A stretch of 61,861 bases of DNA, taken from positions 1 to 61,861 of the IMG/VR virus record IMGVR_UViG_3300006919_000055; one strand, written 5' to 3'. Position numbers and translations under genes: made by a program. How positions within the stretch are numbered: the stretch's first letter is position 1; each line of letters begins with the position of its first letter. The DNA is from a virus. Its lineage: Duplodnaviria > Caudoviricetes. The notes under the pieces were generated by a model. That model was not told where the DNA came from, did not search any database, and saw nothing but the letters and a program-made list of their open reading frames with translations. This document shows positions 1-61,861 of this stretch, piece after piece.

Positions 1-51
1 GCGGGAATACCTGTTTCAACGTACTTCATAATTTTTTAATAAATTAAAATT

Positions 52-267
52 TTAGTTGGAGTAAACTCCTTCTTGGTTAAAAAAATCTTTAGCGTCTCCG
101 GTAAGTTCTATATCGCGGGTAACTTCAGCAAGCTCAATCGTATCTAAATAAACTTCCATGTTGTTCCAGTGTTCTTCGTTGATTTCGTCGAGCGTCATGG
201 CGGAAATAATTTTTTCGTCATAAGAATCGGGGGTAATAAATTCTAATTTTACAGTAAGCTTTTTCAT
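52..267 (-). CDS. hypothetical acidic phage protein
   Basis: 71-aa ORF in a tightly packed minus-strand run. Confidence 0.6.
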   Translation of the reverse strand: MKKLTVKLEFITPDSYDEKIISAMTLDEINEEHWNNMEVYLDTIELAEVTRDIELTGDAKDFFNQEGVYSN

Positions 268-270
268 GAT

Positions 271-462
271 TTATAAGTAAACATTTTTTACTATATTAAC
301 TGCTATCTCGTTTCTTGCAGCTTCAGATGCTAGATTGATTTGAGAGTCTTTATACATTTCTAAAACATCTTTTACTTTGTTGATAAGTTGCATTTCGCGT
401 TGGTGACGATCATCGAGAACATCTTGAATTGGTGCGGATGGATTAATAGGTGTTATTTTCAT
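271..462 (-). CDS. hypothetical phage protein
   Basis: 63-aa ORF abutting neighbours; SQINLASEAAR motif recalls small marine-phage proteins. Confidence 0.65.
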   Translation of the reverse strand: MKITPINPSAPIQDVLDDRHQREMQLINKVKDVLEMYKDSQINLASEAARNEIAVNIVKNVYL

Positions 463-654
463 TTAGAAACAATCTTCGTGGTTGTAATTTTCCACCACTT
501 CCATATCTACTTCAAAAGAACTATCAACATAATCTGCGTTGGTTGGTAGCTCGCCGTGAAGGCGAGCGGTTTCGATGGCAGCGTCGAGCGAGTCAGCCTC
601 GACCTCCATCACGCCGTACATTTCCCATGCACAAGGTATTTTATATTTTTTCAT
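463..654 (-). CDS. hypothetical phage protein
   Basis: 63-aa ORF; EVEADSLDAAIE motif common in small early phage proteins. Confidence 0.7.
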   Translation of the reverse strand: MKKYKIPCAWEMYGVMEVEADSLDAAIETARLHGELPTNADYVDSSFEVDMEVVENYNHEDCF

Positions 655-655
655 T

Positions 656-877
656 CTAATAATCTTTCTTGGCTTGGTTTTTATCGTAACTATAAGCTTT
701 GTATAGTTGGTTGGTTTCTAAGTCCCACTTCTTTGTTGTGGCCTTAATAATTTCATGATCATTTACATCAAGGTCGCAAACTTCTATGTTTAAGTTTTCG
801 GGAGTGCGGTCACTCCGCACTTCCAAGACTGTCCCGTATTGAACTTTGATATAAATTTTAATTTGTTCGCCGCTCAT
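656..877 (-). CDS. hypothetical protein
   Basis: 73-aa ORF preceded by TTTACA-17-TATAGT. Confidence 0.6.
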   Translation of the reverse strand: MSGEQIKIYIKVQYGTVLEVRSDRTPENLNIEVCDLDVNDHEIIKATTKKWDLETNQLYKAYSYDKNQAKKDY

Positions 878-925
878 TGTTTTAATACTATATATACTTT
901 ATAAAGTTTTGTAAAGGATAAAATG

Positions 926-958
926 AAAAAAAATGCCCCGTAAAAAACGGGGCTTTTT
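926..958. terminator. intrinsic terminator, probably bidirectional
   Basis: GCCCCGT-AAAAA-ACGGGGC hairpin (935-953) flanked by A and T runs. Confidence 0.75.
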
Positions 959-973
959 AATCTTTTAAGAAAT

Positions 974-1252
974 TTAATTTTCACTTTCTTTTAATTTGAT
1001 TTCTTCTTCTAGCTCCTCAATATAATTACCATTCCAAGTATAATTGGGTTTGAATTCTGTAAGAACTTTTCCTTTAGATGCTTTTACAAACTTTAATGTG
1101 CCTTTAGTACCTTTTAGTACGTCAATATCCTGTATTTTTACTAAGGCTTTTCTTTTTTGATTAGGGCAACAAGAAGAGTCAACAACATCAAGTAAAAAAT
1201 GATCTGCTCCGCGTGGAGGTTTAGGTATGTAAACGCCTGAAACTTTTCTCAT
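974..1252 (-). CDS. hypothetical protein
   Basis: 92-aa ORF between two terminators. Confidence 0.6.
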   Translation of the reverse strand: MRKVSGVYIPKPPRGADHFLLDVVDSSCCPNQKRKALVKIQDIDVLKGTKGTLKFVKASKGKVLTEFKPNYTWNGNYIEELEEEIKLKESEN

Positions 1253-1289
1253 GAAGATATATTTATAATAAAATTAAAAAAACTCAATT

Positions 1290-1327
1290 AAAAAAAGACG
1301 TAGGGGTGAAAGGGGAACCCCTACGCC
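1290..1327 (-). terminator. intrinsic terminator with 11-nt pyrimidine-rich loop
   Basis: Minus-strand GGCGUAGGGG-UUCCCCUUUCA-CCCCUACGUC followed by U7. Confidence 0.8.
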
Positions 1328-1343
1328 TTTTGGTTGGGTTGCC

Positions 1344-2402
1344 CTAGTTAGCGTTGGCAGACGCAAGGCGAGTGTAATCGTATGATTCCCAATTCTTTTG
1401 TTTAACAAGTTTTTTAATCTTTACTCCCACAAACCAATTAATGCAAGAGTAAATTGTTTTAGCATACAAATCATCGTATCCGGTTCCTTTTTTACCTCTA
1501 GCTGATGATTGAGCGTTGCTGTTAAGAACGTAATCTCTAAGTTTTAATACTGTATAGTCTGCATCATTTGTTGCTTGACCTGAAACGAAAACCTTTAGAA
1601 AATCTTCGCAAGATTTTACATTGGTCATAGCGAAACGAACGAGAGCGTTTACAACAGCGGTTTTTCTTAATTTTTTGAGATTCTCAGCCGAGCAGGGGTA
1701 ATCACTCTTAGCAATAGTGAGATAACTCAAGACGGTGTAAACTGCTTCTTTATTTTCTACGAGAAAAGATTCTACTTCTTCGTCAGTAGGATCAGAAGAT
1801 GCACACACTACCATTTGGCCTTCGGGCTTTAGATAGTGCTTGAGGATTCGCTTGGCAACATCACTAGCAATTCTGGCTGAAGTAGCGTTAGGTACAATAT
1901 GAGGGTAGTTCATCATTAGATGATCTTTTTGCGAGCGAATTTGTTGCCGATCTATTTTAACTTTAATCTCTGGCTCTCTACCGGAAGCTACATCAAAATT
2001 AACATCAAAACTATCATCATCACTAAGATGTTTAGCTAGAAGTAACGCAAGGATACGATGTTGAGCATCGACCAAAGCATAACCGTTTTTCTTGTTGCCA
2101 AACTTAACTGTGTCGCCCGTACTCATCCAATTACCGGAAAGCATATCTTTAAGCAGATTAACAGCTTTACCTAATTTAATAGGTCTATTTTCGGGATTAT
2201 AATAAGATAAAATATTAAGAAGAGTGTCTTTTGAAAGTGAGGCTGCTTCAGTCAACTTGGGAGCGTCATCCATGAAGGGGTGAGCGGGAAGAGCTTCGTT
2301 AGACTTTAAATATTCTTGACGGCGCGTTTGACAGTCCGTGTTCAGGTCGAGGCCAAGAGCCTCTTTGATATACTTTTTAGTAATATTAGTTGGGTTAGTC
2401 AT
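1344..2402 (-). CDS. ParB/DGQHR-like domain protein
   Basis: N-terminal NRP...DMLSGNW...LVDAQHRILA resembles the DGQHR signature of ParB-like phage proteins. Confidence 0.6.
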   Translation of the reverse strand: MTNPTNITKKYIKEALGLDLNTDCQTRRQEYLKSNEALPAHPFMDDAPKLTEAASLSKDTLLNILSYYNPENRPIKLGKAVNLLKDMLSGNWMSTGDTVKFGNKKNGYALVDAQHRILALLLAKHLSDDDSFDVNFDVASGREPEIKVKIDRQQIRSQKDHLMMNYPHIVPNATSARIASDVAKRILKHYLKPEGQMVVCASSDPTDEEVESFLVENKEAVYTVLSYLTIAKSDYPCSAENLKKLRKTAVVNALVRFAMTNVKSCEDFLKVFVSGQATNDADYTVLKLRDYVLNSNAQSSARGKKGTGYDDLYAKTIYSCINWFVGVKIKKLVKQKNWESYDYTRLASANAN

Positions 2403-2437
2403 GGGTTTGTTTAATTAAATTATTAATAAATTAAATT

Positions 2438-3235
2438 TTAGCCGAGTCCATTTTCGTTTAAGGCAGCTTGATACCCAGCATCATAAGAATCTTCGTCGTA
2501 ATCCTCAGAGTCAAAGTAGTCATCAACGAGAGGTTCTTCTAATTTCTTCTCAAAATGACCGACAACTTTGTATTTTGCTGTACGGAGTTTTTGACAGTCG
2601 CAATCTTTTGGTACGGAAACAACGTCAGCAGGATTAATTTCCACAATCATTAGATTTCCACCGTTACCGAAACCGCGAGCGTACTCCAAACTGCCAGCGT
2701 GAAAGCCAGCAGAACAACCTTGATCAGCGTCATCACAAACGCCTGAACGGCGCATCTCTTGAACGTCACCAACGTTATTAGAAAATTTGCCTGTGTGCCA
2801 ATCCTTAAAATTGTCATCTACGCTCTTGTAGGCGAGAAAATTGCCATCGGGAGTCAATGGCATATTCTTGTGTTCCAAGAAAGTGTAAAGCTCATTGATG
2901 GCGCGACGAGAGGGGTTCTCCATTAGTTTGTCGAGAAAACGAACGAGTGGGCCATAAGGAAGTCCTTCGCGCATAAAATCCAAAAGACGGTCTACCACAT
3001 GATTATGAATTTCTTCTCCATCGTAATAAACAACGCCGTGATCAACGGTAACTTTGCCATCACTATAACTAGGAACTGCCTTGCCAATATCAAATAAATC
3101 TTCTAGCTTATCGAACTCTTCCGCTTTAACAGCGGCTACGGCATGATCCCAATTAACGTGATCCTTGTTCATAGTTTGAGCTTTGCCGTTGATTACTACG
3201 GTGAGAGAAGATTCGGTTAGGATAAATGGAGTCAT
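2438..3235 (-). CDS. rIIB: rIIB-like protein
   Basis: LYTFLEHKNMPLTPDGNFLAYK, CSAGFHAGS, VEINPADVVSVP and KLRTAKYKVV motifs; follows rIIA. Confidence 0.9.
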   Translation of the reverse strand: MTPFILTESSLTVVINGKAQTMNKDHVNWDHAVAAVKAEEFDKLEDLFDIGKAVPSYSDGKVTVDHGVVYYDGEEIHNHVVDRLLDFMREGLPYGPLVRFLDKLMENPSRRAINELYTFLEHKNMPLTPDGNFLAYKSVDDNFKDWHTGKFSNNVGDVQEMRRSGVCDDADQGCSAGFHAGSLEYARGFGNGGNLMIVEINPADVVSVPKDCDCQKLRTAKYKVVGHFEKKLEEPLVDDYFDSEDYDEDSYDAGYQAALNENGLG

Positions 3236-3266
3236 GTTTAGTTCGCTTTCGTTATTATGTTTAAGA

Positions 3267-3294
3267 CAATACAGAATTTATAATTTTGAGTCAA
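3267..3294 (-). promoter_or_regulatory. sigma70-type promoter for rIIB
   Basis: TTGACT-17-TATTGT on the minus strand (coordinates approximate). Confidence 0.6.
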
Positions 3295-3339
3295 TCTTTT
3301 TCTTGGTTTTTTTTGCTATCTTGAGATGGGTAATTTTTT

Positions 3340-3383
3340 AAAAGGGAGACGCGGAAACAACCTACTTGAACCGCGCCCCCCTT
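3340..3383 (-). terminator. GC-rich hairpin after rIIA with a 16-nt loop
   Basis: 13-bp stem with two G-U pairs that form only on the minus strand, then a short U run. Confidence 0.7.
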
Positions 3384-3396
3384 GACTCGTAAAAAC

Positions 3397-5595
3397 CTAC
3401 CTTTTACGAGAAATATCGGCTAAATCAACCACATTTATGTAATTAATGGTATCTTTAAAAGCCTCTTGATCGGGCTTGAAATTATACTTAAATCTCCAAC
3501 CATCAACGTGTTTTAACATGGAGTATTTTTTGTTAAATTTCTCCAACATTTTGGACAAATCGTGAGTAGGAGGAGCATCTTCAGCTAAAGTTAGATTAAA
3601 GGTTCTAGCAATGTCATGAGCCTCGTCAATAATTTGAGCATCGTCTTTGTGATACATCAAGATTTGAGCGTCAACAAATTGTTTAGCCAATGAATCTTCT
3701 TTGATGATATTCGCAGACAAAGTTTCAAAATCAGAATCATGACGGTCAATATCAAAAGCATACTCAAGACTCTTAACTTCGGCACGGTCTACGACCATTT
3801 GAGATAGGTTTTTGGCTTCGATCAACTCCAAAGCTTTATTCTTTGCCCAAGTATATAAGTCAGTCCAATTAGGGTCATTTCTAAGAGACTCAACTTTTTT
3901 GGTTTGAGTAGCCTTTACTCCGTAAACATCTACGTCTAAAGTGTCATCGAGAACTTTTAATTTTTTAATAAATTGAACAATTACGTTTGCTTTATGTAGA
4001 GAGACATCTCCTTCATATAAAATTTTAGACTTGTAAGCATCCAATTCAACGTAAATACCTTCAGAGGGTAACTCTTCGCAAATTTCCCAGTGTTGAGATT
4101 GATTCCTGTCTCCCAAAATGTAATTGGGTTCATCCCAACTAACAAACTTGAAAAGCTTTTTGTTGGACTTAGGGTTGCTAGTACCGGAACCTCCAACGTA
4201 GCTGGCGCGTCCGTAGCCCCACTCAGAAAAGTCAGTAAGCTTGTTCTTTGGAAGCTCAGACAATTTAACGACTTTAGCGTCAAATCCGGTTTCTTTTACA
4301 TATTCTTTACGCGCTTCGTTGTCTTTGAAGCGGATCATGTAAACCTTCTTGTTCTCTTTGAGAAGCATAGGTAAAACGCGACCAAGAGTGCCGTTAGGAC
4401 GGAGCATATCGTTTTCAACGATAACGGTATCACGATCACAACTAATAGAGTGCTTGTCTGTGGGGCGATACTTTCCGGTGCGTCCTTTAGTGAATTGACT
4501 TATGCTTACCTTTTTGCCGTGAGCGTGAAAAGTATTGCACTCAACAAGTTGGCCTTTCCACTTGAGGTTCTTGCCTATAACGCGGTGCAAGTCGTAAAGA
4601 TTGCTGGAGTAGTCGAAAGTCGCGCCATAGAGGCATTTCGCGTCAAAAAGAGTATCGCAACCAGCAAAGCTACTCGTAATGCTTGCCATAATCTCTGCCA
4701 AGGCTACCTTGAGCTTCTTTTTAATATTCTTCTTAGTGTAGTCGGTGTATTGAAGCTTTTCGCGAGAAGCAGCAATTTCTAAATCTCCAATCTCAAAATT
4801 AAGAACAAGATTGCGAGTAAGAATGTCATCAATATCGCCATCGTCCTCAGTGAAATTTAGAGAGTGGCGATCAACAGGGTAAGCGATGTTACCCATAACT
4901 GCCATTGCACTGTGGTTTTGAGTGCCAAGATAGCTCCATCCATCTCCTTCGTACAATACGTCTGCATCCTCGATCTTGCTTCCACCGTGAATAATTGGGC
5001 GAGGATTAAACCAGCGGTAAAAATCCATCGCGGTTTCTTTGAAAGAATCAATATCATCACTTTTAATAGCGATAACAATTTCTAAACCATTCTTTTCGTC
5101 GGTATTTTCTGTTCCCAACTTGCTAATCTTACCGAGTCCAGAGGGATCAAGATAAGCGTTATGAATGTGTTTTACGCCATCAATGTAAGAATGAATAACA
5201 AAATTATCACCATAAGCAAATGCGCTTTTTGATCCAAGACCTAATTGTCCTGTAACCGCATTGGATTGACGCTTGGTGGACTCGCCATAAAAAGCATAAA
5301 CATCTTGAATCTCACTATCATTAAGAGCAAGACCAAAATCTCTAATTTTAAAAGTAGGAGAAAGCTTAGTGGGAAGAGTAATTTCAATAGGGGTATCAGC
5401 AATACCCGCTTCTACATGAGCGTCTGCCGCGTTTGTAGAATACTCGCGAATGATAGCGAGTTCTTTATCAGAATAAAGTTGGTTTCGGAGAACATTAAAA
5501 AGATGAGGAAGTCCGTCAGATTTAATTCCAAAAGTAACGGAGTTCTCAATTCCTGAAGTCGTAACGCTTTTTGTGTTTGTAGGTTGTTGTATCAT
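3397..5595 (-). CDS. rIIA: rIIA-like protein with N-terminal GHKL ATPase domain
   Basis: LYSDKELAIIREYSTNAADAH, IRDFGLAL, GESTKR, GQLGLGSKSAFAY, ASREKLQY motifs. Confidence 0.9.
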   Translation of the reverse strand: MIQQPTNTKSVTTSGIENSVTFGIKSDGLPHLFNVLRNQLYSDKELAIIREYSTNAADAHVEAGIADTPIEITLPTKLSPTFKIRDFGLALNDSEIQDVYAFYGESTKRQSNAVTGQLGLGSKSAFAYGDNFVIHSYIDGVKHIHNAYLDPSGLGKISKLGTENTDEKNGLEIVIAIKSDDIDSFKETAMDFYRWFNPRPIIHGGSKIEDADVLYEGDGWSYLGTQNHSAMAVMGNIAYPVDRHSLNFTEDDGDIDDILTRNLVLNFEIGDLEIAASREKLQYTDYTKKNIKKKLKVALAEIMASITSSFAGCDTLFDAKCLYGATFDYSSNLYDLHRVIGKNLKWKGQLVECNTFHAHGKKVSISQFTKGRTGKYRPTDKHSISCDRDTVIVENDMLRPNGTLGRVLPMLLKENKKVYMIRFKDNEARKEYVKETGFDAKVVKLSELPKNKLTDFSEWGYGRASYVGGSGTSNPKSNKKLFKFVSWDEPNYILGDRNQSQHWEICEELPSEGIYVELDAYKSKILYEGDVSLHKANVIVQFIKKLKVLDDTLDVDVYGVKATQTKKVESLRNDPNWTDLYTWAKNKALELIEAKNLSQMVVDRAEVKSLEYAFDIDRHDSDFETLSANIIKEDSLAKQFVDAQILMYHKDDAQIIDEAHDIARTFNLTLAEDAPPTHDLSKMLEKFNKKYSMLKHVDGWRFKYNFKPDQEAFKDTINYINVVDLADISRKR

Positions 5596-5696
5596 GGTAG
5601 GTTGTTTTTGGATTGATTAGATGCCCCACTCGCCAAACCAGAATGGAGAGGAGCCGAGTATTAATGCTATTACTAAGAACGTCATGGTAGGTTGTT
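5579..5696 (-). repeat. three copies of AACAACCTAC around the start codons of rIIA and the upstream small ORF
   Basis: Plus-strand GTAGGTTGTT at 5579-5588, 5597-5606 and 5687-5696. Confidence 0.85.
5617..5685 (-). CDS. 22-aa hydrophobic peptide (MTFLVIALILGSSPFWFGEWGI)
   Basis: Shares the ACAACCTACC-ATG start context with rIIA; lies downstream of a TTGACC-17-TAAGCT promoter. Confidence 0.55.
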   Translation of the reverse strand: MTFLVIALILGSSPFWFGEWGI

Positions 5697-5758
5697 GTCT
5701 TACTGTTGAGCATAGCTTAATACTTTAATAAGTTTAGGTCAAGGACTTTTTTAATTTT

Positions 5759-5953
5759 TTAATAATTGTTTTGTTTTTCCCTTAAACGCGAGATAAAAAG
5801 AGACTTACGATTCTTTTCGTATTTCTTTCTACTGGGCTTTTCATAGCGACTTCTATCTCTACATTCTTGTATAATGCCAGAACGTAAAACTTGTTTTTTA
5901 AATCTACGCAACGCGCCTTCAACGTTGCCCTTTTCTACTTTTGATTCAATCAT
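5759..5953 (-). CDS. rpsU: 30S ribosomal protein bS21
   Basis: 64 aa, basic; VEGALRRFKKQV..SGIIQECRDRSRYEKPS is the bS21 signature. Confidence 0.9.
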   Translation of the reverse strand: MIESKVEKGNVEGALRRFKKQVLRSGIIQECRDRSRYEKPSRKKYEKNRKSLFISRLREKQNNY

Positions 5954-6089
5954 CTTTTAGGTTTTTATTTATTTTATTTTTTAATATTTTAGCTTTTACT
6001 TTTTCTGGAAGAGAGTCAAATTTAATAATCTTCTTCTTCCAAAATCTTATATAGTCATCCTCTGATATTTGGCACTTTTTCGTTTGCAT
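5946..6089 (-). CDS. 47-aa basic hypothetical protein
   Basis: MQTKKCQISEDDYIRFWKKK...; fills the gap between sigma and rpsU and overlaps the rpsU start. Confidence 0.5.
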   Translation of the reverse strand: MQTKKCQISEDDYIRFWKKKIIKFDSLPEKVKAKILKNKINKNLKDD

Positions 6090-6094
6090 TTAAA

Positions 6095-6976
6095 CTATTT
6101 CATTTTATATTTTTTAATCCAAAACCTTAACTTTCTCAGTGCAGCTTCCTCTATTTGTCTTATTCTTTCTCTGGTAACTCTAAATCTTATTCCTATTTTC
6201 TCTAACGTTTCATAGTTTTTATTTTTTAATCCAAATCTATACTCAATTATAGCTCTTTCTCTGCGGTTTAGTTTTTTCAAACACAACTCTAGGATATTAT
6301 TGTCGCTACTTATGGACGCTAAAGAATCTGGAGTTTTAACAAGTACGTCCGGTATAGTGTCAGAAAGTGTGCTATTTGATTCCTCACTAGACGGTGGGGG
6401 AGAATCGAGTGAAAGCGTTGACTTGTCAGCATCCAAAAGGATAGACAGCTTAATTCGACATAAATTAAAATGCTCACATATTTCAGAGGAGCTAGGTGGT
6501 CTTGTATTCTTCTCTGTGAAGTCGTTAATAAAGTTGCGTACTTTTTTCTGTTGATCTATTAATCCAACCGGAAGTCTAATTGTGCGGCTTTTATTTGAAA
6601 GCCCTCTTCTTATTGCCTGTTTTATCCAATAAGAGCAATAAGTAGAGAAACGAGTGCCATGAGACGGATCAAATCTTTCAGCCGCTTTGATAAGCCCAAA
6701 ATTTCCTTCGCATACAAGGTCGGCAAAATCTAAACCTAAATTTCTGTAATCTTTAGCAATCTTAATTACTAATCTTAAATTGCATTCCACAAGAGTTTTT
6801 AGTGCTGCTCGACCATTTTTTCGAGTCTGCTGACCTGCTTTTGGAAAGTCTTTCCACGCTCTTATTTTGCGTCCAATCTCTTGCTCTTCTTTTTTAGAAA
6901 GAAGGGGATGCTCCGATAGATTAGTAAAGTATGAGTCAAGAGTAGCTTGCGGCGGGGGCGGAGTAGCTTCATTCAT
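6095..6976 (-). CDS. RpoD/RpoS-like sigma70 factor
   Basis: Region 1.2 (LLSKKEEQE), region 2 (NLRLVIKIAK..DLVCEGNFGLIKAAERFDP..RFSTYCSYWIKQAI), region 4 (TLEKIG..VTRERIRQIEEAALRKLR). Confidence 0.95.
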   Translation of the reverse strand: MNEATPPPPQATLDSYFTNLSEHPLLSKKEEQEIGRKIRAWKDFPKAGQQTRKNGRAALKTLVECNLRLVIKIAKDYRNLGLDFADLVCEGNFGLIKAAERFDPSHGTRFSTYCSYWIKQAIRRGLSNKSRTIRLPVGLIDQQKKVRNFINDFTEKNTRPPSSSEICEHFNLCRIKLSILLDADKSTLSLDSPPPSSEESNSTLSDTIPDVLVKTPDSLASISSDNNILELCLKKLNRRERAIIEYRFGLKNKNYETLEKIGIRFRVTRERIRQIEEAALRKLRFWIKKYKMK

Positions 6977-7020
6977 GAAGCAGCAATATTATATATATTA
7001 TAGAAAAATGTCAATTATTT

Positions 7021-7320
7021 TTAGAATAAATCTGTAAAAGGAGATTCGCCTTCATCGAATGACTTGTCTGGTTCTAATTTACATTTAAATTCATAACCAT
7101 CCATTTTAATCATGAAAGTCATTTTCTTTCCTTGGGCGTAATCATTTAATATTTTATACAAACATTCGTGACAGTAAATTTTATTTTTATATTTAAAATA
7201 AACTATTTTCTTGTTTTCGTACAAAATTTTATAATCACTAGCAGTATAAGAAATGCCACAAGAAGAACACTTGATCCTTCTTTTGCGATTATCTGGATTT
7301 ATTACTTCTGCACAAAACAT
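7021..7320 (-). CDS. putative zinc-finger protein
   Basis: CSSC and CHEC pairs. Confidence 0.55.
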   Translation of the reverse strand: MFCAEVINPDNRKRRIKCSSCGISYTASDYKILYENKKIVYFKYKNKIYCHECLYKILNDYAQGKKMTFMIKMDGYEFKCKLEPDKSFDEGESPFTDLF

Positions 7321-7363
7321 TCATAGTAATTTACAGTTAAAAACGTAATAAAACACTAAAATA

Positions 7364-7468
7364 TTATTTTTTTTTATATAAAGAAGCAAATAAGAAAAGG
7401 CAAATAGAGATTATGCCCCATTTTATTGAAGTTAACTTACTGTTTATTTCAGTTATTTGATCTTCCAT
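7364..7468 (-). CDS. 34-aa single-pass membrane peptide
   Basis: MEDQITEINSKLTSIKWGIISICLFLFASLYKKK; starts immediately after the upstream stop. Confidence 0.5.
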   Translation of the reverse strand: MEDQITEINSKLTSIKWGIISICLFLFASLYKKK

Positions 7469-7894
7469 TTAAAGTAAATCCTCGTCCATACCATCATCAT
7501 CTTCGTAAAAATCTGACTCATCCATCTCGTCTAAAGATTCTTTATCGCGTTTGGCGGTGCATTTCTCTACAAAAAGAGAAAGGTTTCCGTATCCTGCGTT
7601 CCTTAATGATAATTGCGTTAAGGTAGTAAAATGTAAATCTAAATCATCTTCTTTGCCCTTTTCATGCGCCCAAATAATAGGGCCAAAAGAAGAAAAAAAG
7701 TGTTTAATAAAAGTTTTTGATGAAGTGTTGTCGTGACCGGATCGCGCTTTACAATTATTTACTACTTCTTCGGTAGCTCTTGTCATCGCCTCCATTGCCA
7801 CATCGGAAACTTTATCATAGTCAGAATCATCTACCTCAAAAACTTTTTTATACATTCCCGTAGACAAGGGAGACTTTACAATTATTTGGCGCAT
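7469..7894 (-). CDS. hypothetical protein with acidic C-terminus
   Basis: 141-aa ORF. Confidence 0.65.
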   Translation of the reverse strand: MRQIIVKSPLSTGMYKKVFEVDDSDYDKVSDVAMEAMTRATEEVVNNCKARSGHDNTSSKTFIKHFFSSFGPIIWAHEKGKEDDLDLHFTTLTQLSLRNAGYGNLSLFVEKCTAKRDKESLDEMDESDFYEDDDGMDEDLL

Positions 7895-7896
7895 AG

Positions 7897-8124
7897 CTAA
7901 TTGTTTTTAGGATTGATGTTGGGCGTGGAATAAGAGAGGGTATAACCTGCACCCGCAGAGTTTTCATTTACATCTATCCAATTTAAATTATTTAAATTAC
8001 ACTCGATCTGAGGAGAGATTTGGTCTAAGGAGTGTGATTGGACTGAACAATTAGAGTCACCATCTTTCAAGAAGAAAACTGTAAATTCATTTCCACAGTG
8101 GGTTTTTATCTTACCCTTGTACAT
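7897..8124 (-). CDS. hypothetical protein
   Basis: 75-aa ORF with TTGACC-17-TACATT-6-ATG upstream. Confidence 0.6.
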   Translation of the reverse strand: MYKGKIKTHCGNEFTVFFLKDGDSNCSVQSHSLDQISPQIECNLNNLNWIDVNENSAGAGYTLSYSTPNINPKNN

Positions 8125-8161
8125 TGATCAAATGTAGTAAAATTATGTTATTTGGTCAATG

Positions 8162-8356
8162 TTATTTCTTATATTTTTTAATAAATTGCCTTGCGCTTCC
8201 CGTGTCTAATCTATTTAAAAATCCTTGAAGAAGTTTTTGAGCCTGATCTTCAGTTAATTCAACTTGTTCGTATATGGCTTTTCCTCTAAAAACGCCTTGA
8301 GGGGTGCGTTTTTCGTGGCTAGAGTCGTATCCGGTTTCTAAGGTTATTTTTATCAC
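8162..8356 (-). CDS. hypothetical protein
   Basis: 64-aa ORF overlapping the upstream stop (GTGA). Confidence 0.55.
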   Translation of the reverse strand: MIKITLETGYDSSHEKRTPQGVFRGKAIYEQVELTEDQAQKLLQGFLNRLDTGSARQFIKKYKK

Positions 8357-9366
8357 TTTGCTTTTCTCATTTGCTCTGGAGTTGGCGCACCCTTGTCGCC
8401 TTTTTTTCTCATTTTCTCACCAGAACCTCTTTTAATTCTTTCTCTCTTCTTTTGGATATTTTCCCATAAACTTGCGTACTGCTCCTTGTTGTGTAAATCA
8501 GAAGCGTTTGAATATTTGTTCATCATGTAATCATACGCCGCATCCATCATGTGTTCAGACTTAGAAATTTTATCTTGAACCCAAGCCATGAGATTAATGT
8601 CTTCCGGCATTCTTTCCATCATCATGGCTAGAATAGCTGCTTTTTTGGCAATTTTCTTTAATTGTATTTCTGCCATAGTGCCTTCATGATCCTCTACGTC
8701 TGCTTTAGACTTCTTTTTGAGAATAGCTTTTTGTAAAGCAGGGGGCAATTTTTTTTGCTTGTCTGACAAGCCTTTTTTGGGAGATTCCTCTTTATCCTCT
8801 TTATCCTCTTTATCCTCTTCGCTTTCTGCGTCTTTATCTTCGCTGTCGGCTTTCTTGCCCTTCTTTTTGAGAATAGCTTTCTGTAAGGCGGGAGGTAATT
8901 TTTTTTGCTTATCAGTTAACGCAGCTTCGCTCTCTTTGTCTGAACAGCCACAATCGCCACACTCTCCTGAGCAACCATCCTTTTCATCTTCGGTTATTTC
9001 CTCGGTGACGGAAGCTAGTAAAGGGTTTATTATTAAAAGTTCGTCATGATCTACAAAAGTTTCTCCGTCCCACTCTGAAGCTTCTACTTTTTTGCCTCCG
9101 CGCCACTGACGGCACGACCAATAACGAGCTTTTGTTTTAGGGCCGGGATTGTCGCAATTATGCCTAGCTCTGAAGTTCTTTCTGCGATTGGGATCGTCTC
9201 GCTTGATCTCCATATTTGGGTCGCCAAAGTTAACTTTTACAACGTTACCTTTTTCGTTTTTAACATAAACAGAAAACTTTTTTGGCCCTTTGGGGGTACG
9301 AAAAGGCTTATTTAAGGTCTTTTTCTCCTTTGCCTCCAAAATCTGCTTCGTAAAATCTATCTCCAT
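8353..9366 (-). CDS. modular charged protein, probable virion/head-associated (DUF6321-like N-terminal module)
   Basis: KPFRTPKGPKKFSVYV..VNFGDP..RARHNC..ARYWSC module, two KQKKLPPALQKAILKKK repeats, C-terminal LWENIQKKRERIKRGSGEKMRK module. Confidence 0.65.
   Translation of the reverse strand: MEIDFTKQILEAKEKKTLNKPFRTPKGPKKFSVYVKNEKGNVVKVNFGDPNMEIKRDDPNRRKNFRARHNCDNPGPKTKARYWSCRQWRGGKKVEASEWDGETFVDHDELLIINPLLASVTEEITEDEKDGCSGECGDCGCSDKESEAALTDKQKKLPPALQKAILKKKGKKADSEDKDAESEEDKEDKEDKEESPKKGLSDKQKKLPPALQKAILKKKSKADVEDHEGTMAEIQLKKIAKKAAILAMMMERMPEDINLMAWVQDKISKSEHMMDAAYDYMMNKYSNASDLHNKEQYASLWENIQKKRERIKRGSGEKMRKKGDKGAPTPEQMRKAK
8713..8915 (-). repeat. internal duplication encoding L(T/S)DKQKKLPPALQKAILKKK
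   Basis: Two copies with synonymous differences around an EDK repeat tract (coordinates approximate). Confidence 0.85.
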
Positions 9367-9384
9367 GACACTTAAATATACACT

Positions 9385-9900
9385 TTATTTTGTAAAAATA
9401 TTTCTATTTATTTTATATTTTCGCTGAAATAATTGCTTCTCTCCTTCTTTTAAGTGCATAAATACTATACCGAAATCCATAATTACATACTTCATGGGTT
9501 GATCAAAGCAAATTACTGTTATATCTAATAATTGTTGAAGGGTTACATTTTTTAAAGAAACTTGAACAGTTTTTACTCTAGGTAGTTCTGGCTCAATATT
9601 TTGAGGGGGAAGTGGTATGAGTGGGGGTGCTATAGGTAATCCTGTGAGTGGATCAAAACCCGCTGGGATATTGTTTGTAAGAGGGGGAACCGGAACTTTT
9701 GCAACAGGCTTTTTTAGGTATAAAAAATTTATTTTTCCCCCAGACTTATCGTGAAGAATCTTCATTAACTCTTCAATGGTGAAGTCATCTAAAGTTATTT
9801 CTGGAATTATAGTATTATTTAAATTTTTAATTACAGCTTGTCTGGTGGAACAAAAACCGTTTAAAGAAAACATTAAGAATAATAATATTAAAATTTTCAT
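9385..9900 (-). CDS. exported protein resembling the N-terminal periplasmic (STN/N0-like) domain of secretins
   Basis: Signal peptide MKILILLFLMFSLNGFC; IIPEITLDDFTIEELMKIL...VSLKNVTLQQLLD; Pro-rich FDPLTGLP insert; start moved to ATG 9900. Confidence 0.55.
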   Translation of the reverse strand: MKILILLFLMFSLNGFCSTRQAVIKNLNNTIIPEITLDDFTIEELMKILHDKSGGKINFLYLKKPVAKVPVPPLTNNIPAGFDPLTGLPIAPPLIPLPPQNIEPELPRVKTVQVSLKNVTLQQLLDITVICFDQPMKYVIMDFGIVFMHLKEGEKQLFQRKYKINRNIFTK

Positions 9901-9901
9901 T

Positions 9902-10075
9902 TTACCAAAAAGGGCCATATTCACCCCAAAAAGGTTCGCCAGTTAAAAGACACCAGATCATCCTTCCTCCTAAATAAACAATAGAAAGTATAACGGGTAA
10001 GGCTGGTATTAAGACGGCGATGCCAATGACGACTAGAGCAACAATAAGAATTGCCGATAGAATATCTTTAATCAT
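9902..10075 (-). CDS. 57-aa membrane protein
   Basis: MIKDILSAILIVALVVIGIAVLIPALPVILSIVYLGG...; ATGA overlap with the upstream gene. Confidence 0.6.
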   Translation of the reverse strand: MIKDILSAILIVALVVIGIAVLIPALPVILSIVYLGGRMIWCLLTGEPFWGEYGPFW

Positions 10076-10719
10076 GCTTCATCATCAGAGTTATAAAAAT
10101 AATAAGGCTTATTTCCGTAACTTCTATCTATATCTTCAGAAGTTAATTCATCGTCAAAAATTTTTAATCTAGGAACATTATCTTTATCGTAAGGAACAAT
10201 AAAGTCCGGATTATGCCACCTCAATAAGTTATTTGGGGGGATGCAAAAGTTGCCATCGTCCAACGCTATAAGTTGATAGCATTTGCTATCTGGATCGTTA
10301 CCATAGCCGACATTTAATTCGTTTAAATCTCCTTCGTAGTCATCTATAGTAGTTAAATATTTACCACTTCTCCATTTTTTATCACGACAATGAACATCTA
10401 CTCGTTTGTTTTGCAAAAAAGCAAAGGTCGTAACGGATATATTATTTGACTGACAATCCCAAGTTTGCAATAAAGACAGACGCCTTTGTTCGTCGTTGGA
10501 AAGTTTATCAAAATCTTTTTTCCAGCAAAAAGCTGAAATGGGCTGCATCCAAATAACAGCACCAAAATGGGTCTGAAAATGAAAGTGCATTGGTCTATTC
10601 AGCATTGACTTGCACCCAAAAATATATCCCTCAGTTAGTCCACCATCATCTTCGGGAAATATATACTTATTTCTTATAAAACAGTGTTGGTAAGGTATAT
10701 TTGCGTTTAACTGACTCAT
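10072..10719 (-). CDS. conserved-looking hypothetical phage protein
   Basis: 215 aa; LNANIP, LQTWDC, GKYLTTID and DDGNFCIPPNN motifs recalled from marine phages. Confidence 0.7.
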   Translation of the reverse strand: MSQLNANIPYQHCFIRNKYIFPEDDGGLTEGYIFGCKSMLNRPMHFHFQTHFGAVIWMQPISAFCWKKDFDKLSNDEQRRLSLLQTWDCQSNNISVTTFAFLQNKRVDVHCRDKKWRSGKYLTTIDDYEGDLNELNVGYGNDPDSKCYQLIALDDGNFCIPPNNLLRWHNPDFIVPYDKDNVPRLKIFDDELTSEDIDRSYGNKPYYFYNSDDEA

Positions 10720-11076
10720 TTATTCTCTCCAAGTTATATCAATTAAATTATCACCAAAAAATTCTTTTGTATAGTTTATAGGTGTTTGAGGATCAAAAGC
10801 TCTACAAGTATAAACGTCTACAGAAAAAAATGGAGGTTTTCTGTCGTCCCACGCATAGATGTGCATACCGCTTTCTTTCCAGTGAACATAAGCGCACCAA
10901 CCATAATCGGGATCATAATTGCAAAATGGAGCAGTTGCTTCGGTCATTTTAAGAACCTGCGTCATCTCACGGCAATATCTGTCCATCTCTTCCGGTTTGA
11001 AGGGGTTATGAAGAGTACCTTCGATTACTATCCTTTGCCTACATATGTCAGGAGCTAAATCTTTCCAATTATTCAT
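10720..11076 (-). CDS. speD: S-adenosylmethionine decarboxylase-like pyruvoyl proenzyme
   Basis: WKES-GMHIYAW and FSVDVYTC..FDP fit the class 1b AdoMetDC fold. Confidence 0.7.
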   Translation of the reverse strand: MNNWKDLAPDICRQRIVIEGTLHNPFKPEEMDRYCREMTQVLKMTEATAPFCNYDPDYGWCAYVHWKESGMHIYAWDDRKPPFFSVDVYTCRAFDPQTPINYTKEFFGDNLIDITWRE

Positions 11077-11099
11077 TTTTTAAAAAACTAACTTTTTTA

Positions 11100-11114
11100 A
11101 GTGTAATATATTAT
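11100..11114 (+). promoter_or_regulatory. AGTGTA-N9-ATG motif (putative phage-specific promoter)
   Basis: Same motif and spacing at 19984, 21840, 37520 (+) and 12086, 15919 (-). Confidence 0.7.
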
Positions 11115-11213
11115 ATGAATGAACTCGCAATTACAATGGCCGTTATCGACACTATCAGTAAAATAATTATTGCACTAGGCGTAATTACTATAGCCGTAAA
11201 GATTAAGAAGTAG
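11115..11213 (+). CDS. 32-aa membrane peptide
   Basis: MNELAITMAVIDTISKIIIALGVITIAVKIKK directly after the AGTGTA motif. Confidence 0.6.
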   Translation: MNELAITMAVIDTISKIIIALGVITIAVKIKK

Positions 11214-11460
11214 AAATTTGCTTTTTAAGTTTTATTATTTCTCTCCTCAACTGCTTTTCGACCATTAAGGCTCGGTAAGCAGTTTTTTTTATCTTTACTG
11301 TACTCGGCATATAATCATCTTTAAAGCTTATCATGCCGGAAGCATTTAAAGATTTAATATATAACATACCATCTTGATAAGAGCCTCTAAAGGGTTCTTC
11401 ATTGGGTACGCAAACTACATAAGTGGAAGGCTTGGTGCTATGATCCCAATATTTTTTCAT
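11203..11460 (-). CDS. hypothetical protein
   Basis: 85-aa ORF, ATGA overlap. Confidence 0.6.
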   Translation of the reverse strand: MKKYWDHSTKPSTYVVCVPNEEPFRGSYQDGMLYIKSLNASGMISFKDDYMPSTVKIKKTAYRALMVEKQLRREIIKLKKQISTS

Positions 11461-11969
11461 TTTTTACGATGAACTTGATAAGCTTTTACTCCGTAATATT
11501 TTTTAGTCCAAGAAATTTGGTCAACCGTTTTGTTGGGGAGGTGTACTCTCTGAAGTTCGCGCCGACTCATTGTGGGGCCATATTTAAAAAGAAGCTCTAT
11601 TTCTTCAGGACTCCATACGGGGTCACGATGAAGGTTTCGAGACATCTTAGCTGATCTAACTTGCTCTATTGTTTTATCTGGAAAAAACTTCTCTTTTAAT
11701 TCTCTTTGATTATATTTTTTATAATTATTTTTTAGAATTTCTATTTCGTGAGGAGTCCAAATTTGATGAGGCTGCATTGTTTTTAGCAAACGGAGCTTGC
11801 ACCTCATGGCTTGAACTTGGCGACGAGAGCGTTTATTTTTTAAAAACCTCTCGCTTATTTCTTGATCAGAGTATTTTTTATAATGTTTTTTTAGGATATT
11901 AAACTCTTCTTCTTTCCATCTTGTTTGCTCTCTGTATTTTTCAAAGGCTATTTTAGATTTTTCGTTCAT
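11457..11969 (-). CDS. Myb/SANT-like repeat DNA-binding protein
   Basis: Three W-x-x-x-E-x-x-(I/L)L repeats of ~50 aa, highly basic. Confidence 0.6.
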   Translation of the reverse strand: MNEKSKIAFEKYREQTRWKEEEFNILKKHYKKYSDQEISERFLKNKRSRRQVQAMRCKLRLLKTMQPHQIWTPHEIEILKNNYKKYNQRELKEKFFPDKTIEQVRSAKMSRNLHRDPVWSPEEIELLFKYGPTMSRRELQRVHLPNKTVDQISWTKKYYGVKAYQVHRKK

Positions 11970-12076
11970 AAAGTTAAATATCTTATTATGGCTCCAATAA
12001 CTATAGCCACAAATACTGCAAAAAGTTTACCGTCTGGTGGTATATTTCCTCTATCTCCGTCATGTGGTAATATCAT
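11966..12076 (-). CDS. 36-aa membrane peptide
   Basis: MILPHDGDRGNIPPDGKLFAVFVAIVIGAIIRYLTL; AGTGTA-N9-ATG; ATGA overlap with next gene. Confidence 0.6.
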   Translation of the reverse strand: MILPHDGDRGNIPPDGKLFAVFVAIVIGAIIRYLTL

Positions 12077-12104
12077 ATTATGATATACACTCACTATAAG
12101 TTAA

Positions 12105-12428
12105 TTAAGAAACATTTTCTCCTTCGTGATACTTTTTAGCTTCTTCATAGTCTGAATAATGACTTCTGGGCTGATCTTTATCAGATATACGAGGGGGCAT
12201 AAACTTAGTATAAAAGTCTCGCTGCTTCCGGCAGGTAAGATGTTCGTAGGTTTCAGTGCGTTGTTGAACGTGCTTGTCTAAAAATTCCTGCCTTTTTCTG
12301 CATCTTTCCGCTTCATCCTCGCGTTCAACCATCTCTGTGTACATTGCGAATAGCGCATTTACCCTGCGTTTATCTGGAGCTATCCACCAAGTTAATTTAA
12401 ATAAAATTTTAAATAAAAAGGTTCTCAT
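12105..12428 (-). CDS. hypothetical protein
   Basis: 107-aa ORF. Confidence 0.6.
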   Translation of the reverse strand: MRTFLFKILFKLTWWIAPDKRRVNALFAMYTEMVEREDEAERCRKRQEFLDKHVQQRTETYEHLTCRKQRDFYTKFMPPRISDKDQPRSHYSDYEEAKKYHEGENVS

Positions 12429-13167
12429 CTACTTTAACTTCCTTCTCGTAGGCGTGATAGTCAAAATTAAAATGTCCAATTCTTTTATTTAGCTTAATAG
12501 TTTCTTTGCCGTGAAAGCCGAATTGCCCTGCCCAAACATCATTTTCGATACTAAAAAATTGAGCAAGTTCAACGGGAGCAAAGGTAAATCCTTCCGCTTC
12601 TAGCTCTGATCTTTTATACTTGCATATATATTCGTCTTCTGTAGCCGCTCCTGTAATGTTGATTTTATCCCAGTAAATAGGCGATAGGTCATAGTTATAA
12701 TTAGTAACTCTTTCTATGAGTTTTTTTGACCTTATACTCAAACCGCCATTGCCGACTGAGGCGTTTAAATGTAAATCCACGAGTTCAGGGCTTGGCTTCA
12801 TTGGTACAGAATATTGTTCGTTACGAGAAATTACGCGACTCCAAGGCGCACCTATATAATCATATTCTAAAAATTTATCACTCCAACAGCTTGGATTTAA
12901 TGGATAGCCGTCAGTTTGCATTATCATCACAAATTCACTATCAATATAATCTATTAAATCATTTAAAATAAAAAAGCTATAGTTATCAGTGCTATTTATT
13001 GGTCTAATTTTATGAGTAACGCCATGTTTAATTTCAGAAGATAATAGTTTTACATCATGAAACTCAATATGATTTTTAATTCCTTTAATTATTTGAGAAG
13101 CCATAAAAACATCTTTTTCAGATGTATCTTCTACGCATATTAAAGTTACATTAGGTAATTTTAGCAT
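12409..13167 (-). CDS. DUF5672-like glycosyltransferase-associated protein
   Basis: QTDG, FLEYDYIGAPW, VGNGGLSIRSK, EDEYIC, FSIE and FGFHG motifs; start likely MLKLPNV. Confidence 0.75.
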   Translation of the reverse strand: MLKLPNVTLICVEDTSEKDVFMASQIIKGIKNHIEFHDVKLLSSEIKHGVTHKIRPINSTDNYSFFILNDLIDYIDSEFVMIMQTDGYPLNPSCWSDKFLEYDYIGAPWSRVISRNEQYSVPMKPSPELVDLHLNASVGNGGLSIRSKKLIERVTNYNYDLSPIYWDKINITGAATEDEYICKYKRSELEAEGFTFAPVELAQFFSIENDVWAGQFGFHGKETIKLNKRIGHFNFDYHAYEKEVKVDENLFI

Positions 13168-13670
13168 TGTAAGTTTAAAACTTCTTTTAAATTTTTCCAC
13201 GACTCCTCAATAGACATATCAGTACGGAGGACGTGCTTTGGATCACCTATTTCAAAATCTTCTACATGATATTCTTTTCTTAAATCTCTACTAGATTGTA
13301 AAAACACTTCTAAAACTTGATCTTGATTATTGTTTGCAAGCTCGTGTCTTAAATGTTCGTAAGGATTAACAAGGCACATGACTACATCAGTACCTTTCTT
13401 AACTGGGCGTCCTTCGATAAAATTACCATCTTCATTTTTATAATAAATTGCCGACCACTCCTTTCTTTCTCCTTTTTTATTAAGGTAAGTAGCTACAGCA
13501 TTAGCGTTTTTGATATTTTCTTCTCTACCTTTTCTGCTGTAATTCTTATTTGTAAACATCTCCCGAAACTCGTCTCCGTCAATAACAAACGGGGTTTGAA
13601 GATGCTCGGCTAATAGTTTTCCTAAAGAAGTTTTACCGGAAGCGGGTTGTCCATAAAGAACGTAAATCAT
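13161..13670 (-). CDS. cysC: adenylyl-sulfate kinase-like P-loop kinase
   Basis: GQPASGKTS, IDGDEFR, YSRKGREENIK. Confidence 0.65.
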   Translation of the reverse strand: MIYVLYGQPASGKTSLGKLLAEHLQTPFVIDGDEFREMFTNKNYSRKGREENIKNANAVATYLNKKGERKEWSAIYYKNEDGNFIEGRPVKKGTDVVMCLVNPYEHLRHELANNNQDQVLEVFLQSSRDLRKEYHVEDFEIGDPKHVLRTDMSIEESWKNLKEVLNLQC

Positions 13671-13671
13671 T

Positions 13672-13935
13672 TTAATCTTCCTCTATTCCGTAATTATAAC
13701 TCCCATTCCAGAGTCTTTCGAGAGTTTCGCCATTATCATTCACATCGTAAGCTTTTTTAATGTCACTAATATCCTCCACAAAGGTATAAAGATAATCTTC
13801 AATTAAATACTCTTCCTCTTCCATTTTAAAGTTCGCCTTTGTCTCTGGGTGAACCTTATTTAAATCTTCCGCAAAGCTTGTTATGTAATTTAAAAGTTTA
13901 GCTTTAAGGATTTTTTTCTTTTGACTTTTTTTCAT
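13672..13935 (-). CDS. hypothetical protein
   Basis: 87-aa ORF, ATGA overlap. Confidence 0.6.
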   Translation of the reverse strand: MKKSQKKKILKAKLLNYITSFAEDLNKVHPETKANFKMEEEEYLIEDYLYTFVEDISDIKKAYDVNDNGETLERLWNGSYNYGIEED

Positions 13936-14384
13936 TTGCTAATCCTCAAGCTGTCTGCATCCCTGTGAAAGGTGCTTATTTCTATGAATTCGACATCTCC
14001 GTCGTAGGCTATTAGTTGATGAGGTTGCCCTCTTTCTATGGACAAAGTATCTCCTTGGTTTAAAATACGAGTCATCTTTACTCCATCAAGAGTACAAATT
14101 GTATCTACTTGAAGCTGACCTTTGGTAATGTAAAAAGTCTCATGTTTCTCTAAATGAAAATGAAGAGAGGTATTATAGCCTTGATTTATTTGTAAAATTT
14201 TGCCGCAATAATCTTCTTCTTGATTATTAGCCATCCAAATTTCTCTGCCCCACTCTTTTTCAACTACTTTAGCTCTACAACTAACTCCGGCTTCTCCAGT
14301 GACTCCTGTGTATCCCTTATTACTCATAGCGCTTTTAACTTTGGTCTGTCCCTCTCTCCAGATTTGACCGCCGCTTTTTTTCAT
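13932..14384 (-). CDS. cupin protein (D-lyxose/mannose isomerase-like)
   Basis: VEKEWGREIW, YCGKIL, TSLHFHLEKHETFY, PHQL, EIST. Confidence 0.75.
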   Translation of the reverse strand: MKKSGGQIWREGQTKVKSAMSNKGYTGVTGEAGVSCRAKVVEKEWGREIWMANNQEEDYCGKILQINQGYNTSLHFHLEKHETFYITKGQLQVDTICTLDGVKMTRILNQGDTLSIERGQPHQLIAYDGDVEFIEISTFHRDADSLRISK

Positions 14385-14713
14385 TATTTTTTGTCTGTAT
14401 TTTTTAAATCAAAAAGTTCATCTTTTAATTTTAAGTTTTCTTTACTCCAGTAATCATTTATTACATCAACTTGTTTTTCAAGCATTGCAGAAAAATGCTT
14501 TTGTCCAAGATACATAGCTTTCCAGTGTTCTATCGCCATGCTTTTAGTCATGGAGTGAACTATGTGTTTTTGCGCTATCTCTTCACTCTTGTATATTGAG
14601 TGCTGTATGTCGTTGTCCCATTTATAATGGTAGTAGTAACCTGTGAACCACGTTCCAAAGCAAATCAAGCCAAGGAAAATAAAGAATCTTTCTTGTATTG
14701 TATAGTTTTTCAT
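14384..14713 (-). CDS. membrane-anchored hypothetical protein
   Basis: N-terminal hydrophobic helix. Confidence 0.6.
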   Translation of the reverse strand: MKNYTIQERFFIFLGLICFGTWFTGYYYHYKWDNDIQHSIYKSEEIAQKHIVHSMTKSMAIEHWKAMYLGQKHFSAMLEKQVDVINDYWSKENLKLKDELFDLKNTDKK

Positions 14714-14714
14714 T

Positions 14715-15095
14715 TTAACCAGCTAAAGCTCCTAATATCATAATTAAAATAAGCCCAAGAATTCCTAATCCAGAAATAACTAAAGTAGCTATTGCTGTGC
14801 TTATCTTTTTTACACCCTTGTCTTTAATAACGGAAATTGCAGCAACTACAGCACTCACAAACGCTCCAAAGCCACCAACAAGCATAATCATACCAAACTT
14901 CATGGTAGTTGCTTCATCAATCTGAGGTTCGATTCCAGTTGTTTGTGCGGCTTGTGCTGCGTGGAAGCCAAGTGATGCAGCCTTAAAAAAACCATAAAAA
15001 GCTATTAATGCTGATATTAAAGTTCCAACCAAAGACGCAATACCAATGGTACTGTGTTCAGTTGGTTTTTGTTGAGTAATGTTAGTATTTTCCAT
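14715..15095 (-). CDS. three-helix membrane protein (DUF4190-like)
   Basis: IGIASLVG start and three hydrophobic segments. Confidence 0.6.
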   Translation of the reverse strand: MENTNITQQKPTEHSTIGIASLVGTLISALIAFYGFFKAASLGFHAAQAAQTTGIEPQIDEATTMKFGMIMLVGGFGAFVSAVVAAISVIKDKGVKKISTAIATLVISGLGILGLILIMILGALAG

Positions 15096-15105
15096 AATAT
15101 TTTCC

Positions 15106-15393
15106 TTACGCTAACAATGGTAAAAGTAGTAGAGCGGCAAACAAGCCACCAATTAAAATGCCAAAAGTAGCGTGTCTCCTTGAGTGATCTTTGTTCCCAA
15201 AGATATAAGACGCAATACCTATCAATGGAGCAGTGAATGACCCACCAAAAGCCAGAAGCAATACGAATATTGCTACAAAGGCATTATCTGGCCTTCCAAA
15301 AGCAACTGCGAACCAAAAGCCCAATGCGCCGATTAAAGCTGCGGTTACTGACGCTGTTCCAATTTTACAATTTATTTGTTGTTGTGTTTCCAT
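15106..15393 (-). CDS. three-helix membrane protein, likely paralog of 14715-15095
   Basis: IGTASVTAALIG start and three hydrophobic segments. Confidence 0.6.
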   Translation of the reverse strand: METQQQINCKIGTASVTAALIGALGFWFAVAFGRPDNAFVAIFVLLLAFGGSFTAPLIGIASYIFGNKDHSRRHATFGILIGGLFAALLLLPLLA

Positions 15394-15817
15394 GTTCTAT
15401 CAATGCTCCATCTGCTGTGTGGTCAATATACTCTGGACGAATCCATGTAATAGTCTCTGGCGTATCGCCCTCTTTTAATTTTACCCAGTATGTAAATATT
15501 TGCTTCGGAGCAATCATTGGGTCTCTAGAAGTTTCGTGAAAAACTTCGTACAAAGCTTCATCGTAAAATGGAGTTACAAGACTGTGGCTGCGTATAAAAT
15601 CTACAGCCCCTTGAAAAGTACCGAAATATAATTTACCCTTCTTAAAATCACCGCCATTATATTCTTCTAAAGGCCAATATTTTTGATTTTGGATATAACA
15701 ATTAACAAAATAATTAGGTTCAAAGGTGAGATTGTTTTCTCGCTGTGTTGTATTTCCCAAGAGAAGAGGAGCGGCGGCAAGGGCCGGAACAGTTTTAATA
15801 AAATTTCTGCGATTCAT
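15365..15817 (-). CDS. protein with twin-arginine (Tat) signal peptide
   Basis: MNRRNFIKTVPALAAAPLLLG matches RRxF(L/I)K plus an h-region. Confidence 0.65.
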   Translation of the reverse strand: MNRRNFIKTVPALAAAPLLLGNTTQRENNLTFEPNYFVNCYIQNQKYWPLEEYNGGDFKKGKLYFGTFQGAVDFIRSHSLVTPFYDEALYEVFHETSRDPMIAPKQIFTYWVKLKEGDTPETITWIRPEYIDHTADGALIEHGNTTTNKL

Positions 15818-15909
15818 TTTTTTATTTTATTTATTAATTTTTTAATGATTTCCCACCCCAGTATTCCTAAGCCCAAGAAAAAGTATACAACCAATACAAG
15901 ATATTTCAC
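15814..15909 (-). CDS. 31-aa membrane peptide
   Basis: GTG start, KYLVLVVYFFLGLGILGWEIIKK; AGTGTA-N9-GTG; ATGA overlap with next gene. Confidence 0.6.
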   Translation of the reverse strand: MKYLVLVVYFFLGLGILGWEIIKKLINKIKK

Positions 15910-15923
15910 TCTTATTTATACAC

Positions 15924-16325
15924 TCATACAGCAAAGTCTTCATGATTAATAGCAAATTGAAAACCTACTATTTCAAATCCAGTGAGATTTCCCACTTCAC
16001 TTCTATTTAAAGAAATTAAAAGCTCGCCTTCTGTTCTAAAAACTAAATCACACGGGCCATTTGGATCGTCGTTGGGACTTAACGAAACCGAAAGGCAATC
16101 TTCATCTTCGTTGTATTTTATTTTTTCATGAGAAAAACTGGCCTCTAGTATGTCAGAAACTTTATAAATTTCTATTAAATATAAAGCTCCCGTCTTTTCG
16201 TCAAGGTCTACGTTAATATAATCTTGAACAGAGTTTACCGTAGAAATAGAAGCTCCTTCGTGAGGATAATCTACTAAAATATAAAATCTTTCTTCTTTGG
16301 TGAAGTATTTAACGCTTTCTTGCAT
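15924..16325 (-). CDS. tandem DUF2283-like domain protein
   Basis: Two repeats of KY..E.D.(F/L).(I/V)...G....(I/F)EI; start moved to MQESVKY, outside the RNA element. Confidence 0.55.
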   Translation of the reverse strand: MQESVKYFTKEERFYILVDYPHEGASISTVNSVQDYINVDLDEKTGALYLIEIYKVSDILEASFSHEKIKYNEDEDCLSVSLSPNDDPNGPCDLVFRTEGELLISLNRSEVGNLTGFEIVGFQFAINHEDFAV

Positions 16326-16337
16326 AATGAAATTAAT

Positions 16338-16502
16338 GGGTAGGAGGATTCTCATTTACCTCCATCGTTTTGGGGTCACAGCTTGAGTTTTCAAGTCAAA
16401 ACCCTACTTTGAGCCAACCCTCATCGGCCCCCAGACTTGGTAAGTCCTGCCAATGAGCATTGCACGTTAACTGCCGCGACAGCAGTTTATTCCGTCATAC
16501 CC
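16338..16502 (-). ncRNA. manA-like structured RNA
   Basis: 5' GGGUAUGACGGAAUAAAC pairs with 3' UACCC; terminal GGAGG-UAAAUGAGAAU-CCUCC hairpin; GUUUUG/CAAAAC and CUGC/GCAG stems; layout recalled for the manA motif. Confidence 0.65.
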
Positions 16503-16534
16503 TTTGTCGCTCCGTCGAGCAACAAAATTTTATA

Positions 16535-16662
16535 GCTTGCATCTCTTCGGCTAAATAGATAGTTTGCACGCACGCAACCAAGCTTGTCCAGCTTATTATT
16601 TTTTAATAATTTCCCTTTATTGGGATACTATCTATTCTTATTTTGCATCCCAAGATGCAAGC
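16535..16662. ncRNA. candidate structured RNA upstream of the manA-like RNA
   Basis: Two perfect 10-bp long-range stems (16535-16544/16653-16662 and 16554-16563/16627-16636) enclosing four small hairpins. Confidence 0.55.
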
Positions 16663-16670
16663 AAATTATT

Positions 16671-17018
16671 TTAAAGAACAAAAATTTTATTTCCTTCTAG
16701 GAAAAGTTTTAAATGATATTGCTTGGGTAGTACCTTTTTAGTTTTTGCGTCAAAGAATCTAAACCCATTTTCCTTGCAATTATCTACGTACACTTGTTGT
16801 TTCCACTTTGGTCTTGGGGATTTTTTTTCTTCCAAGCTTTTAACTTCATTTAAATCAACCGCTCCTTTAAGCCACCCAGCATTTTCAACTCTCTCGAAAG
16901 TCATGCTAAAAGCGTGACTCTTTTTTAGTCTTTGCTTTTTATTTCTAGCGTACCCCTCCTTAAAGCCTTTTATTTGTATAGACTTTTTCTTGGGGATATA
17001 TTTGGCAATTACGTTCAT
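16671..17018 (-). CDS. basic hypothetical protein
   Basis: 115-aa Lys-rich ORF. Confidence 0.6.
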   Translation of the reverse strand: MNVIAKYIPKKKSIQIKGFKEGYARNKKQRLKKSHAFSMTFERVENAGWLKGAVDLNEVKSLEEKKSPRPKWKQQVYVDNCKENGFRFFDAKTKKVLPKQYHLKLFLEGNKIFVL

Positions 17019-17230
17019 TAAGACTTATAGGTGGAAAAATGTTTTTTTAAATAATCTAATTTATCTTCGGCTTCTGCGGCGATAGCGATTTGCTTATCCA
17101 TTTCTTCAATTAGTTGTGGATGCTCTCCGATGCCTACGGGGTTATTAAAATATACTTCGAGTGTTGCAAACGCTTCTTGCATTTGCGCTAGATACTTTAA
17201 CTCTAATGCTTTATACATTTCGCTTTTCAT
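17018..17230 (-). CDS. small conserved phage protein
   Basis: YFNNPVGIGEHPQLIEEMDK motif typical of T4-like marine phages. Confidence 0.75.
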   Translation of the reverse strand: MKSEMYKALELKYLAQMQEAFATLEVYFNNPVGIGEHPQLIEEMDKQIAIAAEAEDKLDYLKKHFSTYKS

Positions 17231-17615
17231 TTCTTTCTCCCATCCTTTTTTTGTATTCTAGATATTTAGGGCTACGCTTGAAAGCCTTTTCTTTAGCTTC
17301 TTCTAAGTCGCACTCATTTTGGAGTTGCACCCACGCTTTAGTGTAGCGTTCTTCGCACTCTTTAACAAAGTCGGGGCCATTCTTTTGATATACCGGATGA
17401 TCAGAGTCAGTCCATTGACGTTTATCAAACTGATAACGGTCATCAAAGACGGGGGGAAAATCGGGATGAACTATATGTTGCGCTCTACTTGGACTACACT
17501 CTATACATCTTGCTCCCGCGAAAATTAAAGTCTCAGGCTCATTCCATGCGATTGCAGCTATTCTTACCGCGTCATTGCGGGGTTCAACTTCTTTTTTGCA
17601 TTTGTCGCACTTCAT
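17211..17615 (-). CDS. hypothetical Cys-containing protein
   Basis: 134 aa with CDKC and CIEC; TTGACT...TATAAT upstream. Confidence 0.6.
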   Translation of the reverse strand: MKCDKCKKEVEPRNDAVRIAAIAWNEPETLIFAGARCIECSPSRAQHIVHPDFPPVFDDRYQFDKRQWTDSDHPVYQKNGPDFVKECEERYTKAWVQLQNECDLEEAKEKAFKRSPKYLEYKKRMGERNEKRNV

Positions 17616-17664
17616 TGGCTATGCGACTTATTATATACAGTTATAACTTTGAGTCAATACTTTT

Positions 17665-18204
17665 TTAACGTAATTCTTCTCTTAATAATCTCCAGCGATC
17701 ACTATCAACTTCTTTTTCTCCAGAGTTTATTTTTTTTACCATATCTACGACATTTTCTACGGAATCGTAAATATAATGATGTGGAATTTGACCAAGAATC
17801 CAGAGAGGGGTTTTTTTCTTGCCACCTTCAACACTTAAAAAGATTGGCTTCTTCATCCTTACCGCAGTAACTAACTCTTCTGCGCTTCCCCAGCTTGCGA
17901 CATCGGGAATTAAATGAGCAATAATAAAGTCCGATCTATCTACTAAATTTAAATCATAACTACGAACATCACGCATCCATTCCGACACCTCTTCGTATTT
18001 GCCTTCACTTACGTTTTGTAGCATTTCCTTTCTTTTGCTCTTGCCTTCGTCGATGTTTTTAAGAAAAGGATGCTTATAGGGATTGAAACAAGTTATTTCT
18101 AAGGGCGAGAATTGTTTTTCTACATAATCTCGCCAATCTTGGCCATCAGAATATTGCATATGGCCAACTAGGTAAGCTTTAGTTTTTTTTAAAACATTAG
18201 TCAT
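17665..18204 (-). CDS. nucleoside 2-deoxyribosyltransferase-like protein
   Basis: AYLVGHM, DWR, FNP, DLNLVDRSD, SWGSAEEL motifs. Confidence 0.75.
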   Translation of the reverse strand: MTNVLKKTKAYLVGHMQYSDGQDWRDYVEKQFSPLEITCFNPYKHPFLKNIDEGKSKRKEMLQNVSEGKYEEVSEWMRDVRSYDLNLVDRSDFIIAHLIPDVASWGSAEELVTAVRMKKPIFLSVEGGKKKTPLWILGQIPHHYIYDSVENVVDMVKKINSGEKEVDSDRWRLLREELR

Positions 18205-18226
18205 TATTTTTTAAATATTTAAAAAA

Positions 18227-18505
18227 TTACCAACGGTAATTATCTTTCCACAGAGCAAAACTAGTGCCTAAAGCCTTGGGGTTCAGATGTTTTTCCCTTA
18301 ACAATGAAGAGCATCTGTGTATTTCGTATGCAGTATAAAGTTCTTTGTTGGAATTTTTTAAAGAAGAATATTCCGCCCTAAGAGTATCTATGTAATAATG
18401 ATAACTATTGAAAGCTGATTCCCAAGAAACAGTGGAATCGCAAACATTTTCTTCAAAGACTTCTTTAGCTTCTAAAAGTTTTTTAGAATATTTATAGAAC
18501 TTCAT
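18227..18505 (-). CDS. hypothetical protein
   Basis: 92-aa ORF. Confidence 0.55.
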   Translation of the reverse strand: MKFYKYSKKLLEAKEVFEENVCDSTVSWESAFNSYHYYIDTLRAEYSSLKNSNKELYTAYEIHRCSSLLREKHLNPKALGTSFALWKDNYRW

Positions 18506-18770
18506 CTAGATTATCTCTTAATACTTTTAAGTGAAACACCATCCAGCTTTCGCCTATTGCTTGAGAACCTTTTCCGGCTTTTATGGCAGCTATTTTGTGA
18601 GCCTCATCTTGTTCTTCAGCAGTTAAAATTATATCATTAAGTAAAGATTTGCAGTTATCTTTTATTTTTTGTTTTTCTTCAGAATTCATTGCAGAATTTG
18701 ATTTATAAAAAGCATTTAATTTGAAATATGTTTCACGCCAAGCTATCCACTCTTGATAAGTTTTACTCAC
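18492..18770 (-). CDS. hypothetical protein
   Basis: 92-aa ORF; GESWMVFHLKVL motif. Confidence 0.6.
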   Translation of the reverse strand: MSKTYQEWIAWRETYFKLNAFYKSNSAMNSEEKQKIKDNCKSLLNDIILTAEEQDEAHKIAAIKAGKGSQAIGESWMVFHLKVLRDNLDEVL

Positions 18771-19107
18771 TTTTTTTCTTTTTATTTCTAGGGGGCGCGT
18801 GAAATTTTCTTTGAGGAAGTCTCCAGCCGTTTTGATAAAGAAAATTACTTACTACTTCCGCGTATCTTGTTACATCTGTTTCGCTTTTATCCCAAAAAAA
18901 AGCATGAGCTATTTCATGAATACAGGTATTTAGCTCACTTTTCTTAGTTAAGTATGGATTTATATATATTCTAGGATTATAATCAGCTTTAGCTTCTACT
19001 GGGTCTTCGCATAAACCATCAGCGTAGCCATTCGATTTATGGGGTTTTCTGAAAATTACGTCATATTTTACCCCTTTCGTGTTTGTGAACTGAAATACTG
19101 GTTTCAT
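18763..19107 (-). CDS. small HEXXH zinc metallopeptidase-like protein
   Basis: GLC...IYIN...TCIHEIAHA...E; start likely MKPVF. Confidence 0.65.
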   Translation of the reverse strand: MKPVFQFTNTKGVKYDVIFRKPHKSNGYADGLCEDPVEAKADYNPRIYINPYLTKKSELNTCIHEIAHAFFWDKSETDVTRYAEVVSNFLYQNGWRLPQRKFHAPPRNKKKKSE

Positions 19108-19618
19108 TTTTCTTGGATAAAAAGTCAAATTGTTCCTTATTATTATTTACACCAAAAAAAGAATTATAATCGCAAGTTAATTCTTCTCCTTTCATAATCT
19201 CTCTTTTTGTTAAAAAAGTATTTAAAGAACCGTTAGAAGGAATAAATTTTTGAGAAGCAAGTTCGTTTATGGGTTCGAGTTCGACTTCTAGATTTGGTGA
19301 GTCTGAATGATTAACATAATGAGTTATATTTAAATCATTTAACCCTGTCGCATTAACCGGATAAAGACCTCTTTCATCTTTAGCGAAGAAGTTTTTGATG
19401 TATTCTTGCACTTCTTTTCGAAACAAAGAAAGTTCTTCTTCAGTAACATCTAGAAAAAACTCTTCCTTTATAGGAAAAGACTCAAAAGGGTTGACGCCCT
19501 TGGGGATTTTTATTATAGAAAAAACGCCAACGCCAGATATATTTGAAGCTCCTAATCTGCAATAAGTTTTGCAATTAAGATGCTCTAAAAAACCCTTTTT
19601 ATAATTAGGATTTATCAC
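19061..19618 (-). CDS. SET domain protein-lysine methyltransferase
   Basis: SNISGVGVFS..IPKG, YVNHSDSPN and IMKGEELTCDY are SET motifs I, III and IV. Confidence 0.85.
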   Translation of the reverse strand: MINPNYKKGFLEHLNCKTYCRLGASNISGVGVFSIIKIPKGVNPFESFPIKEEFFLDVTEEELSLFRKEVQEYIKNFFAKDERGLYPVNATGLNDLNITHYVNHSDSPNLEVELEPINELASQKFIPSNGSLNTFLTKREIMKGEELTCDYNSFFGVNNNKEQFDFLSKKNETSISVHKHERGKI

Positions 19619-19934
19619 CTTTATTATTTGGTGGGTTCATCTTATTTTTTATTGAGTCTTTTGTTTTAGAATTAATAGCTATTTGTTTCTCAATTTCATT
19701 TTCCATTTCTGAAATCGCATTATACTCCAAGTCTAATCTTCTGGATAAGCTATCTATTTCTTCTTCTAAGGATTCCATTTCTTTAACCTCTTCTAAGCTA
19801 TGAAAATCCTTTGAGGAAAGCTTTTCGTATTCCGAAGTTACTGAGTCCATTTTTTTATTCCAATGATCAACTGATTTCATTAAAATATCAGCTTTTTCCA
19901 TTAGTTCGGAGCATTTTTTTCTATCTTCTTCCAT
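19605..19934 (-). CDS. coiled-coil hypothetical protein
   Basis: Heptad-rich 109 aa; TTGACT-17-TAGTAT-8-ATG. Confidence 0.6.
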   Translation of the reverse strand: MEEDRKKCSELMEKADILMKSVDHWNKKMDSVTSEYEKLSSKDFHSLEEVKEMESLEEEIDSLSRRLDLEYNAISEMENEIEKQIAINSKTKDSIKNKMNPPNNKGDKS

Positions 19935-19998
19935 CGGCTTAAATACTAGTAAATTTATAAAAAAAAGTCAAGACTTAACAAAAAGTGTAATAACTTAT

Positions 19999-20328
19999 AT
20001 GAACTTGATCGTAATTAGTGATATGACTTATGATGAGGGATTATACTTTCGCTTTATTTCTATGGTCTCTAAAAAAGATTTAGGAATGGACGTATTAGTG
20101 GAAAGTGAAAAAGAAAAAATAGATTATTATTACCACCTTTTAAAATCTAAAGGCTGGTTTGATTACGTAGACGATTTCGTAGTGCCAGAGGATAAGGAAG
20201 AGGGAATAAGAATAGATAGAGAATATAATTATGCAAAAACTATTAAAGTAAATAAGATATGTTATGAAAATACAACAAACATATTAGGGCAAATAAAAAC
20301 TTTAAAAGAATTAGATAAAAGGTTTTAA
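19999..20328 (+). CDS. hypothetical protein
   Basis: 109 aa; AGTGTA-N9-ATG. Confidence 0.65.
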   Translation: MNLIVISDMTYDEGLYFRFISMVSKKDLGMDVLVESEKEKIDYYYHLLKSKGWFDYVDDFVVPEDKEEGIRIDREYNYAKTIKVNKICYENTTNILGQIKTLKELDKRF

Positions 20329-21291
20329 AATTTTTTTAATTTCATCTATCGGTAAAGTAATGTCGTGAACCGGAGTAGCTTCAACTAAAATCTTTTTATA
20401 ATTACTCAAACCAAAATCACGAGCATTAACCTCAAACTCCCAACTTCCATATTTTTTGTCCCATTCTTTTCCAGCAATCTCAATAACGAGTGGGTTTTTA
20501 TCGCAAAAAATAGTATTTTTAAGCATAGAACCTGAAGCAGCAATTATAATCTCCGCATTTCTAAAGTGTTCTATTTGTTCATTTTGACTTTCTGTACCAT
20601 CTAAAATTTTGAAATTATTATCTTCTAAGAATGGTATAAACTCATCTTCGTTTAGAGTAAATCTCCTCCAATATTTATTTCTGCTAAGATAAAGTCTTTT
20701 AGTAGATTTATTTAAATCTATATCAGGATTTTCCCAAACATATTTATCTTTTATCCACTCAATTCCTTCTTTAGAAAAATGGCACGGGTGAACTTTTGAC
20801 TCCGCGTAAAAAAGCTTTTTGATATAATAAGACTTGTCAGAATTAAGAGGTCGCGTTTGCTCAAAGCCTAATCTTTTAAAATGAAAATCTACATTATTAA
20901 CGTAAGTTTTACCTGTTCTAAGTAAAATTTTATTATCAACGTCAAAGTTTTTGAATCCTCTAAGCTGTTGAATAGTCCACCAAAGCAATCCATAGCAATC
21001 AAAGTCAAGACCTCTGCATCCTAAACCGTAAATAGGCAAAGCGGATGTGCGCTGATTAAAAGGGAAATCGAAAGCATTTTCAAATGCGGAATCGTTTCTT
21101 TTAACAAAACAACGCTCGGAACTTTCTAGAATGCAATTTCTAGGGTGGTTGCCTTGTAATTTAGAAAACTTATCTGGATAGAAAGGGCCGGAAAAAGGAA
21201 TAAACTGATCTTTTAAATGAAGACCTTGAGAGTTTATGAAAACATCATCAAACTTAAATATTTCAATCTTGCTAATATTAGTCGATTCCAT
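20311..21291 (-). CDS. glycosyltransferase family 61-like (DUF563)
   Basis: LYLSR..RRFTLNEDE, EQIEHFRNAEIIIAASGS..N.IF, VIEI. Confidence 0.75.
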   Translation of the reverse strand: MESTNISKIEIFKFDDVFINSQGLHLKDQFIPFSGPFYPDKFSKLQGNHPRNCILESSERCFVKRNDSAFENAFDFPFNQRTSALPIYGLGCRGLDFDCYGLLWWTIQQLRGFKNFDVDNKILLRTGKTYVNNVDFHFKRLGFEQTRPLNSDKSYYIKKLFYAESKVHPCHFSKEGIEWIKDKYVWENPDIDLNKSTKRLYLSRNKYWRRFTLNEDEFIPFLEDNNFKILDGTESQNEQIEHFRNAEIIIAASGSMLKNTIFCDKNPLVIEIAGKEWDKKYGSWEFEVNARDFGLSNYKKILVEATPVHDITLPIDEIKKILKPFI

Positions 21292-21475
21292 CGTCCACTA
21301 TAACTTCACAAGTTACATGATGATTATTTATAAATCCTTCATCATATAAATATTTAACTAACAGCATAGCTTCATCATCAGAAACAGTATCGTCATCATC
21401 GAAAATTTTAACTTTTCTTTTTAAGACGTGAATCTCTAAGCCGTTTATAACTACTTTGGTTGCATTAGGCTTCAT
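21278..21475 (-). CDS. small protein with YLYDEGFI motif
   Basis: 65 aa; motif shared with 37241-37447. Confidence 0.65.
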   Translation of the reverse strand: MKPNATKVVINGLEIHVLKRKVKIFDDDDTVSDDEAMLLVKYLYDEGFINNHHVTCEVIVDDGID

Positions 21476-21505
21476 AAGCTCTATTTATAATTACACTTAA
21501 AAACT

Positions 21506-21530
21506 AAAAACGGGGCTAAAGCCCCGAAAA
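21506..21530 (-). terminator. intrinsic terminator
   Basis: CGGGGC/GCCCCG hairpin at 21511-21526 with a T run on the minus strand. Confidence 0.65.
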
Positions 21531-21534
21531 ATAT

Positions 21535-21777
21535 TTATTTATTTTTTTTATTTTTAAAGTAGGATATAATCCTTCTCGCTCCTAAAAAAAGAGCAAGCCA
21601 ACCTACTGCTGCAAATGGAGCAAGCCATTGTAGCCACAGTGATAAGGCAAACAACAACAATATGAATCCGTCGCAAAAAACTGGATCACTCAAGAATGAA
21701 TAAAACTTACTTTGTAAGTCGTGAAACATCCTCATGTTGCCCCCCCTTTGTTTTTTATACTTTAAGTTATGTATCAT
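21535..21777 (-). CDS. small two-helix membrane protein
   Basis: Two hydrophobic segments and a basic tail; true start may be the internal MRMF. Confidence 0.55.
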   Translation of the reverse strand: MIHNLKYKKQRGGNMRMFHDLQSKFYSFLSDPVFCDGFILLLFALSLWLQWLAPFAAVGWLALFLGARRIISYFKNKKNK

Positions 21778-21854
21778 AACAATACCCCTGTTTTCACTGA
21801 AAGCAGGGTTATAATAAATACACTAAAACTTAATTAATTAGTGTATATAGTTAC

Positions 21855-22379
21855 ATGAACGGACTTTTTAAAAATAGATATTTTAGATTACTACTGCTTT
21901 TAATTGTATTCGCAAGCATAAGCAACCTAGGTTATAAAAAATATAAAATACAAGGTGACAGCATGGAGGGAACCTATAAAGAGGGGGAAACTTTATATGC
22001 AGACAAAACTAGTTACAAAATTAACGAACCAGAACGCAGAGATGTGATTGTAATTTACGATATAAGCACTGGTGAAACTTTAGTAAAAAGAATAATTGGT
22101 CTACCGGGAGAAGAAATAGAGATAAAAAATGGAGACATTTATATAAATGGCACTTTGTATCAAGATGAATACAGTTACCTTAAGATAAGAGTAATGCTTG
22201 TTGGTCCCGCTGGGGTTATTTTAAGAGATTGGAAAACTAATAAGGTTATATACGAAAAAGAAAATATAAAATTTCCCAGATTAAGACAAAACGAATATTG
22301 GGTCATAGGCGACAACAGGAGTGACTCGTGGCATGGAGTAATCTACCGACACCAAATTGAAGGTAAAGCTAAAGACTAA
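21855..22379 (+). CDS. lepB: signal peptidase I
   Basis: N-terminal anchor, GDSME (catalytic Ser), LVKRIIGLPGE (catalytic Lys), GDNRSDS. Confidence 0.9.
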   Translation: MNGLFKNRYFRLLLLLIVFASISNLGYKKYKIQGDSMEGTYKEGETLYADKTSYKINEPERRDVIVIYDISTGETLVKRIIGLPGEEIEIKNGDIYINGTLYQDEYSYLKIRVMLVGPAGVILRDWKTNKVIYEKENIKFPRLRQNEYWVIGDNRSDSWHGVIYRHQIEGKAKD

Positions 22380-23053
22380 GATTCTTTTTGTAAATCTTGA
22401 GTATCTTCAGATTTATCTTTCTTTAGTTGAGCTATTTCGCTATCGATGTTTTTAATGGCGTCTTCGTGATGCTTACGTAGCTCTTTTAACGTTTCGTGTT
22501 TAGCGTCATAAGAATCTTGCTCGCTCATTTTGCGGTGCATTTCTTGCCGCATACCTTTAAAATGGTCTTGTAAATCTTCGCCGTGTTCTGCTTTAGACTC
22601 TGCGACTTTAATGCCAAATTTTTTAGCTGCCGATTTAATCTTTGCCAACGCCTTTGATTTAGCTTCAGCCGAAATCTTAGTTTGAGAGAGTCTAGCTAGC
22701 GCATTGCGAACATGAGCCGCGTCGTGGATGGGCAGGTGTCTAAGGGAGCGGGGAACCGTTTTTCCATCTACTTTTTTACCTCCGGGTTCAATGTAAGCAA
22801 AATCTGAATCAGGGAGGTCATTGATGGACTTGCGAGTCATTTCTTTTGCTTCAATGAGAGGAGTAAAGTCTACCACAATTTCTCCAGAGATATCGCCGGA
22901 AACGGAAGCTTTCGCGCCTTTTTCAAACTGAGAGTAACAAACAGCAGCCCGTTGCTTTTCGTCAGAAAATTCTTTCAGCATATCGGCGTTGTCCATGCAT
23001 TCGTTAACAAAATCATTCTTTTTCTGATTTTTTTTAGGCTCTGGTAGTGGCAT
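22376..23053 (-). CDS. modular protein, probable virion/head-associated (DUF6582-like module)
   Basis: MPLPEP..FVNECM..QRAAVCYSQF module plus LPDSDFA..RHLPIHDAAHVRNALAR module. Confidence 0.65.
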   Translation of the reverse strand: MPLPEPKKNQKKNDFVNECMDNADMLKEFSDEKQRAAVCYSQFEKGAKASVSGDISGEIVVDFTPLIEAKEMTRKSINDLPDSDFAYIEPGGKKVDGKTVPRSLRHLPIHDAAHVRNALARLSQTKISAEAKSKALAKIKSAAKKFGIKVAESKAEHGEDLQDHFKGMRQEMHRKMSEQDSYDAKHETLKELRKHHEDAIKNIDSEIAQLKKDKSEDTQDLQKES

Positions 23054-23118
23054 AATAAAGATAAATACACTAAAAATAGAAATATTTCCTTGTTATTTTA
23101 CAGAAATATTTAGTAAAC

Positions 23119-24222
23119 TTAATTAAATTCAATCAAGTTGCTCCATGTTTGCGCTCGATGAAACCAAGTTTGACTCTTACTCCACTCAAATGCTCTTTCA
23201 ACTATCTTGTTTTTTTCTGGAATAGAATGATTTAAATATAAAAAATTATTTAAAAATTGGGCGAAAAATATATCTTCATCTGGTTCTGGCTCTATCAAGA
23301 CTCCTCGATTAGAAACGGTATCTTTTAGCGCAGAAAAATTAGTAGTTATTACCGAAGTTTTCATGGCTTGCATTTCTAAGGCTGTAATGCAATAAGTCTC
23401 TTCGTAATTAGTTGGATAAAGCCAATAATCACTTTTGGCTATCAAATTGTATAAAGAAGCTTGGTTTATTTGACCAATGAAATTAACACCCTGACTGCGT
23501 AAATTAGAAAATTCTACTTCAAACTCTTTAAACTGTTTAATTCCGTACTCAGGAGTACAAACGTTAAGGGTGGCGTCTGGCTTCTTTTCTTTTATCAAGT
23601 GCCATTTGGAAAGTAATAACCTTAATCCTCTTTCTGGGTGGGAGGAGTATATAAAACTTCGAGGCGCTTTAGTTAAATCTTTGGGTATTAAATCTGGATT
23701 AAAGCCGTTGCCTACAATTTTTACCTTAGAAGATAACTCCGGAAAAGATTGGCAAAATTTTTCTTTATGCCAATTAGTGAGGCAAATGATTGATGTAAGT
23801 TTACTGGATGATAGAAGCTCCATTGATCGCCCTGAAAGATCGCCCTTTGTCCACCAATCGTACCACCAGCCGCCAGTTGATTCAGTGTTGTGGATACATA
23901 AGAAAGATTTATCGTAATTAAATTTAGAAAACTCTTCTATAAAATGTATATAGCTAGCGCCAATAATGCATCTAAAATGTTCCTTGCTAAATTCCTTATG
24001 TAGCGTGTTATTTTTCGCGTAAAGAACTCCGTCGTACTCTCCCTCGATAACATCTCCACCAACTATTACCTTGTATCCCAACTTACTTAATTGTTGGGAT
24101 AAATTATAAATCGCGGTCTCTGTACCGCCCATCCCTCTTTTTGCGAAACTATCAGGATTCCAAGGGGCGCTTTGATAACCTGTGTAAAGTAAAATCTTTT
24201 TATTGTACAAAGACTTATGCAT
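23119..24222 (-). CDS. glycosyltransferase family 4 (GT-B)
   Basis: GMGGTE, YSSHPERGL, YPTNYEETYCITALEMQA. Confidence 0.85.
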   Translation of the reverse strand: MHKSLYNKKILLYTGYQSAPWNPDSFAKRGMGGTETAIYNLSQQLSKLGYKVIVGGDVIEGEYDGVLYAKNNTLHKEFSKEHFRCIIGASYIHFIEEFSKFNYDKSFLCIHNTESTGGWWYDWWTKGDLSGRSMELLSSSKLTSIICLTNWHKEKFCQSFPELSSKVKIVGNGFNPDLIPKDLTKAPRSFIYSSHPERGLRLLLSKWHLIKEKKPDATLNVCTPEYGIKQFKEFEVEFSNLRSQGVNFIGQINQASLYNLIAKSDYWLYPTNYEETYCITALEMQAMKTSVITTNFSALKDTVSNRGVLIEPEPDEDIFFAQFLNNFLYLNHSIPEKNKIVERAFEWSKSQTWFHRAQTWSNLIEFN

Positions 24223-24225
24223 TTT

Positions 24226-24864
24226 TCATTTTTTAAATAATTTTAAAATTCTTGAAGCTCTCCTTCGAGCGTAAAACAAACGAGACATAACTGTGCCTAC
24301 AGGAATTTTTAACATTTTAGAAATTTGCTTATACTCTAAATTATCATAATGATAAAGGTGCAAAATGTTTCTGTCGTTATAATTTAACTTAGTCATAACT
24401 TTACGAACTAATTCTTTAGACTCATCGAAAAGTTCTGAGGTCTCGATTTTAAGGGAAGGTGAGGAGTCATCAACCGCGCTATGTTCGGGGTGAGTTTCCG
24501 CAAAAAACTTAATGTCATCAGAGTCTTGCGCGTCAGTAGATGTTAAGTTGCTACATTTATCTAAGTTTATTAATTTGTATTTAGTAGACTTTCTGTATTC
24601 GTCTAAAAAATTTCTTCGAGCTATACAATTAGCCCAAGTAGAAAATTTGCTCTCACCTTTAAATGTTTTAATTTTTTGCCAGCATTTAACTATAGTTTGA
24701 GAGTAAATTTCTTCTCCTAGGGCTTGATTACCTTTACAGTATTTAAAAATCCACATTTTTATGTAGTTACCCTCGCGAGAAAGTAGCTCATCAAATGCCT
24801 CATGGCTTCCCTTTTTACAAAGAGATAGTAGTTGCTTCTCTGTTTTTAGTGAAAAATTTATCAA
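24226..24864 (-). CDS. ECF-type sigma70 factor
   Basis: AFDELL, FKGESKFSTW..IARR, LEYKQISKMLKIPVGTVMSRLFYARR. Confidence 0.9.
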   Translation of the reverse strand: MINFSLKTEKQLLSLCKKGSHEAFDELLSREGNYIKMWIFKYCKGNQALGEEIYSQTIVKCWQKIKTFKGESKFSTWANCIARRNFLDEYRKSTKYKLINLDKCSNLTSTDAQDSDDIKFFAETHPEHSAVDDSSPSLKIETSELFDESKELVRKVMTKLNYNDRNILHLYHYDNLEYKQISKMLKIPVGTVMSRLFYARRRASRILKLFKK

Positions 24865-24983
24865 TTTGAAGACTTTTTATTTTTCCCCCAATTGATTTTA
24901 TCGTAATTTTTTTTAAATTTTTTAGAAAAACAATTTCTAGGCTTGTCGCCTTTCCCTGCCTTTTTATTGTTAGTCTTACCCAT
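24861..24983 (-). CDS. 40-aa basic peptide
   Basis: MGKTNNKKAGKGDKPRNCFSKKFKKNYDKINWGK; TTGA overlap with the ECF start. Confidence 0.6.
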   Translation of the reverse strand: MGKTNNKKAGKGDKPRNCFSKKFKKNYDKINWGKNKKSSN

Positions 24984-25907
24984 TTAAACAAACTTAAGTC
25001 TAATTAGTTTATTATCAATAAATTGATATTCTATATTTTTTATTTTGGGACTACTCTCTAGTATTTTTTTAGATACAGGTAGCTCCACTAAAGGAAATGC
25101 GCTTGAGTCACAAAAAACATCACGAGTGTTGTATTTAAAGTAATTTACTTCGTTATCCAAAGAATGTAACACCTTATTTATATCTACTCTTTTGTAGCCG
25201 CTTGCTGAATAATACTCTTCCCTTTCTCTGTCAGGCATAGTGTTAATTATTCTGCAAAGATTTATATGAGCTTCTTTTATGATTTCTGAATACCAATAAT
25301 TTTCTTGATAAGGCTCAAAATCAATCCCCGCATCTAGAGGAGGGATTATTTTTGGAACATCTTCAAAAGATATATTTGGTCTGCCTTGGGTCCATTTATG
25401 AAGAGAAAGCATTTTACTATCTCCGGTAGCCGATAAGTCTACTGTCTTTGATTGAGAAGACTGTCCATTAGTATACCATACGTCATGGGGAATTTTATAA
25501 AAATTTAACCTATCGTAAAACTCAACGTCTTGCCATCCCCAGCCCCATCCCATGAAAACATTATTGCCGTTACTCTGATAAAAAGAATTTTTATCTATCT
25601 TATAGCCGCCGTACATTAAAAAAGCTATTTCATTTGAACCCGTCCATTTGTAATCAACATTTTCAAAAGGTATATTGTCAGGGCCAACCAATACAGCGTA
25701 ATCGCACCCAAGAACTTCAAAAGCCGCTCTTAACCCTACATTTGCAGAAATATTAAAATTAAAAGTAGTTTCGTAATCCAGTTGTTCGGAAATTATGATT
25801 TTTAAATTTTGATTTGTATTTTGTAAATAAGATTTAAGCTTGGGAATGTAAATCGGAAGATACCTTTCCCTTCTTTTACTAAAAACTGTTACAATAGCAC
25901 CTTTCAC
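24984..25907 (-). CDS. beta-1,4-galactosyltransferase (GT7)-like protein
   Basis: IISEQ..FN..NVG, NG.N..GWGWGWQDVEFYDRL resembles the GT7 WGWGGEDDD region. Confidence 0.6.
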   Translation of the reverse strand: MKGAIVTVFSKRRERYLPIYIPKLKSYLQNTNQNLKIIISEQLDYETTFNFNISANVGLRAAFEVLGCDYAVLVGPDNIPFENVDYKWTGSNEIAFLMYGGYKIDKNSFYQSNGNNVFMGWGWGWQDVEFYDRLNFYKIPHDVWYTNGQSSQSKTVDLSATGDSKMLSLHKWTQGRPNISFEDVPKIIPPLDAGIDFEPYQENYWYSEIIKEAHINLCRIINTMPDREREEYYSASGYKRVDINKVLHSLDNEVNYFKYNTRDVFCDSSAFPLVELPVSKKILESSPKIKNIEYQFIDNKLIRLKFV

Positions 25908-25916
25908 TGTAGATAT

Positions 25917-25950
25917 AAAAAATCCCCCCCATTTTACAATGAGGGGGGAA
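25917..25950 (-). terminator. intrinsic terminator
   Basis: C7/G6 stem hairpin followed by a T run on the minus strand. Confidence 0.65.
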
Positions 25951-25964
25951 GTTCATTGAGAGAG

Positions 25965-26246
25965 TTAAATATCACCCCCGTCCGATTCACTAGATGTAGT
26001 GACGGTTTCTTTTTGTTCGTTAATCTCAGCTTGAGTGTCCGACTCGATAGTGCTGATTTTACTAATTACATAACCAGTGAGAAATAGATTAGCTAAAACT
26101 AACATTAAGGCTAATCTGGCGTATCCTGTCCTTACCTCAGTTACCTTTTCAAAGGTAGATGTCTTTGGCGTCTTTTTAGATTTTGCTCGGCTACGCGCAG
26201 GAGCTTTTCTCTTTGGTGTTGTTTTCTTCGTTGTTGTATTTTTCAT
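25965..26246 (-). CDS. single-pass membrane protein with basic N-terminus
   Basis: Lys/Arg-rich head then LALMLVLANLFLTGYVI; start likely MKNTT. Confidence 0.6.
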   Translation of the reverse strand: MKNTTTKKTTPKRKAPARSRAKSKKTPKTSTFEKVTEVRTGYARLALMLVLANLFLTGYVISKISTIESDTQAEINEQKETVTTSSESDGGDI

Positions 26247-26358
26247 ATGATATAACAATATTTAGTGCCTCAAGCTTTTTAGTTAAAAAACATTTTGACT
26301 TAAGGCTTCGCGCTTTTTAAGCAACGAAAGTGTATTATAGTCAATTAATAAGGTGCGG

Positions 26359-26652
26359 TCAATCTTTAAGTTCTAAGGTTTTACCTTCTAAAATAAAAGT
26401 TGCTCCAGTTTCGCCAAACATATTTAGAAGATGTGACCGGAGTGGTTGGTCATTTGATATAGCTTCATCCACAATAGAAAGAAGCAAATGATTGCAGTTT
26501 TTAGTTATTGCTGCTTTTTTTGTACAGCACGCATGATTTTCAGACTCCATGCATTTAATTAAATCTTTAACGTATCCATTATCTAAAATTTCTTTAGTTC
26601 CTTCGTTTTTAATGAATTCTATGAATTGCCTATAATTAACAATCTTAATCAT
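26359..26652 (-). CDS. hypothetical protein
   Basis: 97-aa ORF. Confidence 0.55.
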   Translation of the reverse strand: MIKIVNYRQFIEFIKNEGTKEILDNGYVKDLIKCMESENHACCTKKAAITKNCNHLLLSIVDEAISNDQPLRSHLLNMFGETGATFILEGKTLELKD

Positions 26653-27001
26653 GAGAGTGTTTTATAATTATACAGTAAAGACAGTAAAGGAAACTAGATA
26701 AATAAAATTTAATAAAAAAATCTTGAAAACCAAAGACTGTCGAAAATATTACATTAAGCCAAACGCCTAAACAAATAGGGCAGCTAATAAGTCGAATAAA
26801 AAAAGAATTATTTTTTAATAGTAAAAAATCGGTATAATGTAAAGAGCAGCTCGATTTACTTCTGAATTTATAATAGTCATTTATAAAAAAATGATTTTGA
26901 AAATGAAAATATTCTAAATACTCACAAAACGCATTAGTTTTAAACCAGATAATTAATATAAAAACAACCGCTAATGAAATATTTAAAATTTCAAAAAACA
27001 T
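26645..27001 (-). CDS. membrane protein with CxxC (DUF1360-like)
   Basis: LISCPICLGVW plus hydrophobic helices. Confidence 0.6.
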   Translation of the reverse strand: MFFEILNISLAVVFILIIWFKTNAFCEYLEYFHFQNHFFINDYYKFRSKSSCSLHYTDFLLLKNNSFFIRLISCPICLGVWLNVIFSTVFGFQDFFIKFYLSSFLYCLYCIIIKHSHD

Positions 27002-27477
27002 TAGCTTCCTAAAGATGTAATTTCTACTGGGCGAAAGCTGTTTAAGGAATCAGGTGGGGCGTCGGAGCTACCGTACCCTCCCTCTCCTCGTTCAGAGTCG
27101 GAGAGGTCGTCTGTTTCAATCCAATCAACATCGTGACATTTTTCAAAAATTAATTGAGCTACTTTAGATTGCTTTTCTAAAGTTATATTTTCTGAAGAAA
27201 GGTTAATAAGAACCACACCTACATCTCCTCGATATCCTGCGTCTACTACTCCCGCGAGTACGTCGAGACCTTTTTTTACTGCGAGACCGCTACGAGGAGC
27301 TACGCGCCCGTAAAAACCCATAGGGATTGCGATTGAGATTCCGGTCTTTACGACAGCTCTAGCCATTGGCGCAAGCGTAACCTCTTCCAGAGAGTAGAGA
27401 TCATACCCCGCATCTCCTTCGGTTGCTTGAGTGGGGATTGTAGCTTCCTCGTTATTCTTTTTAATTAATATTTCCAT
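27001..27477 (-). CDS. dut: trimeric dUTPase
   Basis: AGYDL, PRSGLA, GVVDAGYRG, AQL, RGEGGYGSS. Confidence 0.95.
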   Translation of the reverse strand: MEILIKKNNEEATIPTQATEGDAGYDLYSLEEVTLAPMARAVVKTGISIAIPMGFYGRVAPRSGLAVKKGLDVLAGVVDAGYRGDVGVVLINLSSENITLEKQSKVAQLIFEKCHDVDWIETDDLSDSERGEGGYGSSDAPPDSLNSFRPVEITSLGS

Positions 27478-27481
27478 TATC

Positions 27482-27886
27482 CTAGTCGGTAAAAGTTATT
27501 AACTCTATACCAAATTCACTAGCTAAGTCTAGTGAAGTCTTATCTTTATCATACTCTTCTCCAAAAACAACCTTCTTTATGCCGTATGAAGCAATCGTCT
27601 TAAGGCAATCATTGCAGGGTAGAAGTGTACACGCTAAAAGGTAGCACTCATTTGGTTTCGTATATCTTAAAGCGTTTATTTCAGCGTGAACTACTCTTTT
27701 TCTTCTTTCGTCCCGATTACTCCAATCGATATCCAAAGAAGGAGGCGCTCCGTTGTATCCAACCCCAGCAACACTGTGGTCGTGACGTAAAACGCAAGCG
27801 CCTACTTTAACGAAAGGGTCTTCGCTGCGAAGTGATGCTGCTTTGGCTAAAGCTAAAGCGTACTCTTCCCAAGAAAGCCTTTGCAT
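27482..27886 (-). CDS. dCMP deaminase
   Basis: KVGAC, GYNG, HAEINAL, PCNDC zinc motifs. Confidence 0.92.
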   Translation of the reverse strand: MQRLSWEEYALALAKAASLRSEDPFVKVGACVLRHDHSVAGVGYNGAPPSLDIDWSNRDERRKRVVHAEINALRYTKPNECYLLACTLLPCNDCLKTIASYGIKKVVFGEEYDKDKTSLDLASEFGIELITFTD

Positions 27887-27889
27887 TTT

Positions 27890-28117
27890 CTAAGCCATTT
27901 CAGATTTAGCGACTTTACTGTAAACGGAGCAGGGTCTACCCAAGGCAGGTTTAACCTTTTTAAGTAGCTTAATTTCTCCGGACTTAAGTCCTTTGTTAAT
28001 TTTAGTGTGAATTGATACACGGGAAAGTTTACCTTCTAAAGACTTTTGAATGTCTTCGGCAGTAAAATCTTTCTCAGGCCAATCAAACAATACTGGTTTT
28101 CTTCCTTTTTTACTCAT
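27890..28117 (-). CDS. small winged-helix-like DNA-binding protein
   Basis: FTAEDI..LSRVSIHTKINK...GRP..VY pattern. Confidence 0.55.
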   Translation of the reverse strand: MSKKGRKPVLFDWPEKDFTAEDIQKSLEGKLSRVSIHTKINKGLKSGEIKLLKKVKPALGRPCSVYSKVAKSEMA

Positions 28118-28146
28118 AATATTTTATTAATTTTGCGGATAAGGAG

Positions 28147-28213
28147 ACTTTAACTTTTTTATATATTTGGGTCAAGGTTTTTTCTTGACTAATTTTAATA
28201 ACAATATTAATCT
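28147..28213. promoter_or_regulatory. back-to-back divergent sigma70-type promoters at the strand switch
   Basis: Minus: TTGACC(28175-28170)-17-TAAAGT; plus: TTGACT(28185-28190)-17-TAATCT. Confidence 0.75.
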
Positions 28214-28229
28214 AACGACTTAAATTGAT

Positions 28230-28620
28230 CTTTGTTAACGCGGTGACTTAGTGCGAGTATAACTGATAAGTTCACCACAAGCCCGTAAAAAGGCACTAAT
28301 CGAGTAAGGCTAATAACCTTTACGTTACTTCGGGAGCGCACGGCGTCTGAGATTAGTATCTCTCAAGAGATAACCAGAAACTTAAAACCCTGCTCAAGGG
28401 AAAAGGACGGTAGCCAATAAAAAAACCCCACCGCTTATTGACAAGGAATAACTACGTAATATACTGCTCGTGAGCTAGGCGGAAAAACGCCGAAAGCATT
28501 TAAAAGTGTTGCGAAGGGATGAAGCGGGAGTATATTATTCGATAATAAAGTTTTTTAACTTTAAGTGGACAACCATGTTCTTAAACTTACTAAGGGAAAA
28601 TTAAGGACGGTAGCTAATAA
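28230..28620 (+). ncRNA. candidate large structured RNA or leader
   Basis: No ORF >=60 aa; closing stem 28230-28245/28429-28446 with G-U pairs on the plus strand; many hairpins including cUUCGg; second multibranch domain 28458-28536. Confidence 0.6.
28403..28620 (+). repeat. 18-bp direct repeat AAGGACGGTAGC(C/T)AATAA, 200 bp apart
   Basis: 28403-28420 and 28603-28620, each with AAGGGAA just upstream. Confidence 0.85.
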
Positions 28621-28647
28621 TTTAAAATTTACTTTTAACCTTTAATT

Positions 28648-29475
28648 ATGGAAATCATAGATATCGAATCAAACCCAACTAAAAATTCATCTTCTCCTGA
28701 ATTTAATAAGCCTTTATTGGAAGAAGGTGATTATGATAAAATAAATGTAATGATTTGTACTCCCTGTTACGGTGGTAAAATGGATCAAGCTACAGTTTCA
28801 GGAATGATAGGGACGGCAGTTACAGCTTTATCTTCTGGGATAAAAATAGATTTTAGATTCTTATCAAATGACAGCTTAATTACAAGAGCTAGAAATAATT
28901 TAGTTGCACAATTTTTAGCATCAGAAGAGCATACGCATTTATTCTTCTTGGACGCAGATATTCAATTTAACCCTACTTCACTTTTGAGGTTATGCTTGTC
29001 AGATAGGATGGTTTCTGTTGGGGCTTATCCAACTAAAAGTATACCCACTAGATATGTAATTGATTTCAAAGAGGACGCTGTAGTGGATGACAATAAGTTT
29101 ATTGAGGTAGAAAGAGCCGGAACAGGATTCATGTGTATAAAAAGAGAATGCCTCGAAATGATGAAAGACTCTTTCCCTGAACTTAAATATAAATCCGAGC
29201 TAGAAACCAAAGGCTACTCTGACGATGCAGTGGCGGCTTTAGGAGAAGAGTTAATAGAAAAAATAAAACAAAACACCTATTCATTCTTTGATACCTCAAT
29301 TCACGAAACGGGTGGAAACTATTTGTCAGAGGATTATACTTTTTGCGAAAGGTGGAAAAAAATAGGTGGATCAATTTGGTTAGATACAGGATCGAAGCTC
29401 GATCACGTAGGAACCGCTACATACGGCCTTGCTGTAGATGAGTTCGATTCTATTTTCGAAAGTAAGAAAAATTGA
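28648..29475 (+). CDS. GT-A fold glycosyltransferase-like protein
   Basis: CTPCYGG, SLITRARN, FFLDADI, AGTGFMCIKR, YLSEDYTFC. Confidence 0.75.
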   Translation: MEIIDIESNPTKNSSSPEFNKPLLEEGDYDKINVMICTPCYGGKMDQATVSGMIGTAVTALSSGIKIDFRFLSNDSLITRARNNLVAQFLASEEHTHLFFLDADIQFNPTSLLRLCLSDRMVSVGAYPTKSIPTRYVIDFKEDAVVDDNKFIEVERAGTGFMCIKRECLEMMKDSFPELKYKSELETKGYSDDAVAALGEELIEKIKQNTYSFFDTSIHETGGNYLSEDYTFCERWKKIGGSIWLDTGSKLDHVGTATYGLAVDEFDSIFESKKN

Positions 29476-30089
29476 CAAAGAATAAAGTAATAGGGGTTTC
29501 TGGCGTAGCTGGAAGTGGAAAAGATTTATTTTTTTCGCTACTTTCTAAATTCAAAAAATGCAAAAAGCTATCTTTAGCCGAAGCATTAAAGGATGAAGTA
29601 TCTGAGTGGACAATTAAACACTATGGGATAAATGCCTCTACTTGCTCACGAGAAGACAAAGAGGTTATAAGGCCTCTTCTAGTTTTTCACGCAAATTTAA
29701 TGCGTGGTCAAAGTTTAGGTCGCCATTGGATAAATATTTTAAATAAAAAAATAAAAAATTTAAAATTAGAGCCAGATGAAATTATAGTAATAACAGATAT
29801 AAGGTTTGATCATTATGAAAAAGATGAAATTTTTTGGCTTAAACAAGAATTAAACGGATTATTAGTACATATATCAAATTTTGTAAAAGTTGACTCAGGA
29901 GATCATTCACCACCCATTATTGTAAAAAAAGAAGGAGCTAATGATTCAGAAAAAATTAACGACCCCAAATTAAAGGTAGCTGCAGACTATTCAATAGAAT
30001 GGGAATTCTTACAAAGACCACAAGAAGAAGTGGAAGAAATTTTATCGGAAAAACACGTCAAGCCTTTCGTAAAAGAATATCTTGACTAA
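29472..30089 (+). CDS. deoxynucleoside monophosphate kinase
   Basis: IGVSGVAGSGKD, SLAEALK, R.LL, ITDIRF. Confidence 0.8.
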   Translation: MTKNKVIGVSGVAGSGKDLFFSLLSKFKKCKKLSLAEALKDEVSEWTIKHYGINASTCSREDKEVIRPLLVFHANLMRGQSLGRHWINILNKKIKNLKLEPDEIIVITDIRFDHYEKDEIFWLKQELNGLLVHISNFVKVDSGDHSPPIIVKKEGANDSEKINDPKLKVAADYSIEWEFLQRPQEEVEEILSEKHVKPFVKEYLD

Positions 30090-30117
30090 TATAAATAATA
30101 AACCTATAGTAGCTCTT
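30082..30117 (+). promoter_or_regulatory. sigma70-type promoter, leaderless geometry
   Basis: TTGACT-17-TATAGT-7-ATG(30118). Confidence 0.75.
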
Positions 30118-30405
30118 ATGTCAGAAAATAGCAACACTAACACAAACAACAACAATCAAGAACTTGGCGCTCTGTGGAAGAAAGAAAGCAAGAACGGAGG
30201 GCAAAAATATCTAGCTGGACATATCGTTGTAGAAGATGATATGGGTGTAGAAAAGAAAGTGAAAGTAGTTGTTTTTGCTAACCGAGAAAAAAAGAACGAA
30301 AGATATCCAGACTTTAGAATTTTAAAAGCTAAAGAATTTTCCGGAAGCTCTACTGAAGCACCCAAAAAAGAAGTCGCACAAGAAATCGACGAAGACGTTC
30401 TTTAA
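30118..30405 (+). CDS. DUF736-like putative ssDNA-binding protein
   Basis: LGALWKK..KYLAG..VVFAN..PDFRI and acidic tail IDEDVL; start moved to ATG 30118. Confidence 0.6.
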   Translation: MSENSNTNTNNNNQELGALWKKESKNGGQKYLAGHIVVEDDMGVEKKVKVVVFANREKKNERYPDFRILKAKEFSGSSTEAPKKEVAQEIDEDVL

Positions 30406-31511
30406 TGGCTTTTTCGCTAAACCTTCCAATCAACGGAGTCTCCTTCGGTCAAGTTTCAACCCTCTTTATGAGGGAACTTTTCCGAAGGGATTCCCTTTCT
30501 TATGTCCCTCTATTCCCAATAGGCGATAAAATAGACTTTAGAAGTCAACCAGAAGAATCAGACCCAAGTTTACCAAAAGATTTTCTTAAATGGTTAGTAC
30601 GCAATAGTGAAATAAGTTTAACCGAACACTCAAGAGACACTCCCACATTTAAACTATGGCACTTAAGCGGAGGCCTCGACTCATTTTCTAAAGTTCATAA
30701 TTTAATAACTTTTTACGAGCTAGATGAACCCACTGAAACCGAGTTATCTGTTGCCAAAAACGTAGACAACCTTCTTGTAACAAATTCTTACTGCAAAGAA
30801 GTTCTAGAAAGTAAAGGTGTTAAAAGCAAAGTGATTCCTTTAGCTTTTGATAATTACAATTTTAAAAGAATAGAAAAAAAATATTTCGATGACGATAGGA
30901 TAACTTTCAACCTTTGTGGAAAGTTTGAACACAGAAAGCGTCACGAAAAAATAATAAAGGCATGGGTTAAGAAGTACGGTAATAATTCTAAATACAATCT
31001 TCAATGCGCGATTTATAATCCATTTATGGATGAAAATTCTAATAAGCAAATGTTTGCTAATTGCCTAAATGGAAGTTCTTACTTTAATGTTAACTTCTTG
31101 GGTCATATGGTGCAAAATGTTTTATATAATGATTTCTTAAATTCAGGAGATATCATTATAGGAATGTCCGGAGCAGAGGGCTGGGGTCTTCCTGAGTTTC
31201 AATCAGTAGCAATAGGAAAACATGCAGTGATACATAACTGCACTGGATACAAGGAGTGGGCAACTGAAAAAAATTGCACCTTAGTCGAACCTAGAGGTAA
31301 AATACCAGCGTACGACAATGTATTTTTCAAAAAAGGTCAACCCTTTAACCAAGGAAATATATTTGACTTTGACGATGATGACTTTATCAGCGGCTGCGAA
31401 GAAGCTATTAAAAAGGTGGAAAATAATAGATTAAATGAAGAAGGACTTAATTTACAAAAAGATTTTACAGCTTCCCGTATGGTAGATGGTATTTTAAGTG
31501 TATTAAAATAA
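30405..31511 (+). CDS. glycosyltransferase family 4 (GT-B)
   Basis: GKFEHRK, SGAEGWGLPEFQS. Confidence 0.8.
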   Translation: MAFSLNLPINGVSFGQVSTLFMRELFRRDSLSYVPLFPIGDKIDFRSQPEESDPSLPKDFLKWLVRNSEISLTEHSRDTPTFKLWHLSGGLDSFSKVHNLITFYELDEPTETELSVAKNVDNLLVTNSYCKEVLESKGVKSKVIPLAFDNYNFKRIEKKYFDDDRITFNLCGKFEHRKRHEKIIKAWVKKYGNNSKYNLQCAIYNPFMDENSNKQMFANCLNGSSYFNVNFLGHMVQNVLYNDFLNSGDIIIGMSGAEGWGLPEFQSVAIGKHAVIHNCTGYKEWATEKNCTLVEPRGKIPAYDNVFFKKGQPFNQGNIFDFDDDDFISGCEEAIKKVENNRLNEEGLNLQKDFTASRMVDGILSVLK

Positions 31512-31512
31512 T

Positions 31513-31812
31513 ATGCCGCTTTACACATTCCAACATCCTAAAACTAAAGAGGTTATTGAAGTTAATCAATCAATGACAGATAAGCACGTCTATACAGACG
31601 AAAAGGGGGTTGAGTGGAATAGAGTTTGGGATACAAGTTATCAAGTTGGAGTAATCACCAGAGAGCTAATTCAAGGTAAAAGAAAAGTCTCGAATGTAAA
31701 CGGCAAAAGTATTCCGAAATCTAAAATGCAAGATGTTAATAGAAACTTTAAATATCAAACTACTTGCAATCAACTTCCAGACAACCCAGCTTACTACAAC
31801 ATAAACGCCTAA
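31513..31812 (+). CDS. FmdB-like regulatory protein lacking cysteines
   Basis: MPLYTF..T.E.IEV.QSM; paralog of the next ORF. Confidence 0.6.
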   Translation: MPLYTFQHPKTKEVIEVNQSMTDKHVYTDEKGVEWNRVWDTSYQVGVITRELIQGKRKVSNVNGKSIPKSKMQDVNRNFKYQTTCNQLPDNPAYYNINA

Positions 31813-31813
31813 T

Positions 31814-32185
31814 ATGCCACTCTACGTTTTTAAACATCCCCAAACCGGAGAAGAGATTGAAGTAATTCAATCAATGAAAGAAAATCATACTTACGTAGAT
31901 GAAAAGGGTGTTAAGTGGGATCGGGTCTTTTTTGCCGCGAATGCCTCTGTAGATACTCAAGGAGATTGTTTTTCTAGGGAGGATTTCGCTAAACGTACCG
32001 CTAAACATGGGATGACCGTTGGAGACATGTGGGACTTGTCCAAGGACATGAGCGAAAAACGCGCTAAAAAGGCAGGTAAAGACCCCGTTAAAGAAAAATA
32101 CTTTAAGGATTACGAAAAGAAGCGCAAGGGCGTAAAGCACGATAATGACCCAAAGAAAAAAGGCTTTGGTTCTATTCAACTGTAA
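31814..32185 (+). CDS. FmdB-like regulatory protein lacking cysteines
   Basis: MPLYVF..TGE.IEV.QSM...RVF. Confidence 0.65.
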   Translation: MPLYVFKHPQTGEEIEVIQSMKENHTYVDEKGVKWDRVFFAANASVDTQGDCFSREDFAKRTAKHGMTVGDMWDLSKDMSEKRAKKAGKDPVKEKYFKDYEKKRKGVKHDNDPKKKGFGSIQL

Positions 32186-32298
32186 GTCGTTACACTTTTT
32201 GTAACTCCTATTCCTTTTTTTAGCAGTTTTTGTTTTTTTTCTTTCATTAGAAATATAAAAACTGTAATATAATTTGCATCTCAACACGAAAGTCTTTT

Positions 32299-34734
32299 AT
32301 GGATTCCAAAGCTATTAATGTCAAAAAACGAAATGGTCGTTTAGAAGAATTAAACACAAACAAAATCAACAAATGCGTAGAAAGGGCTTGCGAAAATTTA
32401 AGTGATGTTTCGGCCAGTGAAGTAGTTTTAGATGCACATGTTCAACTTTACGATAAAATAACCACCAAGGAAATCGACAAAGCTCTAGTTATGTCTGCTA
32501 GAGCTAAAATGGAGAAAGAACCTAATTATTCTTACGTAGCTGCTAGGCTTCTTTTAGGAAATATACATAAAGAAGTATTTGGTAGCAGTGTTGATAAAGA
32601 TGCTTTTGAAAACCAATACCGACTTTCTTTTATTAAAAATATAAAACTTTTAGTAAAAGAATCAATTCTAGATGAAAGACTATTAGAATTTGATCTTAAA
32701 AAATTATCGGACTCTTTAAAATTAGAAAGAGATTTTAAGTTCAAATATTTAGGACTTCAAATTCTTTATGATAGATATTTTCACCACCTAGATGGAAGAA
32801 GATTAGAATCCCCACAATCTTTCTGGATGAGAGTAGCTATGGGCCTATGTATTAATGAAAAGGACAAGGAAGAAAAAGCTATAGAATTTTACAACACCCT
32901 TTCTCAATTCCATTTATGTTGTTCAACTCCAACGCTTTTTAACAGCGGAAGCACCCACAGTCAGTTATCTAGTTGTTACTTGAACACATTCGATGATTCA
33001 ATAGATGGAATTTTTGAAGGAGCGTGGCAAGAAGCTAGAAAATCAAAGTACGCAGGAGGCTTGGGTTTCGATGTTTCTAATTTTCGCTCTTCCGGATCGC
33101 ACATCAAAGGAACGAATGGGACATCTAGCGGTTTAGTACCTTGGTTAAAAATTTACAACGATTTATTAGTCGCGGTAAACCAAGGAGGCAAAAGGCCCGG
33201 AGCGGGATGCGCTTACCTAGAACCTTGGCATTTAGACATAGAAGACTTCCTAGACTTAAAGAAAAACACTGGAGAAGAACGTCGCAGATGTCACGATTTA
33301 AATACTGCTAATTGGCTTCCTAATTTGTTTTTTGAAAAAATCTCAAAAGGTCAAGATTGGTATTTATTCTCTCCTTCGGACGTAAGAGACTTACATGAAA
33401 CATACGGAGAAGATTTCGATAAGAAGTATAAGAAATACTGCAAGTTAGCGGACGCAGGTGAAATTGAAAATTACAAAAAAATCCCCGCTAAAGATTTATG
33501 GAAAAAAATGTTAAGAGTCTTGTTTGAGACAGGTCATCCTTGGATGACCTTTAAAGACAACTCTAACTTGAGATACTCTAACTCTCACGAAGGAGTAATT
33601 CACAGCTCTAATCTTTGCACTGAAATTTTCCTTCATACTAAACCCTCTAGATTTAACGAAGGAACTAAAACTGAAATCGGAGAAACTGCAGTCTGCAATT
33701 TAAGCTCAGTCAATTTAAAAGAGCATTTAAACGATAAGGGTGAATTAGATTATGAATTGTTGTCAAATACAATTAAAAATCAAATGCGAATGCTCGATAA
33801 TGTTATCGACTTGAACTTTTACCCAACAGAAGAAGCTAAGAAATCTAATTTATCTCACCGACCCGTAGGAGCAGGAAGCATGGGATGGCACGATGTCTTT
33901 CACTCATACAAACTAGACTACTCATCTGACGAGGCTGTCAAGTTGGCTGACGAGCTATATGAATTTATTTCTTATCACTGTATATTAAATTCGTCTAAAT
34001 TAGCCAAAGAACGAGGCGCTTATAAAACTTTTGAAGGCTCTTTATGGAATCAAGATATTCTTCCATTGGATACGTACAAAAGCTTAATGAATTACCTCGA
34101 TAAGAAACCTATATCTCACCGAGGAAAAAAATATGCTCCTGAAGTCGATTGGAAAGTTGTTAGGGAATCTATTAAAAGCGGCGGTATGCGTAATAGCAAT
34201 ACTATGGCTATTGCTCCTACTGCTACTATATCTTATATTCAAGGTTGCTCTCCTTCTATTGATCCTGATTTCTCTACCTTTTTCGTCTACGAAAACAAAA
34301 GCGGGAACTTATTTATAACTAACGAATGGTTCATTAAAGAATGCAAAGAGCTAAATATTTGGACCCCTAAATTAATTGACGCTTTAAAGGCTGTCGATGG
34401 AGACGTATCTCAATTAGAGCTTCCTGAAGACTTAAAAAGGAGATTCAGAGTTGCATTTGATCAAGATCAATTTAAGCTAGTTGACTGCGCTGCGGCTAGA
34501 CAAAAGTGGATAGACATGGGCCAATCTTTGAATTTATTTAATAATTCAACATCATTAAAATATTTGAATGACTTGTATTTTCATGCGAAAAATAGAGGAC
34601 TTAAAAGCACCTACTATTTGAGAAATAAATCTGCAAGTAAAATTGAAAAATCAACCAAGTCTAGCGCAGAGCCAGAAAACACATCTACGCCATCTTGCTC
34701 TATTCTAGACCCAACATGTGAAAGCTGCCAATAA
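32299..34734 (+). CDS. nrdA: ribonucleotide reductase class I alpha subunit with ATP cone
   Basis: VKKRNGR ATP cone, TPTLFNSG, LSSCY, SNLCTEI, VCNL, IAPTATIS, KSTYYLR, C-terminal CESC. Confidence 0.97.
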   Translation: MDSKAINVKKRNGRLEELNTNKINKCVERACENLSDVSASEVVLDAHVQLYDKITTKEIDKALVMSARAKMEKEPNYSYVAARLLLGNIHKEVFGSSVDKDAFENQYRLSFIKNIKLLVKESILDERLLEFDLKKLSDSLKLERDFKFKYLGLQILYDRYFHHLDGRRLESPQSFWMRVAMGLCINEKDKEEKAIEFYNTLSQFHLCCSTPTLFNSGSTHSQLSSCYLNTFDDSIDGIFEGAWQEARKSKYAGGLGFDVSNFRSSGSHIKGTNGTSSGLVPWLKIYNDLLVAVNQGGKRPGAGCAYLEPWHLDIEDFLDLKKNTGEERRRCHDLNTANWLPNLFFEKISKGQDWYLFSPSDVRDLHETYGEDFDKKYKKYCKLADAGEIENYKKIPAKDLWKKMLRVLFETGHPWMTFKDNSNLRYSNSHEGVIHSSNLCTEIFLHTKPSRFNEGTKTEIGETAVCNLSSVNLKEHLNDKGELDYELLSNTIKNQMRMLDNVIDLNFYPTEEAKKSNLSHRPVGAGSMGWHDVFHSYKLDYSSDEAVKLADELYEFISYHCILNSSKLAKERGAYKTFEGSLWNQDILPLDTYKSLMNYLDKKPISHRGKKYAPEVDWKVVRESIKSGGMRNSNTMAIAPTATISYIQGCSPSIDPDFSTFFVYENKSGNLFITNEWFIKECKELNIWTPKLIDALKAVDGDVSQLELPEDLKRRFRVAFDQDQFKLVDCAAARQKWIDMGQSLNLFNNSTSLKYLNDLYFHAKNRGLKSTYYLRNKSASKIEKSTKSSAEPENTSTPSCSILDPTCESCQ

Positions 34735-34749
34735 TACAGGAGATATAAT

Positions 34750-35760
34750 ATGAGTAAAGATGGAATGTTACTAGGAGAAGAAGTTGCCGGAGTAAATCAA
34801 ATTTTACCTCACAAGCATCAATTAGCGTGGGACTTATTTTTAAAAGGAGTAGCTAATAATTGGTCTCCTTCAGAAATAAACATGTCAGATGACGTTGATC
34901 AATGGAAAAACGGAACCTTAACAGAAGATGAAAAATTACTCGTTAAAAGATGTCTTGGGTTTTTTGCTGGAAGTGAGTCCTTGGTTGGCAATAACTTACT
35001 ACTTACTGTCGCGAAATGGGTAACTGACCCTGAATGTCGTCAATACATCTTAAGACAAGCTTACGAAGAATCTCTTCACAACTGGACGGTTGTAACTTGC
35101 TGCGATTCTTATTCTTTGAAAGTCTCTGACGTATATGAAGCTTATAATAATATACCGTCAATTAAGGCTAAAGACGATTTCTTAATGAGTATAACTTCTG
35201 ACGTTAACAGGCAAGATTTTACCACTAAATCAGCGGACGGCAAAAAAGAGTTTTTAAGGAATTTAGTAACCTATTACATAGTATGTGAAGGAACATTTTT
35301 CTTTAGCGGGTTTGCTATGCTTTTAGCTTTGGGAAGACAAAATAAACTTCCCGGATTGTCAGATCAAATTAGATACACATTAAGAGACGAAAGCCTACAT
35401 ATCCAATTTGGAACATACCTTATTAATACTATAAAAGAGCAATACCCTTCGATTTGGACTAAAAAATTCGAAGAGGAAACTGTAGAGCATATCAAAAAAG
35501 CAGTAGAGCTTGAAATTAAATATGCTCACGATGTTCTTCCTCGTGGAATTCTTGGGTTAAATGCAGATATGTTCGTAGACTATATGCAATATATAGGCAA
35601 CAGGAGACTCGAAGGCATTGGGATTGATTACCGTTTCGATAGCGACAATAATCCCTTCCCTTGGTTATCTGAGGTGGTAGACACCGGAGCAATGACAAAT
35701 TTCTTTGAAAGAAAAGTCAAAGACTACCAAAGCTCTGGCGTATTAGAGGACGATTTTTAA
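34750..35760 (+). CDS. nrdB: ribonucleotide reductase beta subunit, class Ic (R2c)-type
   Basis: FFAGSESLVGNN (E76), EESLHNWTV (E107, H110, V114), EGTFFFSGF, RDESLH, NFFE. Confidence 0.95.
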   Translation: MSKDGMLLGEEVAGVNQILPHKHQLAWDLFLKGVANNWSPSEINMSDDVDQWKNGTLTEDEKLLVKRCLGFFAGSESLVGNNLLLTVAKWVTDPECRQYILRQAYEESLHNWTVVTCCDSYSLKVSDVYEAYNNIPSIKAKDDFLMSITSDVNRQDFTTKSADGKKEFLRNLVTYYIVCEGTFFFSGFAMLLALGRQNKLPGLSDQIRYTLRDESLHIQFGTYLINTIKEQYPSIWTKKFEEETVEHIKKAVELEIKYAHDVLPRGILGLNADMFVDYMQYIGNRRLEGIGIDYRFDSDNNPFPWLSEVVDTGAMTNFFERKVKDYQSSGVLEDDF

Positions 35761-35761
35761 A

Positions 35762-36448
35762 TTGAAGACGCTATTTATAGTTCCGTCTTGCGTCAACTTT
35801 GACCCGTCAATCGAGCTAGATTACAGCCCCGTAAGAAGCCTGTACAGTGCCTCTGAGCGATTTGATCAGCTTATTGAATCTATTTCCAGTATAAGACAAT
35901 ATTGCCCGTCTTCCGACATTATAGTGTCGGAATGCTCTAACTTATCAGATGAAGAAATAAAAAAAATTAAAAGTAAAGCGGATTATCTTATAACGCCCTC
36001 CCAAGATAACGATTATATTTTTAATTTTTTTAAAAATCATCCCAATAAAAGTCATGCAGAATCATTCCTCTTGCTTAAAACCTTATTTTATCTAAAAAAT
36101 ATTCAATACCCCTTGTACGATATTTACTTTAAAATGAGTGGTAGATATAAATTAAACAATAAGTTTAATGTTCACAACCACGTTAATCATGAATTCAACT
36201 GCAAAAAACACAATACTTTTGAAGACGGCATTTTTACCACCTTGTTTTCCTTTAACAAAAGTTTTTTTGACTTATTCGTAGATTCACTCTTAGCTACTCA
36301 TTCTTTTACTACCAATAATTATCCTCCGTATGTAGGCTTTTCCCTCGAAACTAATATGCTTTACGGTCTACACGACAGAATGAACTTTCTTGACGAACTC
36401 GGTGTTGAGGGTAATTTTGGTCCTGACGGTGAATTTCATAGCGAATAA
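35762..36448 (+). CDS. glycosyltransferase-associated hypothetical protein
   Basis: ERFDQ..SI.SIR, ECS, KS.AE, FKMSGRY motifs. Confidence 0.6.
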   Translation: MKTLFIVPSCVNFDPSIELDYSPVRSLYSASERFDQLIESISSIRQYCPSSDIIVSECSNLSDEEIKKIKSKADYLITPSQDNDYIFNFFKNHPNKSHAESFLLLKTLFYLKNIQYPLYDIYFKMSGRYKLNNKFNVHNHVNHEFNCKKHNTFEDGIFTTLFSFNKSFFDLFVDSLLATHSFTTNNYPPYVGFSLETNMLYGLHDRMNFLDELGVEGNFGPDGEFHSE

Positions 36449-36451
36449 ATC

Positions 36452-37192
36452 ATGGAACCTAAAAATTTAATAAATAAAGACTTAGATATTCAATCCCTTA
36501 AAGAAGAGTATCAAAAAGAAAAATTTATTGTTATAAAAAACTTTCTGCAAATTGAGGAGGCAGAAAAGTTAAGCACATATTATAACGAAAAAGTTCCCGC
36601 TGATTGGTGGTCGTGGATGTTTTTGCCTGATCCTGATTTGGGTCTAGAAAATTGGTCTACAAACGTATATCCCGAAGATGGAAGCAAAAGTTTGCAAAAA
36701 CTTATAGCCACTAAAAGAGATTTTTTAAATAAAATATACAAAGAAAACCGAGGTTTTTCTTATATATATCAAAGAGTTTTTTTTGGTAGTCATTACCCCA
36801 GTTGCCTCTGTGAAGAATGTGTTTTTCGTAAATCTTTCCTAGAAAACTCCCCTATGGTAGATTTTTTAAACGAAATCAGTGGATACGAAGATTTAAAACC
36901 CGGAGAGCTTTTTGCGAGCAGGTATGGGCTAGGAGATTATAACGGTCCCCACAACGATAACTCCAAGGGAAGAGTCACTATTGTCCTTAATTTATCTAAA
37001 AACTGGCTTCCTCAAGATGGGGGTTTGTTTTTTGGAATGGAAGAGGATTATTGTACCGTTAAACACGTAGAAGTACCCACATTCAATAGTTTGGTAATTT
37101 TTGATGTAAGCGATGGCGGTATGCCTCATTTAGTTAATCACGTTACAAACCCCGACAAAAAACGTACCGCAATCACCGGATGGTACGAATAA
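36452..37192 (+). CDS. 2OG-Fe(II) oxygenase (prolyl hydroxylase-like)
   Basis: PHND (HxD), GGL, PTFNSLVIF, PHLV, RTAITGWY. Confidence 0.85.
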   Translation: MEPKNLINKDLDIQSLKEEYQKEKFIVIKNFLQIEEAEKLSTYYNEKVPADWWSWMFLPDPDLGLENWSTNVYPEDGSKSLQKLIATKRDFLNKIYKENRGFSYIYQRVFFGSHYPSCLCEECVFRKSFLENSPMVDFLNEISGYEDLKPGELFASRYGLGDYNGPHNDNSKGRVTIVLNLSKNWLPQDGGLFFGMEEDYCTVKHVEVPTFNSLVIFDVSDGGMPHLVNHVTNPDKKRTAITGWYE

Positions 37193-37240
37193 GAGCCAAA
37201 AAAATCTTTTTCATATTAAATATTGGAGGGAATCCGCACA

Positions 37241-37447
37241 TCAATCAGAGCCTCTCTCTGCTATATAATATTTAGTTCTTCTATCCTTAATAAATCCTTC
37301 GTCAAATAAGTATTGCATCACTGAATCTATTTCTTTTTCAGCAATGCATTTTGAATTGTTGTATATAAAAACAGTATCATGCCTCCAGTTGCCGTCTTCA
37401 CAGAGGTAAACTTTAACTCTATAGGGAGCCATTAATAACTCATACAT
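37241..37447 (-). CDS. small protein with YLFDEGFI motif
   Basis: 68 aa; AGTGTA motif upstream; shares motif with 21278-21475. Confidence 0.65.
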   Translation of the reverse strand: MYELLMAPYRVKVYLCEDGNWRHDTVFIYNNSKCIAEKEIDSVMQYLFDEGFIKDRRTKYYIAERGSD

Positions 37448-37534
37448 CTACATAAAATTACACTTTATTAAATTAAAAATAATATATTTTATTAAAAAAT
37501 AAACAGTTCAATATTTTTAAGTGTATATACTTAT

Positions 37535-37825
37535 ATGCAAGTAGATTTTCAGTTTTTTATCAATGTGATAATTGGTATTTTTACTTTTTTTGGAAGTTGG
37601 ATACTTAAGACTATTTGGGAGAAAACAAACACAAACGCTAATCATATAGATGAACTGCGCGATCACCACGAGGACGACCTAAAAGAAACTCGACAAAAAA
37701 TAAACGATCTTGCATTAAGCTTACCCGAAAAATACGTAAATAAAGGCGACTTTGAAAACTTGGTTAAAGTTGTTCATCATCGGTTTGATCGCATCGAAGA
37801 AAAACTTGATAGACTTCAAAAATAA
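37535..37825 (+). CDS. membrane-anchored coiled-coil protein (holin/XhlA-like)
   Basis: N-terminal TM then coiled coil, LPEKYV.K.DF...FDRIEEKLD; AGTGTA-N9-ATG. Confidence 0.55.
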   Translation: MQVDFQFFINVIIGIFTFFGSWILKTIWEKTNTNANHIDELRDHHEDDLKETRQKINDLALSLPEKYVNKGDFENLVKVVHHRFDRIEEKLDRLQK

Positions 37826-37862
37826 GCTTCCCAAAAAAGTATAATTCCTGCATAATAAGCGG

Positions 37863-38699
37863 GTGAAATATTTTATTGTCAGTGACTTCTTTATTGAAGA
37901 TTTCGTAGGCGGTGCAGCGCTTAATGACGAAGAAATTTTAAAGATATTTCTCAAAAACGGTCAGGACATAGAGAAAATCAAGAGTGAAGAAGTCTCTATA
38001 GACTTTCTAGAGAAAAATTCGCAAGCTTTTTATATTGTTTCTAATTTTCTTCATATACCGGAAGACTCGTTAGAAAAGCTAAAAACACTTAATTACCTCA
38101 TATATGCTCACGATTATAAATTCGTAAGGCACATGAACCCTGCGGCGTACGAAGATTTTAAGGTTCCCGAAGAAGACTTAATCTATGTAGATTTTTATCA
38201 AAAATCTAAAGCTGTTATTTGCCAGAGTAAGCTTCAAGAAAGAATACATAACGAAAACATCAAGGAGCTAAATACGATTAATTTTTCCGGAAATTTATGG
38301 TCAGAAGAGACTCTCTCGTTGCTTGAATCTCTTTCTCAAAAAGACAAAAAACCAATTGTTTCGGTAGTAAAGTCGAGGTGGCCTCAAAAAGGTGTCCCTG
38401 AAGCTATATCTTTTTGTATAGAAGAAAATTATGATTATGATCTCGTTTATGATGATGATTATTATAGGTTTTTATGGAAGCTATCCGAAAATCAAGCCCT
38501 AGCTTTTTACCCTTTAACACCTGAAACCTGCTCTAGAGTGACGTTAGAATGTAAAATGATGAACATGAAAGTGTTTATAACTAAACTTGTAGGCGCTTCC
38601 CATGAGCCTTGGTTTGAAAAGCACGGGGTTGAGTTAATAAATTTAATGAGAGAAAAGAAAAATGAAATTTACGATATTCTCCTTAAGATATCTTCCTAA
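37863..38699 (+). CDS. GT-B glycosyltransferase-like protein
   Basis: DFF..DFVGGA, HDYK, ETCSRVTLECK. Confidence 0.6.
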   Translation: MKYFIVSDFFIEDFVGGAALNDEEILKIFLKNGQDIEKIKSEEVSIDFLEKNSQAFYIVSNFLHIPEDSLEKLKTLNYLIYAHDYKFVRHMNPAAYEDFKVPEEDLIYVDFYQKSKAVICQSKLQERIHNENIKELNTINFSGNLWSEETLSLLESLSQKDKKPIVSVVKSRWPQKGVPEAISFCIEENYDYDLVYDDDYYRFLWKLSENQALAFYPLTPETCSRVTLECKMMNMKVFITKLVGASHEPWFEKHGVELINLMREKKNEIYDILLKISS

Positions 38700-38702
38700 T
38701 AA

Positions 38703-39515
38703 ATGACTGATTATAAATACATTTGTGGCAACGCTTTTAAAAGCATGTGCCAGTATTCGGTGGGCAAATACACAGACGCAAGAACACATGATTTTAATTT
38801 TTCAATTAAGGAAAATTTAGACAATGATACTGTATTTATCAAAACCGAATATGTAGGAAACTTTTTTCACTATGTAGATATACAAAAGCCATTTCATATA
38901 ATCACCCACAATTCAGATATTCCTATTGATGAAAGATTCTCTAAGTTTTTAGAGGACGAGCGCGTTCTTAGCTGGAAAGGTCAGAACATAAATATAGAAC
39001 ACGCCAAAGTTACACCTATCCCAATAGGACTAGCTAATCCAAAATGGTCACACGGTAATCCTGAAATTTTTACTAAAATTAGAAATGAATTAATAAATGG
39101 AGAAATAAAAAAAGATAAACTTTTTTACACCAACTTCGACATTTACACTAATTTACAAGAACGGCAAACTTGCTTAAGAGAAACAGGCTTTAAATTAGAG
39201 CCTAAATTAGATTTTGAATCGTATCTCCGAGAAGTAGCTCGGTCTTACTTTATAGTTTCTCCTGATGGGAATGGTATAGATTGCCATAAACACTGGGAAG
39301 CATTATATTTAAATTCCATTCCTATAGTTTCTAGTGGAATAAATGTTAATTATTTTAAAAATAAACAAATTCCTTTTCTCATCTTAGATTCATGGAGTGA
39401 ACTTAATAACATCAAACTATCACCAGAACTACACGAAAAAATATGGGGCAACTTCGACAGCGACACCCTATTATTTGATAATTATCTTATGAATTTACAA
39501 ATTGGAGAATTTTAA
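38703..39515 (+). CDS. exostosin (GT47)-like protein
   Basis: THNSD, PIPIGL, SPDGNGIDCHKHWEALYL..IPIV. Confidence 0.7.
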   Translation: MTDYKYICGNAFKSMCQYSVGKYTDARTHDFNFSIKENLDNDTVFIKTEYVGNFFHYVDIQKPFHIITHNSDIPIDERFSKFLEDERVLSWKGQNINIEHAKVTPIPIGLANPKWSHGNPEIFTKIRNELINGEIKKDKLFYTNFDIYTNLQERQTCLRETGFKLEPKLDFESYLREVARSYFIVSPDGNGIDCHKHWEALYLNSIPIVSSGINVNYFKNKQIPFLILDSWSELNNIKLSPELHEKIWGNFDSDTLLFDNYLMNLQIGEF

Positions 39516-40177
39516 TGATTAATGTAGATAAAATTATAGTTTTACATTATAAACCGCTCGTAAACAGAAAAACTCTTTTCAGCGCATTCTTAAAACAGCA
39601 TGACTTAGAGTGCAGTTGGATAGATAGAGAGCCAAAAAAAACTGATATAAAAAAATTATACAAATTTTCGGAAGAAGATTGGAAAAATAAAATTCAACCG
39701 GAAAACTTTGCTCCTCGTAAATTAAGAGACAGTGAAATATCTCTTTTATTTAAACATTATCTAGCTCTCAAAAAAATTGTTAGAGAAAAAATAAATACCA
39801 CCCTCTTGTTAGAGGACGACGTTTTGTTTACCGACAACTTTACTGAAATATTTAATAAAAATTTAGAATCTACCCCAGAAGATTGGGACTACATTTTTCC
39901 CGGTAGTGGATGTGATCTCAGAATACCTAAAGCTAAACTAGAAGAAGGAAAAATTGCATATTTAAAAAACCATCCCGCTACTAAATGCACTGACTCAATC
40001 ATAATAAAATTAGATGCAGCAAAAAAAATATTAAAAACCTTTAATTCTTGGACTTTACCTGCCGATTGGGAATACAATTATCAACTATTCAAACATGACA
40101 TGAACGTCTACTGGTGGGAACCTCCGGTCTTTGTTCAAGGTTCTCAAAGTGGAATATATAAATCTGCAATACAGTGA
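39515..40177 (+). CDS. glycosyltransferase family 25-like
   Basis: R.SEISL..KH, LLLEDDV, PEDWD, PADW, QGS. Confidence 0.75.
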   Translation: MINVDKIIVLHYKPLVNRKTLFSAFLKQHDLECSWIDREPKKTDIKKLYKFSEEDWKNKIQPENFAPRKLRDSEISLLFKHYLALKKIVREKINTTLLLEDDVLFTDNFTEIFNKNLESTPEDWDYIFPGSGCDLRIPKAKLEEGKIAYLKNHPATKCTDSIIIKLDAAKKILKTFNSWTLPADWEYNYQLFKHDMNVYWWEPPVFVQGSQSGIYKSAIQ

Positions 40178-41127
40178 AAATAGCTTTTTACTCTCCTCAC
40201 TTATGCTTGCGAGGTACTACCGTCGCAATGTATGACTATGCCTTTTACAATCAAACCCTATTAGGTAACGAATCGTGCATAATATATTCTAGCCAAGACC
40301 ATCGCAATAGCGATAGCGCTATTGAAAAATTTAACGACTCTTTCAGTGAAATATACGCTTTAGAAAATGAAAAAAAGTTAGACGAAGTATTAACTCAAAG
40401 TAAAGCTGATGCAGTTTATATTTTAAAGGCTGGCAAAAATGATGAACGCCAATCTTCAGTTTGTAAAAATTTAATACATTGCACGGGACTAGAGTCTGAA
40501 CCGCACGGACATGTATACGCTTATGTTTCAAAATGGTTAAGTGAAAAATGTTCACAAGGCAAACTTCCTTTTGTACCGCATATAGTCGATCTACCTAAAC
40601 AGGACGGAAATCTGAGAAATGATCTAGGTATACCTGATTCAGCTTTGGTCTTTGGCAGGAATGGAGGGAGAGACACTTGGAGTCTACCGTTTGTCAATCA
40701 TGTAATATCTGAGGTACTTAAAAGAAGAGACGATATTTATTTTATATTTCAGAATACTGAAAAGTTCATTGATCACGAAAGAGTATTTTTCATAGAAAGT
40801 ACCGCCAGAATGCATTATAAAACTAAATTTATAAACACCTGCGATGCTATGATTCATGCCCGACTAGAAGGTGAAAGCTTCGGATTAGCTTGCGGAGAGT
40901 TTTCTTTAAGAAACAAGCCTGTAATAACTTGGTCTGGTTCTAACGAAAAAAATCATATAGAAACTTTAGGCGACAAAGCTTTTCTTTATGAAAACTCAAT
41001 AGACTTACTAAGTATATTTTTAGAATTCAAAAAGCAACCAGCGAAAGATTGGAATTGTTATAAAGATTTTTCTCCTGAAAAAGTCATGAAAAAATTTAAT
41101 GAAATTTTCTTAAAGCAAGATGCATAG
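40174..41127 (+). CDS. GT-B glycosyltransferase
   Basis: RGTTVAMYDYA, FGRNGG, DAMIHAR.EGESFGLACGEF. Confidence 0.8.
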   Translation: MKIAFYSPHLCLRGTTVAMYDYAFYNQTLLGNESCIIYSSQDHRNSDSAIEKFNDSFSEIYALENEKKLDEVLTQSKADAVYILKAGKNDERQSSVCKNLIHCTGLESEPHGHVYAYVSKWLSEKCSQGKLPFVPHIVDLPKQDGNLRNDLGIPDSALVFGRNGGRDTWSLPFVNHVISEVLKRRDDIYFIFQNTEKFIDHERVFFIESTARMHYKTKFINTCDAMIHARLEGESFGLACGEFSLRNKPVITWSGSNEKNHIETLGDKAFLYENSIDLLSIFLEFKKQPAKDWNCYKDFSPEKVMKKFNEIFLKQDA

Positions 41128-41791
41128 AATTAAATCACTAGCTGGCTTTGGTTTTCAGCCACAATATATATTAGATATAGGAGCCAATGTGGGGAGCTGG
41201 ACCGATCAAATGGCTTTTTATTTTCCGGATTCTCATTTTTTGATGGTAGAGGCCAACTTAAAACACAGTAACGCTTTACAAAGTATTTGCGATAAACACC
41301 CCAAGGCAGAATTCTGCATTGAGCTGCTAAGTGAAACTTCTAAAGATTGTAATTACCATACCTTAAAAAACGCTTCCGCCGATAATCTCGAAACTGGCAA
41401 CTCTATATTTAAAGAAAAAACTAAACACTATTCTGATTCCAATATAGAAATTAAAATATTAAAATCTAAAACCTTGGACAATCTTCTAGAAGAAAAAAAT
41501 ATTAATAAAGTAGATTTAATAAAATTAGATGTTCAAGGCGCTGAAATATCAGTGTTAAAAGGAGCTTCCGACACACTTAAAAATGCCACATTTTGCCTAC
41601 TAGAAGTTCAGCTTCAGCAATGGAACGAAGAGGCTCCACTGTTCTCGGAGGTTATTGAGTTTATGGATGAAAATGATTTTTCAGTTTTTGATTTTATAGA
41701 TAAAAATTTAGTTTCAGACTACACTGTTTCTATTGATGTTTTATTTAAAAAGAAAAATAATAAATTTACCTGTCCGAACATTTCTAAATGA
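41120..41791 (+). CDS. FkbM family methyltransferase
   Basis: LDIGANVG, VEAN, TLD, IKLDVQGAEISVLKGA. Confidence 0.9.
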   Translation: MHRIKSLAGFGFQPQYILDIGANVGSWTDQMAFYFPDSHFLMVEANLKHSNALQSICDKHPKAEFCIELLSETSKDCNYHTLKNASADNLETGNSIFKEKTKHYSDSNIEIKILKSKTLDNLLEEKNINKVDLIKLDVQGAEISVLKGASDTLKNATFCLLEVQLQQWNEEAPLFSEVIEFMDENDFSVFDFIDKNLVSDYTVSIDVLFKKKNNKFTCPNISK

Positions 41792-42531
41792 GTTTTATTT
41801 ATAATCATATAAAAATAAATGAAGAAAAATTAAAAGTGGGAGTCTATTGTCCCGCTTTCGATTGTGATCCTTTATACATAGAATATAATAAAAAAGTTTT
41901 TAATCATTTTGGAATTAATATTAACTATGTTACATCTGGGTCAAGACATGGGGAAATATTAAACACTCTGTCTCGTGAAGAAAACGTTGATTATCTTTGT
42001 TTTGTTGATGTGGATGCTATACCTTTGTCTCCTAATGTTCTGGAAACCCTAATAGGTAGAATCTATAATAAAAATGCAATAATAGGAATAGAACAAACCA
42101 GTAATAATCATAGGCATGAAGCTGACAAACTAATCGCCCTTTCTCACGCTATCAAAAGAGGAGAAGATATATCTAAACATATAAGCCCCGCCAACAACGA
42201 TAAAAACTTAACTAATCATGAAGAAACATATGCTGGCCCCGCTTTCTTCCTAATAGCTAAAGAAACCTATAAAACCCTAGGAGAGCCATCTTATTTAGAA
42301 ACCTACAGAAGCGACTGTGGGGAAGAGCTTTCTTACGTAGCTCGCGAAAAAGGGTTCGAAGTAAAATATATTCACTTCTCTCATTGCGTTCAGCCTCAAT
42401 GGCATCTAAAAGAAAATATTAAATTTGGTATAGGAAGCTCGTATGAAGATTTAGTTTATCATAATTTTCAATCGAGAGCGTCAACTTCACTAGACATGTT
42501 TATAGAAAAATGTAAAGAAGTATTAAATTAA
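41788..42531 (+). CDS. GT-A glycosyltransferase-like protein
   Basis: FVDVDAIP (DxD), YAGPAF, SDCGEE, YHNFQ. Confidence 0.6.
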   Translation: MSFIYNHIKINEEKLKVGVYCPAFDCDPLYIEYNKKVFNHFGININYVTSGSRHGEILNTLSREENVDYLCFVDVDAIPLSPNVLETLIGRIYNKNAIIGIEQTSNNHRHEADKLIALSHAIKRGEDISKHISPANNDKNLTNHEETYAGPAFFLIAKETYKTLGEPSYLETYRSDCGEELSYVAREKGFEVKYIHFSHCVQPQWHLKENIKFGIGSSYEDLVYHNFQSRASTSLDMFIEKCKEVLN

Positions 42532-42533
42532 AA

Positions 42534-43439
42534 ATGAGTAAATGTTTAGTAACAGGAGGGTGCGGCTTCATCGGCAGTAACTTAGTTGATGAGTTAATTA
42601 AACTTGGAAATGAGGTTCATGTTATAGATGACCTCTCGGCTTCTTGTAATGATGATTTTTACTTTAATTCAAAGGCTTCATGGTCAAAAATTAGCGTCTG
42701 TAATTCGGAGAAGGTAGAAAATGATTTCAAGCAATTTAAACCGGATTACGTTTTTCATCTTGCCGCCTATTCAAGAATCCAAGTGGCTATGAAAAACCCT
42801 TTGTCTACCTGCGATGTTAATTTTACAGCTACAGCCTCATTACTTCAGCTATGCGCTAAATATAAAGTAAAAAGATTTGTGCTTTCCTCAACATCTTCTA
42901 TATATGGGTTAAAAAATCAAATACCCCTCTCAGAAGATATGCCCGCTGACTGTTTAAATATTTACTCAACAACTAAATATAGCGCAGAACAGTTATGTAA
43001 AATGTATTATAAATTATTTAACGTTCCGACTGTTATATTTAGATACTTTAATGTTTATGGACCCCGCGAGCCACTAAAAGGGGTTTACGCTCCGGTAGTG
43101 GGCCTTTTCTTGAAACAATTTAAAGAAGGTAAACCAATGACTATTGTTGGAGATGGCTCTCAAACTAGAGATTTTACTCACGTAAAAGATGTGGTTAAAG
43201 CCAATATTGCAGCCGTTAAAAATGATAAAGAAGAGATATTTGGTCAAGTTTTTAATGTTGGAACGGGCGTTAATTACTCAGTTTTAGACTTAGCTAAAAA
43301 CATAGGAGGAGATTATCAATTTATAGATAACCGAGAGGGAGAAGCTAAAGATACGCTTGCAGACATTTCTAAAATTAAAAGTCTTTTAAATTGGGAACCC
43401 TGCGGAAACATTATGAAATACATCAATTCTAACAAATGA
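42534..43439 (+). CDS. NAD-dependent nucleotide-sugar epimerase/dehydratase
   Basis: VTGGCGFIGS, HLAA, YSTTK (YxxxK), RYFNVYGP, GDGSQTRDFTHV. Confidence 0.9.
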   Translation: MSKCLVTGGCGFIGSNLVDELIKLGNEVHVIDDLSASCNDDFYFNSKASWSKISVCNSEKVENDFKQFKPDYVFHLAAYSRIQVAMKNPLSTCDVNFTATASLLQLCAKYKVKRFVLSSTSSIYGLKNQIPLSEDMPADCLNIYSTTKYSAEQLCKMYYKLFNVPTVIFRYFNVYGPREPLKGVYAPVVGLFLKQFKEGKPMTIVGDGSQTRDFTHVKDVVKANIAAVKNDKEEIFGQVFNVGTGVNYSVLDLAKNIGGDYQFIDNREGEAKDTLADISKIKSLLNWEPCGNIMKYINSNK

Positions 43440-44524
43440 GTAAAAAAATTTTAATAACTGGCATCTTAGGGCAAGATGGGGCAAACATGGCAGAACTTTT
43501 GCTTTCTAAAGCAAATAATTTTGAAATATATGGAATGATGCGTCGTTCTGCTGTTCCTAATTTTAAAAATATTGAAAATATTAAAAACCACCCCAGCTTT
43601 AATATAGTAAATGGTGATTTAACTGATGAAGTAAGTATAAATGAATTAGTAAAGAAAATTCAACCAGATTACTTCATCAACTTTGCGGCAAATAGTTTTG
43701 TTGGATGTTCTTGGGATATGCCCATGCAAGTTTTTGATGTTAATGCTATGGGTGTAATACGAGCCTTAGAGGCTATAAGAAAATTTAAACCGGATTGCAG
43801 GTTTTATAGCGCAGGAAGTAGTGAGGAATTTGGTGACGTTGATTTTGCGCCGCAAAACTTAACCCACCCTATGAAGCCCAGAAGCCCTTACGGAGCTTCA
43901 AAATGCGCCGCTAGGCATATCGTAAAAGTATACAGAGAATCTTACGATTTGTACGCAATACATGGAGTTTTATTTAATCATGAAGGAACGAAGCGCGGAG
44001 AAGAATTTGTAACCCGTAAAATATCGAAAGGAGTTGCTCAAATTCACAATCAATTACGCAGTATTAACGCTTGGAAATCTAATGGGTCCGACGATTTTCC
44101 GCCTCAAGTTACTCCCATTGAGCTAGGATACTTAGACTCTAAAAGAGATTGGAGTGACAGTATGGACTTCATGGAGGGTATTTGGCTAATGCTAAATCAA
44201 CAAGAGCCTAAAGAATATCTTTTAGCAAGCGGAGAAACACACTCTATAAGAGAGTTCATTGAAAAAGCTTTTAATATTGCTAATATTACAGGGCAGTGGG
44301 AAGGCGAAGGTCAAGAGGAAAAATTTATACATAATTATAAAGACAAAAAAATTGTTTTAGTAAAAATTAATCCTAAATATTTTAGGCCCGCCGAGGTTAA
44401 TTTACTCCTTGGAGACCCGACTGACGCCATACAAAAATTAGGCTGGAAACCCCAGAAAAGCTTTGACAAATTAGTAGAAAGCATGGTAAAGTTGGACCTC
44501 GATGAAATCCAAAAAGCGTCCTAA
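43436..44524 (+). CDS. gmd: GDP-mannose 4,6-dehydratase
   Basis: ITGILGQDG, SFVGCS, AGSSEEFG, PRSPYGASK, FNHE..RGEEFVTRKI, KRDW, FRPAEV. Confidence 0.92.
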   Translation: MSKKILITGILGQDGANMAELLLSKANNFEIYGMMRRSAVPNFKNIENIKNHPSFNIVNGDLTDEVSINELVKKIQPDYFINFAANSFVGCSWDMPMQVFDVNAMGVIRALEAIRKFKPDCRFYSAGSSEEFGDVDFAPQNLTHPMKPRSPYGASKCAARHIVKVYRESYDLYAIHGVLFNHEGTKRGEEFVTRKISKGVAQIHNQLRSINAWKSNGSDDFPPQVTPIELGYLDSKRDWSDSMDFMEGIWLMLNQQEPKEYLLASGETHSIREFIEKAFNIANITGQWEGEGQEEKFIHNYKDKKIVLVKINPKYFRPAEVNLLLGDPTDAIQKLGWKPQKSFDKLVESMVKLDLDEIQKAS

Positions 44525-44945
44525 ATTTTCTCTAAATAAATTACTTTACAATAATAAAGGACAAAAGCCTAATATCCGAAATCAAGGTGAATTTTTGATC
44601 TGGAATTTCATTCCCCAAGCGAAAGACTTCACAAATAAAGAGTGGATTAGAGAAAAAGGTCTAGCTAAAAAGATAATAACTGAAGATTATAAAGAATTTA
44701 AATTTGATTTTTGGCTTCAATTTAGCTTACCCTTTCCAATTCCTAGTTTAGCTTATTTTCGCAAGTCTGCGGTTAAAAACGAAATTAAAAATGAGTACTA
44801 TAAATTTTTAGTACTTAAGAAAATTGATTTTAACCCTGAAAAGAAATACGATTACACTATACCAAAGAACGAAAAAATATCAAAATATAAAGCCCCCAAC
44901 AATAGTAAATTTAATTTTTTTAAAGATGAAAAGAAAAAAAAGTAG
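44502..44945 (+). CDS. basic hypothetical protein
   Basis: 147-aa ORF; TTGACA-18-TAAAGT upstream. Confidence 0.6.
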   Translation: MKSKKRPKFSLNKLLYNNKGQKPNIRNQGEFLIWNFIPQAKDFTNKEWIREKGLAKKIITEDYKEFKFDFWLQFSLPFPIPSLAYFRKSAVKNEIKNEYYKFLVLKKIDFNPEKKYDYTIPKNEKISKYKAPNNSKFNFFKDEKKKK

Positions 44946-46014
44946 CGAATCTGTATTAACTCCAGAAGAGCAAATAGAAGCTTATCTAGAGAATAACAAA
45001 GGAGATCATTATAACTTTGAAGAAGAAAGAAGTTATGCAGTGTCCAGTGGAAGTCTATTACTAGATATTGAAATGGGCGGAGGTATAGGACCCGGCATTA
45101 TAAGAGCCTCCGGAATAACTGAGGGAGGTAAAACTTCATGCGCCTTGTCTTTTGCAAAGAACTTCCAAAAACAGGAGAATAGCAAAGTTATATACATAAA
45201 GTCTGAAGGTCGTTTGACGGAAGAAATGATTTCCAGAGCTGGCCTCGACACCGATAAAAAGAAATGGTTTGTTTATAAAAGTAATACCTACGAATCCGTC
45301 ATCAACTTATTAAGAGAGCTTGTCCACAATAATGATACTAAAAGAAAATATATGTTCATTATTGATTCTATGGATTCCTTAGTGCCTAAAGCTGATTTAG
45401 AAAAATCGCCCGAAGAAGCTAATAAAGTTGCTGGAGGAGCGCTTCTAAGCTCCGACTTCCTTAGAAAAATGGCTTTATCAATGACATCTAAAGGTCATGT
45501 ATGTTATTTAATCTCTCAAGTTCGATCTAAGGTTTCTATAAATCCTTATGAAAAGTCTGACGCTAGAGTCACTAACGCTTCAGGAGGTAATGCTCTTTTG
45601 CATTATAGCGATTGGATTCTAGAGTTCCAAGAAAGGTATAAAGCCGATATCATTTTTGACAAAGATGGAAAAACTCCAATAGGCCACTGGTGCAAGGTTA
45701 TATTCAAGAAAACCCCTAATGAAAAAACTGGAGTGATAGTTAAATATCCCATCAAGTACGGCAGAAAAGAAGGTAAAAGTATATGGGTAGAAGCCGAAGT
45801 AGCTGATATGATGTTACAATTTGATATGGCTAAGAAAAGTGGCGCATGGGTATCCATATCTGAAGAGCTTATAGAGGAAGTAAAAAAAGAAACGGGAGAA
45901 GAAATGAAAAACCAACATCAAGGTTTTGATAATCTTAGAAAGTACTTTGAAGAAAATGATAAGATAGGTAAATATATTTTTAACAAATTTAGAGAAGTCC
46001 TAAAAAAGTCATGA
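44926..46014 (+). CDS. recA: RecA/UvsX-like recombinase
   Basis: SSGSLLLD..MGGG, GITEGGKTS, IIDS, SQVR, GGNAL.HY; start likely ATG 44926. Confidence 0.9.
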   Translation: MKRKKSSESVLTPEEQIEAYLENNKGDHYNFEEERSYAVSSGSLLLDIEMGGGIGPGIIRASGITEGGKTSCALSFAKNFQKQENSKVIYIKSEGRLTEEMISRAGLDTDKKKWFVYKSNTYESVINLLRELVHNNDTKRKYMFIIDSMDSLVPKADLEKSPEEANKVAGGALLSSDFLRKMALSMTSKGHVCYLISQVRSKVSINPYEKSDARVTNASGGNALLHYSDWILEFQERYKADIIFDKDGKTPIGHWCKVIFKKTPNEKTGVIVKYPIKYGRKEGKSIWVEAEVADMMLQFDMAKKSGAWVSISEELIEEVKKETGEEMKNQHQGFDNLRKYFEENDKIGKYIFNKFREVLKKS

Positions 46015-46427
46015 GACTTTATAATATATACGGGAAACTACAAAAGAAAAATGTTAGACCATATCTAATAGATTGGGACGGTAAATCTCGCTCTAAAATA
46101 CAATTTTCAGTAAAGCAATTTCTTAAGACCTTTTGGAAAACCCAAATGGTTTATGAAGAATTTCCCGTTTATGGCACTAAAATGAAAGTAGACATTCTTA
46201 ATGCTACAAAAAAAATAGCCATAGAGGTAAACGGAGGACAACATAATTCTTTTAATAAATTTTTTCATGCAAATTCCAGAGCCAATTACCTTAAATCTAT
46301 AAAAAGAGACATGGAAAAAAGCGAATGGCTAGAAAAAAATGATTTCACATTAGTTGAAATAGAAGAGGCCGAAGTTAAAAATATCTCAAAAGAGTTTTTT
46401 AAAAGTAAATTTGGTATAACATTATGA
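46011..46427 (+). CDS. Vsr/DUF559-like endonuclease
   Basis: EEFP, VDI, IAIEVNGGQH, RD..K..W. Confidence 0.75.
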   Translation: MRLYNIYGKLQKKNVRPYLIDWDGKSRSKIQFSVKQFLKTFWKTQMVYEEFPVYGTKMKVDILNATKKIAIEVNGGQHNSFNKFFHANSRANYLKSIKRDMEKSEWLEKNDFTLVEIEEAEVKNISKEFFKSKFGITL

Positions 46428-47719
46428 TTGATTGCATATATGTAATAGCTTTAGAAGAAAACCTCGTTAAAAAAAGAGAGGAAATTATAGAAAGAGTAAA
46501 TTCTCTTAAAATAGACTCTCAGCAATTAGTGTTGTTTAAAGCTGTTAACGGCTTTGATCCGAAGGTTGATTTTCAGTGGAGTTTATTTAACTGGAAGTTG
46601 GAAAATTCAGATAACTCTTGGTGGAATAGAGACATGAAACCCGGAGAAATTGGCTGCGCTTTGTCTCATTTATCAATCTGGAAACATGCATATTCTTTAA
46701 ATTATAAAAAAATTATTATTTTAGAAGAAGACTTTAAACCTATAAAGCAAATCGATCCAAATTTAATAAATGAACTTGATCAGAATGATTGGGACTTTTG
46801 TTACTTAGGCAGGAATAAGATAAAAGAAGACCAAAGTGAAGTATCTAATAATTTAGTGATTCCCGGATACTCTTACAATCTACACGCTTACATGCTATCG
46901 GATTCTGGGATTAAAAATTTATTACAATTTTCTTTTGAAAATAAAATAATGCCAGTTGATGAGTTTATTCCCGCTACTTTCTGCGATCACCCTAGACAAG
47001 ATTTAAATTTTATTTGGAAAGACACCAAAGCATTTTCATTTAAAGAGGACTACATAGGTCAATCTAGCACCAACACGGTAAGCTCTACAGAAAATTTAGA
47101 AAAAATAGTAAGTCCTCCCTCACAAATAAAAAACATTTCCAACTGGGATGAATGGAAAAGTAGGTATATAAATCCTGCCATGCTAGCAAAAGATTACGAC
47201 TTAATCGTAGAAGAGCCTGTCGCAGATGTAGCTCACTTCCCAATATTTACTAATAAATTTTGCGAGGAATTAATAGAAATGGCCGAAGAGGCTAATAAAT
47301 GGACTGAAGGTAGACATGACTATTACCCCACTCACGATGTATTGCTTTCGTCTTTAGGGTTTGATGAAATTTATAGAAAAGTCTTGTCGGAATTTCTTTA
47401 CCCATTAGCAGCTCACTACTACAAATTAGACGGGGGAAGATGGTTAAAATTAAATGCCGAGAATTTTATTATTAAATATTCTATGGAGAAGCAAGGATTT
47501 TTGTCTTTACATCATGACCAAAGCGTGTTAAGCTCGGTGCTTACTTTGAATGAGGATTTTGAAGGAGGTGGAACCTTCTTTTATCGCCAACAAAAAACCA
47601 TAATTGGTAAAACTGGCGAAATGTCTCTCCACCCCGGAATGATTTCCCACAGGCACGGAGCCAAACCCATCTCTAGCGGAACACGCTATGTCTTGGTGTC
47701 GTTTTTAAATTTACCTTAA
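46424..47719 (+). CDS. fusion of a GT25 (COLGALT-like) glycosyltransferase and a PLOD-like 2OG-Fe(II) lysyl hydroxylase
   Basis: N-half: GEIGCALSH, LEED, WDFCYLGR, YSYNLHAY, PVDEFIP. C-half: FPIFT..FCEELIE, LHHDQS, FEGGG, HPG..SHRHG, GTRY.LVSF. Confidence 0.85.
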   Translation: MIDCIYVIALEENLVKKREEIIERVNSLKIDSQQLVLFKAVNGFDPKVDFQWSLFNWKLENSDNSWWNRDMKPGEIGCALSHLSIWKHAYSLNYKKIIILEEDFKPIKQIDPNLINELDQNDWDFCYLGRNKIKEDQSEVSNNLVIPGYSYNLHAYMLSDSGIKNLLQFSFENKIMPVDEFIPATFCDHPRQDLNFIWKDTKAFSFKEDYIGQSSTNTVSSTENLEKIVSPPSQIKNISNWDEWKSRYINPAMLAKDYDLIVEEPVADVAHFPIFTNKFCEELIEMAEEANKWTEGRHDYYPTHDVLLSSLGFDEIYRKVLSEFLYPLAAHYYKLDGGRWLKLNAENFIIKYSMEKQGFLSLHHDQSVLSSVLTLNEDFEGGGTFFYRQQKTIIGKTGEMSLHPGMISHRHGAKPISSGTRYVLVSFLNLP

Positions 47720-47720
47720 T

Positions 47721-49280
47721 ATGAGCAGCAAACTATACAGAAGCGAACTAGAAAGGGAAACGCTTTACTCGCTATTAAAACATCCTAAAATTTATATAGA
47801 AAATCAATCTTGGATTAATCGAGAGAGTTTTCATCACCCCACTCATAAACAAATTTTTGACGTTTTTAAAATTCAAGTTTTAAACGGAGGCTCCACTGAC
47901 CCTGTTGTTATCGGTGAAAAATGTATTGAAGCAGGAGTCTTTGATAAAGACGGTGTAAACATAAAAGATTACATTAATAATATTGATCTTTTCAAAATTT
48001 CCCCCGAAGGAGCCAAAGAACTAGTTAATGACCTTTCTTTTAATCATGTTTTACGCAAAGCAGAAGATAAAATTTCTAAAATCCAAACTAAAATTTACTC
48101 TTCAGCTTCTGGGGATGACAAAGCTCAAACAATTCAAGAATTACAAGAAATTAGTAATGAAATAATCTTACCTAGTGACGAAGATACTCGTCCTAAAAAA
48201 ATCTATTCAGGGTATAAGAAAACGCTAAGAGATAGAGTTGATAATCCCGTGGAGCTAATGGGCTACGCTACGCCATTCCCTACGTTTAACACTATGTACG
48301 GTGGCTTTGAACCTAAAATGACATATGTTTTCGTAGGAAGAGGTGGCATCGGAAAAAGTACCATTTTACATTACTTTTCTAATCACCTATGTAAAGACCA
48401 CAACTTACCCACTTTAATTCTTGACACTGAAATGGCTGAAGAATTCGTAAAAGACCGATTCTTCGCGATGGAAACTAAAATTCCTAATTACGCCATTAGA
48501 ACTGGCAAAGTTAAATTTAATCCAGAACTTTCTTTAAAGTTTGACGAAGAGGTAGAGAAAATAAATGAAGATATGCCTTTGTATATTAAACACATACCGG
48601 AAGAAGGTATTGAGGAAATAAGGCAAATAATTTTAGAGTGGTACTACAATGAAGTAGGAGAAGGAAACCCCTGCGTAGTAACTTTTGATTACTTAAAATG
48701 TAACTCTAAGATGCTCAAGAATAACTGGGCCGAACATCAAGCTCTTGGAGAACTAATAGATCATCTCGATAAAATATGCACTAAAATTAATGCTATATTG
48801 CTAACGGCCATTCAAGCTAACAGAAAAGGTGATTCTTTCAACAGGTCATCAACCGAAGTTACTGATGACAGCACAATCATTGCAGACTCTGACCGAATAC
48901 AAAGATACGCCTCTTTTATTGCTGAAATTAGAATAAAAACTCCTGACGAAATTGTGCTTGATGAAGGCATTACCGCTGAAGAGGCAGAGGATGTCTTCCA
49001 AAATATAAATACGATAGGATTCAATCAGTTAAGATTTGGAACGCATAAAATGATCGTGTTTAAAGGGCGCAGCCAAGGTGAAAATGCGCCCGGAGCGTTG
49101 GATTTAGTATCTCGCCTCATGCCTAATGGTACATATAGGCTAGACAGAAATTATTTCAACCTTCATTACAATAACTTTGAAATCAGAGAGAAAGGTACTT
49201 TAAGAGAAATTACCACTCACGCGGAAAACAGACTAATGTTGGATGACATGAATCCCGCTGACGAAGAGGAGCTTATTTAG
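47721..49280 (+). CDS. dnaB: DnaB-like replicative helicase
   Basis: F..PTHKQIF, GRGGIGKS, LDTEM, FDYL, QANR, DSD.I. Confidence 0.9.
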   Translation: MSSKLYRSELERETLYSLLKHPKIYIENQSWINRESFHHPTHKQIFDVFKIQVLNGGSTDPVVIGEKCIEAGVFDKDGVNIKDYINNIDLFKISPEGAKELVNDLSFNHVLRKAEDKISKIQTKIYSSASGDDKAQTIQELQEISNEIILPSDEDTRPKKIYSGYKKTLRDRVDNPVELMGYATPFPTFNTMYGGFEPKMTYVFVGRGGIGKSTILHYFSNHLCKDHNLPTLILDTEMAEEFVKDRFFAMETKIPNYAIRTGKVKFNPELSLKFDEEVEKINEDMPLYIKHIPEEGIEEIRQIILEWYYNEVGEGNPCVVTFDYLKCNSKMLKNNWAEHQALGELIDHLDKICTKINAILLTAIQANRKGDSFNRSSTEVTDDSTIIADSDRIQRYASFIAEIRIKTPDEIVLDEGITAEEAEDVFQNINTIGFNQLRFGTHKMIVFKGRSQGENAPGALDLVSRLMPNGTYRLDRNYFNLHYNNFEIREKGTLREITTHAENRLMLDDMNPADEEELI

Positions 49281-49281
49281 A

Positions 49282-50160
49282 ATGAATGTCAAAGAAGTAC
49301 TCGGAGACCTTGGGTTAAAAGGATTGAAAGACTACAACCGTAACTTTCGTTATGGTCAAAAACTTCATTTAACAATAGATAAGAAAACTGGTAATTGGTA
49401 CAATTATAAAACTAATTCCGGAGGCCCTTTAGCCTACTTAGTAAAAGAAGTTTTAAATGTAAACTTCGAGGAAGCAAAAAAGTGGCTAAAAGAGCGTCAC
49501 AACTTTACCCAACTTGCTTCTGAAAAAACTGAAATTTACGATACTCTAAATTGCCCAGAATTTTTTAATAAAGCATTGCTTACTAAACTTTTACCTAATC
49601 ATCAATATTGGGAAAAAAGAGGGATATCCGATTCTACATTAGCTTTTTTTAGAGGCGGCGTAGTCTCTTCAGGAAAAATGGCAAACAGATATGTTTTCCC
49701 CGTATTTAACTATCAAGAAAAAATTGTAGGATTTACCGGAAGATCGATTAACGATCATAAAATAAAATGGTTCCATAGAGGCAACACTTCAAAATGGGTT
49801 TATCCAGCATTTTTTAACTTAAAATACCTAATGGAAAGCAAAGAGGTAATATTCGTTGAAGGCATAGGAGATATGCTCAAACTATGGGATTGCGGAATTA
49901 AGAATACAATGGTAAGCTTTGGTCTAAATGTAAATAACTCCATCCTAAATTTCTTGTTTAAGGTTCGACCCAAAAAAATATATATCTCCTTCGATAACGA
50001 CGACTCTAATGCTGGCAAAAACGCAGCAGAAAGAGTAAAGAAAAAACTTTTAAATCATTTTGATGAAGATAAAATACAAATCGCCCTAGCCTCTGGTAAG
50101 GATTTTGGGGAAATGTCTTGCGAGCAAATAGAAAATTGGTATAAAAAAATAAAATCGTAA
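49282..50160 (+). CDS. dnaG: DnaG-like primase (TOPRIM)
   Basis: RYVFPV..IVGFTGR, FVEGIGD, SFDND..G, KDFGE. Confidence 0.88.
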   Translation: MNVKEVLGDLGLKGLKDYNRNFRYGQKLHLTIDKKTGNWYNYKTNSGGPLAYLVKEVLNVNFEEAKKWLKERHNFTQLASEKTEIYDTLNCPEFFNKALLTKLLPNHQYWEKRGISDSTLAFFRGGVVSSGKMANRYVFPVFNYQEKIVGFTGRSINDHKIKWFHRGNTSKWVYPAFFNLKYLMESKEVIFVEGIGDMLKLWDCGIKNTMVSFGLNVNNSILNFLFKVRPKKIYISFDNDDSNAGKNAAERVKKKLLNHFDEDKIQIALASGKDFGEMSCEQIENWYKKIKS

Positions 50161-50162
50161 AA

Positions 50163-50768
50163 ATGAGAACTTGCTTTATAGATTCCACTAAATTAGGAGA
50201 AGAGCGCTCTTTCTGCACTTATTACGGAGGCACAGGAGTTTTTTCTAACGAAGAAGTAGATAAAATAAAAAAAACCGGAGATTCACTCACAAACGAGACA
50301 GCTAAAACTTTCGGACAAGGTGATCAAGGCGAAAATAGAAAAGGCTCAGTTGCTTGGCTCCCTTTAAATGAATCAAATAAATGGATTTACTCTAGACTTT
50401 TATCTATAACCGAAGAAGCAAATAACAGTCTTTGGAAATTTGACTTAACTGGGTTTTGGGAAGATTGTCAATACACCACTTATGAAGCTTCATCAAAAAA
50501 AGATGGAGACTTTTATGATTATCATTTAGATATAGACGGCTCGTATGGCGTTCAGCGTAAAATAAGCATTGTCGTTCAACTTTCAGATCAAGAAGACTAC
50601 GAGGGAGGAGAACTTGAATTAAAAACTAGCAAAAACTCGTACGTTGCGGATAAATCAAAAGGCTCTATTTTGCTTTTTCCCTCTTTCTGTTTACATAAAG
50701 TACATCCCGTTACCAAAGGCAAAAGGAACTCCTTAGTATTGTGGGTCTCCGGAATGCCATTTAAATAA
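50163..50768 (+). CDS. 2OG-Fe(II) oxygenase (PKHD/P4H-like)
   Basis: YDYHLD, RKISIVVQLS, YEGGEL, FPSF.LHKVHPVTKG.RNSLV.W. Confidence 0.9.
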   Translation: MRTCFIDSTKLGEERSFCTYYGGTGVFSNEEVDKIKKTGDSLTNETAKTFGQGDQGENRKGSVAWLPLNESNKWIYSRLLSITEEANNSLWKFDLTGFWEDCQYTTYEASSKKDGDFYDYHLDIDGSYGVQRKISIVVQLSDQEDYEGGELELKTSKNSYVADKSKGSILLFPSFCLHKVHPVTKGKRNSLVLWVSGMPFK

Positions 50769-51769
50769 TGAGTAAAGAACAAATACTTTCGGCCTCTAAG
50801 ATAAAGACTTTCGAGTCTTGCTCTTGGAAATACTGGTGCAATTACCACCTTAAACTGCCTCAAGAAAATAATGATGGAGCCAGAAGAGGAACGGTATGCC
50901 ACCTAATTTTTGAACTTTTAGTAAAAGCTAGACACAAAAAACATTTCGATTTAATTATGGAAGCTCAAACCCTAGACGCTTCCCCCGCAGTAAAACGTTT
51001 AGTCAAAAAATCTCTAGTAAAAGAAGAGGGTTATTCTGAAGAAAACTACTTGCTCTGCGAAGAGATGATATTAGTTGGGCTTGATAATGATTTTTATGGA
51101 GCTAAGGGAGAAGTTAATTCACCAGAGAAAGAGTTCCTTTTGGAAAGCGAAAGCCCAAAATATAAAATTAGAGGATTCATCGATAAGCCAGTTGAATATA
51201 ATAAAAAATTAAAAATTGTAGATTATAAATCTAGCAAAAGTAAATTTAATAAGAACGAGCTAAAGTCAAACGTGCAAGCTATGGCCTATACATTAGCAGC
51301 ACAAACGATATGGCCTAAACTAAAAAATGTTATTGTAGAATTCTTGTTCTTGCGTTTTCCTAAAAGCCCTTCTCAACAAATAAGGTTTACTAAAGAGCAA
51401 CTCTCCGGATTTGAATATTATTTAGAACATATATACACAATAATCAATAACTTCACAGAAAGTGATGCGAAAAGTAATTTAGCCTCCACCAAACCAATGC
51501 CAAAAAGAGACGAAGGCTTTTGCGGCCCTCTGAATTGCGGTTTTGCAAAATATAAAGGGCAACTCAAGAAGGACGGTACTTTAATGTGGCATTGCCCTTT
51601 TAAATTTGACTTTGAATATTACTCTTTAATAGACGCAGATGGCAATTTACTAAAAAACTCTTTTAACAAAGAGGACTTAGATGAGTCTAAAGGAGAAATA
51701 AAACATCAATCTTACGGGGGTTGCCCTGCTCACACTCGCCAAGATGACGATTTCGATTTTATGAATTGA
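50768..51769 (+). CDS. PD-(D/E)XK exonuclease (RecB/AddB/Cas4-like)
   Basis: LSASKI..C, GT..H, RGFID, IVDYKSSK, Q...Y, C-terminal Cys cluster. Confidence 0.85.
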   Translation: MSKEQILSASKIKTFESCSWKYWCNYHLKLPQENNDGARRGTVCHLIFELLVKARHKKHFDLIMEAQTLDASPAVKRLVKKSLVKEEGYSEENYLLCEEMILVGLDNDFYGAKGEVNSPEKEFLLESESPKYKIRGFIDKPVEYNKKLKIVDYKSSKSKFNKNELKSNVQAMAYTLAAQTIWPKLKNVIVEFLFLRFPKSPSQQIRFTKEQLSGFEYYLEHIYTIINNFTESDAKSNLASTKPMPKRDEGFCGPLNCGFAKYKGQLKKDGTLMWHCPFKFDFEYYSLIDADGNLLKNSFNKEDLDESKGEIKHQSYGGCPAHTRQDDDFDFMN

Positions 51770-51802
51770 CATAAAATTATAAGAGTGTTTTAATAAAGTT
51801 TC

Positions 51803-52564
51803 GTGGAAGAAGTATTACCATTTTTTAAATCGCATTACAGCATAGGTAGGTCAATTCTTACTCTAGAAAAACCTGACGATGTTATTTCGGGCGGGCCTGA
51901 TTCTATAATAAAACTATGCAAGGATAATGACTTAAAAGAATTTCATTTAGTGGAAGACAGCATGAGCGGTTTTCTCCAAGCTTATGTCAATTCCACTGAA
52001 AATAAAATTAAATTAAATTTTGGCTTACGCATAAATGTCTGCCATGACCGCTCAAAGAAAGAAGAGTCGGCATTAAAAGAGACATGCAAATTTATTATTT
52101 TTGCTAAAAATAAGTCCGGATACGAACGGTTAATTAAAATTTCAACTAAAGCTTCATTAGAGGGTTTTTATTATTACCCCAGAGCAGATTACGAATTGTT
52201 GAAAGAGTTCTGGGACGATAAAGATTTAATATTATGCGTCCCTTTTTATGACTCGTTCCTACATAGAAACACTTTAATGGGCTACAACTGTATTCCCGAT
52301 ATCTCCTTCACGAAGCCAGTGTTTTGTATTGAAAATAACTCGTTGCCCTTTGACAGCTTCATTTTGAATCGAGTTAATAAATACTGTAAAGATGAATTTG
52401 AAAAAGTGAACATTCAAAGCATCTACTACGCGAACAAAAAAGACTTCAAATCTTATCTTACTTTTAGGTGCATTGACAAAAGAACAACGCTTGATAAACC
52501 CAACTTTGATCACATGTGCAGTGATGAATTTTGTTTTGAAAAGTGGCAAGAAAAACAAAACTAA
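51803..52564 (+). CDS. stand-alone PHP domain of DNA polymerase III alpha
   Basis: KSHYS..S.L, FAKNKSGYERLIKIST, GFYYYPR.D. Confidence 0.8.
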   Translation: MEEVLPFFKSHYSIGRSILTLEKPDDVISGGPDSIIKLCKDNDLKEFHLVEDSMSGFLQAYVNSTENKIKLNFGLRINVCHDRSKKEESALKETCKFIIFAKNKSGYERLIKISTKASLEGFYYYPRADYELLKEFWDDKDLILCVPFYDSFLHRNTLMGYNCIPDISFTKPVFCIENNSLPFDSFILNRVNKYCKDEFEKVNIQSIYYANKKDFKSYLTFRCIDKRTTLDKPNFDHMCSDEFCFEKWQEKQN

Positions 52565-53037
52565 TGCATGAAGAAATTTTAACTGACCAAGAGTTAGCTA
52601 TGGTTACTTCTATAGCCGCTACTAGAACAGCCGTAGCAAGAGGCGCGAACGTCAAGGACGCAAAGATGGGAAAAAAAAGTGGTCTGCAATATGACATAGA
52701 TGGATTCATCGGAGAGTATGCATTTTGTAAATGGAAAAATATTTTCGTAGATTTAATTCCATCGCCCAGAAGCGGTTCGTATGATTGCTTAATTAAGGGT
52801 AAAAGAATAGATGTTAAAACCACCCGACATCAAAAAGGCCGCTTAGTTGCCGTCCTTAAAGACAATCCTGATGTTGACACATACGTGTTGGCCATAATTG
52901 ATGAAAATATTGTGCGCTTCCCCGGATACGCACACAAAGAAGACTTGTGCCAAAAAGAAAATATTAAAAATTTAGGTCACGGAGACGGATACGCCCTCGA
53001 TCAAGACCAATTAAAAAAATTTAAGCAAGATGGATGA
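52564..53037 (+). CDS. PD-(D/E)XK-like hypothetical nuclease
   Basis: G..GEYAF, YD....KRIDVKTT; start likely ATG 52564. Confidence 0.55.
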   Translation: MHEEILTDQELAMVTSIAATRTAVARGANVKDAKMGKKSGLQYDIDGFIGEYAFCKWKNIFVDLIPSPRSGSYDCLIKGKRIDVKTTRHQKGRLVAVLKDNPDVDTYVLAIIDENIVRFPGYAHKEDLCQKENIKNLGHGDGYALDQDQLKKFKQDG

Positions 53038-53668
53038 GCATTTATTAAGATTTGATAAAGAAAAAGAGTTAGTTTTCATTGACTGTGAGACCTTTAACCT
53101 CTGTTTACACTCATGCCATAATCTACCTTGGCAAATCGCCATGATTAAGGTAAAAGGGGGCCGTATAATCGATTCTAAGGACTTTTACATCAAATGGGAC
53201 ACTCACCTTAAGATTAGCAAAGAGGCGGCTATAATCACTAAATTTAGCCAATCTAAACTAGACAAGGTTGGCGTTCCTCCAGAAGAAATATTTCCTACCG
53301 TAGAAGATTGGTTAGATAATTCTGATCACATTTTAGGTCATAATTTACTTGGCTTTGATATCTACTTAATAAAGTCTTTTTATGATTACATGGGCAAGGA
53401 TTATTCTCCTTTAGTTAATAAAGTCATAGATACTTTGAGCTTGGGGAGGGGTTTAGCTCACGAAGTTAAATATAATCCTGACGATTGTTTTATGGAGTAC
53501 CAATACCGGATGATTCATAAATTAAAAAGAGGAGTTAGAACTACGTTAAAAGCTATGGGTGAATCTTTTGATATTCCTCACGACTACGACAAGCTTCACA
53601 ACGCTTTAGTCGATTTAGAATTAAATGTAAAAGTATGGGATAAGTTGAAATGGAAATTTGAAATATGA
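53030..53668 (+). CDS. DEDDh 3'-5' exonuclease (Pol III epsilon-like)
   Basis: FIDCET, GHN..FD, DTL, HNALVD. Confidence 0.88.
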   Translation: MDEHLLRFDKEKELVFIDCETFNLCLHSCHNLPWQIAMIKVKGGRIIDSKDFYIKWDTHLKISKEAAIITKFSQSKLDKVGVPPEEIFPTVEDWLDNSDHILGHNLLGFDIYLIKSFYDYMGKDYSPLVNKVIDTLSLGRGLAHEVKYNPDDCFMEYQYRMIHKLKRGVRTTLKAMGESFDIPHDYDKLHNALVDLELNVKVWDKLKWKFEI

Positions 53669-54381
53669 TTGAAGATATTCCTAATACTTCTGAAAATTTA
53701 ACTTCTATTAACGAAAATACTCTTGAAAACGGAGTCTTCGAAAAATGGAATAATTTAAAAAAAGATATTACAATAGGAGTAGTTACGTATAGTCAAAATT
53801 ATCTCCTTAAAACTCTAATAAATTCTTTTCAAAGCCAAAATTCAGATAACTGGAAAATGGTAATAATACATGACGGGCCGATTAATAAGGATTTATATAG
53901 AAGTTTAATTGCTAATAAGTATCTGACCGACGAAAGGGTACTACTCGTAACTTCAGAGGGTAGGTATGATGATTACGGCCATTCTTTAAGAAATATAATC
54001 ATTCAAAAATATTGCAATACAGATTGGATACTTTTAACGAATGGAGACAACTACTATACCCCTAATTTCATAGAGAATATGACGCATGAAATTGGTAAAG
54101 ATAAAGATTTAGCTATGGTGGTTTTTCCCTGTATACTTCAAAGAGCGGCTGAAGATAACGATAGATTAAGACAAAACTTTACTAATGCGTCACCTGAAAT
54201 AAGAGTAGGATTTGTAGATATCGGTCAATTCATAGTTAAACACGAGTTTGCTCGCAAGTTTAAAATTAACCCAACTGCAATAGCAGACGGAGAATTTTGC
54301 GTTAACTGCGCGGCTGATATTAAAAAACATGGCAAAAAAATTCACAGAACATATTCCGTAGATTTTGTTCATAACAACTGA
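53665..54381 (+). CDS. glycosyltransferase family 2
   Basis: S.Q.Q..W...IIHDG, GHSLRN, TNGDNYY, DIGQF, ADG. Confidence 0.75.
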   Translation: MIEDIPNTSENLTSINENTLENGVFEKWNNLKKDITIGVVTYSQNYLLKTLINSFQSQNSDNWKMVIIHDGPINKDLYRSLIANKYLTDERVLLVTSEGRYDDYGHSLRNIIIQKYCNTDWILLTNGDNYYTPNFIENMTHEIGKDKDLAMVVFPCILQRAAEDNDRLRQNFTNASPEIRVGFVDIGQFIVKHEFARKFKINPTAIADGEFCVNCAADIKKHGKKIHRTYSVDFVHNN

Positions 54382-56945
54382 TGAGTGCGCTTAGTAAAAT
54401 TAAAAAAATAAATTTACCCCTTCATGGAGTAAGATTACCTTCTTACAACGTTTCCAATGAAGACAAGAGATCGTTTAAGCTTAGTGAAAGCCTAAATAAC
54501 GAAGAGTTTATTGAAAAAGTATGCCTCAATGCGCTTCAAGCCAAAAATCTTACTTCACCTGAGTATAAAGAAAGATTTGATTATGAGTTTAAAACTTTAA
54601 AAGAACTAGGTTTTATAGATTATGTATTATTAGTCTGGGATGTAGTTAATTACTGTAATAGAGAATCTATTCCTACGGGTCTTGGTCGAGGAAGTGCTGC
54701 GGGAAGCTTAGTGCTATACTTAATGGACATCACTCGTATTGATCCTGTTAAAAACGAACTCTTTTTTGAGAGATTTGTTTCTAAAATTAGAGCCAAGAAA
54801 AAAGAAGTTTCCGGAGTAACCTATCTTGATGGAGCGTTAATGTGTGATGTGGATTTAGATATATGTTACTACAATAGACAAAAAGTCCTCCAATATTTAG
54901 CAGATAGATTTTCTGGAAAAACTAGTAAGATTTTAACTCTTAATACGTTAAGCACTAAGCTATTAATCAAAGAATGCGGTAAAATAGCCGCAGCTAAGTC
55001 CGAGACTGAAATGAATACTGTATCCTCCATGATACCCAAGGTATTCGGGCAAGTAAAAGACTTAGAAGAAAGCTATGAAGAAGTAGAAGACTTCAAAGAT
55101 TGGTGCGATGAAAATAAAGAAGTTTATGACATCGCGTTAAAACTTCGAGGCTTAGTTAAAAATAAAGGCGTTCATCCTTCTGCAGTAGCAATTTCTTATG
55201 ACCCTCTCGAAAAATCTTGTCCTGTAGAGCTTACTTCAGATAAGAAAAGTACAGTAGCTTCTTTTGACATGAATTGGGTTTCTATATCTAATGTTAAATT
55301 AGATATTTTAGGATTAAGGGCTGTCTCCGTAGTGGATGACGTATGTAAACAAGTTGGCCTTAAGGTGACTGAAATTGATCTATCTCACGAAAGCATATAT
55401 CAAAATCTTTACGACCTTAAATCGCCTCATGGGCTTTTTCAAATCGAAGCAGAAACCAACTTTAAAGTTTGCAGAAAAGTTAAGCCAAAAAACTTAGAGG
55501 AATTAAGTGCTGTGCTAGCGCTTGCACGACCCGGAGCATTGGCTTTTGTAGATCAATACGCTAACTATACTAATAATGATGTATACGAAGCTATACACCC
55601 CTTCTTCGATGACATATTATCTTCAACTGGGGGTGTTGCGTTATATCAAGAGCAATTAATGAAAATGGCTCATAAAATCGGTTTCACGTTGGATGAGGCG
55701 GAAATCTTAAGAAGAATTGTTGGCAAGAAAAAGGTTTCTGAAGTAAGAAAATGGAAAAAGAAAATCAAAGATAAAATTGTAGAAAATAGACTTGCTGAAG
55801 ATGTAGGCGATGTTTTATGGAAAATTTTAGAAGATTCAGCTAATTACTCGTTTAATAAATCCCACTCGATTTCCTATGCTGCGCTTGCGGCAATTACAGT
55901 ATATTTAAAGTTTAATTACCCCCAACAATTCTTTTTAAGTTTACTTAAGATGACAAGGCATGAGCCTGATCCAATAAATGAAATTTCTAAGATTCATAAA
56001 GAGATGGATATTTTTGGGATTCAATTGCTCCCTCCTCACCTTACTAAATCTAAAATGGACTTTAGCCTAGAAGGTAAAGACATTCGCTTTGGACTTCTTT
56101 CAATCAAAGGAATTTCAGACAAGTCTATAGAAAAACTAGCTTCGTTCAAACAAGATTATGAATCTAAATTCGATATATTCGAAGCGGCCAAGCAAGCCGG
56201 ACTAAACATAGGTTCTCTTTGCGCTTTAATTCAAGCGGGAGCGTTAGAAGGAGACTTTGAGCAAAGTAGAACTAAAATAGTTTATGAATCTCAACTATGG
56301 AACATTCTTACCCCCAAAGAAAAAGTTGCTTGCCAAAGATTAGGTAAAAAGTTCTCTTACAATTTAGTTGAAATTATTAAATATTTAAAAGATAACCTTG
56401 ATGAAAAAGGCAAACCTTTCATAAAAGATACTAGGGTAGAAACAATCAGAAAAAAATCTGCGCCTTACGCTAAAATATTTCATATTAATAAAGTTTCTGA
56501 ATCTTTTGCTAATTGGTATTACGAAAAATTTTTATTAGGTTATACGTACAACAAATCTCTTAAAGATATTTTTGAAAAAGATCATTCAAGTTTAATTTCG
56601 GTAAGAACGGCCTGTGAAGTCGCCCTCCAACATAAAGTTAAATTTATCGGCTCTTTAGATGAAGACCCTTATAGCGGGGTTTCTCGATCAGCTAAAAAGA
56701 GCAGATACATGAGAATGCAAGTAAGTGATGATTCTGGTTCTATTAAGGTAATGATTTTCAATGAAAAAATGGATGCTTTTAAAAGTAATTACCGAGTAAA
56801 AGCTAATGACATAGTGTTAGTATATGGAACTAAATTTGAAGATGTAATTTTTGCTGACGAAATAGTAGTTAAAAGCGAAAAAGTATTTACCAAACTTTCT
56901 CAAATAAAAGATTCAGATGACGCTGAACAAATTCTTGACATTTAA
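54381..56945 (+). CDS. dnaE: DNA polymerase III alpha catalytic subunit lacking the PHP domain
   Basis: GF.DY.L.VWD, GRGSAAGSLV, FERF, DVDLD, KLDILGL, YQEQ, YSFNKSH, C-terminal OB fold. Confidence 0.93.
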   Translation: MSALSKIKKINLPLHGVRLPSYNVSNEDKRSFKLSESLNNEEFIEKVCLNALQAKNLTSPEYKERFDYEFKTLKELGFIDYVLLVWDVVNYCNRESIPTGLGRGSAAGSLVLYLMDITRIDPVKNELFFERFVSKIRAKKKEVSGVTYLDGALMCDVDLDICYYNRQKVLQYLADRFSGKTSKILTLNTLSTKLLIKECGKIAAAKSETEMNTVSSMIPKVFGQVKDLEESYEEVEDFKDWCDENKEVYDIALKLRGLVKNKGVHPSAVAISYDPLEKSCPVELTSDKKSTVASFDMNWVSISNVKLDILGLRAVSVVDDVCKQVGLKVTEIDLSHESIYQNLYDLKSPHGLFQIEAETNFKVCRKVKPKNLEELSAVLALARPGALAFVDQYANYTNNDVYEAIHPFFDDILSSTGGVALYQEQLMKMAHKIGFTLDEAEILRRIVGKKKVSEVRKWKKKIKDKIVENRLAEDVGDVLWKILEDSANYSFNKSHSISYAALAAITVYLKFNYPQQFFLSLLKMTRHEPDPINEISKIHKEMDIFGIQLLPPHLTKSKMDFSLEGKDIRFGLLSIKGISDKSIEKLASFKQDYESKFDIFEAAKQAGLNIGSLCALIQAGALEGDFEQSRTKIVYESQLWNILTPKEKVACQRLGKKFSYNLVEIIKYLKDNLDEKGKPFIKDTRVETIRKKSAPYAKIFHINKVSESFANWYYEKFLLGYTYNKSLKDIFEKDHSSLISVRTACEVALQHKVKFIGSLDEDPYSGVSRSAKKSRYMRMQVSDDSGSIKVMIFNEKMDAFKSNYRVKANDIVLVYGTKFEDVIFADEIVVKSEKVFTKLSQIKDSDDAEQILDI

Positions 56946-56969
56946 ATATAAAGCCCATAATATATACCC
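56935..56969 (+). promoter_or_regulatory. sigma70-type promoter, leaderless geometry
   Basis: TTGACA-17-TAATAT-6-ATG(56970). Confidence 0.75.
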
Positions 56970-57542
56970 ATGCTAAGTTTCTTTAAGGCAAATCCTAAAA
57001 ACAGCGGAACAGCTTGTTCGTTCTGGCTTAACAGTAAAGACGGTTCATTTTGGTGCAGTTTGTTAAAGCAAGCTTCTTGGGACCACGCTAAAAAAAGAGG
57101 GTCTTTTGCCGCCAATCGCGACACTAATAAACACGCTAGAGTAAAATTTAACGTGACTGAAATATGTGGTTTTATAGAAGTTATTAAAAATAACATTCAA
57201 TTAAAAGACGCTGGCGTTAGTGGATACCATTCGAGTCAAAAACAAGTAGTTAAGTTTAGCTTTTCTCCTATGACCTCAAAAGACGGAAGAAGTGGATTTG
57301 TTTTATTCGTATCCAAAGAGGAGAAAGAGGACTCCACCAACCAAGTAGAATTTAAAATAGGCTTCAGCAAAGCAGAAGCGCGTTCATTACTAATTTATTT
57401 TGACGAAATGGTAAGAAAAAGTTTTAAATCTTTTGGAGAAAGCGATCAAGAAGATTCAACCGATTCTAATGCTTATTCTGCGCCTCAAAAACCTAATAAG
57501 CCCAAACAACAAGAAGAAGAATCTGAAAACTTTGACTTTTAA
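56970..57542 (+). CDS. putative ssDNA-binding protein (PC4/whirly-like)
   Basis: Two beta-rich repeats, acidic aromatic tail EEESENFDF, position after dnaE. Confidence 0.45.
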   Translation: MLSFFKANPKNSGTACSFWLNSKDGSFWCSLLKQASWDHAKKRGSFAANRDTNKHARVKFNVTEICGFIEVIKNNIQLKDAGVSGYHSSQKQVVKFSFSPMTSKDGRSGFVLFVSKEEKEDSTNQVEFKIGFSKAEARSLLIYFDEMVRKSFKSFGESDQEDSTDSNAYSAPQKPNKPKQQEEESENFDF

Positions 57543-59443
57543 TGTCTAGAAAAAAAGTTTTAATCCAAAGCGATTTTTCTTTACTTAAAACAGGTTTTGC
57601 AAAAAACGCTAAGATAATTCTTACTCACCTGTATAAAACAGGCAAGTATGATATCGTTCATTATTGCTGCGGTCTTTCCGAAAAGCATCCCGACCTACCG
57701 CGTACCCCGTGGAAATCTGTAGGATGTCTACCTGCTTCTAGCGAAAAAATAGCTCAAATAGAAAAAGACCCTACTATTAATAAAATAGCAGCTTACGGTG
57801 CTTATTATCTAGATGATGTTATTGAGGCTGAAAAGCCAGACGTTTATATTGCCATCCAAGACATATGGGGCGTAGATTTCGCAGTAAATAGGAAATGGTT
57901 CAATAAAATTACCTCGGCTATTTGGACTACGTTAGACTCTCTCCCGATACTACCAACAGCGATAGAAACTGCTAAAAAAGTTAAAAACTATTGGGTTTGG
58001 AGTAACTTTGCTACTAAAGAATTAAATAAAATGGGTTATGAAAACGTGCAGACTACGCACGGTGCATTAGAAAGCAAAGATTTTTTCCGCCTTTCTGACT
58101 CCCAGAGAAAAGCATTAAGAAAAAGCAACAACATAAACGAAGAAGATTTTATTATAGGTTTCGTATTCAGAAATCAGCTAAGAAAATCTGTACCTAATCT
58201 ACTTCAAGGCTTCAAAAAGTTCAAAGAAACCAACCCTGAAAGCAATGCGAAACTTTTACTGCATACGCACATGGAAGAAGGGTGGCCTATTCTATCTTTA
58301 GCAAAAGAGCAAAATATTGCCAAAGAGGATATACTAGTTACTCACGTCTGCTCTAACTGCAAAAAATTTGTTGTTAAGCCTTACGAGGGCCAAAACAAAA
58401 AATGCGATCTTTGTGGGTCGGAAAATTCTTTAAATTCAACCTCGGTCTCTATGGGCGTAGATGAGGCGCAGTTAAATGAAGTATACAACCTAATGGATGT
58501 ATATTGCCATCCTTTTACTTCCGGAGGGCAAGAAATACCAATTCAAGAAGCTAAATTAACAGAGCTAATTACTTTAGTAACGGATTATAGCTGCGGAGCC
58601 GAGATGTGCGAACCAGAAGCTTGTTCTCTACCACTTGAATGGTCTGAATACAGAGAATTTGGCAGTAATTTTATTAAAGCTTCAACTAACCCTGATTCAA
58701 TCGCTGACCAGCTTGCGAAAGTTTATTCAATGCCCGAAGCTGATAAATCTAAAATGGGTAAAGAAGCTAGGAAATGGGTTATAGACAATTTTTCTATTGA
58801 TGTAATCGGCAAGAAATTGGAAGATTTTATAGACTCGTCACCTAAAATTGAAGAAAAAGACTACCCCACTCTAGAAAAATGTGACCCCGATGCTATAGTA
58901 CCTAGCGTTACAAGCCCTAAAGTCGAAAGCGACAGTGCGTGGATAAAGCTTTTGTACAAATTAATCTTAAAAACAGAAGTTGACGACGATGACGAAGGAT
59001 TAAAGTATTGGCTTGCTGAAATAAAGAAGGAAGTTCCCCACTCTGCTATTGAAAAATATTTCCGGCAAGTTGCGTTGAAGGATAACGCAAAAAAAGAAGA
59101 TAATAAATTCAAAGATATCCTTGATAAAGACGATGAAGGTAAGAGGATTTTGTTTGTGATACCCAACGATCCTATAGATGTTTTCTCCTGTACGGCTTTG
59201 TTTAAAAGTATAACAGACAGTTATGAAAATTATAACTTATATGTAGCCACTCAACCTGAATTTAAAAGTATTTTAGAAGGAAACGAATACGTTCATAAAA
59301 TTATAACTTATGAAGAGTATCATAATAACTCTCAACAAATAGAAGAGAAAAAATATTTTAATGTAGTGTATACCCCGAAGTTAAATAACGTTAACTTCCA
59401 TCATTTTAATAAAGATGTCACTAACTACGATGTTTCAAAATGA
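57542..59443 (+). CDS. multidomain glycosyltransferase (GT4 with Zn-ribbon insert plus GT9-like N-lobe)
   Basis: TGFAK, RNQLRK, CSNC..CDLC, MDVYCHPFTSGGQEIPIQEA; C-terminal ILFV...DVF..TAL. Confidence 0.8.
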   Translation: MSRKKVLIQSDFSLLKTGFAKNAKIILTHLYKTGKYDIVHYCCGLSEKHPDLPRTPWKSVGCLPASSEKIAQIEKDPTINKIAAYGAYYLDDVIEAEKPDVYIAIQDIWGVDFAVNRKWFNKITSAIWTTLDSLPILPTAIETAKKVKNYWVWSNFATKELNKMGYENVQTTHGALESKDFFRLSDSQRKALRKSNNINEEDFIIGFVFRNQLRKSVPNLLQGFKKFKETNPESNAKLLLHTHMEEGWPILSLAKEQNIAKEDILVTHVCSNCKKFVVKPYEGQNKKCDLCGSENSLNSTSVSMGVDEAQLNEVYNLMDVYCHPFTSGGQEIPIQEAKLTELITLVTDYSCGAEMCEPEACSLPLEWSEYREFGSNFIKASTNPDSIADQLAKVYSMPEADKSKMGKEARKWVIDNFSIDVIGKKLEDFIDSSPKIEEKDYPTLEKCDPDAIVPSVTSPKVESDSAWIKLLYKLILKTEVDDDDEGLKYWLAEIKKEVPHSAIEKYFRQVALKDNAKKEDNKFKDILDKDDEGKRILFVIPNDPIDVFSCTALFKSITDSYENYNLYVATQPEFKSILEGNEYVHKIITYEEYHNNSQQIEEKKYFNVVYTPKLNNVNFHHFNKDVTNYDVSK

Positions 59444-60603
59444 ATTTTTTAGAAAATTACGCTTTATCATGCAACTTAAAGGTTGATAAACCTACTATAA
59501 GGGACTCCTATTACCCTATTCTTTATGATAATTATGTAGTTTTCGATACATCATCTGTTGACCCACTTTTTGTTTATGAGCATTGGCAAAAAGTTTTAAA
59601 TTTAATTTGCGAACCGCTTGGCGCAAAAAACATTTATTTAGTTCAAGTAGGGACGGCAGACAATCCTAGTTTAGAAAACATACACAGGACAAATGGTACT
59701 GCCAGCTTCAACCAAATGTCTTTTATTTTAAAAAAAGCGAAGCTCTTGGTGTCCGGAAACTCCTTTTCTTTGCATTTAGCCGCTTCATTGGGCGTAGATC
59801 ACATTTCTTTGACTCGAAACGACGAATCCACCCCATTTTCCCCTTACTGGCTAAACGGTAAGCGAGAATTTGTTGGTAAAAAAGACGAAGTTTTTAACCG
59901 CAGACATATAAACCAAATCCCTCCTGAACAAGTAGCAAAAGCAATATGTGAAATTTTGGATTGTGATTTTGATTTTCCATTTAAAACTGTTTTTATTGGC
60001 GACAAAAACAAGGATGGCATGGAATTTGTAGAAACCGTACCCAATCAGTCGGTAAACCTATCATCTATGGGCGTTTCCTCAATTATCTTCAGAATGGACC
60101 TTTTTTATGATGAAGAATACCTACAAAAACAATTTCAACAAGGTAAATGCACTGTAGTAACTAATAGAAGGATAAATTTTAAAATATTAGAAAATTATAA
60201 ATCTAACCTTGCGGAAGTAGTATATTTAATTGAAAAAGATAATGACGATGAAGAATTTTGTCGTTTTTGTGTTAGCTTGGGGGTTCCGGTTATATTAATA
60301 TCAACCCTCTCTGAGAAAGATACTAATCACAAAAAATTAATGTACATGGAAATAGGTAATATTTTACGTCAGCCCTCTCATTTCAAGACTAAAAAGAAAA
60401 TTTCAAAGATATCTGACCTTAGTAAATGCGTTTATCTTTCTAATAAATATACGTTAAGCAACGGTAAAATATTTACCAGTGAAGCCAGTTGGAAAAACAA
60501 TAAACAAGCTAAATCAAAGAAGTCCGTTCAACATATTTACGCAGATGACAACGACTTTTGGAAGAATTTAGACACTTATTGGATTCTTGAACAAACTTCT
60601 TGA
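59440..60603 (+). CDS. GT9 (heptosyltransferase)-like protein
   Basis: Y.HWQ.V, VQVG, SFNQ...ILKKAKL.V..NS...HLAASLG. Confidence 0.6.
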   Translation: MNFLENYALSCNLKVDKPTIRDSYYPILYDNYVVFDTSSVDPLFVYEHWQKVLNLICEPLGAKNIYLVQVGTADNPSLENIHRTNGTASFNQMSFILKKAKLLVSGNSFSLHLAASLGVDHISLTRNDESTPFSPYWLNGKREFVGKKDEVFNRRHINQIPPEQVAKAICEILDCDFDFPFKTVFIGDKNKDGMEFVETVPNQSVNLSSMGVSSIIFRMDLFYDEEYLQKQFQQGKCTVVTNRRINFKILENYKSNLAEVVYLIEKDNDDEEFCRFCVSLGVPVILISTLSEKDTNHKKLMYMEIGNILRQPSHFKTKKKISKISDLSKCVYLSNKYTLSNGKIFTSEASWKNNKQAKSKKSVQHIYADDNDFWKNLDTYWILEQTS

Positions 60604-60635
60604 CTTAAAAAAATAATTCAGATATAGTAAACGGC
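60600..60635 (+). promoter_or_regulatory. sigma70-type promoter, leaderless geometry
   Basis: TTGACT-17-TATAGT-7-ATG(60636). Confidence 0.75.
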
Positions 60636-61385
60636 ATGAGGAAAAAGAAAGCAGAATTACCCGAACTAGGCGTCACACGTAATTCCGGTGGTTTGATTAA
60701 CGACGGATCAGTCGATTACCATTTCACAGAAGACGGAATGATTGATTGGCGTAAAATGGTTAAGGATTGCTATCTTTACCCAAACCCCAGCAAAAATCTC
60801 ACTGAAACAGATATATCTAAGCTAGATGATCGTGACTTGTGCATTCTCTTAGGAGGCTTGAAAGAATTAGCTCAAATCAGAGGCTACACCAGCGTAGACT
60901 ACGAGGTGGTCGCCCCTTCTCCAGATTGTGTTATTGCTACGTGCAAAATTACTTGGACTCCTAATTATGAAACCGAAAATAAAGAGGTAACTTTTTCTGC
61001 AATCGGTGATTCATCGCTCAACAACACTTCTGGTATTGGAGGAGTTTACTATTTAGCGTCAACCGCAGAAAATAGAGCGTTCGCTCGATGCATTCGTAGC
61101 TTTTTGAGGATTAACGTTGTCTCTAGAGAAGAACTCGCGAAAGGCTTCTTGAAGGCTAAAACTGAAAGCTCCTCTTCAACAGTGAGTGCTGGCTCATCAT
61201 CTCCCGCCAGCCTACTAGAAGCTACAATGAAGAAGAAGGGGCTATCTTTCTCTCAACTAAAATCTAAGTTAGTTGATGAAGGCGTTTCTGGAGCAGAAGA
61301 AATGAGTTCTGTAAACGATATTCCAAACGATAAAATCTTCGAGTTGATCGATAGAATTAAAAAGGCTAAAGCAAAAGCTGCTTAA
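60636..61385 (+). CDS. Rad52/Sak-like single-strand annealing protein
   Basis: GLKELA, FSAIGD, TAENRAFARCIR..L. Confidence 0.55.
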   Translation: MRKKKAELPELGVTRNSGGLINDGSVDYHFTEDGMIDWRKMVKDCYLYPNPSKNLTETDISKLDDRDLCILLGGLKELAQIRGYTSVDYEVVAPSPDCVIATCKITWTPNYETENKEVTFSAIGDSSLNNTSGIGGVYYLASTAENRAFARCIRSFLRINVVSREELAKGFLKAKTESSSSTVSAGSSSPASLLEATMKKKGLSFSQLKSKLVDEGVSGAEEMSSVNDIPNDKIFELIDRIKKAKAKAA

Positions 61386-61421
61386 AATTCTTTTCGCTAA
61401 ACTTTAATTATAAGGTATAAA

Positions 61422-61861
61422 ATGTCTACTAAAACACGCAGAACCCGTGTCTCTAAAAATAAAAACTCCTTTGTTATTTCTCACCCTCATATTGAATATT
61501 TGAGAAGACTTATGTGCAAGGGGCTTTTGGAGAATTACTCGAATGGACGAGATTTTGTTAATAACATAAACGCGGATGCTCGAAAATTAGGAGCTAAAAA
61601 CAAGCAAATTGGAGACATTACTGAAGCTATAACTGAAGTAAAGTTTAGAGTCATAGATGGATTAACTGAAATATATCATAGCTCTGACACCCCTCAAGAA
61701 ATTAAGGAAAAGTACAAAATACAGCTATCCGGAGACGATAATGGAATTGATTATGTAATAGTCGATAATACTGGTGAGCTTTGCGCTGTTCAAATAAAAT
61801 TTTATATAGCTAAAAATCTTACGAAAAATCAAATTAAAGGATTTTTTGACGAAGCTCAATA
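61422..61861 (+). CDS. partial ORF with Mrr-cat-like restriction endonuclease domain
   Basis: Open to the window end; G...E, DNGID and AVQIKF (PD-QxK) motifs. Confidence 0.6.
   Translation, partial: MSTKTRRTRVSKNKNSFVISHPHIEYLRRLMCKGLLENYSNGRDFVNNINADARKLGAKNKQIGDITEAITEVKFRVIDGLTEIYHSSDTPQEIKEKYKIQLSGDDNGIDYVIVDNTGELCAVQIKFYIAKNLTKNQIKGFFDEAQ

Follow-up and report, generated by a model that had tools for sequence, protein, structure and literature searches.

The stretch of DNA analysed here (the window) is a 61,861-base record that carries a rIIA gene on its minus strand, with rIIB as the next gene (Table 1). The profile match that identifies rIIA covers residues 6-718 of the protein, and the annotated rIIA proteins of cultured phages are 28-32% identical to it (tblastn). 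The rIIA region gave no megablast match to cultured phages, a single-protein scan of viral contigs returned no relative, and a search of Rfam over positions 2300-7100 produced two matches at chance level (E = 0.64 and 0.78), far below the gathering scores.

The arrangement of the locus suggests a transcription unit composed of a putative promoter, a 22-aa ORF, rIIA and two hairpins, with the promoter and both ends predicted from the DNA. The promoter-like site is kept in five close relatives, which align as TTGAC[CT]-17-TA[AT]..T; its second hexamer is TATAGT in L194 and L195 and weak in the window, which is why a consensus promoter scan did not return the site. The 22-aa ORF has the same length in 6/6 sequences; 10 of its residues are invariant, the encoded peptides are 68-100% identical to that of the window, and the alignment places nucleotide differences among the close relatives inside it. 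At the other end of the unit, the U run is likely to mark the 3' end of the rIIA transcript, with termination at that point. Hairpin 2 is a candidate intrinsic terminator, having 13 pairs and UUUU after them, but its loop is 16 nt long; a terminator scan passed over it because the scan's loop limit is 8 nt. The U run has only four residues.

Table 1. Features of the rIIA locus, in the order of transcription (coordinates of the window)
Feature	Position	Strand	Basis or remark
Promoter-like site	5714..5742	-	TTGACC (5737-5742), 17-nt spacer, TAAGCT (5714-5719); putative function
R1 of start motif, ACAACAACCTACC	5686-5698	-	adjoins ATG (5685-5683) of 22-aa ORF
ORF for 22-aa hydrophobic peptide, MTFLVIALILGSSPFWFGEWGI	5617..5685	-	first cistron of rIIA unit
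R2 of start motif, AAACAACCTACC	5596-5607	-	adjoins rIIA ATG (5595-5593)
rIIA coding sequence, 732 aa	3397..5595	-	phrog_612 'RIIA lysis inhibitor', E = 2.3e-107
R3 of start motif, ACAACAACCTAC	5579-5590	-	rIIA codons 2-6
Hairpin 1, 10-pair stem, loop GUAGG (3396-3400)	3386..3410	-	RNA fold
Hairpin 2, 13-pair stem with 9 G-C, after rIIA stop	3342..3383	-	RNA fold
Short U run, UUUU then AAAAAA, 3' of hairpin 2	3340..3343	-	read from sequence
Separate promoter-like site of next gene, TTGACT-17-TATTGT	3266..3294	-	promoter scan
rIIB, 265 aa, next gene, outside the pairing	2438..3235	-	phrog_609 'RIIB lysis inhibitor', E = 2.9e-71

The start of rIIA and that of the 22-aa ORF share the sequence AACAACCTACC-ATG (R1 and R2), as a first-pass annotation of this DNA had claimed, and the third copy that it placed in the first codons of rIIA is indeed present (R3). 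Complements of this motif lie at the far end of the message. The loop of hairpin 2 (16 nt, 3355-3370; TTCAAGTAGGTTGTTT) presents GUAGGUUGUUU, and its GTAGGTTGTTT (3355-3365) matches AAACAACCTAC at 5597-5607, in R2, as an exact complement over 11 nt; R1 is complementary to the same loop over 10 nt. In hairpin 1 the stop codon UAG (3397-3399) is itself located in the loop. There GGTAGGTT bridges the stop codon, in agreement with the earlier remark that the loop motif recurs across it, and GGUAGGUU is complementary to AACCUACC of R1 and R2.

The match between loop 2 and R2, also first pointed out in that annotation, stood up to counting: the 11-mer occurs at these two sites only, against 0.04 expected, and none of 100 shuffles reached two. 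Exact copies of ACAACCTAC number four in the whole record, all within 3357-5695, three at the starts, in sense orientation, and the fourth in the loop of hairpin 2, in antisense. With one mismatch allowed, 13 copies were found against 8.06 expected, which is no enrichment, so that only the exact copies cluster. In a scan of viral contigs the 14-mer AACAACCTACCATG gave at least 116 scattered single matches, a number at chance level for a collection of that size.

The 121-nt 3' region is predicted to fold with -40.1 kcal/mol (z = -4.6), and 0/200 shuffles were as stable. The 13-bp hairpin with a 16-nt loop that had been read after the rIIA stop was recovered in this fold, with one refinement: three further pairs close within loop 2 in the minimum-energy structure, and freeing the 11 nt would cost 1.9 kcal/mol. 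The predicted duplexes between the two ends are of 11 bp (-13.5 kcal/mol), 10 bp (-12.6 kcal/mol) and 8 bp (-10.7 kcal/mol). The last is that of hairpin 1 with the start motif, for which opening of the hairpin 1 site was calculated at 2.75. The 5' sites would be cheap to open, at 0.15-1.4 kcal/mol (0.15 for the copy R2).

Neither rIIA nor the 22-aa ORF is preceded by a GGAG-like Shine-Dalgarno word, and the 3' partner pairs with the sequence flanking the AUG, not with a Shine-Dalgarno sequence. Across the window, Shine-Dalgarno-like words precede 15 of 83 genes, compared with 8.7% at random positions; since this is above random, access to the start region should matter. We also considered that the motif might be an unusual ribosome-binding site acting through pairing with 16S rRNA. 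The motif is missing from the other genes of the window, and lineages with entirely different motifs stay complementary, so this idea was dropped.

Compared with the other genes, rIIA stands apart. Its start region and 3' region are complementary over a longer stretch than those of any other of the 82 genes compared in the window; this is also the sole long complement beyond runs of A and T only, and no other hairpin loop in the window matches the start of its own gene. The first-pass annotation had envisaged a set of early genes sharing the start motif; this expectation was not supported, as the scan of the window found the motif only at rIIA and at the 22-aa ORF with which it shares a transcription unit. 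Similarly, in a 136.5-kb relative (L183) the exact 10-mer occurs just twice, at the rIIA 5' site and in the 3' loop. With the motif pair confined to rIIA in both genomes, it is gene-specific and does not define a regulon, and neither genome contains targets for a 3'-UTR-derived small RNA on other transcripts.

Close relatives of the window preserve both ends of the message. The sequence AACAACCTAC[CG]ATGAC, which includes R1, is invariant in the window and five relatives, and every base of the first eight rIIA codons is invariant in six sequences whose rIIA is 72-98% identical. R2 reads A[TAC]ATCCTACC in L192-L194. Hairpin 1 is kept in L191 and L192, and in the latter (rIIA 82% identical) loop 2 is identical and a G-C pair of the stem is replaced by A-T, a compensatory change on both sides. 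More generally, the loop-2 core GTAGGTT is invariant in 14 sequences in which the stems vary.

For a wider comparison, 150 rIIA loci were taken from public viral and metagenome contigs, of which 102 were unique and had both ends; the metagenome collection contributed 80 of its 403 confirmed relatives. A FastTree phylogeny, rooted at the midpoint and with several long branches flagged, delimited a clade of 70 unique loci whose rIIA proteins are only about 40% identical to that of the window; it comprises L139, L143 and 68 rows that group with an SH-like support of 95. In 61/70 clade loci, compared with 1/32 outside, the start region has a Watson-Crick complement of at least 8 nt in the region of the 3' hairpins; in the remaining 9/70 it was shorter than 8 nt. 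Over the 102 loci the longest complement averaged 8.07 when both ends came from one locus and 6.60 when the ends were re-paired by shuffling, and 0/5000 permutations reached the observed value. This measure was preferred to duplex energies over whole 108-nt 3' windows (-22.8 vs -20.2), which are dominated by G+C-rich stems and make a poor statistic. Tested locus by locus against dinucleotide shuffles, 40/102 loci gave P <= 0.05 and 22/102 gave P <= 0.01; all 40 fall in the clade of 70, and none among the 32 outside. A distant, G+C-richer clade (L161-L173) has hairpins and no significant Watson-Crick complement; a candidate 10-bp pairing with two G.U pairs, made out by eye in L161, is not counted as evidence.

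The position of the complementary sites is equally telling. In minimum-energy folds 80% of the 3'-site nucleotides are left unpaired, compared with 47% across the 3' window. The 5' site overlaps -15..+15 in 59/61 loci and touches the AUG in 26/61, with the copy sliding from -25 to +26 relative to the ATG. A stop-centred 19-nt window holds a start-region complement of at least 7 nt in 30/70 clade loci, compared with 0-4/70 for six control windows within the ORF, and the stop codon lies inside a hairpin loop in 19/70 clade loci and 1/32 outside. By a crude parse, a T run follows the hairpin in only 22/70 clade loci, so that many of these hairpins are not obvious terminators.

The complementary sequences themselves differ from lineage to lineage and fall into about nine classes. 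Covarying pairs include AAACCTAC / GTAGGTTT, ACAGTCCATTA / TAATGGACTGT, ACAGTCCACTA / TAGTGGACTGT, AAGAAATCCTAC / GTAGGATTTCTT (L126) and CTATGAAAC / GTTTCATAG (L206); the lineage pairs AAACCCGTT/AACGGGTTT also differ yet remain complementary. Further complementary sequences are AAACCCGTTAA (11 nt, L211), CCTACCACAAA (L247 group), CCTATTGAC (L267) and AAACCTATAA (L269). Because only identical windows were merged and near-duplicates remain, the locus counts overstate the number of independent events, and the roughly nine classes are the safer count. One register is prominent, in which the A of the AUG faces the U of the stop codon: it was found in 14/102 loci and 5 sequence classes, compared with 0-3 loci for each of the other 24 registers. 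In all 14 of these loci, which were selected because 7 or more pairs can form in this register, a UAA or UAG stop tracks U or C at -2 of the AUG, the sister taxa L131 and L235 included. The covariation of loop and start that the first-pass annotation had proposed to look for is therefore present: in relatives the arrangement persists although both paired sequences have changed, each in step with the other, and a start motif retained beside a non-complementary loop is the opposite of what they display.

The complementarity between the rIIA start region and the 3' loops is real and not due to chance. The comparisons support selection on this complementarity, its placement in loops, its restriction to rIIA and its overlap with the stretch that a 30S subunit must occupy. 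It very probably reflects a selected pairing of the two ends at the level of RNA. As to its consequence, repression as the net effect is about as likely as not. The proposal as a whole, to which we assign a probability of about 0.5, is that the 3' loops of the rIIA mRNA pair with its own start and repress initiation. Hairpins at and just past the stop codon would present single-stranded loops complementary to 8-12 nt before, on or after the rIIA AUG, and in the lineage of the window these loops would also match the start of the 22-aa ORF. Pairing of loop and start on a finished mRNA, or between copies of the mRNA, would then block new initiation, and rIIA would be translated mainly during transcription or while the message is loaded with ribosomes. 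Since the stop codon sits in the loop of hairpin 1, a ribosome on the last codons would melt this hairpin and leave its partner transiently free. Translating ribosomes could also keep a pairing over a range of 2.2 kb from forming at all.

The same contact might have the opposite outcome. A tether that sets the stop codon beside the start could favour re-initiation, giving a closed, self-coupled cycle of translation and a net activation; put differently, the rIIA message might act as a pseudo-circle in which terminating ribosomes are passed to the start, an RNA-only closed loop encoded by the phage. The register that places the A of the AUG opposite the U of the stop in 14 loci and five classes is what one would expect of such a tether, as is the enrichment of stop codons in hairpin loops. 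Moreover, a ribosome at the stop codon would spare hairpin 2, whose stem begins ~14-16 nt past the stop, and this second loop would hold the ends tethered during termination. In relatives outside the clade the rIIB start lies no more than a few dozen bases past the rIIA stop with no hairpin in between, where coupling may be possible. However, the 5' sites overlap the ribosome footprint at 59 of the 61 loci, and at 26 they reach the AUG itself, which should hinder initiation, and decoding of the stop codon and pairing exclude each other in time. We know of no described bacterial mechanism of this kind, and regard both the self-coupled cycle and the passing of ribosomes around a pseudo-circle as unlikely. 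If true, such a loop would be useful where the host relies little on Shine-Dalgarno recruitment. Alternatively, the hairpins might outlive the mRNA, or arise separately, and act in trans as a 3'-derived small RNA, giving a delayed and dose-dependent shut-off. This would account for the complementarity and covariation as well as a cis model does, and three target copies at the 5' end face two loops at the 3' end; 3' hairpins rich in G+C, as here, are commonly the most stable portion of a message. No internal promoter or processing site was identified, however, and the targets are confined to the hairpins' own transcription unit, so that cis pairing is the simpler reading and a small RNA appears distinctly unlikely. 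It is more doubtful still that the pairing serves message stability, either as a shield for the 5' end or for an RNase site, on the pattern of hbs, or by making an RNase III site, as in icaR. Both outcomes are on record for bacterial 5'-3' UTR pairings (PMC7821165), and the distances from promoter-like site to ATG suggest that the 5' UTRs are very short, but the sequences do not separate this role from translational control.

We also considered readings that do not involve contact between the message ends. On the DNA the two sites form an inverted repeat bracketing rIIA, which could serve a DNA-binding protein, an invertase or an antisense promoter. Tests of wobble pairing are compatible with this, as they do not favour the sense RNA: pairs flanking the duplex comprise 22 G.U and 28 A.C, interior pairs 1 G.U and 5 A.C, and if a single non-Watson-Crick pair is tolerated, 12 of 70 loci favour the sense strand and 13 the antisense strand (105 vs 192 among non-cognate pairings). 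Since neither strand is favoured, the case for pairing of the sense RNA is built on context and not on wobble pairs. Several observations speak against a DNA element. The repeat differs in about nine ways among phages and its 5' copy changes position, unlike a protein site, and the 3' copy is carried by the loop of a hairpin with a covarying stem. Nor is there a sign of inversion: in the 102 loci with a rIIB match (13 had no match and 12 too little DNA), rIIB is downstream of rIIA and in its orientation in 95, the 7 further matches lie in or before rIIA on the same strand, and the inverted orientation is absent; four runs, all represented by contigs, contained no strand-changing joints. A DNA-level role is thus very improbable. 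Translational bypassing of the T4 gene 60 type, with take-off before the stop in hairpin 1 and landing at the motif of hairpin 2, was suggested by the stop codon in a hairpin loop and by the recurrence of GUAGGUU ~35 nt downstream. It was set aside, and its likelihood is negligible, because the two loops of L127 are identical over 14 nt including the stop, so that a ribosome landing there would run into the stop a second time. In L132, moreover, the motif is preceded by different codons, and the second hairpin lacks the motif in the L121 group. Repression of initiation by pairing of the 3' loops with the start region remains our preferred reading.

This reading would place rIIA among the known 5'-3' interactions of mRNA, such as those of icaR, hbs and hok/aapA, of which we rate it a variant that is itself undescribed; a full-text literature search found no description of pairing between the ends of the rIIA message. 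In icaR of Staphylococcus aureus a segment of the 3' UTR likewise pairs with the ribosome-binding region of the same mRNA; that 3' UTR is long, and its pairing element, an anti-Shine-Dalgarno UCCCC, is not conserved even in S. epidermidis (PMC7821165). In rIIA, by contrast, the message has no Shine-Dalgarno word, the 5' partner flanks the AUG, and the 3' partner is the loop of a hairpin, frequently one in which the stop codon lies; the pairing is kept with changing sequence across proteins only ~40% identical. A short pairing also joins the ends of the hbs mRNA of Bacillus subtilis, where a 14-nt interaction of 5' and 3' UTR protects against RNase Y and the 3' UTR is not conserved in close relatives (PMC7821165). 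With the icaR motif absent from S. epidermidis and the hbs 3' UTR unconserved, comparative proof has been hard to get for such pairings. The full-length hok and aapA mRNAs are locked by pairing of the 3' end with the 5' ribosome-binding region and are translated only before the 3' end exists or once it has been trimmed (PMC6733600); their resemblance to the lineage of the window extends to its first cistron, which encodes a 22-aa hydrophobic peptide. Those messages, however, are a few hundred nt long and use anti-Shine-Dalgarno sequences, extended helices and an antisense RNA partner, whereas rIIA spans 2.2 kb with a contact of loop to linear sequence, the small ORF is absent in most relatives, and the gene is not known to have an antisense RNA. 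In T4, genes e, soc, 49 and I-TevI have their start regions in local hairpins (PMC3014915), so that a start is again hidden in RNA structure and tied to the transcript made, but those helices are local, over tens of nt. The repressor of T4 rIIB is the RegA protein and not RNA pairing, and rIIA is mentioned 0 times in that review (PMC3014915). The closed-loop mRNA of eukaryotes similarly brings the message ends together, favouring re-use of terminating ribosomes, but does so through proteins (cap-eIF4E-eIF4G-PABP-poly(A); PMC7821165), whereas the rIIA contact would be direct RNA-RNA pairing over the start codon region.

If correct, the rIIA pairing would extend the principle of end-to-end pairing, for which few cases are known, to a gene of a dsDNA phage over 2.2 kb, in an unusual geometry that often involves the stop codon itself, and would point to tight control of rIIA dosage or timing. 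To our knowledge the regulation of this classic gene is known only in T4. The phages concerned are a large uncultured group, mostly marine. Compensatory changes occur naturally across this large clade, which is widespread in marine metagenomes and offers a natural mutant series for a loop-to-start contact on messages without a Shine-Dalgarno sequence. Among the variants listed from reads none falls inside the hairpins or motifs, which is no proof of invariance. A single RNA run yielded one 226-base contig, inside rIIA, with 3 bins covered, another run covered 8 of 30 bins, and the window's own stretch is present in runs from 13 studies.

Every element that the first-pass annotation had described in the window when it proposed that an rIIA 3' loop is antisense to the gene's own translation start was borne out, namely the motif copies, the loop complement and the sequence across the stop codon. 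The record contains four exact copies of ACAACCTAC, each of them at rIIA. The 11-mer AAACAACCTAC has one sense copy before the rIIA AUG and one antisense copy after the stop, where it lies in the loop (16 nt) of a 13-pair hairpin (hairpin 2); 0.04 would be expected by chance. In the loop of the first hairpin (hairpin 1), the stop codon UAG lies inside GGUAGGUU, which is complementary to AACCUACC upstream of the AUGs of both rIIA and the preceding small ORF. The 11-bp duplex has an energy of -13.5 kcal/mol, opening takes 1.9 kcal/mol at the loop and 0.15 at the site preceding the rIIA AUG, and both sites are predicted to be accessible. Of 82 window genes, none has as long a complement between its start and 3' regions as rIIA, whose complement is also the only long one other than a plain A/T run; no other hairpin loop in the window matches the start of its own gene. 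The strongest of these other hairpins (1293-1331, minus strand; 15 pairs), 12 nt past the end of gene 1344..2402, has a loop, TCCCCTTTC, complementary to no start region.

Genes in this region are on the minus strand; immediately upstream of the rIIA unit, the bS21 gene lies beside that for the sigma-70-family factor. The second hexamer of the promoter-like site before the small ORF is TATAGT in two of five close relatives.

Features of the rIIA region, in mRNA order, with the promoter-like sites last
Feature	Coordinates	Strand	Remarks
Sigma-70-family factor	6095..6976	-	First in mRNA order
Ribosomal protein bS21, phage-encoded	5759..5953	-	Pfam PF01165, E = 2.2e-14
22-codon ORF	5617..5685	-	Between bS21 gene and rIIA
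rIIA	3397..5595	-	phrog_612, E = 2.3e-107
rIIB	2438..3235	-	phrog_609, E = 2.9e-71
Promoter-like site			Before small ORF; TTGACC, 17 nt, TAAGCT; kept in five close relatives
Promoter-like site, separate			Before rIIB

These close relatives are L191 to L195 (rIIA 72-98% identical). Two motif copies are kept in all of them, AACAACCTAC[CG]ATG preceding the small ORF and ACAACAACCTAC within rIIA codons 2-6; the copy directly before the rIIA AUG reads AAACAACCTACC or A[TAC]ATCCTACC. Every base of rIIA codons 1-8 is invariant among them. In one (L192), the 16-nt loop is identical to that of the window, and a G-C pair of the stem has become A-T through a double change. In a 136.5-kb relative (79% complete), the 10-mer AAACCTACTA has just two exact copies, one at the rIIA 5' site and the other in the 3' loop, with one-mismatch matches at control frequency (12 vs 15); the pairing is therefore gene-specific rather than part of a regulon.

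A protein search returned many rIIA relatives from marine sources. We collected 70 loci from viral contigs and 80 (of 403) confirmed from metagenome contigs, which, with identical windows merged and one locus with N dropped, left 102 unique loci with both gene ends. In each we scored the longest Watson-Crick complement linking the start region, taken as -25..+30, to the 3' region, taken as -15..+93 relative to the stop. The mean was 8.07 for a gene's own ends and 6.60 for randomly paired ends, and none of 5000 permutations reached the observed value. Against dinucleotide shuffles of the 3' region, 40/102 loci had P <= 0.05 and 22/102 had P <= 0.01, although near-duplicate loci inflate such counts. 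All 40 belong to one clade, comprising 68 rows (SH-like support 95) and the pair L139/L143, in a quick FastTree protein tree in which long branches were flagged. A complement of at least 8 nt was present in 61/70 clade loci but in only 1/32 outside, where hairpins are absent and rIIB starts within a few dozen bases of the rIIA stop.

The paired sequence differs by lineage, and more than one motif is in use. The commonest pair is AAACCTAC/GTAGGTTT; others are AAGAAATCCTAC/GTAGGATTTCTT, ACAGTCCATTA/TAATGGACTGT, ACAGTCCACTA/TAGTGGACTGT, CCTACTAT/ATAGTAGG and CTATGAAAC/GTTTCATAG, while AAACCCGTTAA, CCTACCACAAA, CCTATTGAC and AAACCTATAA are each paired with their own complement. A single register, with the A of AUG opposite the U of the stop codon, is shared by 14/102 loci of five sequence classes, and the other 24 registers tested had 0-3 loci each. 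The stop codon ends in A or G, and in all 14 this base covaries with a U or C at the second position upstream of the AUG. When the register was shifted by 1-3 nt, paired cells fell from 128/168 to 25-54/168. Because a minimum of 7 pairs in this register was the criterion for choosing these loci (tabulated together with L220), it is the differences between close sisters that are informative, such as those between L131, which has UAA with U, and L235, which has UAG with C.

The two partners also occupy characteristic positions. Hairpins number one or two per locus and are G+C-rich, their loops measuring about 9 to 16 nt, and 80% of 3' partner nucleotides are unpaired in the minimum-energy fold, as against 47% for the whole 3' region. 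A GTAGGTT loop core is invariant in 14 sequences whose stems differ between lineages, with double-sided changes at 7/8 consensus stem pairs in an imperfect alignment. The 5' partner overlaps -15..+15 in 59/61 loci and reaches the AUG in 26. When a 19-nt window was centred on the stop codon, 30/70 clade loci had a complement to the start region of 7 nt or longer, compared with 0-4/70 for six control windows inside the ORF and 0/32 for loci outside the clade. By a crude parse, only 22/70 clade loci have a T run after a hairpin.

Taken together, the comparison supports the view that complementarity between initiation region and 3' loop is under selection and specific to rIIA. We infer that it acts on RNA, within the rIIA message, because the 3' copy is displayed in a hairpin loop, because the 5' copy falls where the 30S subunit must sit, at a variable offset from the AUG, and because the sequence is free to change if both sides match. 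Wobble-pair tests singled out neither strand. A repeat acting at the DNA level is a weak alternative: rIIB is inverted relative to rIIA in 0/102 loci with a match, no strand-changing joints were seen in the aligned run contigs, and a site recognized by a protein would neither come in about nine different sequences nor shift its position along the start region.

Shine-Dalgarno words precede 15/83 window genes (8.7% at random positions), and, since most genes are without one, access to the start region should be limiting. Our preferred model is that the finished 3' end would occlude the rIIA start, so that translation would be confined to nascent or ribosome-loaded messages; a ribosome translating the end of rIIA would open hairpin 1 for a short time. 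The main rival has the opposite sign, the contact tethering stop to start and thereby recycling ribosomes, and is favoured by the fixed AUG-to-stop register. Alternatively, a 3' fragment might act in trans, or the pairing might protect the message from RNases. Seven window genes have a promoter-like site, TTGAC-N17/18-TAnnnT, ending 3-10 nt before the ATG (e.g. 60636, 56970 and 30118 on the plus strand; 6976, 19934 and 8124 on the minus strand), which would give leaderless or nearly leaderless messages.

Rfam gave no match, and a full-text literature search on rIIA returned no description of such a pairing, most 'riia' matches being to Fc-gamma receptor IIA. In a review of T4 post-transcriptional control, rIIA goes unmentioned, RegA is named as the rIIB repressor, and genes e, soc, 49 and I-TevI are described as controlled by local hairpins (PMC3014915). 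The closest known systems are the 5'-3' pairings of icaR and hbs (PMC7821165) and the long-distance interaction in the hok and aapA toxin mRNAs (PMC6733600). The rIIA pairing differs from these in that its partner is the AUG-flanking sequence rather than an anti-Shine-Dalgarno, a loop contacts a linear strand at a distance of 2.2 kb, the stop codon participates, and the pairing is kept with compensatory change across a large phage clade.

Some lineages have further leader features. In many relatives (L216, L122, L131, L200, L235 and others), a conserved word resembling CAGTTAAAC is found some 15-25 nt upstream of the rIIA ATG, probably at the message 5' end. In L216, 11 nt in the loop of the second 3' hairpin are complementary to this word (GAGTTAAACAT), compared with a 7-nt match in L122, so both loops may cover the whole short leader in this lineage. 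In a G+C-richer clade (L161, L163, L164, L170 and L189), the ends have no significant Watson-Crick complement; the leader ATTACTCAACCTACTACTAA resembles a duplicate of the rIIA N-terminal codons, aligning by tblastn to residues 1-9, and could pair with the 3' region TTAGTGGTGG only via two G.U pairs.

The small ORF is the first cistron before rIIA and has rIIA's start motif. Its nucleotides vary among the close relatives, and the hydrophobic 22-aa peptide is kept, with the same length in all five and 10 invariant residues (MT.L.IA.I....P.W.G..G.). Its size and composition are like those of small membrane peptides, for example type I toxins. Contig alignments of two sequencing runs break at 5601/5681-5687 of the window, one as a joint skipping 79 bases (X19) and one as a loose end at 5681 (X4), so that the small-ORF segment between the two direct copies of AACAACCTACCATGA (5602-5686) differs between strains.

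The record (61,861 bases) is 39% complete by CheckV, with no close match among cultured phages: its rIIA shares no more than 28-32% identity with annotated rIIA genes, and its DnaE-type polymerase is 25% identical to the best full-length cultured match. No tRNA genes were found in the window. The replication module (32299-34734, 46424-49280 and 54381-56945, plus strand) encodes a class I ribonucleotide reductase large subunit, a DnaB-like helicase, a 2OG-Fe(II) oxygenase-domain protein and the DnaE-type (Pol III alpha-like) polymerase. The lineage appears to be widespread; window positions 3200-5900 are nearly complete in 19 DNA runs belonging to 13 studies, three of these runs being a possible source of the record, with labels of marine, seawater, plankton, sponge and freshwater.

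Follow-up and report, generated by a model that had tools for sequence, protein, structure and literature searches.

A large pseudoknotted RNA at the head of a phage replication operon, probably a member of a new RNA class

Large RNAs with intricate, strongly conserved and tertiary-looking cores are, to our knowledge, rare in bacteria and phages. The few classes known so far have proved to be ribozymes, riboswitches or, unexpectedly, assemblies made of RNA only. GOLLD and ROOL are associated with phages or prophages, measure ~600-800 nt and often adjoin tRNA genes. Both are the subject of a cryo-EM preprint (10.1101/2024.12.08.627333). The RNA presented here resembles these stand-alone genes, which are not gene-specific leaders, in being large, multi-domain, covarying and phage-borne; it differs from them in matching neither covariance model, in its length of ~390 nt and in lying on a stretch of DNA without tRNA genes. 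The manA and wcaG motifs of marine phages are structured phage 5' elements upstream of a sugar or glycosyltransferase gene, an arrangement that is repeated here. Unlike these motifs, the present RNA has another fold and sequence, no match to their models and about twice their size, and its relatives are not tied to sugar genes.

Riboswitch aptamers offer a further likeness, consisting of a P1-closed pseudoknotted junction, invariant unpaired bases and covarying stems. Unlike them, the RNA has no constant class of downstream gene, some of its members have no downstream gene at all, and no terminator/anti-terminator platform of the riboswitch kind could be recognized here. HK022 put and Bacillus EAR are promoter-proximal RNAs of processive antitermination and are several times smaller. 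The RNA is like them in being promoter-proximal and in heading a very long operon (in the window and in the relatives designated type A below), and unlike them in that sequence and model similarity are lacking and some members are not followed by any operon. ColE1 RNA II and the T4 origin transcripts are primer RNAs; the shared features would be a structured transcript of several hundred nucleotides and a promoter in a divergent region beside replication genes, whereas the relatives of the present RNA are not linked to replication genes.

The DNA analyzed, hereafter the window, is the whole stretch of 61,861 nt that makes up the 61.9-kb IMG/VR virus record IMGVR_UViG_3300006919_000055, with a completeness estimate of 39%. 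Its longest gap between ORFs of at least 70 aa spans 28118-28647 (530 nt), the runner-up being 5596-6094. A preliminary description of the window had placed in this gap a ~400-nt, multi-domain, plus-strand structured RNA that belongs to no known family, lies behind a TTGACT-17-TAATCT promoter and heads the replication arm. The observation is confirmed overall, and every sequence feature named in it is present where it had been placed. Genes to the left of 28117 run leftward and include rIIA, rIIB, two sigma factors, dUTPase and dCMP deaminase. The rightward array is co-directional from 28648 to the window end (>33 kb) and is headed by the RNA at 28229-28620. Its content of nucleotide-metabolism and replication genes agrees with the arm as described: the genes include those for a glycosyltransferase-like protein, dNMP kinase, the large and small subunits of RNR and a UvsX-like recombinase, and further genes encode a DnaB-like helicase, primase, exonuclease, a DnaE-type polymerase, several glycosyltransferases and sugar epimerases. 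The first of the rightward genes (28648-29475, plus strand) codes for the 275-aa glycosyltransferase-like protein, phrog_1574. The divergent gene at 27890-28117 on the minus strand encodes a 75-aa protein without a Pfam or PHROG match and is confined to type A, a set of 17 loci, including the window, in which this conserved gene runs leftward and the RNA rightward. Cultured relatives are distant: the best tblastn matches share 25-32% identity with the polymerase and 29-33% with the product of the first rightward gene. A blastn search with 28100-28700 among 50,697 phage records returned nothing.

The rightward promoter consists of TTGACT (28187-92), a 17-nt spacer and TAATCT (28210-15), and its identification relies on sequence and on conservation in type A. 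TTGAC lies 86-95 nt 5' of the core junction string in 16/16 type-A loci, 11 of which have the complete TTGACN-N16-18-TAnnnT. Outside type A, TTGAC is present only in L041 and a full TTGACA-17-TACACT only in L068. The site at 28187-28215 is missing from the list of a generic sigma-70 scan because its -10 box is weak. We infer a transcript start near 28222, i.e. 6-7 nt 5' of the closing helix P1; the first RNA helix begins at 28229, downstream of TAATCT. On the minus strand, a promoter-like site for the 75-aa gene (TTGACC, 17 nt, TAAAGT; 28147-28175) has 9/12 consensus matches. The inverted repeat GGTCAAG...CTTGACT at 28170-28190, which is conserved in L001 and which the scan also lists as terminator-like, is best read as the back-to-back -35 boxes of the divergent promoters. 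A Bacteroidetes-type TAnnTTTG promoter at 28163-70 was considered and dropped by eye, as not conserved or of the wrong geometry. From the RNA to the ATG at 28648, the terminator scan of the window lists nothing terminator-like. By position, the RNA is the 5' leader of the replication operon in the window lineage.

Comparison with known families relied on Rfam 15, a set of 4227 models that includes riboswitches, ribozymes, RNase P, 6S, SRP, GOLLD, ROOL, HEARO, OLE and raiA. At the gathering score, the window matches manA only, outside 28230-28620; this manA RNA lies at 16333-16524 on the minus strand. A search of 28000-28800 at E <= 10 gives four weak matches, none of them within 28230-28620. 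The loci of 20 relatives yield only 3 tRNAs at the gathering score, elsewhere in the loci, and the eight short loci of further relatives yield one unrelated 16.9-bit match at E <= 5. The Rfam search proposed in the preliminary description therefore agrees with its view that no known family is present, both in the region and in the 28 relatives' loci. ARAGORN finds 0 tRNA or tmRNA genes in the whole window; among 20 relatives' loci, two tRNAs lie ~4 kb upstream of the RNA in L010 only. The literature, searched by topic and by the invariant strings of the RNA, contained no description of it, and the one string match is an unrelated human primer. Fremin et al. 2023 (PMC10690425) report 10,006 anonymous viral candidate RNAs; the RNA is absent from the main text of that paper but may already be among these candidates. 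The Minerva preprint (10.64898/2026.09.22.753630) is about other RNAs. Since no catalogued RNA family matches, the family to which the RNA at 28229-28620 belongs, one of large phage RNAs with a pseudoknot, has no name so far and is probably a new class.

The closest relative of the first rightward gene is found in L001, with 76% amino-acid identity. The gap between the genes shows 89% column identity between L001 and the window, against the 76% of the neighboring protein, and compensatory changes are visible in it. Further relatives were fished with a pattern of two conserved strings rather than with a structure, and this pattern matched 12 stretches in viral contigs, 38 in metagenome contigs and seven in genome contigs. 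A covariance model, R1, was built from A2, an unfitted MAFFT alignment of 27 distinct cores (MAFFT is blind to structure), and ten exact duplicates and L003, a copy of the window, were set aside before the search. Across 43 sources, R1 scores 33 at 63.9-110.6 bits; the six other matches reach 12.3-18.1 bits, and the low scorers are GC-rich coding stretches that carry the pattern by chance. The genome contigs contain one genuine member, L058 (86.6 bits), a contig of 2.2 kb that falls in the bin of a Marinimicrobia MAG; the rest score <=18.8 bits. A looser viral pattern gave 26 new loci with one member, L068, at 69.7 bits. The pattern scans and R1 together give a family of 35 loci in the viral, metagenome and genome collections, the members at 63.9-110.6 bits being well separated from all other R1 matches (<=18.8 bits). 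The family is rare and confined essentially to viral or unassigned contigs; the four viral records searched whole have one copy each. The GC content within the R1 matches varies from 0.41 to 0.58, and the samples are marine, sludge, soil-like and other.

All members have in common a core of ~110 nt, in which an AGUGCG/CGCAC pseudoknot is combined with a three-way junction and with about 25-30 unpaired bases that do not vary. The 5' strand of the pseudoknot, GUGCG (28251-28255), pairs with CGCAC (28337-41) in 99.2% of cells over 27 sequences. Two of the five pairs covary, U-A being replaced by C-G in five sequences and G-C by U-A in three; the other three pairs are invariant. The hairpin H1, AACU/AGUU (28261-28272), is weak, with 76% pairing across all types and 1/4 covarying pairs; its length varies and it is absent in L039. 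The junction string CAAGCCCGUAAAAAGG (28278-28293) consists of columns that are invariant in A2, and L068, found with the looser pattern, has AAAGCCCGU in its place, so the first C can vary. The three-way junction (28295-28357, 93-99% of cells paired) is formed by three stems in which every pair covaries: stem A (28295-301 with 28351-57, 7/7 pairs), which encloses the other two, H2 (28306-09 with 28317-20, 4/4) and stem B (28322-25 with 28343-46, 4/4). The loop of stem B, UACUUCGGGAGCGCACG (28326-28342), holds a cUUCGg tetraloop (28328-33) and the 3' strand of the pseudoknot. The strings CAAGCCCGU and ACUUCGGGAGCGC, the former located in the junction string and the latter in the stem B loop, are invariant in A2, an invariance that is partly circular because both were in the search pattern.

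The 24 core pairs were evaluated on A2, in which 92.8% of cells are paired, against 71.3% after shuffling and 28-42% after sliding. At 18/24 pairs both sides change, a count that 0/500 shuffles reach. The full-length model is based on A4, an alignment of 15 full-length RNAs of the window lineage, and was obtained with RNAalifold and manual correction of the core. Its 84 pairs in 19 helices are 91.5% paired, compared with 37-49% after sliding; 40 pairs change on both sides, compared with 19.2 +/- 2.9 after shuffling, and 40 is reached by 0/500 shuffles. The DNA thus encodes an RNA fold that selection has maintained, and the strand is indicated by conserved U-G pairs in stem B (20/27 sequences), in D2b of domain 2 (15/15) and also in H8: as these pairs would be C-A mismatches on the opposite strand, the RNA is read from the plus strand. 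Folding energy alone does not show structure beyond chance (plus strand, z = -1.20, with 12/100 shuffles folding as well; minus strand, z = +0.78), in contrast with the comparative data, which do.

The comparative model of the whole structured RNA (28229-28620, plus strand) consists of domain 1, domain 2, three 3' hairpins and a second copy of a repeated module. Domain 1 is closed by P1, the helix described earlier as CUUUGU/ACAAGG and GCGGUG/CACCGC, in which 9/12 pairs covary. The 5' strands of P1a (28229-34) and P1b (28240-45) pair with 28442-47 and 28429-34, respectively; P1a is 94.4% paired with 4/6 covarying pairs, and P1b 100% with 5/6. Peripheral domains differ between lineages. The hairpin H3, AUCUC/GAGAU (28358-28371), in which 3/4 main-stem pairs covary, is lineage-specific, being present in ~8-10 of 15 type-A rows and absent in L005, L023, L037, L044 and L050. 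RNAalifold resolves domain 2 (28458-28536) into D2a (28458-65/28529-36), D2b (28467-71/28524-28) and D2c (28474-75/28511-12). The first two pairs of D2a are 92.9% paired (1/2 covaries), and the other 11 pairs of D2a and D2b are 92.7% paired (7/11 covary). With 8/13 covarying pairs in these two main stems, domain 2 is well supported, as is P1. Domain 2 also contains the hairpins H5 (28478-81 with 28488-91, 2/4 covarying pairs) and H6 (28497-99 with 28506-08, 3/3). Of the 3' hairpins, H7 (28547-52 with 28557-62) is 79% paired with 4/6 covarying pairs; H8 (28565-68 with 28573-76) and H9 (28580-83 with 28591-94) are tentative because they have no covarying pair and are 75-80% paired.

Several helices of the preliminary description withstand this comparison, namely AAGG/CCUU, AAUAUACU/AGUAUAUU, UAUCUC/GAGAUA, which is lineage-specific, and CCCU/AGGG, for which the support is weak; its cUUCGg loop is invariant. 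The proposed UUAGUGC/GCACUAA, UCUG/CAGA and CGUC/GACG, and likewise the alternative pairing GGUGACUUA/UAAGUUCACC, show 0 covarying pairs and no more pairing than the shuffles do, and their place is taken by the pseudoknot, stem A and stem B. The plus-strand, multi-domain character of the RNA is borne out by the strong covariation and the conserved U-G pairs. The RNA is now defined well enough for direct biochemical tests, through its pseudoknotted core of 110 nt, its full form of 390 nt behind the native sigma-70-like promoter and a working covariance model.

The 18-nt motif noted earlier as repeated 200 nt apart is present at 28403-28420 and 28603-28620, exactly 200 nt apart and with 17/18 positions identical. 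The likeness extends over ~50 nt, comprising AACCA...CUUAA, a hairpin and then AAGGACGGUAGC. Module 1 (28372-28420) consists of AACCAGAAACUUAA, the hairpin H4 (28388-91 with 28397-400; 77% paired and weak) and AAGGACGGUAGCCAAUAA. Module 2 (28571-28620) is its second copy and ends 27 nt before the ATG at 28648. In the window lineage, 0-50 nt separate module 2 from the first start codon, and the two abut in L023 and L037. When the end of domain 1 is compared with the 3' region, the best-matching 14-mer has 12-14/14 identities and lies at equivalent places in all 14 of the type-A RNAs tested; the copies are 193-247 nt apart, and ten of these RNAs beat all 30 shuffles, with four ties. The two-copy signal is weak outside type A, where 3/13 RNAs beat all 30 shuffles; in one of the three, L017, the best 14-mer match is ~300 nt downstream, off the motif copy read by eye.

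The motif differs by lineage (CGGUAGC, CUGGCAG, CUGAYAAC and GGUUAGC), and since the two copies are nearly the same within one RNA and different between lineages, they evolve together. The 3' boundary of the RNA is set by type C, as the near-identical RNAs of L008, L013, L027 and L049 diverge in sequence and in their downstream ORFs right after the second motif. A search for helices of at least 6 bp to either motif copy in 11 RNAs found none that recurs at one place. RNAalifold adds a 3-bp pairing of 28409-11 with 28425-27, which is 95.6% paired in type A with 1/3 covarying pairs; it is left tentative because it fails by eye in L004 and L017 and has no counterpart at copy 2. Kissing between the motif copies as near-palindromes was rejected because the palindromic registers differ among lineages. 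A sigma-54 box, a -35 box, a hammerhead-like CUGAGA...GAAAC and a 9-codon uORF in module 2 were also dropped by eye, as not conserved or of the wrong geometry.

A large size, a pseudoknotted core with unusually many invariant unpaired bases and repeated motifs at the 3' edge of each half are features that a new ribozyme might display, with the invariant core as its active site and the repeated module marking two processing sites. No ribozyme class of Rfam matches, however, and the module varies in sequence among lineages while the core does not; this reading is very improbable.

The relatives occupy at least four unrelated gene contexts, two of which have no downstream gene in an ORF listing that uses table 11 only. 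Type A has a glycosyltransferase-like gene after the RNA in 12 loci and, in L050, dNMP kinase directly; a co-oriented ORF starts 0-50 nt past module 2 in 15 loci. Unrelated ORFs follow the RNA in type C, which has four of them, and in L068. G003, a complete 52.7-kb terminally repeated genome, carries the RNA 5' of an HNH endonuclease and the large terminase, and not of replication genes. In type B (seven loci), small ORFs are followed by ~450 nt of ORF-free conserved RNA and then by convergent genes, with no co-oriented ORF after the RNA in the table 11 listing; a terminator-like hairpin closes the conserved block in L053. In G004 (type D), a 12-pair terminator-like hairpin lies 5' of the RNA and a convergent gene 3' of it, again with no co-oriented ORF under table 11. 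No protein family is common to the four context types (BLASTP, E < 1e-5).

This diversity bears on the three uses that the preliminary description had suggested. A large phage ncRNA fits best, a regulatory leader is possible for the window lineage, and an origin primer RNA is without specific support, because relatives adjoin terminase genes or sit between convergent genes. An element of a replication origin could be a primer or R-loop transcript, or a site at the level of DNA, for instance a set of protein-binding boxes repeated at the divergent switch. The location at the strand switch, where cumulative GC skew has its minimum (~28 kb), the two 18-nt direct repeats 200 bp apart and the replication-arm context are as this proposal would predict. 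The skew minimum adds nothing because it coincides with the switch in gene orientation and is confounded with it, and linkage to a replication module is not constant among the relatives. Moreover, what the conserved U-G pairs and the compensatory changes indicate is an RNA structure and not a DNA sequence, and the repeat spacing of 193-247 nt in type A shows no helical phasing, which together leave an origin element extremely improbable.

In the window lineage the RNA is positionally the leader of the replication operon, and a riboswitch-like or put/EAR-like reading is conceivable there. In a cis-acting riboswitch-like leader, the core would be an aptamer for a metabolite or nucleotide signal, and module 2, as a copy of the segment completing domain 1, would be the expression platform by which the translation start of the operon's first gene is made accessible or blocked. 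The layout is typical of aptamers, with P1 closure and covarying stems (18/24 core pairs) around invariant junction bases. The promoter-proximal position, the co-oriented ORF just past module 2 in the 15 type-A loci, the absence of a terminator between RNA and gene and the occurrence in the same phage of manA, another phage 5' motif, are consistent with such a leader. Against it, the downstream genes are unrelated across contexts, point to no single pathway and are absent in type B and G004, and 390 nt is far above the usual size of an aptamer plus platform. In the 11 RNAs searched, the module has no consistently placed complement with which a mutually exclusive fold could form, and the alternative pairing of the preliminary description is without covariation. 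A riboswitch-like leader is therefore possible but doubtful.

Processive antitermination of the HK022 put or Bacillus EAR kind would have the nascent RNA bind the elongating polymerase, such that terminators are read through across the >33 kb array. As the first element past the promoter of a long co-directional array in the window and in type A, the RNA is suitably placed, a universal target such as RNA polymerase would account for the conservation of the core among phages of very different kinds, and type C has a constant RNA with variable genes after it. EAR is among the Rfam families, and no Rfam family matched; the RNA is also much larger than put or EAR, and in types B and G004 nothing lies behind the RNA on which antitermination could act. 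Antitermination is quite improbable.

The four unrelated contexts, two of them without a downstream gene, favor a self-contained ncRNA module over a gene-specific riboswitch. The core is near-unchanged across unrelated neighbors and GC contents of 0.41-0.58, and in two contexts nothing co-oriented follows, which favors a module that binds something universal. The occurrence in phages with unrelated gene sets and in varied samples argues for a function independent of one host or one neighboring gene. A self-contained functional module, as opposed to a gene-specific switch, is the reading preferred here, with a likelihood that we put slightly short of even.

As such a module, the RNA would, in the window lineage, make up the initial 390 nt of the rightward early/replication transcript and, in other lineages, be its own transcription unit. 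The P1 helix may tie down the 5' end of the RNA, and the invariant core may form a pocket that binds a partner shared by widely different hosts, candidates for which are a small ligand or a conserved host machine (RNA polymerase, ribosome or nuclease). The two near-identical, lineage-specific 3' modules could provide a second recognition site that is present twice. Binding or folding at module 2 could gate translation of the first gene, as a secondary and lineage-specific use. If the RNA does control the early/replication operon, it would offer a new way to approach the timing of genes in a lineage of uncultured marine phages. A bolder form of the self-contained module, which we consider unlikely, is that the pseudoknotted core is the active center of a new class of functional RNA carried as a portable module by very different phages, which could be a ribozyme or could capture some universal signal or machine of the host, with the duplicated module as its substrate or docking site; such an RNA might, for example, sequester a nucleotide messenger or reprogram RNA polymerase or the ribosome. 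In two type-B members, L026 and L058, ~300 nt have been lost, and the core and one hairpin are kept.

Relative to L031 and L053, the type-B RNA, which is followed by convergent genes, is naturally shortened by ∼300 nt at two other type-B loci, L026 and L058. The deletion takes out a terminator-like hairpin and leaves only the core, consisting of the pseudoknot and three-way junction, and one hairpin. As these two loci keep only the core and one hairpin, the comparison of sequences suggests the core as the minimal functional unit of the RNA.

Within the RNA of the window, a promoter-like site at 28438-28465 on the plus strand comes near the consensus (TTGACA, 16 nt, TATACT; 11/12 match). It combines the 3' strand of P1a, the outer part of the closing helix, with the 5' strand of domain 2. 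Because its TTGACA is conserved in only three of the 15 full-length type-A RNAs aligned, the site is probably a by-product; it could nonetheless give rise to a domain-2-only transcript in the window's phage. The inverted repeat GGTCAAG(N7)CTTGACT at 28170-28190, also kept in L001, the locus with the closest relative of the first rightward gene, was flagged as terminator-like and is more simply read as a back-to-back pair of -35 boxes of divergent promoters. Divergent from the RNA promoter lies the gene for a basic 75-aa protein (27890-28117, minus strand) that has no match in Pfam or PHROG. The gene occupies the same position in 15 type-A loci, with 41-99% identity, and its product is a candidate regulator or partner.

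The replication array of the window (28648-61859, plus strand) contains at least five glycosyltransferase-like genes, two nucleotide-sugar epimerases, three 2OG-Fe(II) oxygenase-like genes, and one methyltransferase. Their interleaving with the replication genes hints at DNA modification or surface-sugar modification. The genome G003 (locus L087; 907-4125, minus strand) is complete at 52.7 kb and has direct terminal repeats; its copy of the RNA sits 4 kb from one end, with genes for an HNH endonuclease, the large terminase, and a homing endonuclease downstream. The window also harbors a manA RNA (RF01745; 16333-16524, minus strand), directly upstream of an ORF at 15924-16355 on the same strand, with a score of 55.2 bits that exactly equals the gathering score; the phage thus bears a second, already known phage RNA motif beside the RNA at 28229-28620.

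Follow-up and report, generated by a model that had tools for sequence, protein, structure and literature searches.

A marine phage gene joining a COLGALT-like GT25 domain to a PLOD-like lysyl hydroxylase domain, with a probable role in modifying a collagen-like tail fibre

O-glycosylation of hydroxylysine is considered a hallmark of animal collagen, and mimivirus is the other source from which it is known. One open reading frame of an uncultured marine phage raises the question whether tailed phages may use the same chemistry, and on which protein. The window analysed here is the entire contig of 61,861 bases. The initial annotation had described in it a COLGALT-like GT25 glycosyltransferase fused to a PLOD-like lysyl hydroxylase (LH), and the ORF list places this fusion at exactly 46424..47719 on the + strand, with an ATG start that overlaps the stop of the preceding gene by 4 nt. 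The AF2 model of the 431-aa protein has a mean pLDDT of 89.1. The ORF and its parts are as follows.

46424..47719, + strand: GT25-LH fusion protein, whole ORF, 431 aa (ORF list, Pfam, PDB matches, AF2)
46424..47068, + strand: GT25 domain resembling the COLGALT catalytic domain, residues 1-215 (Pfam, PDB, profile, fold)
47069..47116, + strand: Ser/Thr-rich linker, residues 216-231, predicted to be disordered (pLDDT <50, AF2)
47117..47716, + strand: lysyl hydroxylase (2OG/Fe(II)) domain of the PLOD/L230 type, residues 232-431 (PDB, profile, fold)

All motifs quoted for the two halves were found in the translation: GEIGCALSH, ILEEDF, DWDFCYLGR, YSYNLHAY and MPVDEFIPATFCDHP in the N-half, and FPIFTNKFCEELIE, LHHDQS, FEGGGTFF, LHPGMISHRHG and SGTRYVLVSF in the remainder. 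The COLGALT1 counterparts named in the initial annotation (GELGCFLSH, FEDD, WDLIYVGR, YSYWTLAY and LPVDEFLP) were likewise seen in the HMMER alignment with the COLGALT1 chains of the PDB.

The N-terminal half matched the GT25 family PF01755 with 58 bits against a gathering cut-off of 24, residues 5-182 spanning profile positions 4-199 of 199. A phmmer search of the PDB gave COLGALT1 at E about 6e-19 and bacterial GT25 enzymes at E 0.13-0.5, and the family profile scored COLGALT1 at 119.5 bits, mimivirus R655 at 36.6 and bacterial GT25 at 27-31.3. Foldseek with the AF2 model ranked the same enzymes alike (COLGALT1 E 3e-15 with 25-26% identity; bacterial beta-1,4-galactosyltransferase E 1e-8 with 17% identity). 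Among solved structures, the catalytic domain of human COLGALT1 stands closest to the N-half. The match covers only residues about 313-564 of the COLGALT1 chain, and the linker begins after the end of this alignment; the second, N-terminal GT-A domain, a non-catalytic GT domain in COLGALT1, was not found in the window protein by Pfam, PDB or profile comparison. When the N-half was searched against the Protein Atlas, the matches were viral GT25 clusters only.

The residues that serve catalysis in COLGALT1 (PDB 9evj, 9u7h, 8zgc) could be followed into the phage protein. In COLGALT1, E435 and D437 chelate Mn2+ and D436 binds the UDP ribose (PMC12003778, PMC12987934); these align with E101-E102-D103, so that the phage protein retains the two chelating residues and differs in the middle one, Glu in place of Asp. 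This EED motif had been flagged as a caveat because EDD was expected. The difference is present, but it loses its weight as a caveat since EED is the norm of the family (78/83 family cores by pattern search) and neither Mn-chelating position is affected. The GEIGC motif (residues 74-78, with G74, G77 and C78) aligns with GELGC of COLGALT1, where G408, G411 and C412 form the uridine pocket (PMC12003778), and the pattern GE[IVL]GC recurs in 76/83 family cores. PVDEF is shared by both proteins, and D179 and E180 are the equivalents of D522, the catalytic base, and E523, the anchor of the Hyl epsilon-amine, which together form the 'DE' motif (PMC12987934). Among 24 diverse members E101 is invariant, and conservation is 90% or higher at E102, D103, D179 and E180. 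The acceptor cleft of COLGALT1 consists of K470 and the 'YW' motif Y494/W495, and W495A abolishes activity (PMC12987934). Y494 has its equivalent in Y151, but W495 and K470 align with N152 and N131; therefore, acceptor or donor handling may differ. Neither state is specific to the window copy, and the W495 position carries Asn, Cys or Thr across the family.

The C-terminal half is closest to the LH domains of mimivirus L230 and human LH3. In the PDB search by phmmer these were matched at E 6.9e-27 and E 2.3e-24, respectively, and the family profile gave 144.7 bits for L230, 142.7 for LH3, 16.1 for P3H1 and 14.8 for P4H, with P3H1, P4H and PiuC all at or below 16. Foldseek superposed the AF2 model on the L230 LH domain with a TM score of 0.87, an rmsd of 1.6 A and 33% identity. 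Pfam gave an OGFOD2-like match of 34.4 bits against a cut-off of 31. Y352, H363, D365 and H411 align with Y656, H667, D669 and H719 of LH3, and R421, within GTRY, aligns with GTRY of LH3 and GKRY of L230; all five are invariant in the 24 members. The Arg that binds 2-oxoglutarate, R729 in LH3, lies ten residues past the distal His. The HxD..H..R signature, claimed to be intact in this half, is accordingly complete as H363, D365, H411 and R421. In LH3 the residues Y656, H667, D669 and H719 are essential (PMC11897130). As judged from these alignments, both halves retain their catalytic residues, which are conserved across the GT25-LH family. By homology, then, one phage protein joins the two kinds of enzyme that animals use to hydroxylate collagen lysine and to attach sugar to it, and both domain assignments of the initial annotation are borne out by sequence, profile and fold, with matches well above what chance would give.

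The names in public databases suggest something else. Family members are annotated as 'GR25 family glycosyltransferase involved in LPS biosynthesis', the Pfam name of the GT25 family is 'LPS biosynthesis protein', and the window contains many sugar-nucleotide and GT genes, all of which would suit an LPS or host-glycan GT25 galactosyltransferase coupled to a generic oxygenase, with an auxiliary metabolic or host-takeover role and no part for collagen. The bacterial LPS/LOS beta-1,4-galactosyltransferases (PDB 8xlz, 8xc8) do belong to the same CAZy/Pfam family GT25 as the N-half, but they are far more distant from it. The comparison set in advance, whether the domains side with LPS GT25 enzymes and generic oxygenases, came out against that grouping among solved structures: 119.5 bits for COLGALT1 against 31.3 for the best bacterial GT25, and 143-145 bits for LH-type enzymes, the only strong matches of the oxygenase half, against 15-16 for other oxygenases. 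Nor does the phage family have an LPS context; its link is to collagen-like genes, which lie on its upstream side only (see below). We consider a role in LPS or host glycans very unlikely.

Among characterized proteins, L230 of Acanthamoeba polyphaga mimivirus (LH domain in PDB 6ax6 and 9nev) is the nearest parallel, being likewise a viral LH-GT fusion and the best match of the C-half. Its architecture is presumably PLOD-like, with a PLOD-type GT in addition to the LH domain. L230 is a giant-virus protein, compared here through a 235-residue LH construct, whereas the window encodes a 431-aa phage protein in which LH is combined with a COLGALT-type GT25. According to Luther et al. 2011 (cited in PMC8968730), L230 combines two activities, collagen lysyl hydroxylase and glucosyltransferase, and has as its substrate a collagen-like protein of mimivirus itself. 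LH3/PLOD3 has a homologous LH domain and would share the pathway logic, from Lys to Hyl to glycosyl-Hyl at the Y position of Gly-X-Y. Its architecture is GT-AC-LH, whereas Pfam found neither GT_PLOD (PF25342) nor the accessory domain in the window protein, and the candidate second transferase here is a separately encoded GT-B enzyme of the GT4 type. COLGALT1 and LH3 form a non-covalent complex (8zgc), while the GT25 of the window is covalently fused to its hydroxylase.

The fusion is not confined to this contig. Relatives were found in at least 413 IMG/VR contigs, and 3739 representative clusters matched at E of 1e-3 or below. Queries with the window protein and the S-CAM9 protein gave, among the matches listed, only phage and metagenome proteins. 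A sister phage architecture, GT25-GT_PLOD-LH, carries PF25342 (7.5e-47 in S-CAM9, 4.5e-28 in CRP-6), and this S-CAM9-type architecture accounts for 948 clusters. In relatives of 777-818 aa a GT4 domain is fused to GT25-LH to give a three-domain protein.

A comparison with a 98% identical relative (L001) found 26 synonymous and 9 non-synonymous differences, corresponding to a dN/dS of about 0.08, and many contigs keep the frame open at 74-100% identity, two of them 158-161 kb long and with 99-100%. The gene is under purifying selection. These data bear on the idea that the gene is decaying or no longer functional, as its decoupling from the collagen gene in this lineage and the loss of the W495 and K470 equivalents might suggest. 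The catalytic residues are all present and the N152 and N131 states are family-wide, and together with the open frames and low dN/dS this makes decay after departure from the fibre locus highly improbable.

Gene context was surveyed in the best 80 of the 413 IMG/VR relatives, with at least 20 triplets required for a collagen-like ORF and at least 5 kb of flank for a locus to be counted. A collagen-like ORF was found upstream of the fusion in 34 of the 41 loci with sufficient upstream sequence and downstream in 0 of 53 with sufficient downstream sequence, the gap between fusion and collagen gene having a median of 1724 nt (54 loci). When loci were grouped at 60% identity, 11 of 16 evaluable clusters showed the adjacency; 7/41 loci and 5/16 clusters had no adjacent collagen gene, and the window's own cluster is one of these five. 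PF01391 was detected in 4/4 large records that could be searched. Of the cultured phages, S-CAM9 and S-PRM1 (both on Synechococcus) and CRP-6 (on a roseobacter) each have a collagen-like ORF immediately upstream of the fusion gene; its annotation is tail fibre for S-CAM9 and CRP-6, hypothetical for S-PRM1. In 12,693 triplets from 60 distinct collagen-like ORFs, no residue is commoner at the Y position than Lys (23.8%), which has a median of 0 at X, and Pro makes up 24% at X and about 2% at Y. Since its relatives adjoin giant Lys-rich genes for collagen-like tail fibres, lysine hydroxylation and glycosylation of their own fibres is probable in these phages. The proposal that the fusion acts on phage fibres thus gains support from the Lys-at-Y genes upstream of it in relatives, the activity itself being predicted from sequence.

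The window differs from this arrangement. Its fusion gene lies in the replication arm, between a RecA-like gene and DnaB, and the cassette genes are dispersed through that arm. The observation that the window holds no Gly-X-Y protein was correct, the longest runs being 4 triplets in any frame. Further neighbours are primase, Pol III alpha, RNR, dCMP deaminase and dUTPase. Such company, and the PHROGs label 'DNA endonuclease' on some related oxygenase families, would fit DNA hypermodification, in which a base is hydroxylated and then glycosylated. No TET/JBP or AlkB chain occurs in the PDB sequence and profile matches or in the 35 fold-search matches listed, and in most lineages the family adjoins tail-fibre genes; modification of DNA is therefore extremely unlikely. 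Homing-endonuclease mobility of the fusion gene was also considered, and was rejected because the 138-aa HNH-like neighbour (46011..46427) is present in fusion-less relatives as well. No cultured relative was found: 12 kb of the window had no match in a megablast against phages, and its Pol III alpha has best matches of 25-32% identity.

Five records without an adjacent collagen gene were searched whole, and PF01391 was found in G006 only, the other four being fragments with an estimated completeness of 13-44%. G006 is syntenic with the window and 74% identical to it. Its tail fibre is of the collagen-like kind, encoded by an ORF that runs to at least 1453 aa (Pfam Collagen 1e-44; phrog_5073 8e-77), with Lys at 29% of Y positions. 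This ORF lies about 16 kb from the fusion gene and about 2.5 kb beyond the homologue of window gene 60636..61382, just past the point at which the window contig ends. The likely substrate in the window phage would be a fibre gene just past the right end of the contig, because such a gene is seen in this relative. Extension did not reach it, as a near-identical contig stops about 1 kb short, and the last ORF of that contig, searched against viral and metagenome collections, matched nothing other than that contig itself and contigs no longer than 4.8 kb.

Since departure from the fibre locus has placed the gene between the RecA-like gene and DnaB, the LH and GT of this lineage could be active on a non-collagen target, that is, another virion protein or a protein of phage replication or of the host. 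The replication-module location with no collagen gene within 61.9 kb would agree with this, as would the clusters without an adjacent collagen gene, and LH3 and GLT25D1 have been reported to act on a non-collagen domain of FGL1 (cited in PMC12003778). Three observations weigh against it. The syntenic G006 has its Lys-at-Y fibre at the distance given above. Copies beside collagen genes share 40-47% identity with the window protein along its entire length. Within the same backbone, fusion, oxygenase and collagen gene are jointly present or jointly absent, four relatives without the fusion also lacking the oxygenase at its site and any PF01391 match, in a test of co-variation that rests on fragments estimated to be 16-37% complete. 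We regard a non-collagen target as unlikely.

The initial annotation had further proposed that two P4H-like oxygenases and other glycosyltransferases of the window extend the modification. For two genes, a link to the fusion was found.

50163..50768, + strand: 2OG-Fe(II) oxygenase of the PKHD/P4H type, 201 aa (Pfam 2OG-FeII_Oxy_3 1.6e-14; PDB PKHD-type hydroxylases 2e-9)
23119..24222, - strand: glycosyltransferase of the GT4 type (GT-B), 367 aa (Pfam Glyco_trans_1_4 1.1e-11)

Homologues of the oxygenase occur in 47/83 fusion loci and, in the 13 listed loci with one detected, adjoin the fusion or the collagen gene in all 13. The GT4 protein is homologous to the N-terminal ~300 aa of the three-domain relatives (E 5e-47 and 32% identity to L003; E 1e-56 and 37% identity to L049), and in 16 loci its homologue is encoded nearby as a gene of its own. 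At the level of sequence it is a Rosetta-stone partner of GT25-LH and provably linked to it. The proposal did not hold for the second oxygenase (36452..37192), which was rejected as a cassette member, its sole homologue being in the syntenic L002.

The likely product of the fusion ORF, in our view, is an enzyme with two activities, both directed at the collagen-like tail fibre of the phage itself. Its Fe(II)/2-oxoglutarate domain at the C-terminus would hydroxylate Y-position lysines of Gly-X-Lys repeats to 5-hydroxylysine, and the N-terminal GT25, presumably inverting and Mn-dependent, would then move a hexose from a UDP-sugar onto that hydroxyl; by analogy with COLGALT1, Gal is suggested as the hexose. 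A further sugar is probably attached by the GT4-type transferase. The oxygenase at 50163, of the PKHD type, has as its probable target a different residue of the fibre, perhaps the proline abundant at X; as Pro is found at X and not at Y, this oxygenase cannot act in the manner of animal collagen P4H on Y-position Pro. With their genes scattered in this lineage, the enzymes would act in trans from the replication arm.

We found no description of hydroxylysine O-glycosylation chemistry in phages in the literature searched. A similar idea, that prokaryotic 2OG dioxygenases modify co-encoded collagen-like or tail-collar proteins, was put forward by Iyer et al. 2010 (PMC2938197), who also noted tandem dioxygenase arrays in cyanophages and ascribed them to secondary metabolism. 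Their predictions concern beta-hydroxylase, phytanoyl-CoA-hydroxylase and JmjC families paired with sulfotransferases, and the passages on them describe no PLOD-type LH, GT25 or phage-fibre link. If our reading is true, this chemistry exists at large scale in the prokaryotic virosphere (at least 413 contigs, 3739 clusters, 948 of S-CAM9 type). It would also help to explain why marine phages carry 2OG-Fe(II) oxygenase or 'P4H' genes, at least in some of the many unexplained cases counted as auxiliary metabolic genes; viral use of P4H has been called 'cryptic' (PMC9301287). The origin of the metazoan enzymes for collagen modification would be touched as well. As a compact, soluble single chain with LH and GT, the enzyme could in addition serve in making modified recombinant collagens in bacteria, and the three cultured phage-host pairs (S-CAM9, S-PRM1 and CRP-6) make the claim directly testable.

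A wider and more speculative view, which we hold to be doubtful, is that ocean tailed phages carry a complete, animal-like toolkit for collagen maturation, that glycosylation of hydroxylysine on fibres is widespread and ancient, and that in the present lineage the toolkit has been dismantled and works in trans. The toolkit would comprise a PLOD-type LH, a COLGALT-type GT25, a second transferase of the GT4 or PLOD-GT type and a P4H-like oxygenase, in at least three fusion architectures and hundreds to thousands of sequence clusters. On this view the reservoir from which giant viruses and early eukaryotes drew their LH and GT25 catalytic domains might be phages or their hosts and not animals.

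The ORF at 46424..47719 (+) was found to be genuine and encodes a protein of 431 aa. The stop codon of the upstream gene and the ATG of this ORF overlap, and the downstream gene begins 2 nt past the ORF's own stop. The initial annotation had described the product as a COLGALT-like GT25 glycosyltransferase fused to a PLOD-like lysyl hydroxylase (LH). All of the motifs it quoted are present in the translation, and the COLGALT1 motifs it cited were seen in the HMMER alignment to COLGALT1 chains of the PDB. Two Pfam domains were found in the fusion protein:
Residues 5-182, GT25 (58 bits; cut-off 24)
Residues 257-334, OGFOD2-like oxygenase module (34.4 bits; cut-off 31)

In a search of all PDB sequences, the strong matches were collagen enzymes only, namely the LH domain of mimivirus L230 (E 6.9e-27), human LH3 (E 2.3e-24) and the catalytic domain of human COLGALT1 (E about 6e-19), with bacterial GT25 at E 0.13-0.5. 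The family profile scored 144.7 bits against L230, 142.7 against LH3, 119.5 against COLGALT1, 36.6 against mimivirus R655, 31.3 against bacterial GT25, 16.1 against P3H1 and 14.8 against P4H. A 24-member family alignment was the input for an AF2 model, which had a mean pLDDT of 89.1 and consisted of two domains with a disordered linker (216-231) between them. In Foldseek comparisons of this model, the C-half matched the L230 LH domain (TM 0.87, rmsd 1.6 A, 33% identity) and the N-half matched COLGALT1 (E about 3e-15, 25-26% identity), bacterial GT25 beta-1,4-GalT (1e-8, 17% identity) and mimivirus R655 (2e-8) being far weaker. Pfam, PDB sequence, profile and Foldseek results confirm the fusion. 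Grouping with LPS GT25 and generic oxygenases, the outcome that the initial annotation had named as refuting its reading, was not found among solved structures.

Alignment to LH3 placed Y352, H363, D365 and H411 of the LH half at Y656, H667, D669 and H719, all of which are essential in LH3 (PMC11897130), and R421 at the conserved Arg of GTRY; Y352, H363, D365, H411 and R421 are invariant across the 24-member alignment. In COLGALT1, E435 and D437 of the Glu435-Asp436-Asp437 motif chelate Mn2+ and D436 binds the ribose, uridine is held by G408, G411 and C412 (PMC12003778), and D522 and E523 are the catalytic base and the anchor of the Hyl amine, respectively (PMC12987934). The equivalents in the GT25 half are E101-E102-D103 (metal/ribose), G74/G77/C78 (uridine) and D179/E180 (base/anchor). 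The early caveat that the acidic motif is EED and not EDD bears on the middle residue alone, which does not chelate the metal, and the family norm is EED (78 of 83 cores by pattern search). Two residues of the COLGALT1 acceptor cleft are not kept (N152 stands at the aligned position of W495, and N131 at that of K470), and we therefore treat the protein as working like COLGALT without the status of an orthologue; the sugar and the mode of acceptor binding may differ.

The window spans an entire IMG/VR record and represents that arm of a larger, uncultured marine phage which holds its replication and metabolism genes. It encodes rIIA/B, sigma factors, RNR, a RecA-like protein, DnaB, primase, Pol III alpha, dUTPase and dCMP deaminase. 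GT and sugar-nucleotide genes are numerous, and no structural genes were found among the genes of this 61.9-kb contig. CheckV-type estimates of relatives and contigs of 158-161 kb with the same protein suggest a full genome of about 160 kb. As initially noted, the window holds no Gly-X-Y substrate, with at most 4 consecutive Gly-X-Y triplets in any frame.

The family is large: a word-seeded search yielded 110 clusters, matches at E up to 1e-3 comprised 3739 representative clusters, and relatives were found on at least 413 IMG/VR contigs. Public records that give a name call the proteins 'GR25 family glycosyltransferase involved in LPS biosynthesis' or 'hypothetical'. Linkage was counted in the best 80 loci of the at least 413 contigs, and 52 of these 80 loci have a Gly-X-Y run of at least 8 triplets. 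Every substantive run in these 80 loci lies upstream of the fusion gene on the same strand, the only minus-strand matches being two 8-triplet runs (loci L018 and L078) inside a plus-strand collagen ORF. Among the 41 loci with 5 kb or more upstream of the fusion ORF, 34 have a Gly-X-Y ORF of at least 20 triplets on that side. The downstream side served as an internal control, and such an ORF is present in none of the 53 loci that extend 5 kb or more in that direction. The median gap between collagen-like gene and fusion is 1724 nt. Counted by cluster, adjacency held in 7/9 evaluable clusters at 50% identity, 11/16 at 60% and 15/21 at 70%, and PF01391 was present in all four searchable large records. 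The collagen-like ORFs reach 2446 aa and 683 triplets. Three cultured phages share this layout. In S-CAM9 a 'tail fiber protein' gene (59 triplets) comes first, then a small ORF, a pair of 2OG oxygenases and finally the fusion; S-PRM1 is arranged similarly, and in CRP-6 gp60, a 'putative tail fiber protein' (99 triplets), is followed by gp58.

Triplet composition was pooled from 60 distinct ORFs (12,693 triplets). The Y position is occupied by Lys (23.8%), Thr (23.1%) and Gln (19.2%), the median of Lys at X is 0, and Pro makes up 24% of X versus about 2% of Y. Y-position Lys with Gly next is the target site of LH and COLGALT (PMC13382579, PMC12987934).

In the lineage of the window, a relative with 74% identity (L002/G006) shows synteny to window 36452-61382. 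On the opposite strand, some 2.5 kb beyond its counterpart of the window's last complete gene, G006 has a long ORF (at least 1453 aa) with matches to Pfam Collagen (1e-44) and tail-fibre PHROGs (phrog_5073, 8e-77); in its 127 triplets, Lys fills 29% of Y positions and Pro fills 65% of X positions. After this ORF come two more, of 396 aa and 205 aa, and then a GT2 gene. A near-identical contig, L097, departs from the window past 61384 owing to a helicase and restriction-like insert; beyond the insert, before the contig end, it encodes the GT2 (77% identity) and a 201-aa ORF (65%) of the G006 fibre operon. This variable island (window 61384-61861; L097 10788-15004) is lacking in G006; in L097 it encodes a 1095-aa protein that joins Mrr_cat_2 to ResIII/helicase, as well as an ORF of 303 aa that matches sulfotransferases faintly. 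Mrr_cat_2 is also present in the window's last partial ORF.

Neither the fusion (0/4) nor PF01391 (0/4) was present in four records that share the backbone at 51-55% identity, and no 2OG oxygenase was found between primase and nuclease in the loci examined from them. The upstream region was covered for two of them, G010 and G012; there the RecA-like gene is followed by the 138-aa gene and DnaB, and the fusion gene is absent. Since all of these records are fragments, the absences are supportive rather than decisive. Compared with its 98% relative L001, the fusion has 26 synonymous and 9 non-synonymous differences (dN/dS about 0.08).

Three domain architectures were found in the family:
GT25-LH, 28 of 83 loci, including the window's own
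GT4-GT25-LH, 52 of 83 loci
GT25-GT_PLOD-LH, 3 cultured phages

The last has all three animal-type domain kinds within one chain; PF25342 was detected in S-CAM9 (7.5e-47) and CRP-6 (4.5e-28), and S-PRM1 was placed here by domain spacing alone. Seeding a search with the S-CAM9 protein gave 948 clusters (threshold E 1e-8); PF25342 and PF01755 were carried by 120 of 120 among the matches listed. Two further window genes belong to this context:
23119..24222 (-), GT4-type transferase
50163..50768, PKHD/P4H-type oxygenase

The GT4 is a separate neighbour gene in 16 loci, and the family members of 777-818 aa have a region homologous to it in their N-terminal ~300 aa (E 5e-47, 1e-56). Homologues of the oxygenase occur in 47 of 83 fusion loci, and adjoin the fusion or collagen gene in 13 of 13 listed loci where detected.

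Other genes were also seen at these loci. In contigs of ~60 kb, a DUF6445 (PF20043) protein (L003 8403-8954) lies between the collagen and fusion genes and may be another collagen-linked oxygenase; metagenome proteins P0105-P0107 combine PF20043 with a C-terminal LH-like domain 43-48% identical to the window C-half. A 337-aa window ORF without known family (8353-9366, -) has its best matches in 16 of 83 fusion loci, and shares a ~79-aa module (64% identity) with the CRP-6 ORF two genes downstream of gp58. Some cassettes have additional transferases between or beside the collagen genes, namely a 442-aa GT2 (L036 6459-7784) and a 780-aa protein distantly similar to the window GT1 at 30405 (L066 1978-4317). 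The glycan probably differs between lineages.

The proposal of phage hydroxylysine glycosylation is supported with refinements, and from homology and context we infer the following steps. The LH domain would convert Y-position Lys to Hyl on the unfolded fibre chain, and the GT25 domain would glycosylate Hyl by an inverting, Mn-dependent reaction with D179 as the base. GT4 would lengthen the glycan, and the PKHD-type oxygenase would add further hydroxylation; as Pro is at X, not Y, this enzyme cannot simply copy animal C-P4H. Other, putative transferases could glycosylate the abundant Y-position Thr too. In the window genome the genes are dispersed, and the predicted system is one that acts in trans.

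A glycan-building block was also found:
37863-44524 (+), in order: ORF without family match, RXYLT1_C-like gene, a second, standalone GT25 (39515..40177), ORF without family match, FkbM methyltransferase, ORF without family match, NAD epimerase/reductase, GDP-mannose 4,6-dehydratase

Its order is kept in L002 (58-76% identity), and the standalone GT25 matches COLGALT1 only weakly (E 0.003). The product of the block may be a glycan that is methylated or contains a deoxyhexose, and it is possibly meant for the fibre that is the proposed target of the fusion.

Viral collagen modification is known for mimivirus, according to reviews (PMC8968730), and the role of phage P4H 'remains cryptic' (PMC9301287). 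Dioxygenase modification of bacterial collagen-like proteins was predicted by Iyer et al. in 2010, via other enzyme families (PMC2938197), and the COLGALT1 structure paper reports catalytic-domain BLAST matches in giant viruses and bacteria (PMC12003778). No description of phage hydroxylysine or collagen-lysine chemistry was found in the freely accessible full-text literature searched. Collagen-lysine modification is known for viruses and animals; the tailed-phage GT25-LH fusion was not found in the literature searched.

No cultured relative of the window phage was found, Pol III alpha matches being at most 32% identical. Genes homologous to rIIA and rIIB, and a pair resembling sigma-factor genes (2438-5595, 6095-6976 and 24226-24864, all -), co-occur with Pol III alpha, DnaB and the RecA-like protein. 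A cysteine-dioxygenase-like ORF (13932-14384, -; phrog_7851, 2.6e-28), with a homologue in the replication module of L100, and a ferredoxin-labelled ORF (10072-10719, -; phrog_3704, 3.7e-40) are possible auxiliary metabolic genes. In two relatives, L102 (3303-6275) and L103 (3266-6265), the Pol III alpha gene is split into two ORFs, of 592 aa plus 389 or 398 aa, which match consecutive parts of the window's 854-aa Pol III alpha.
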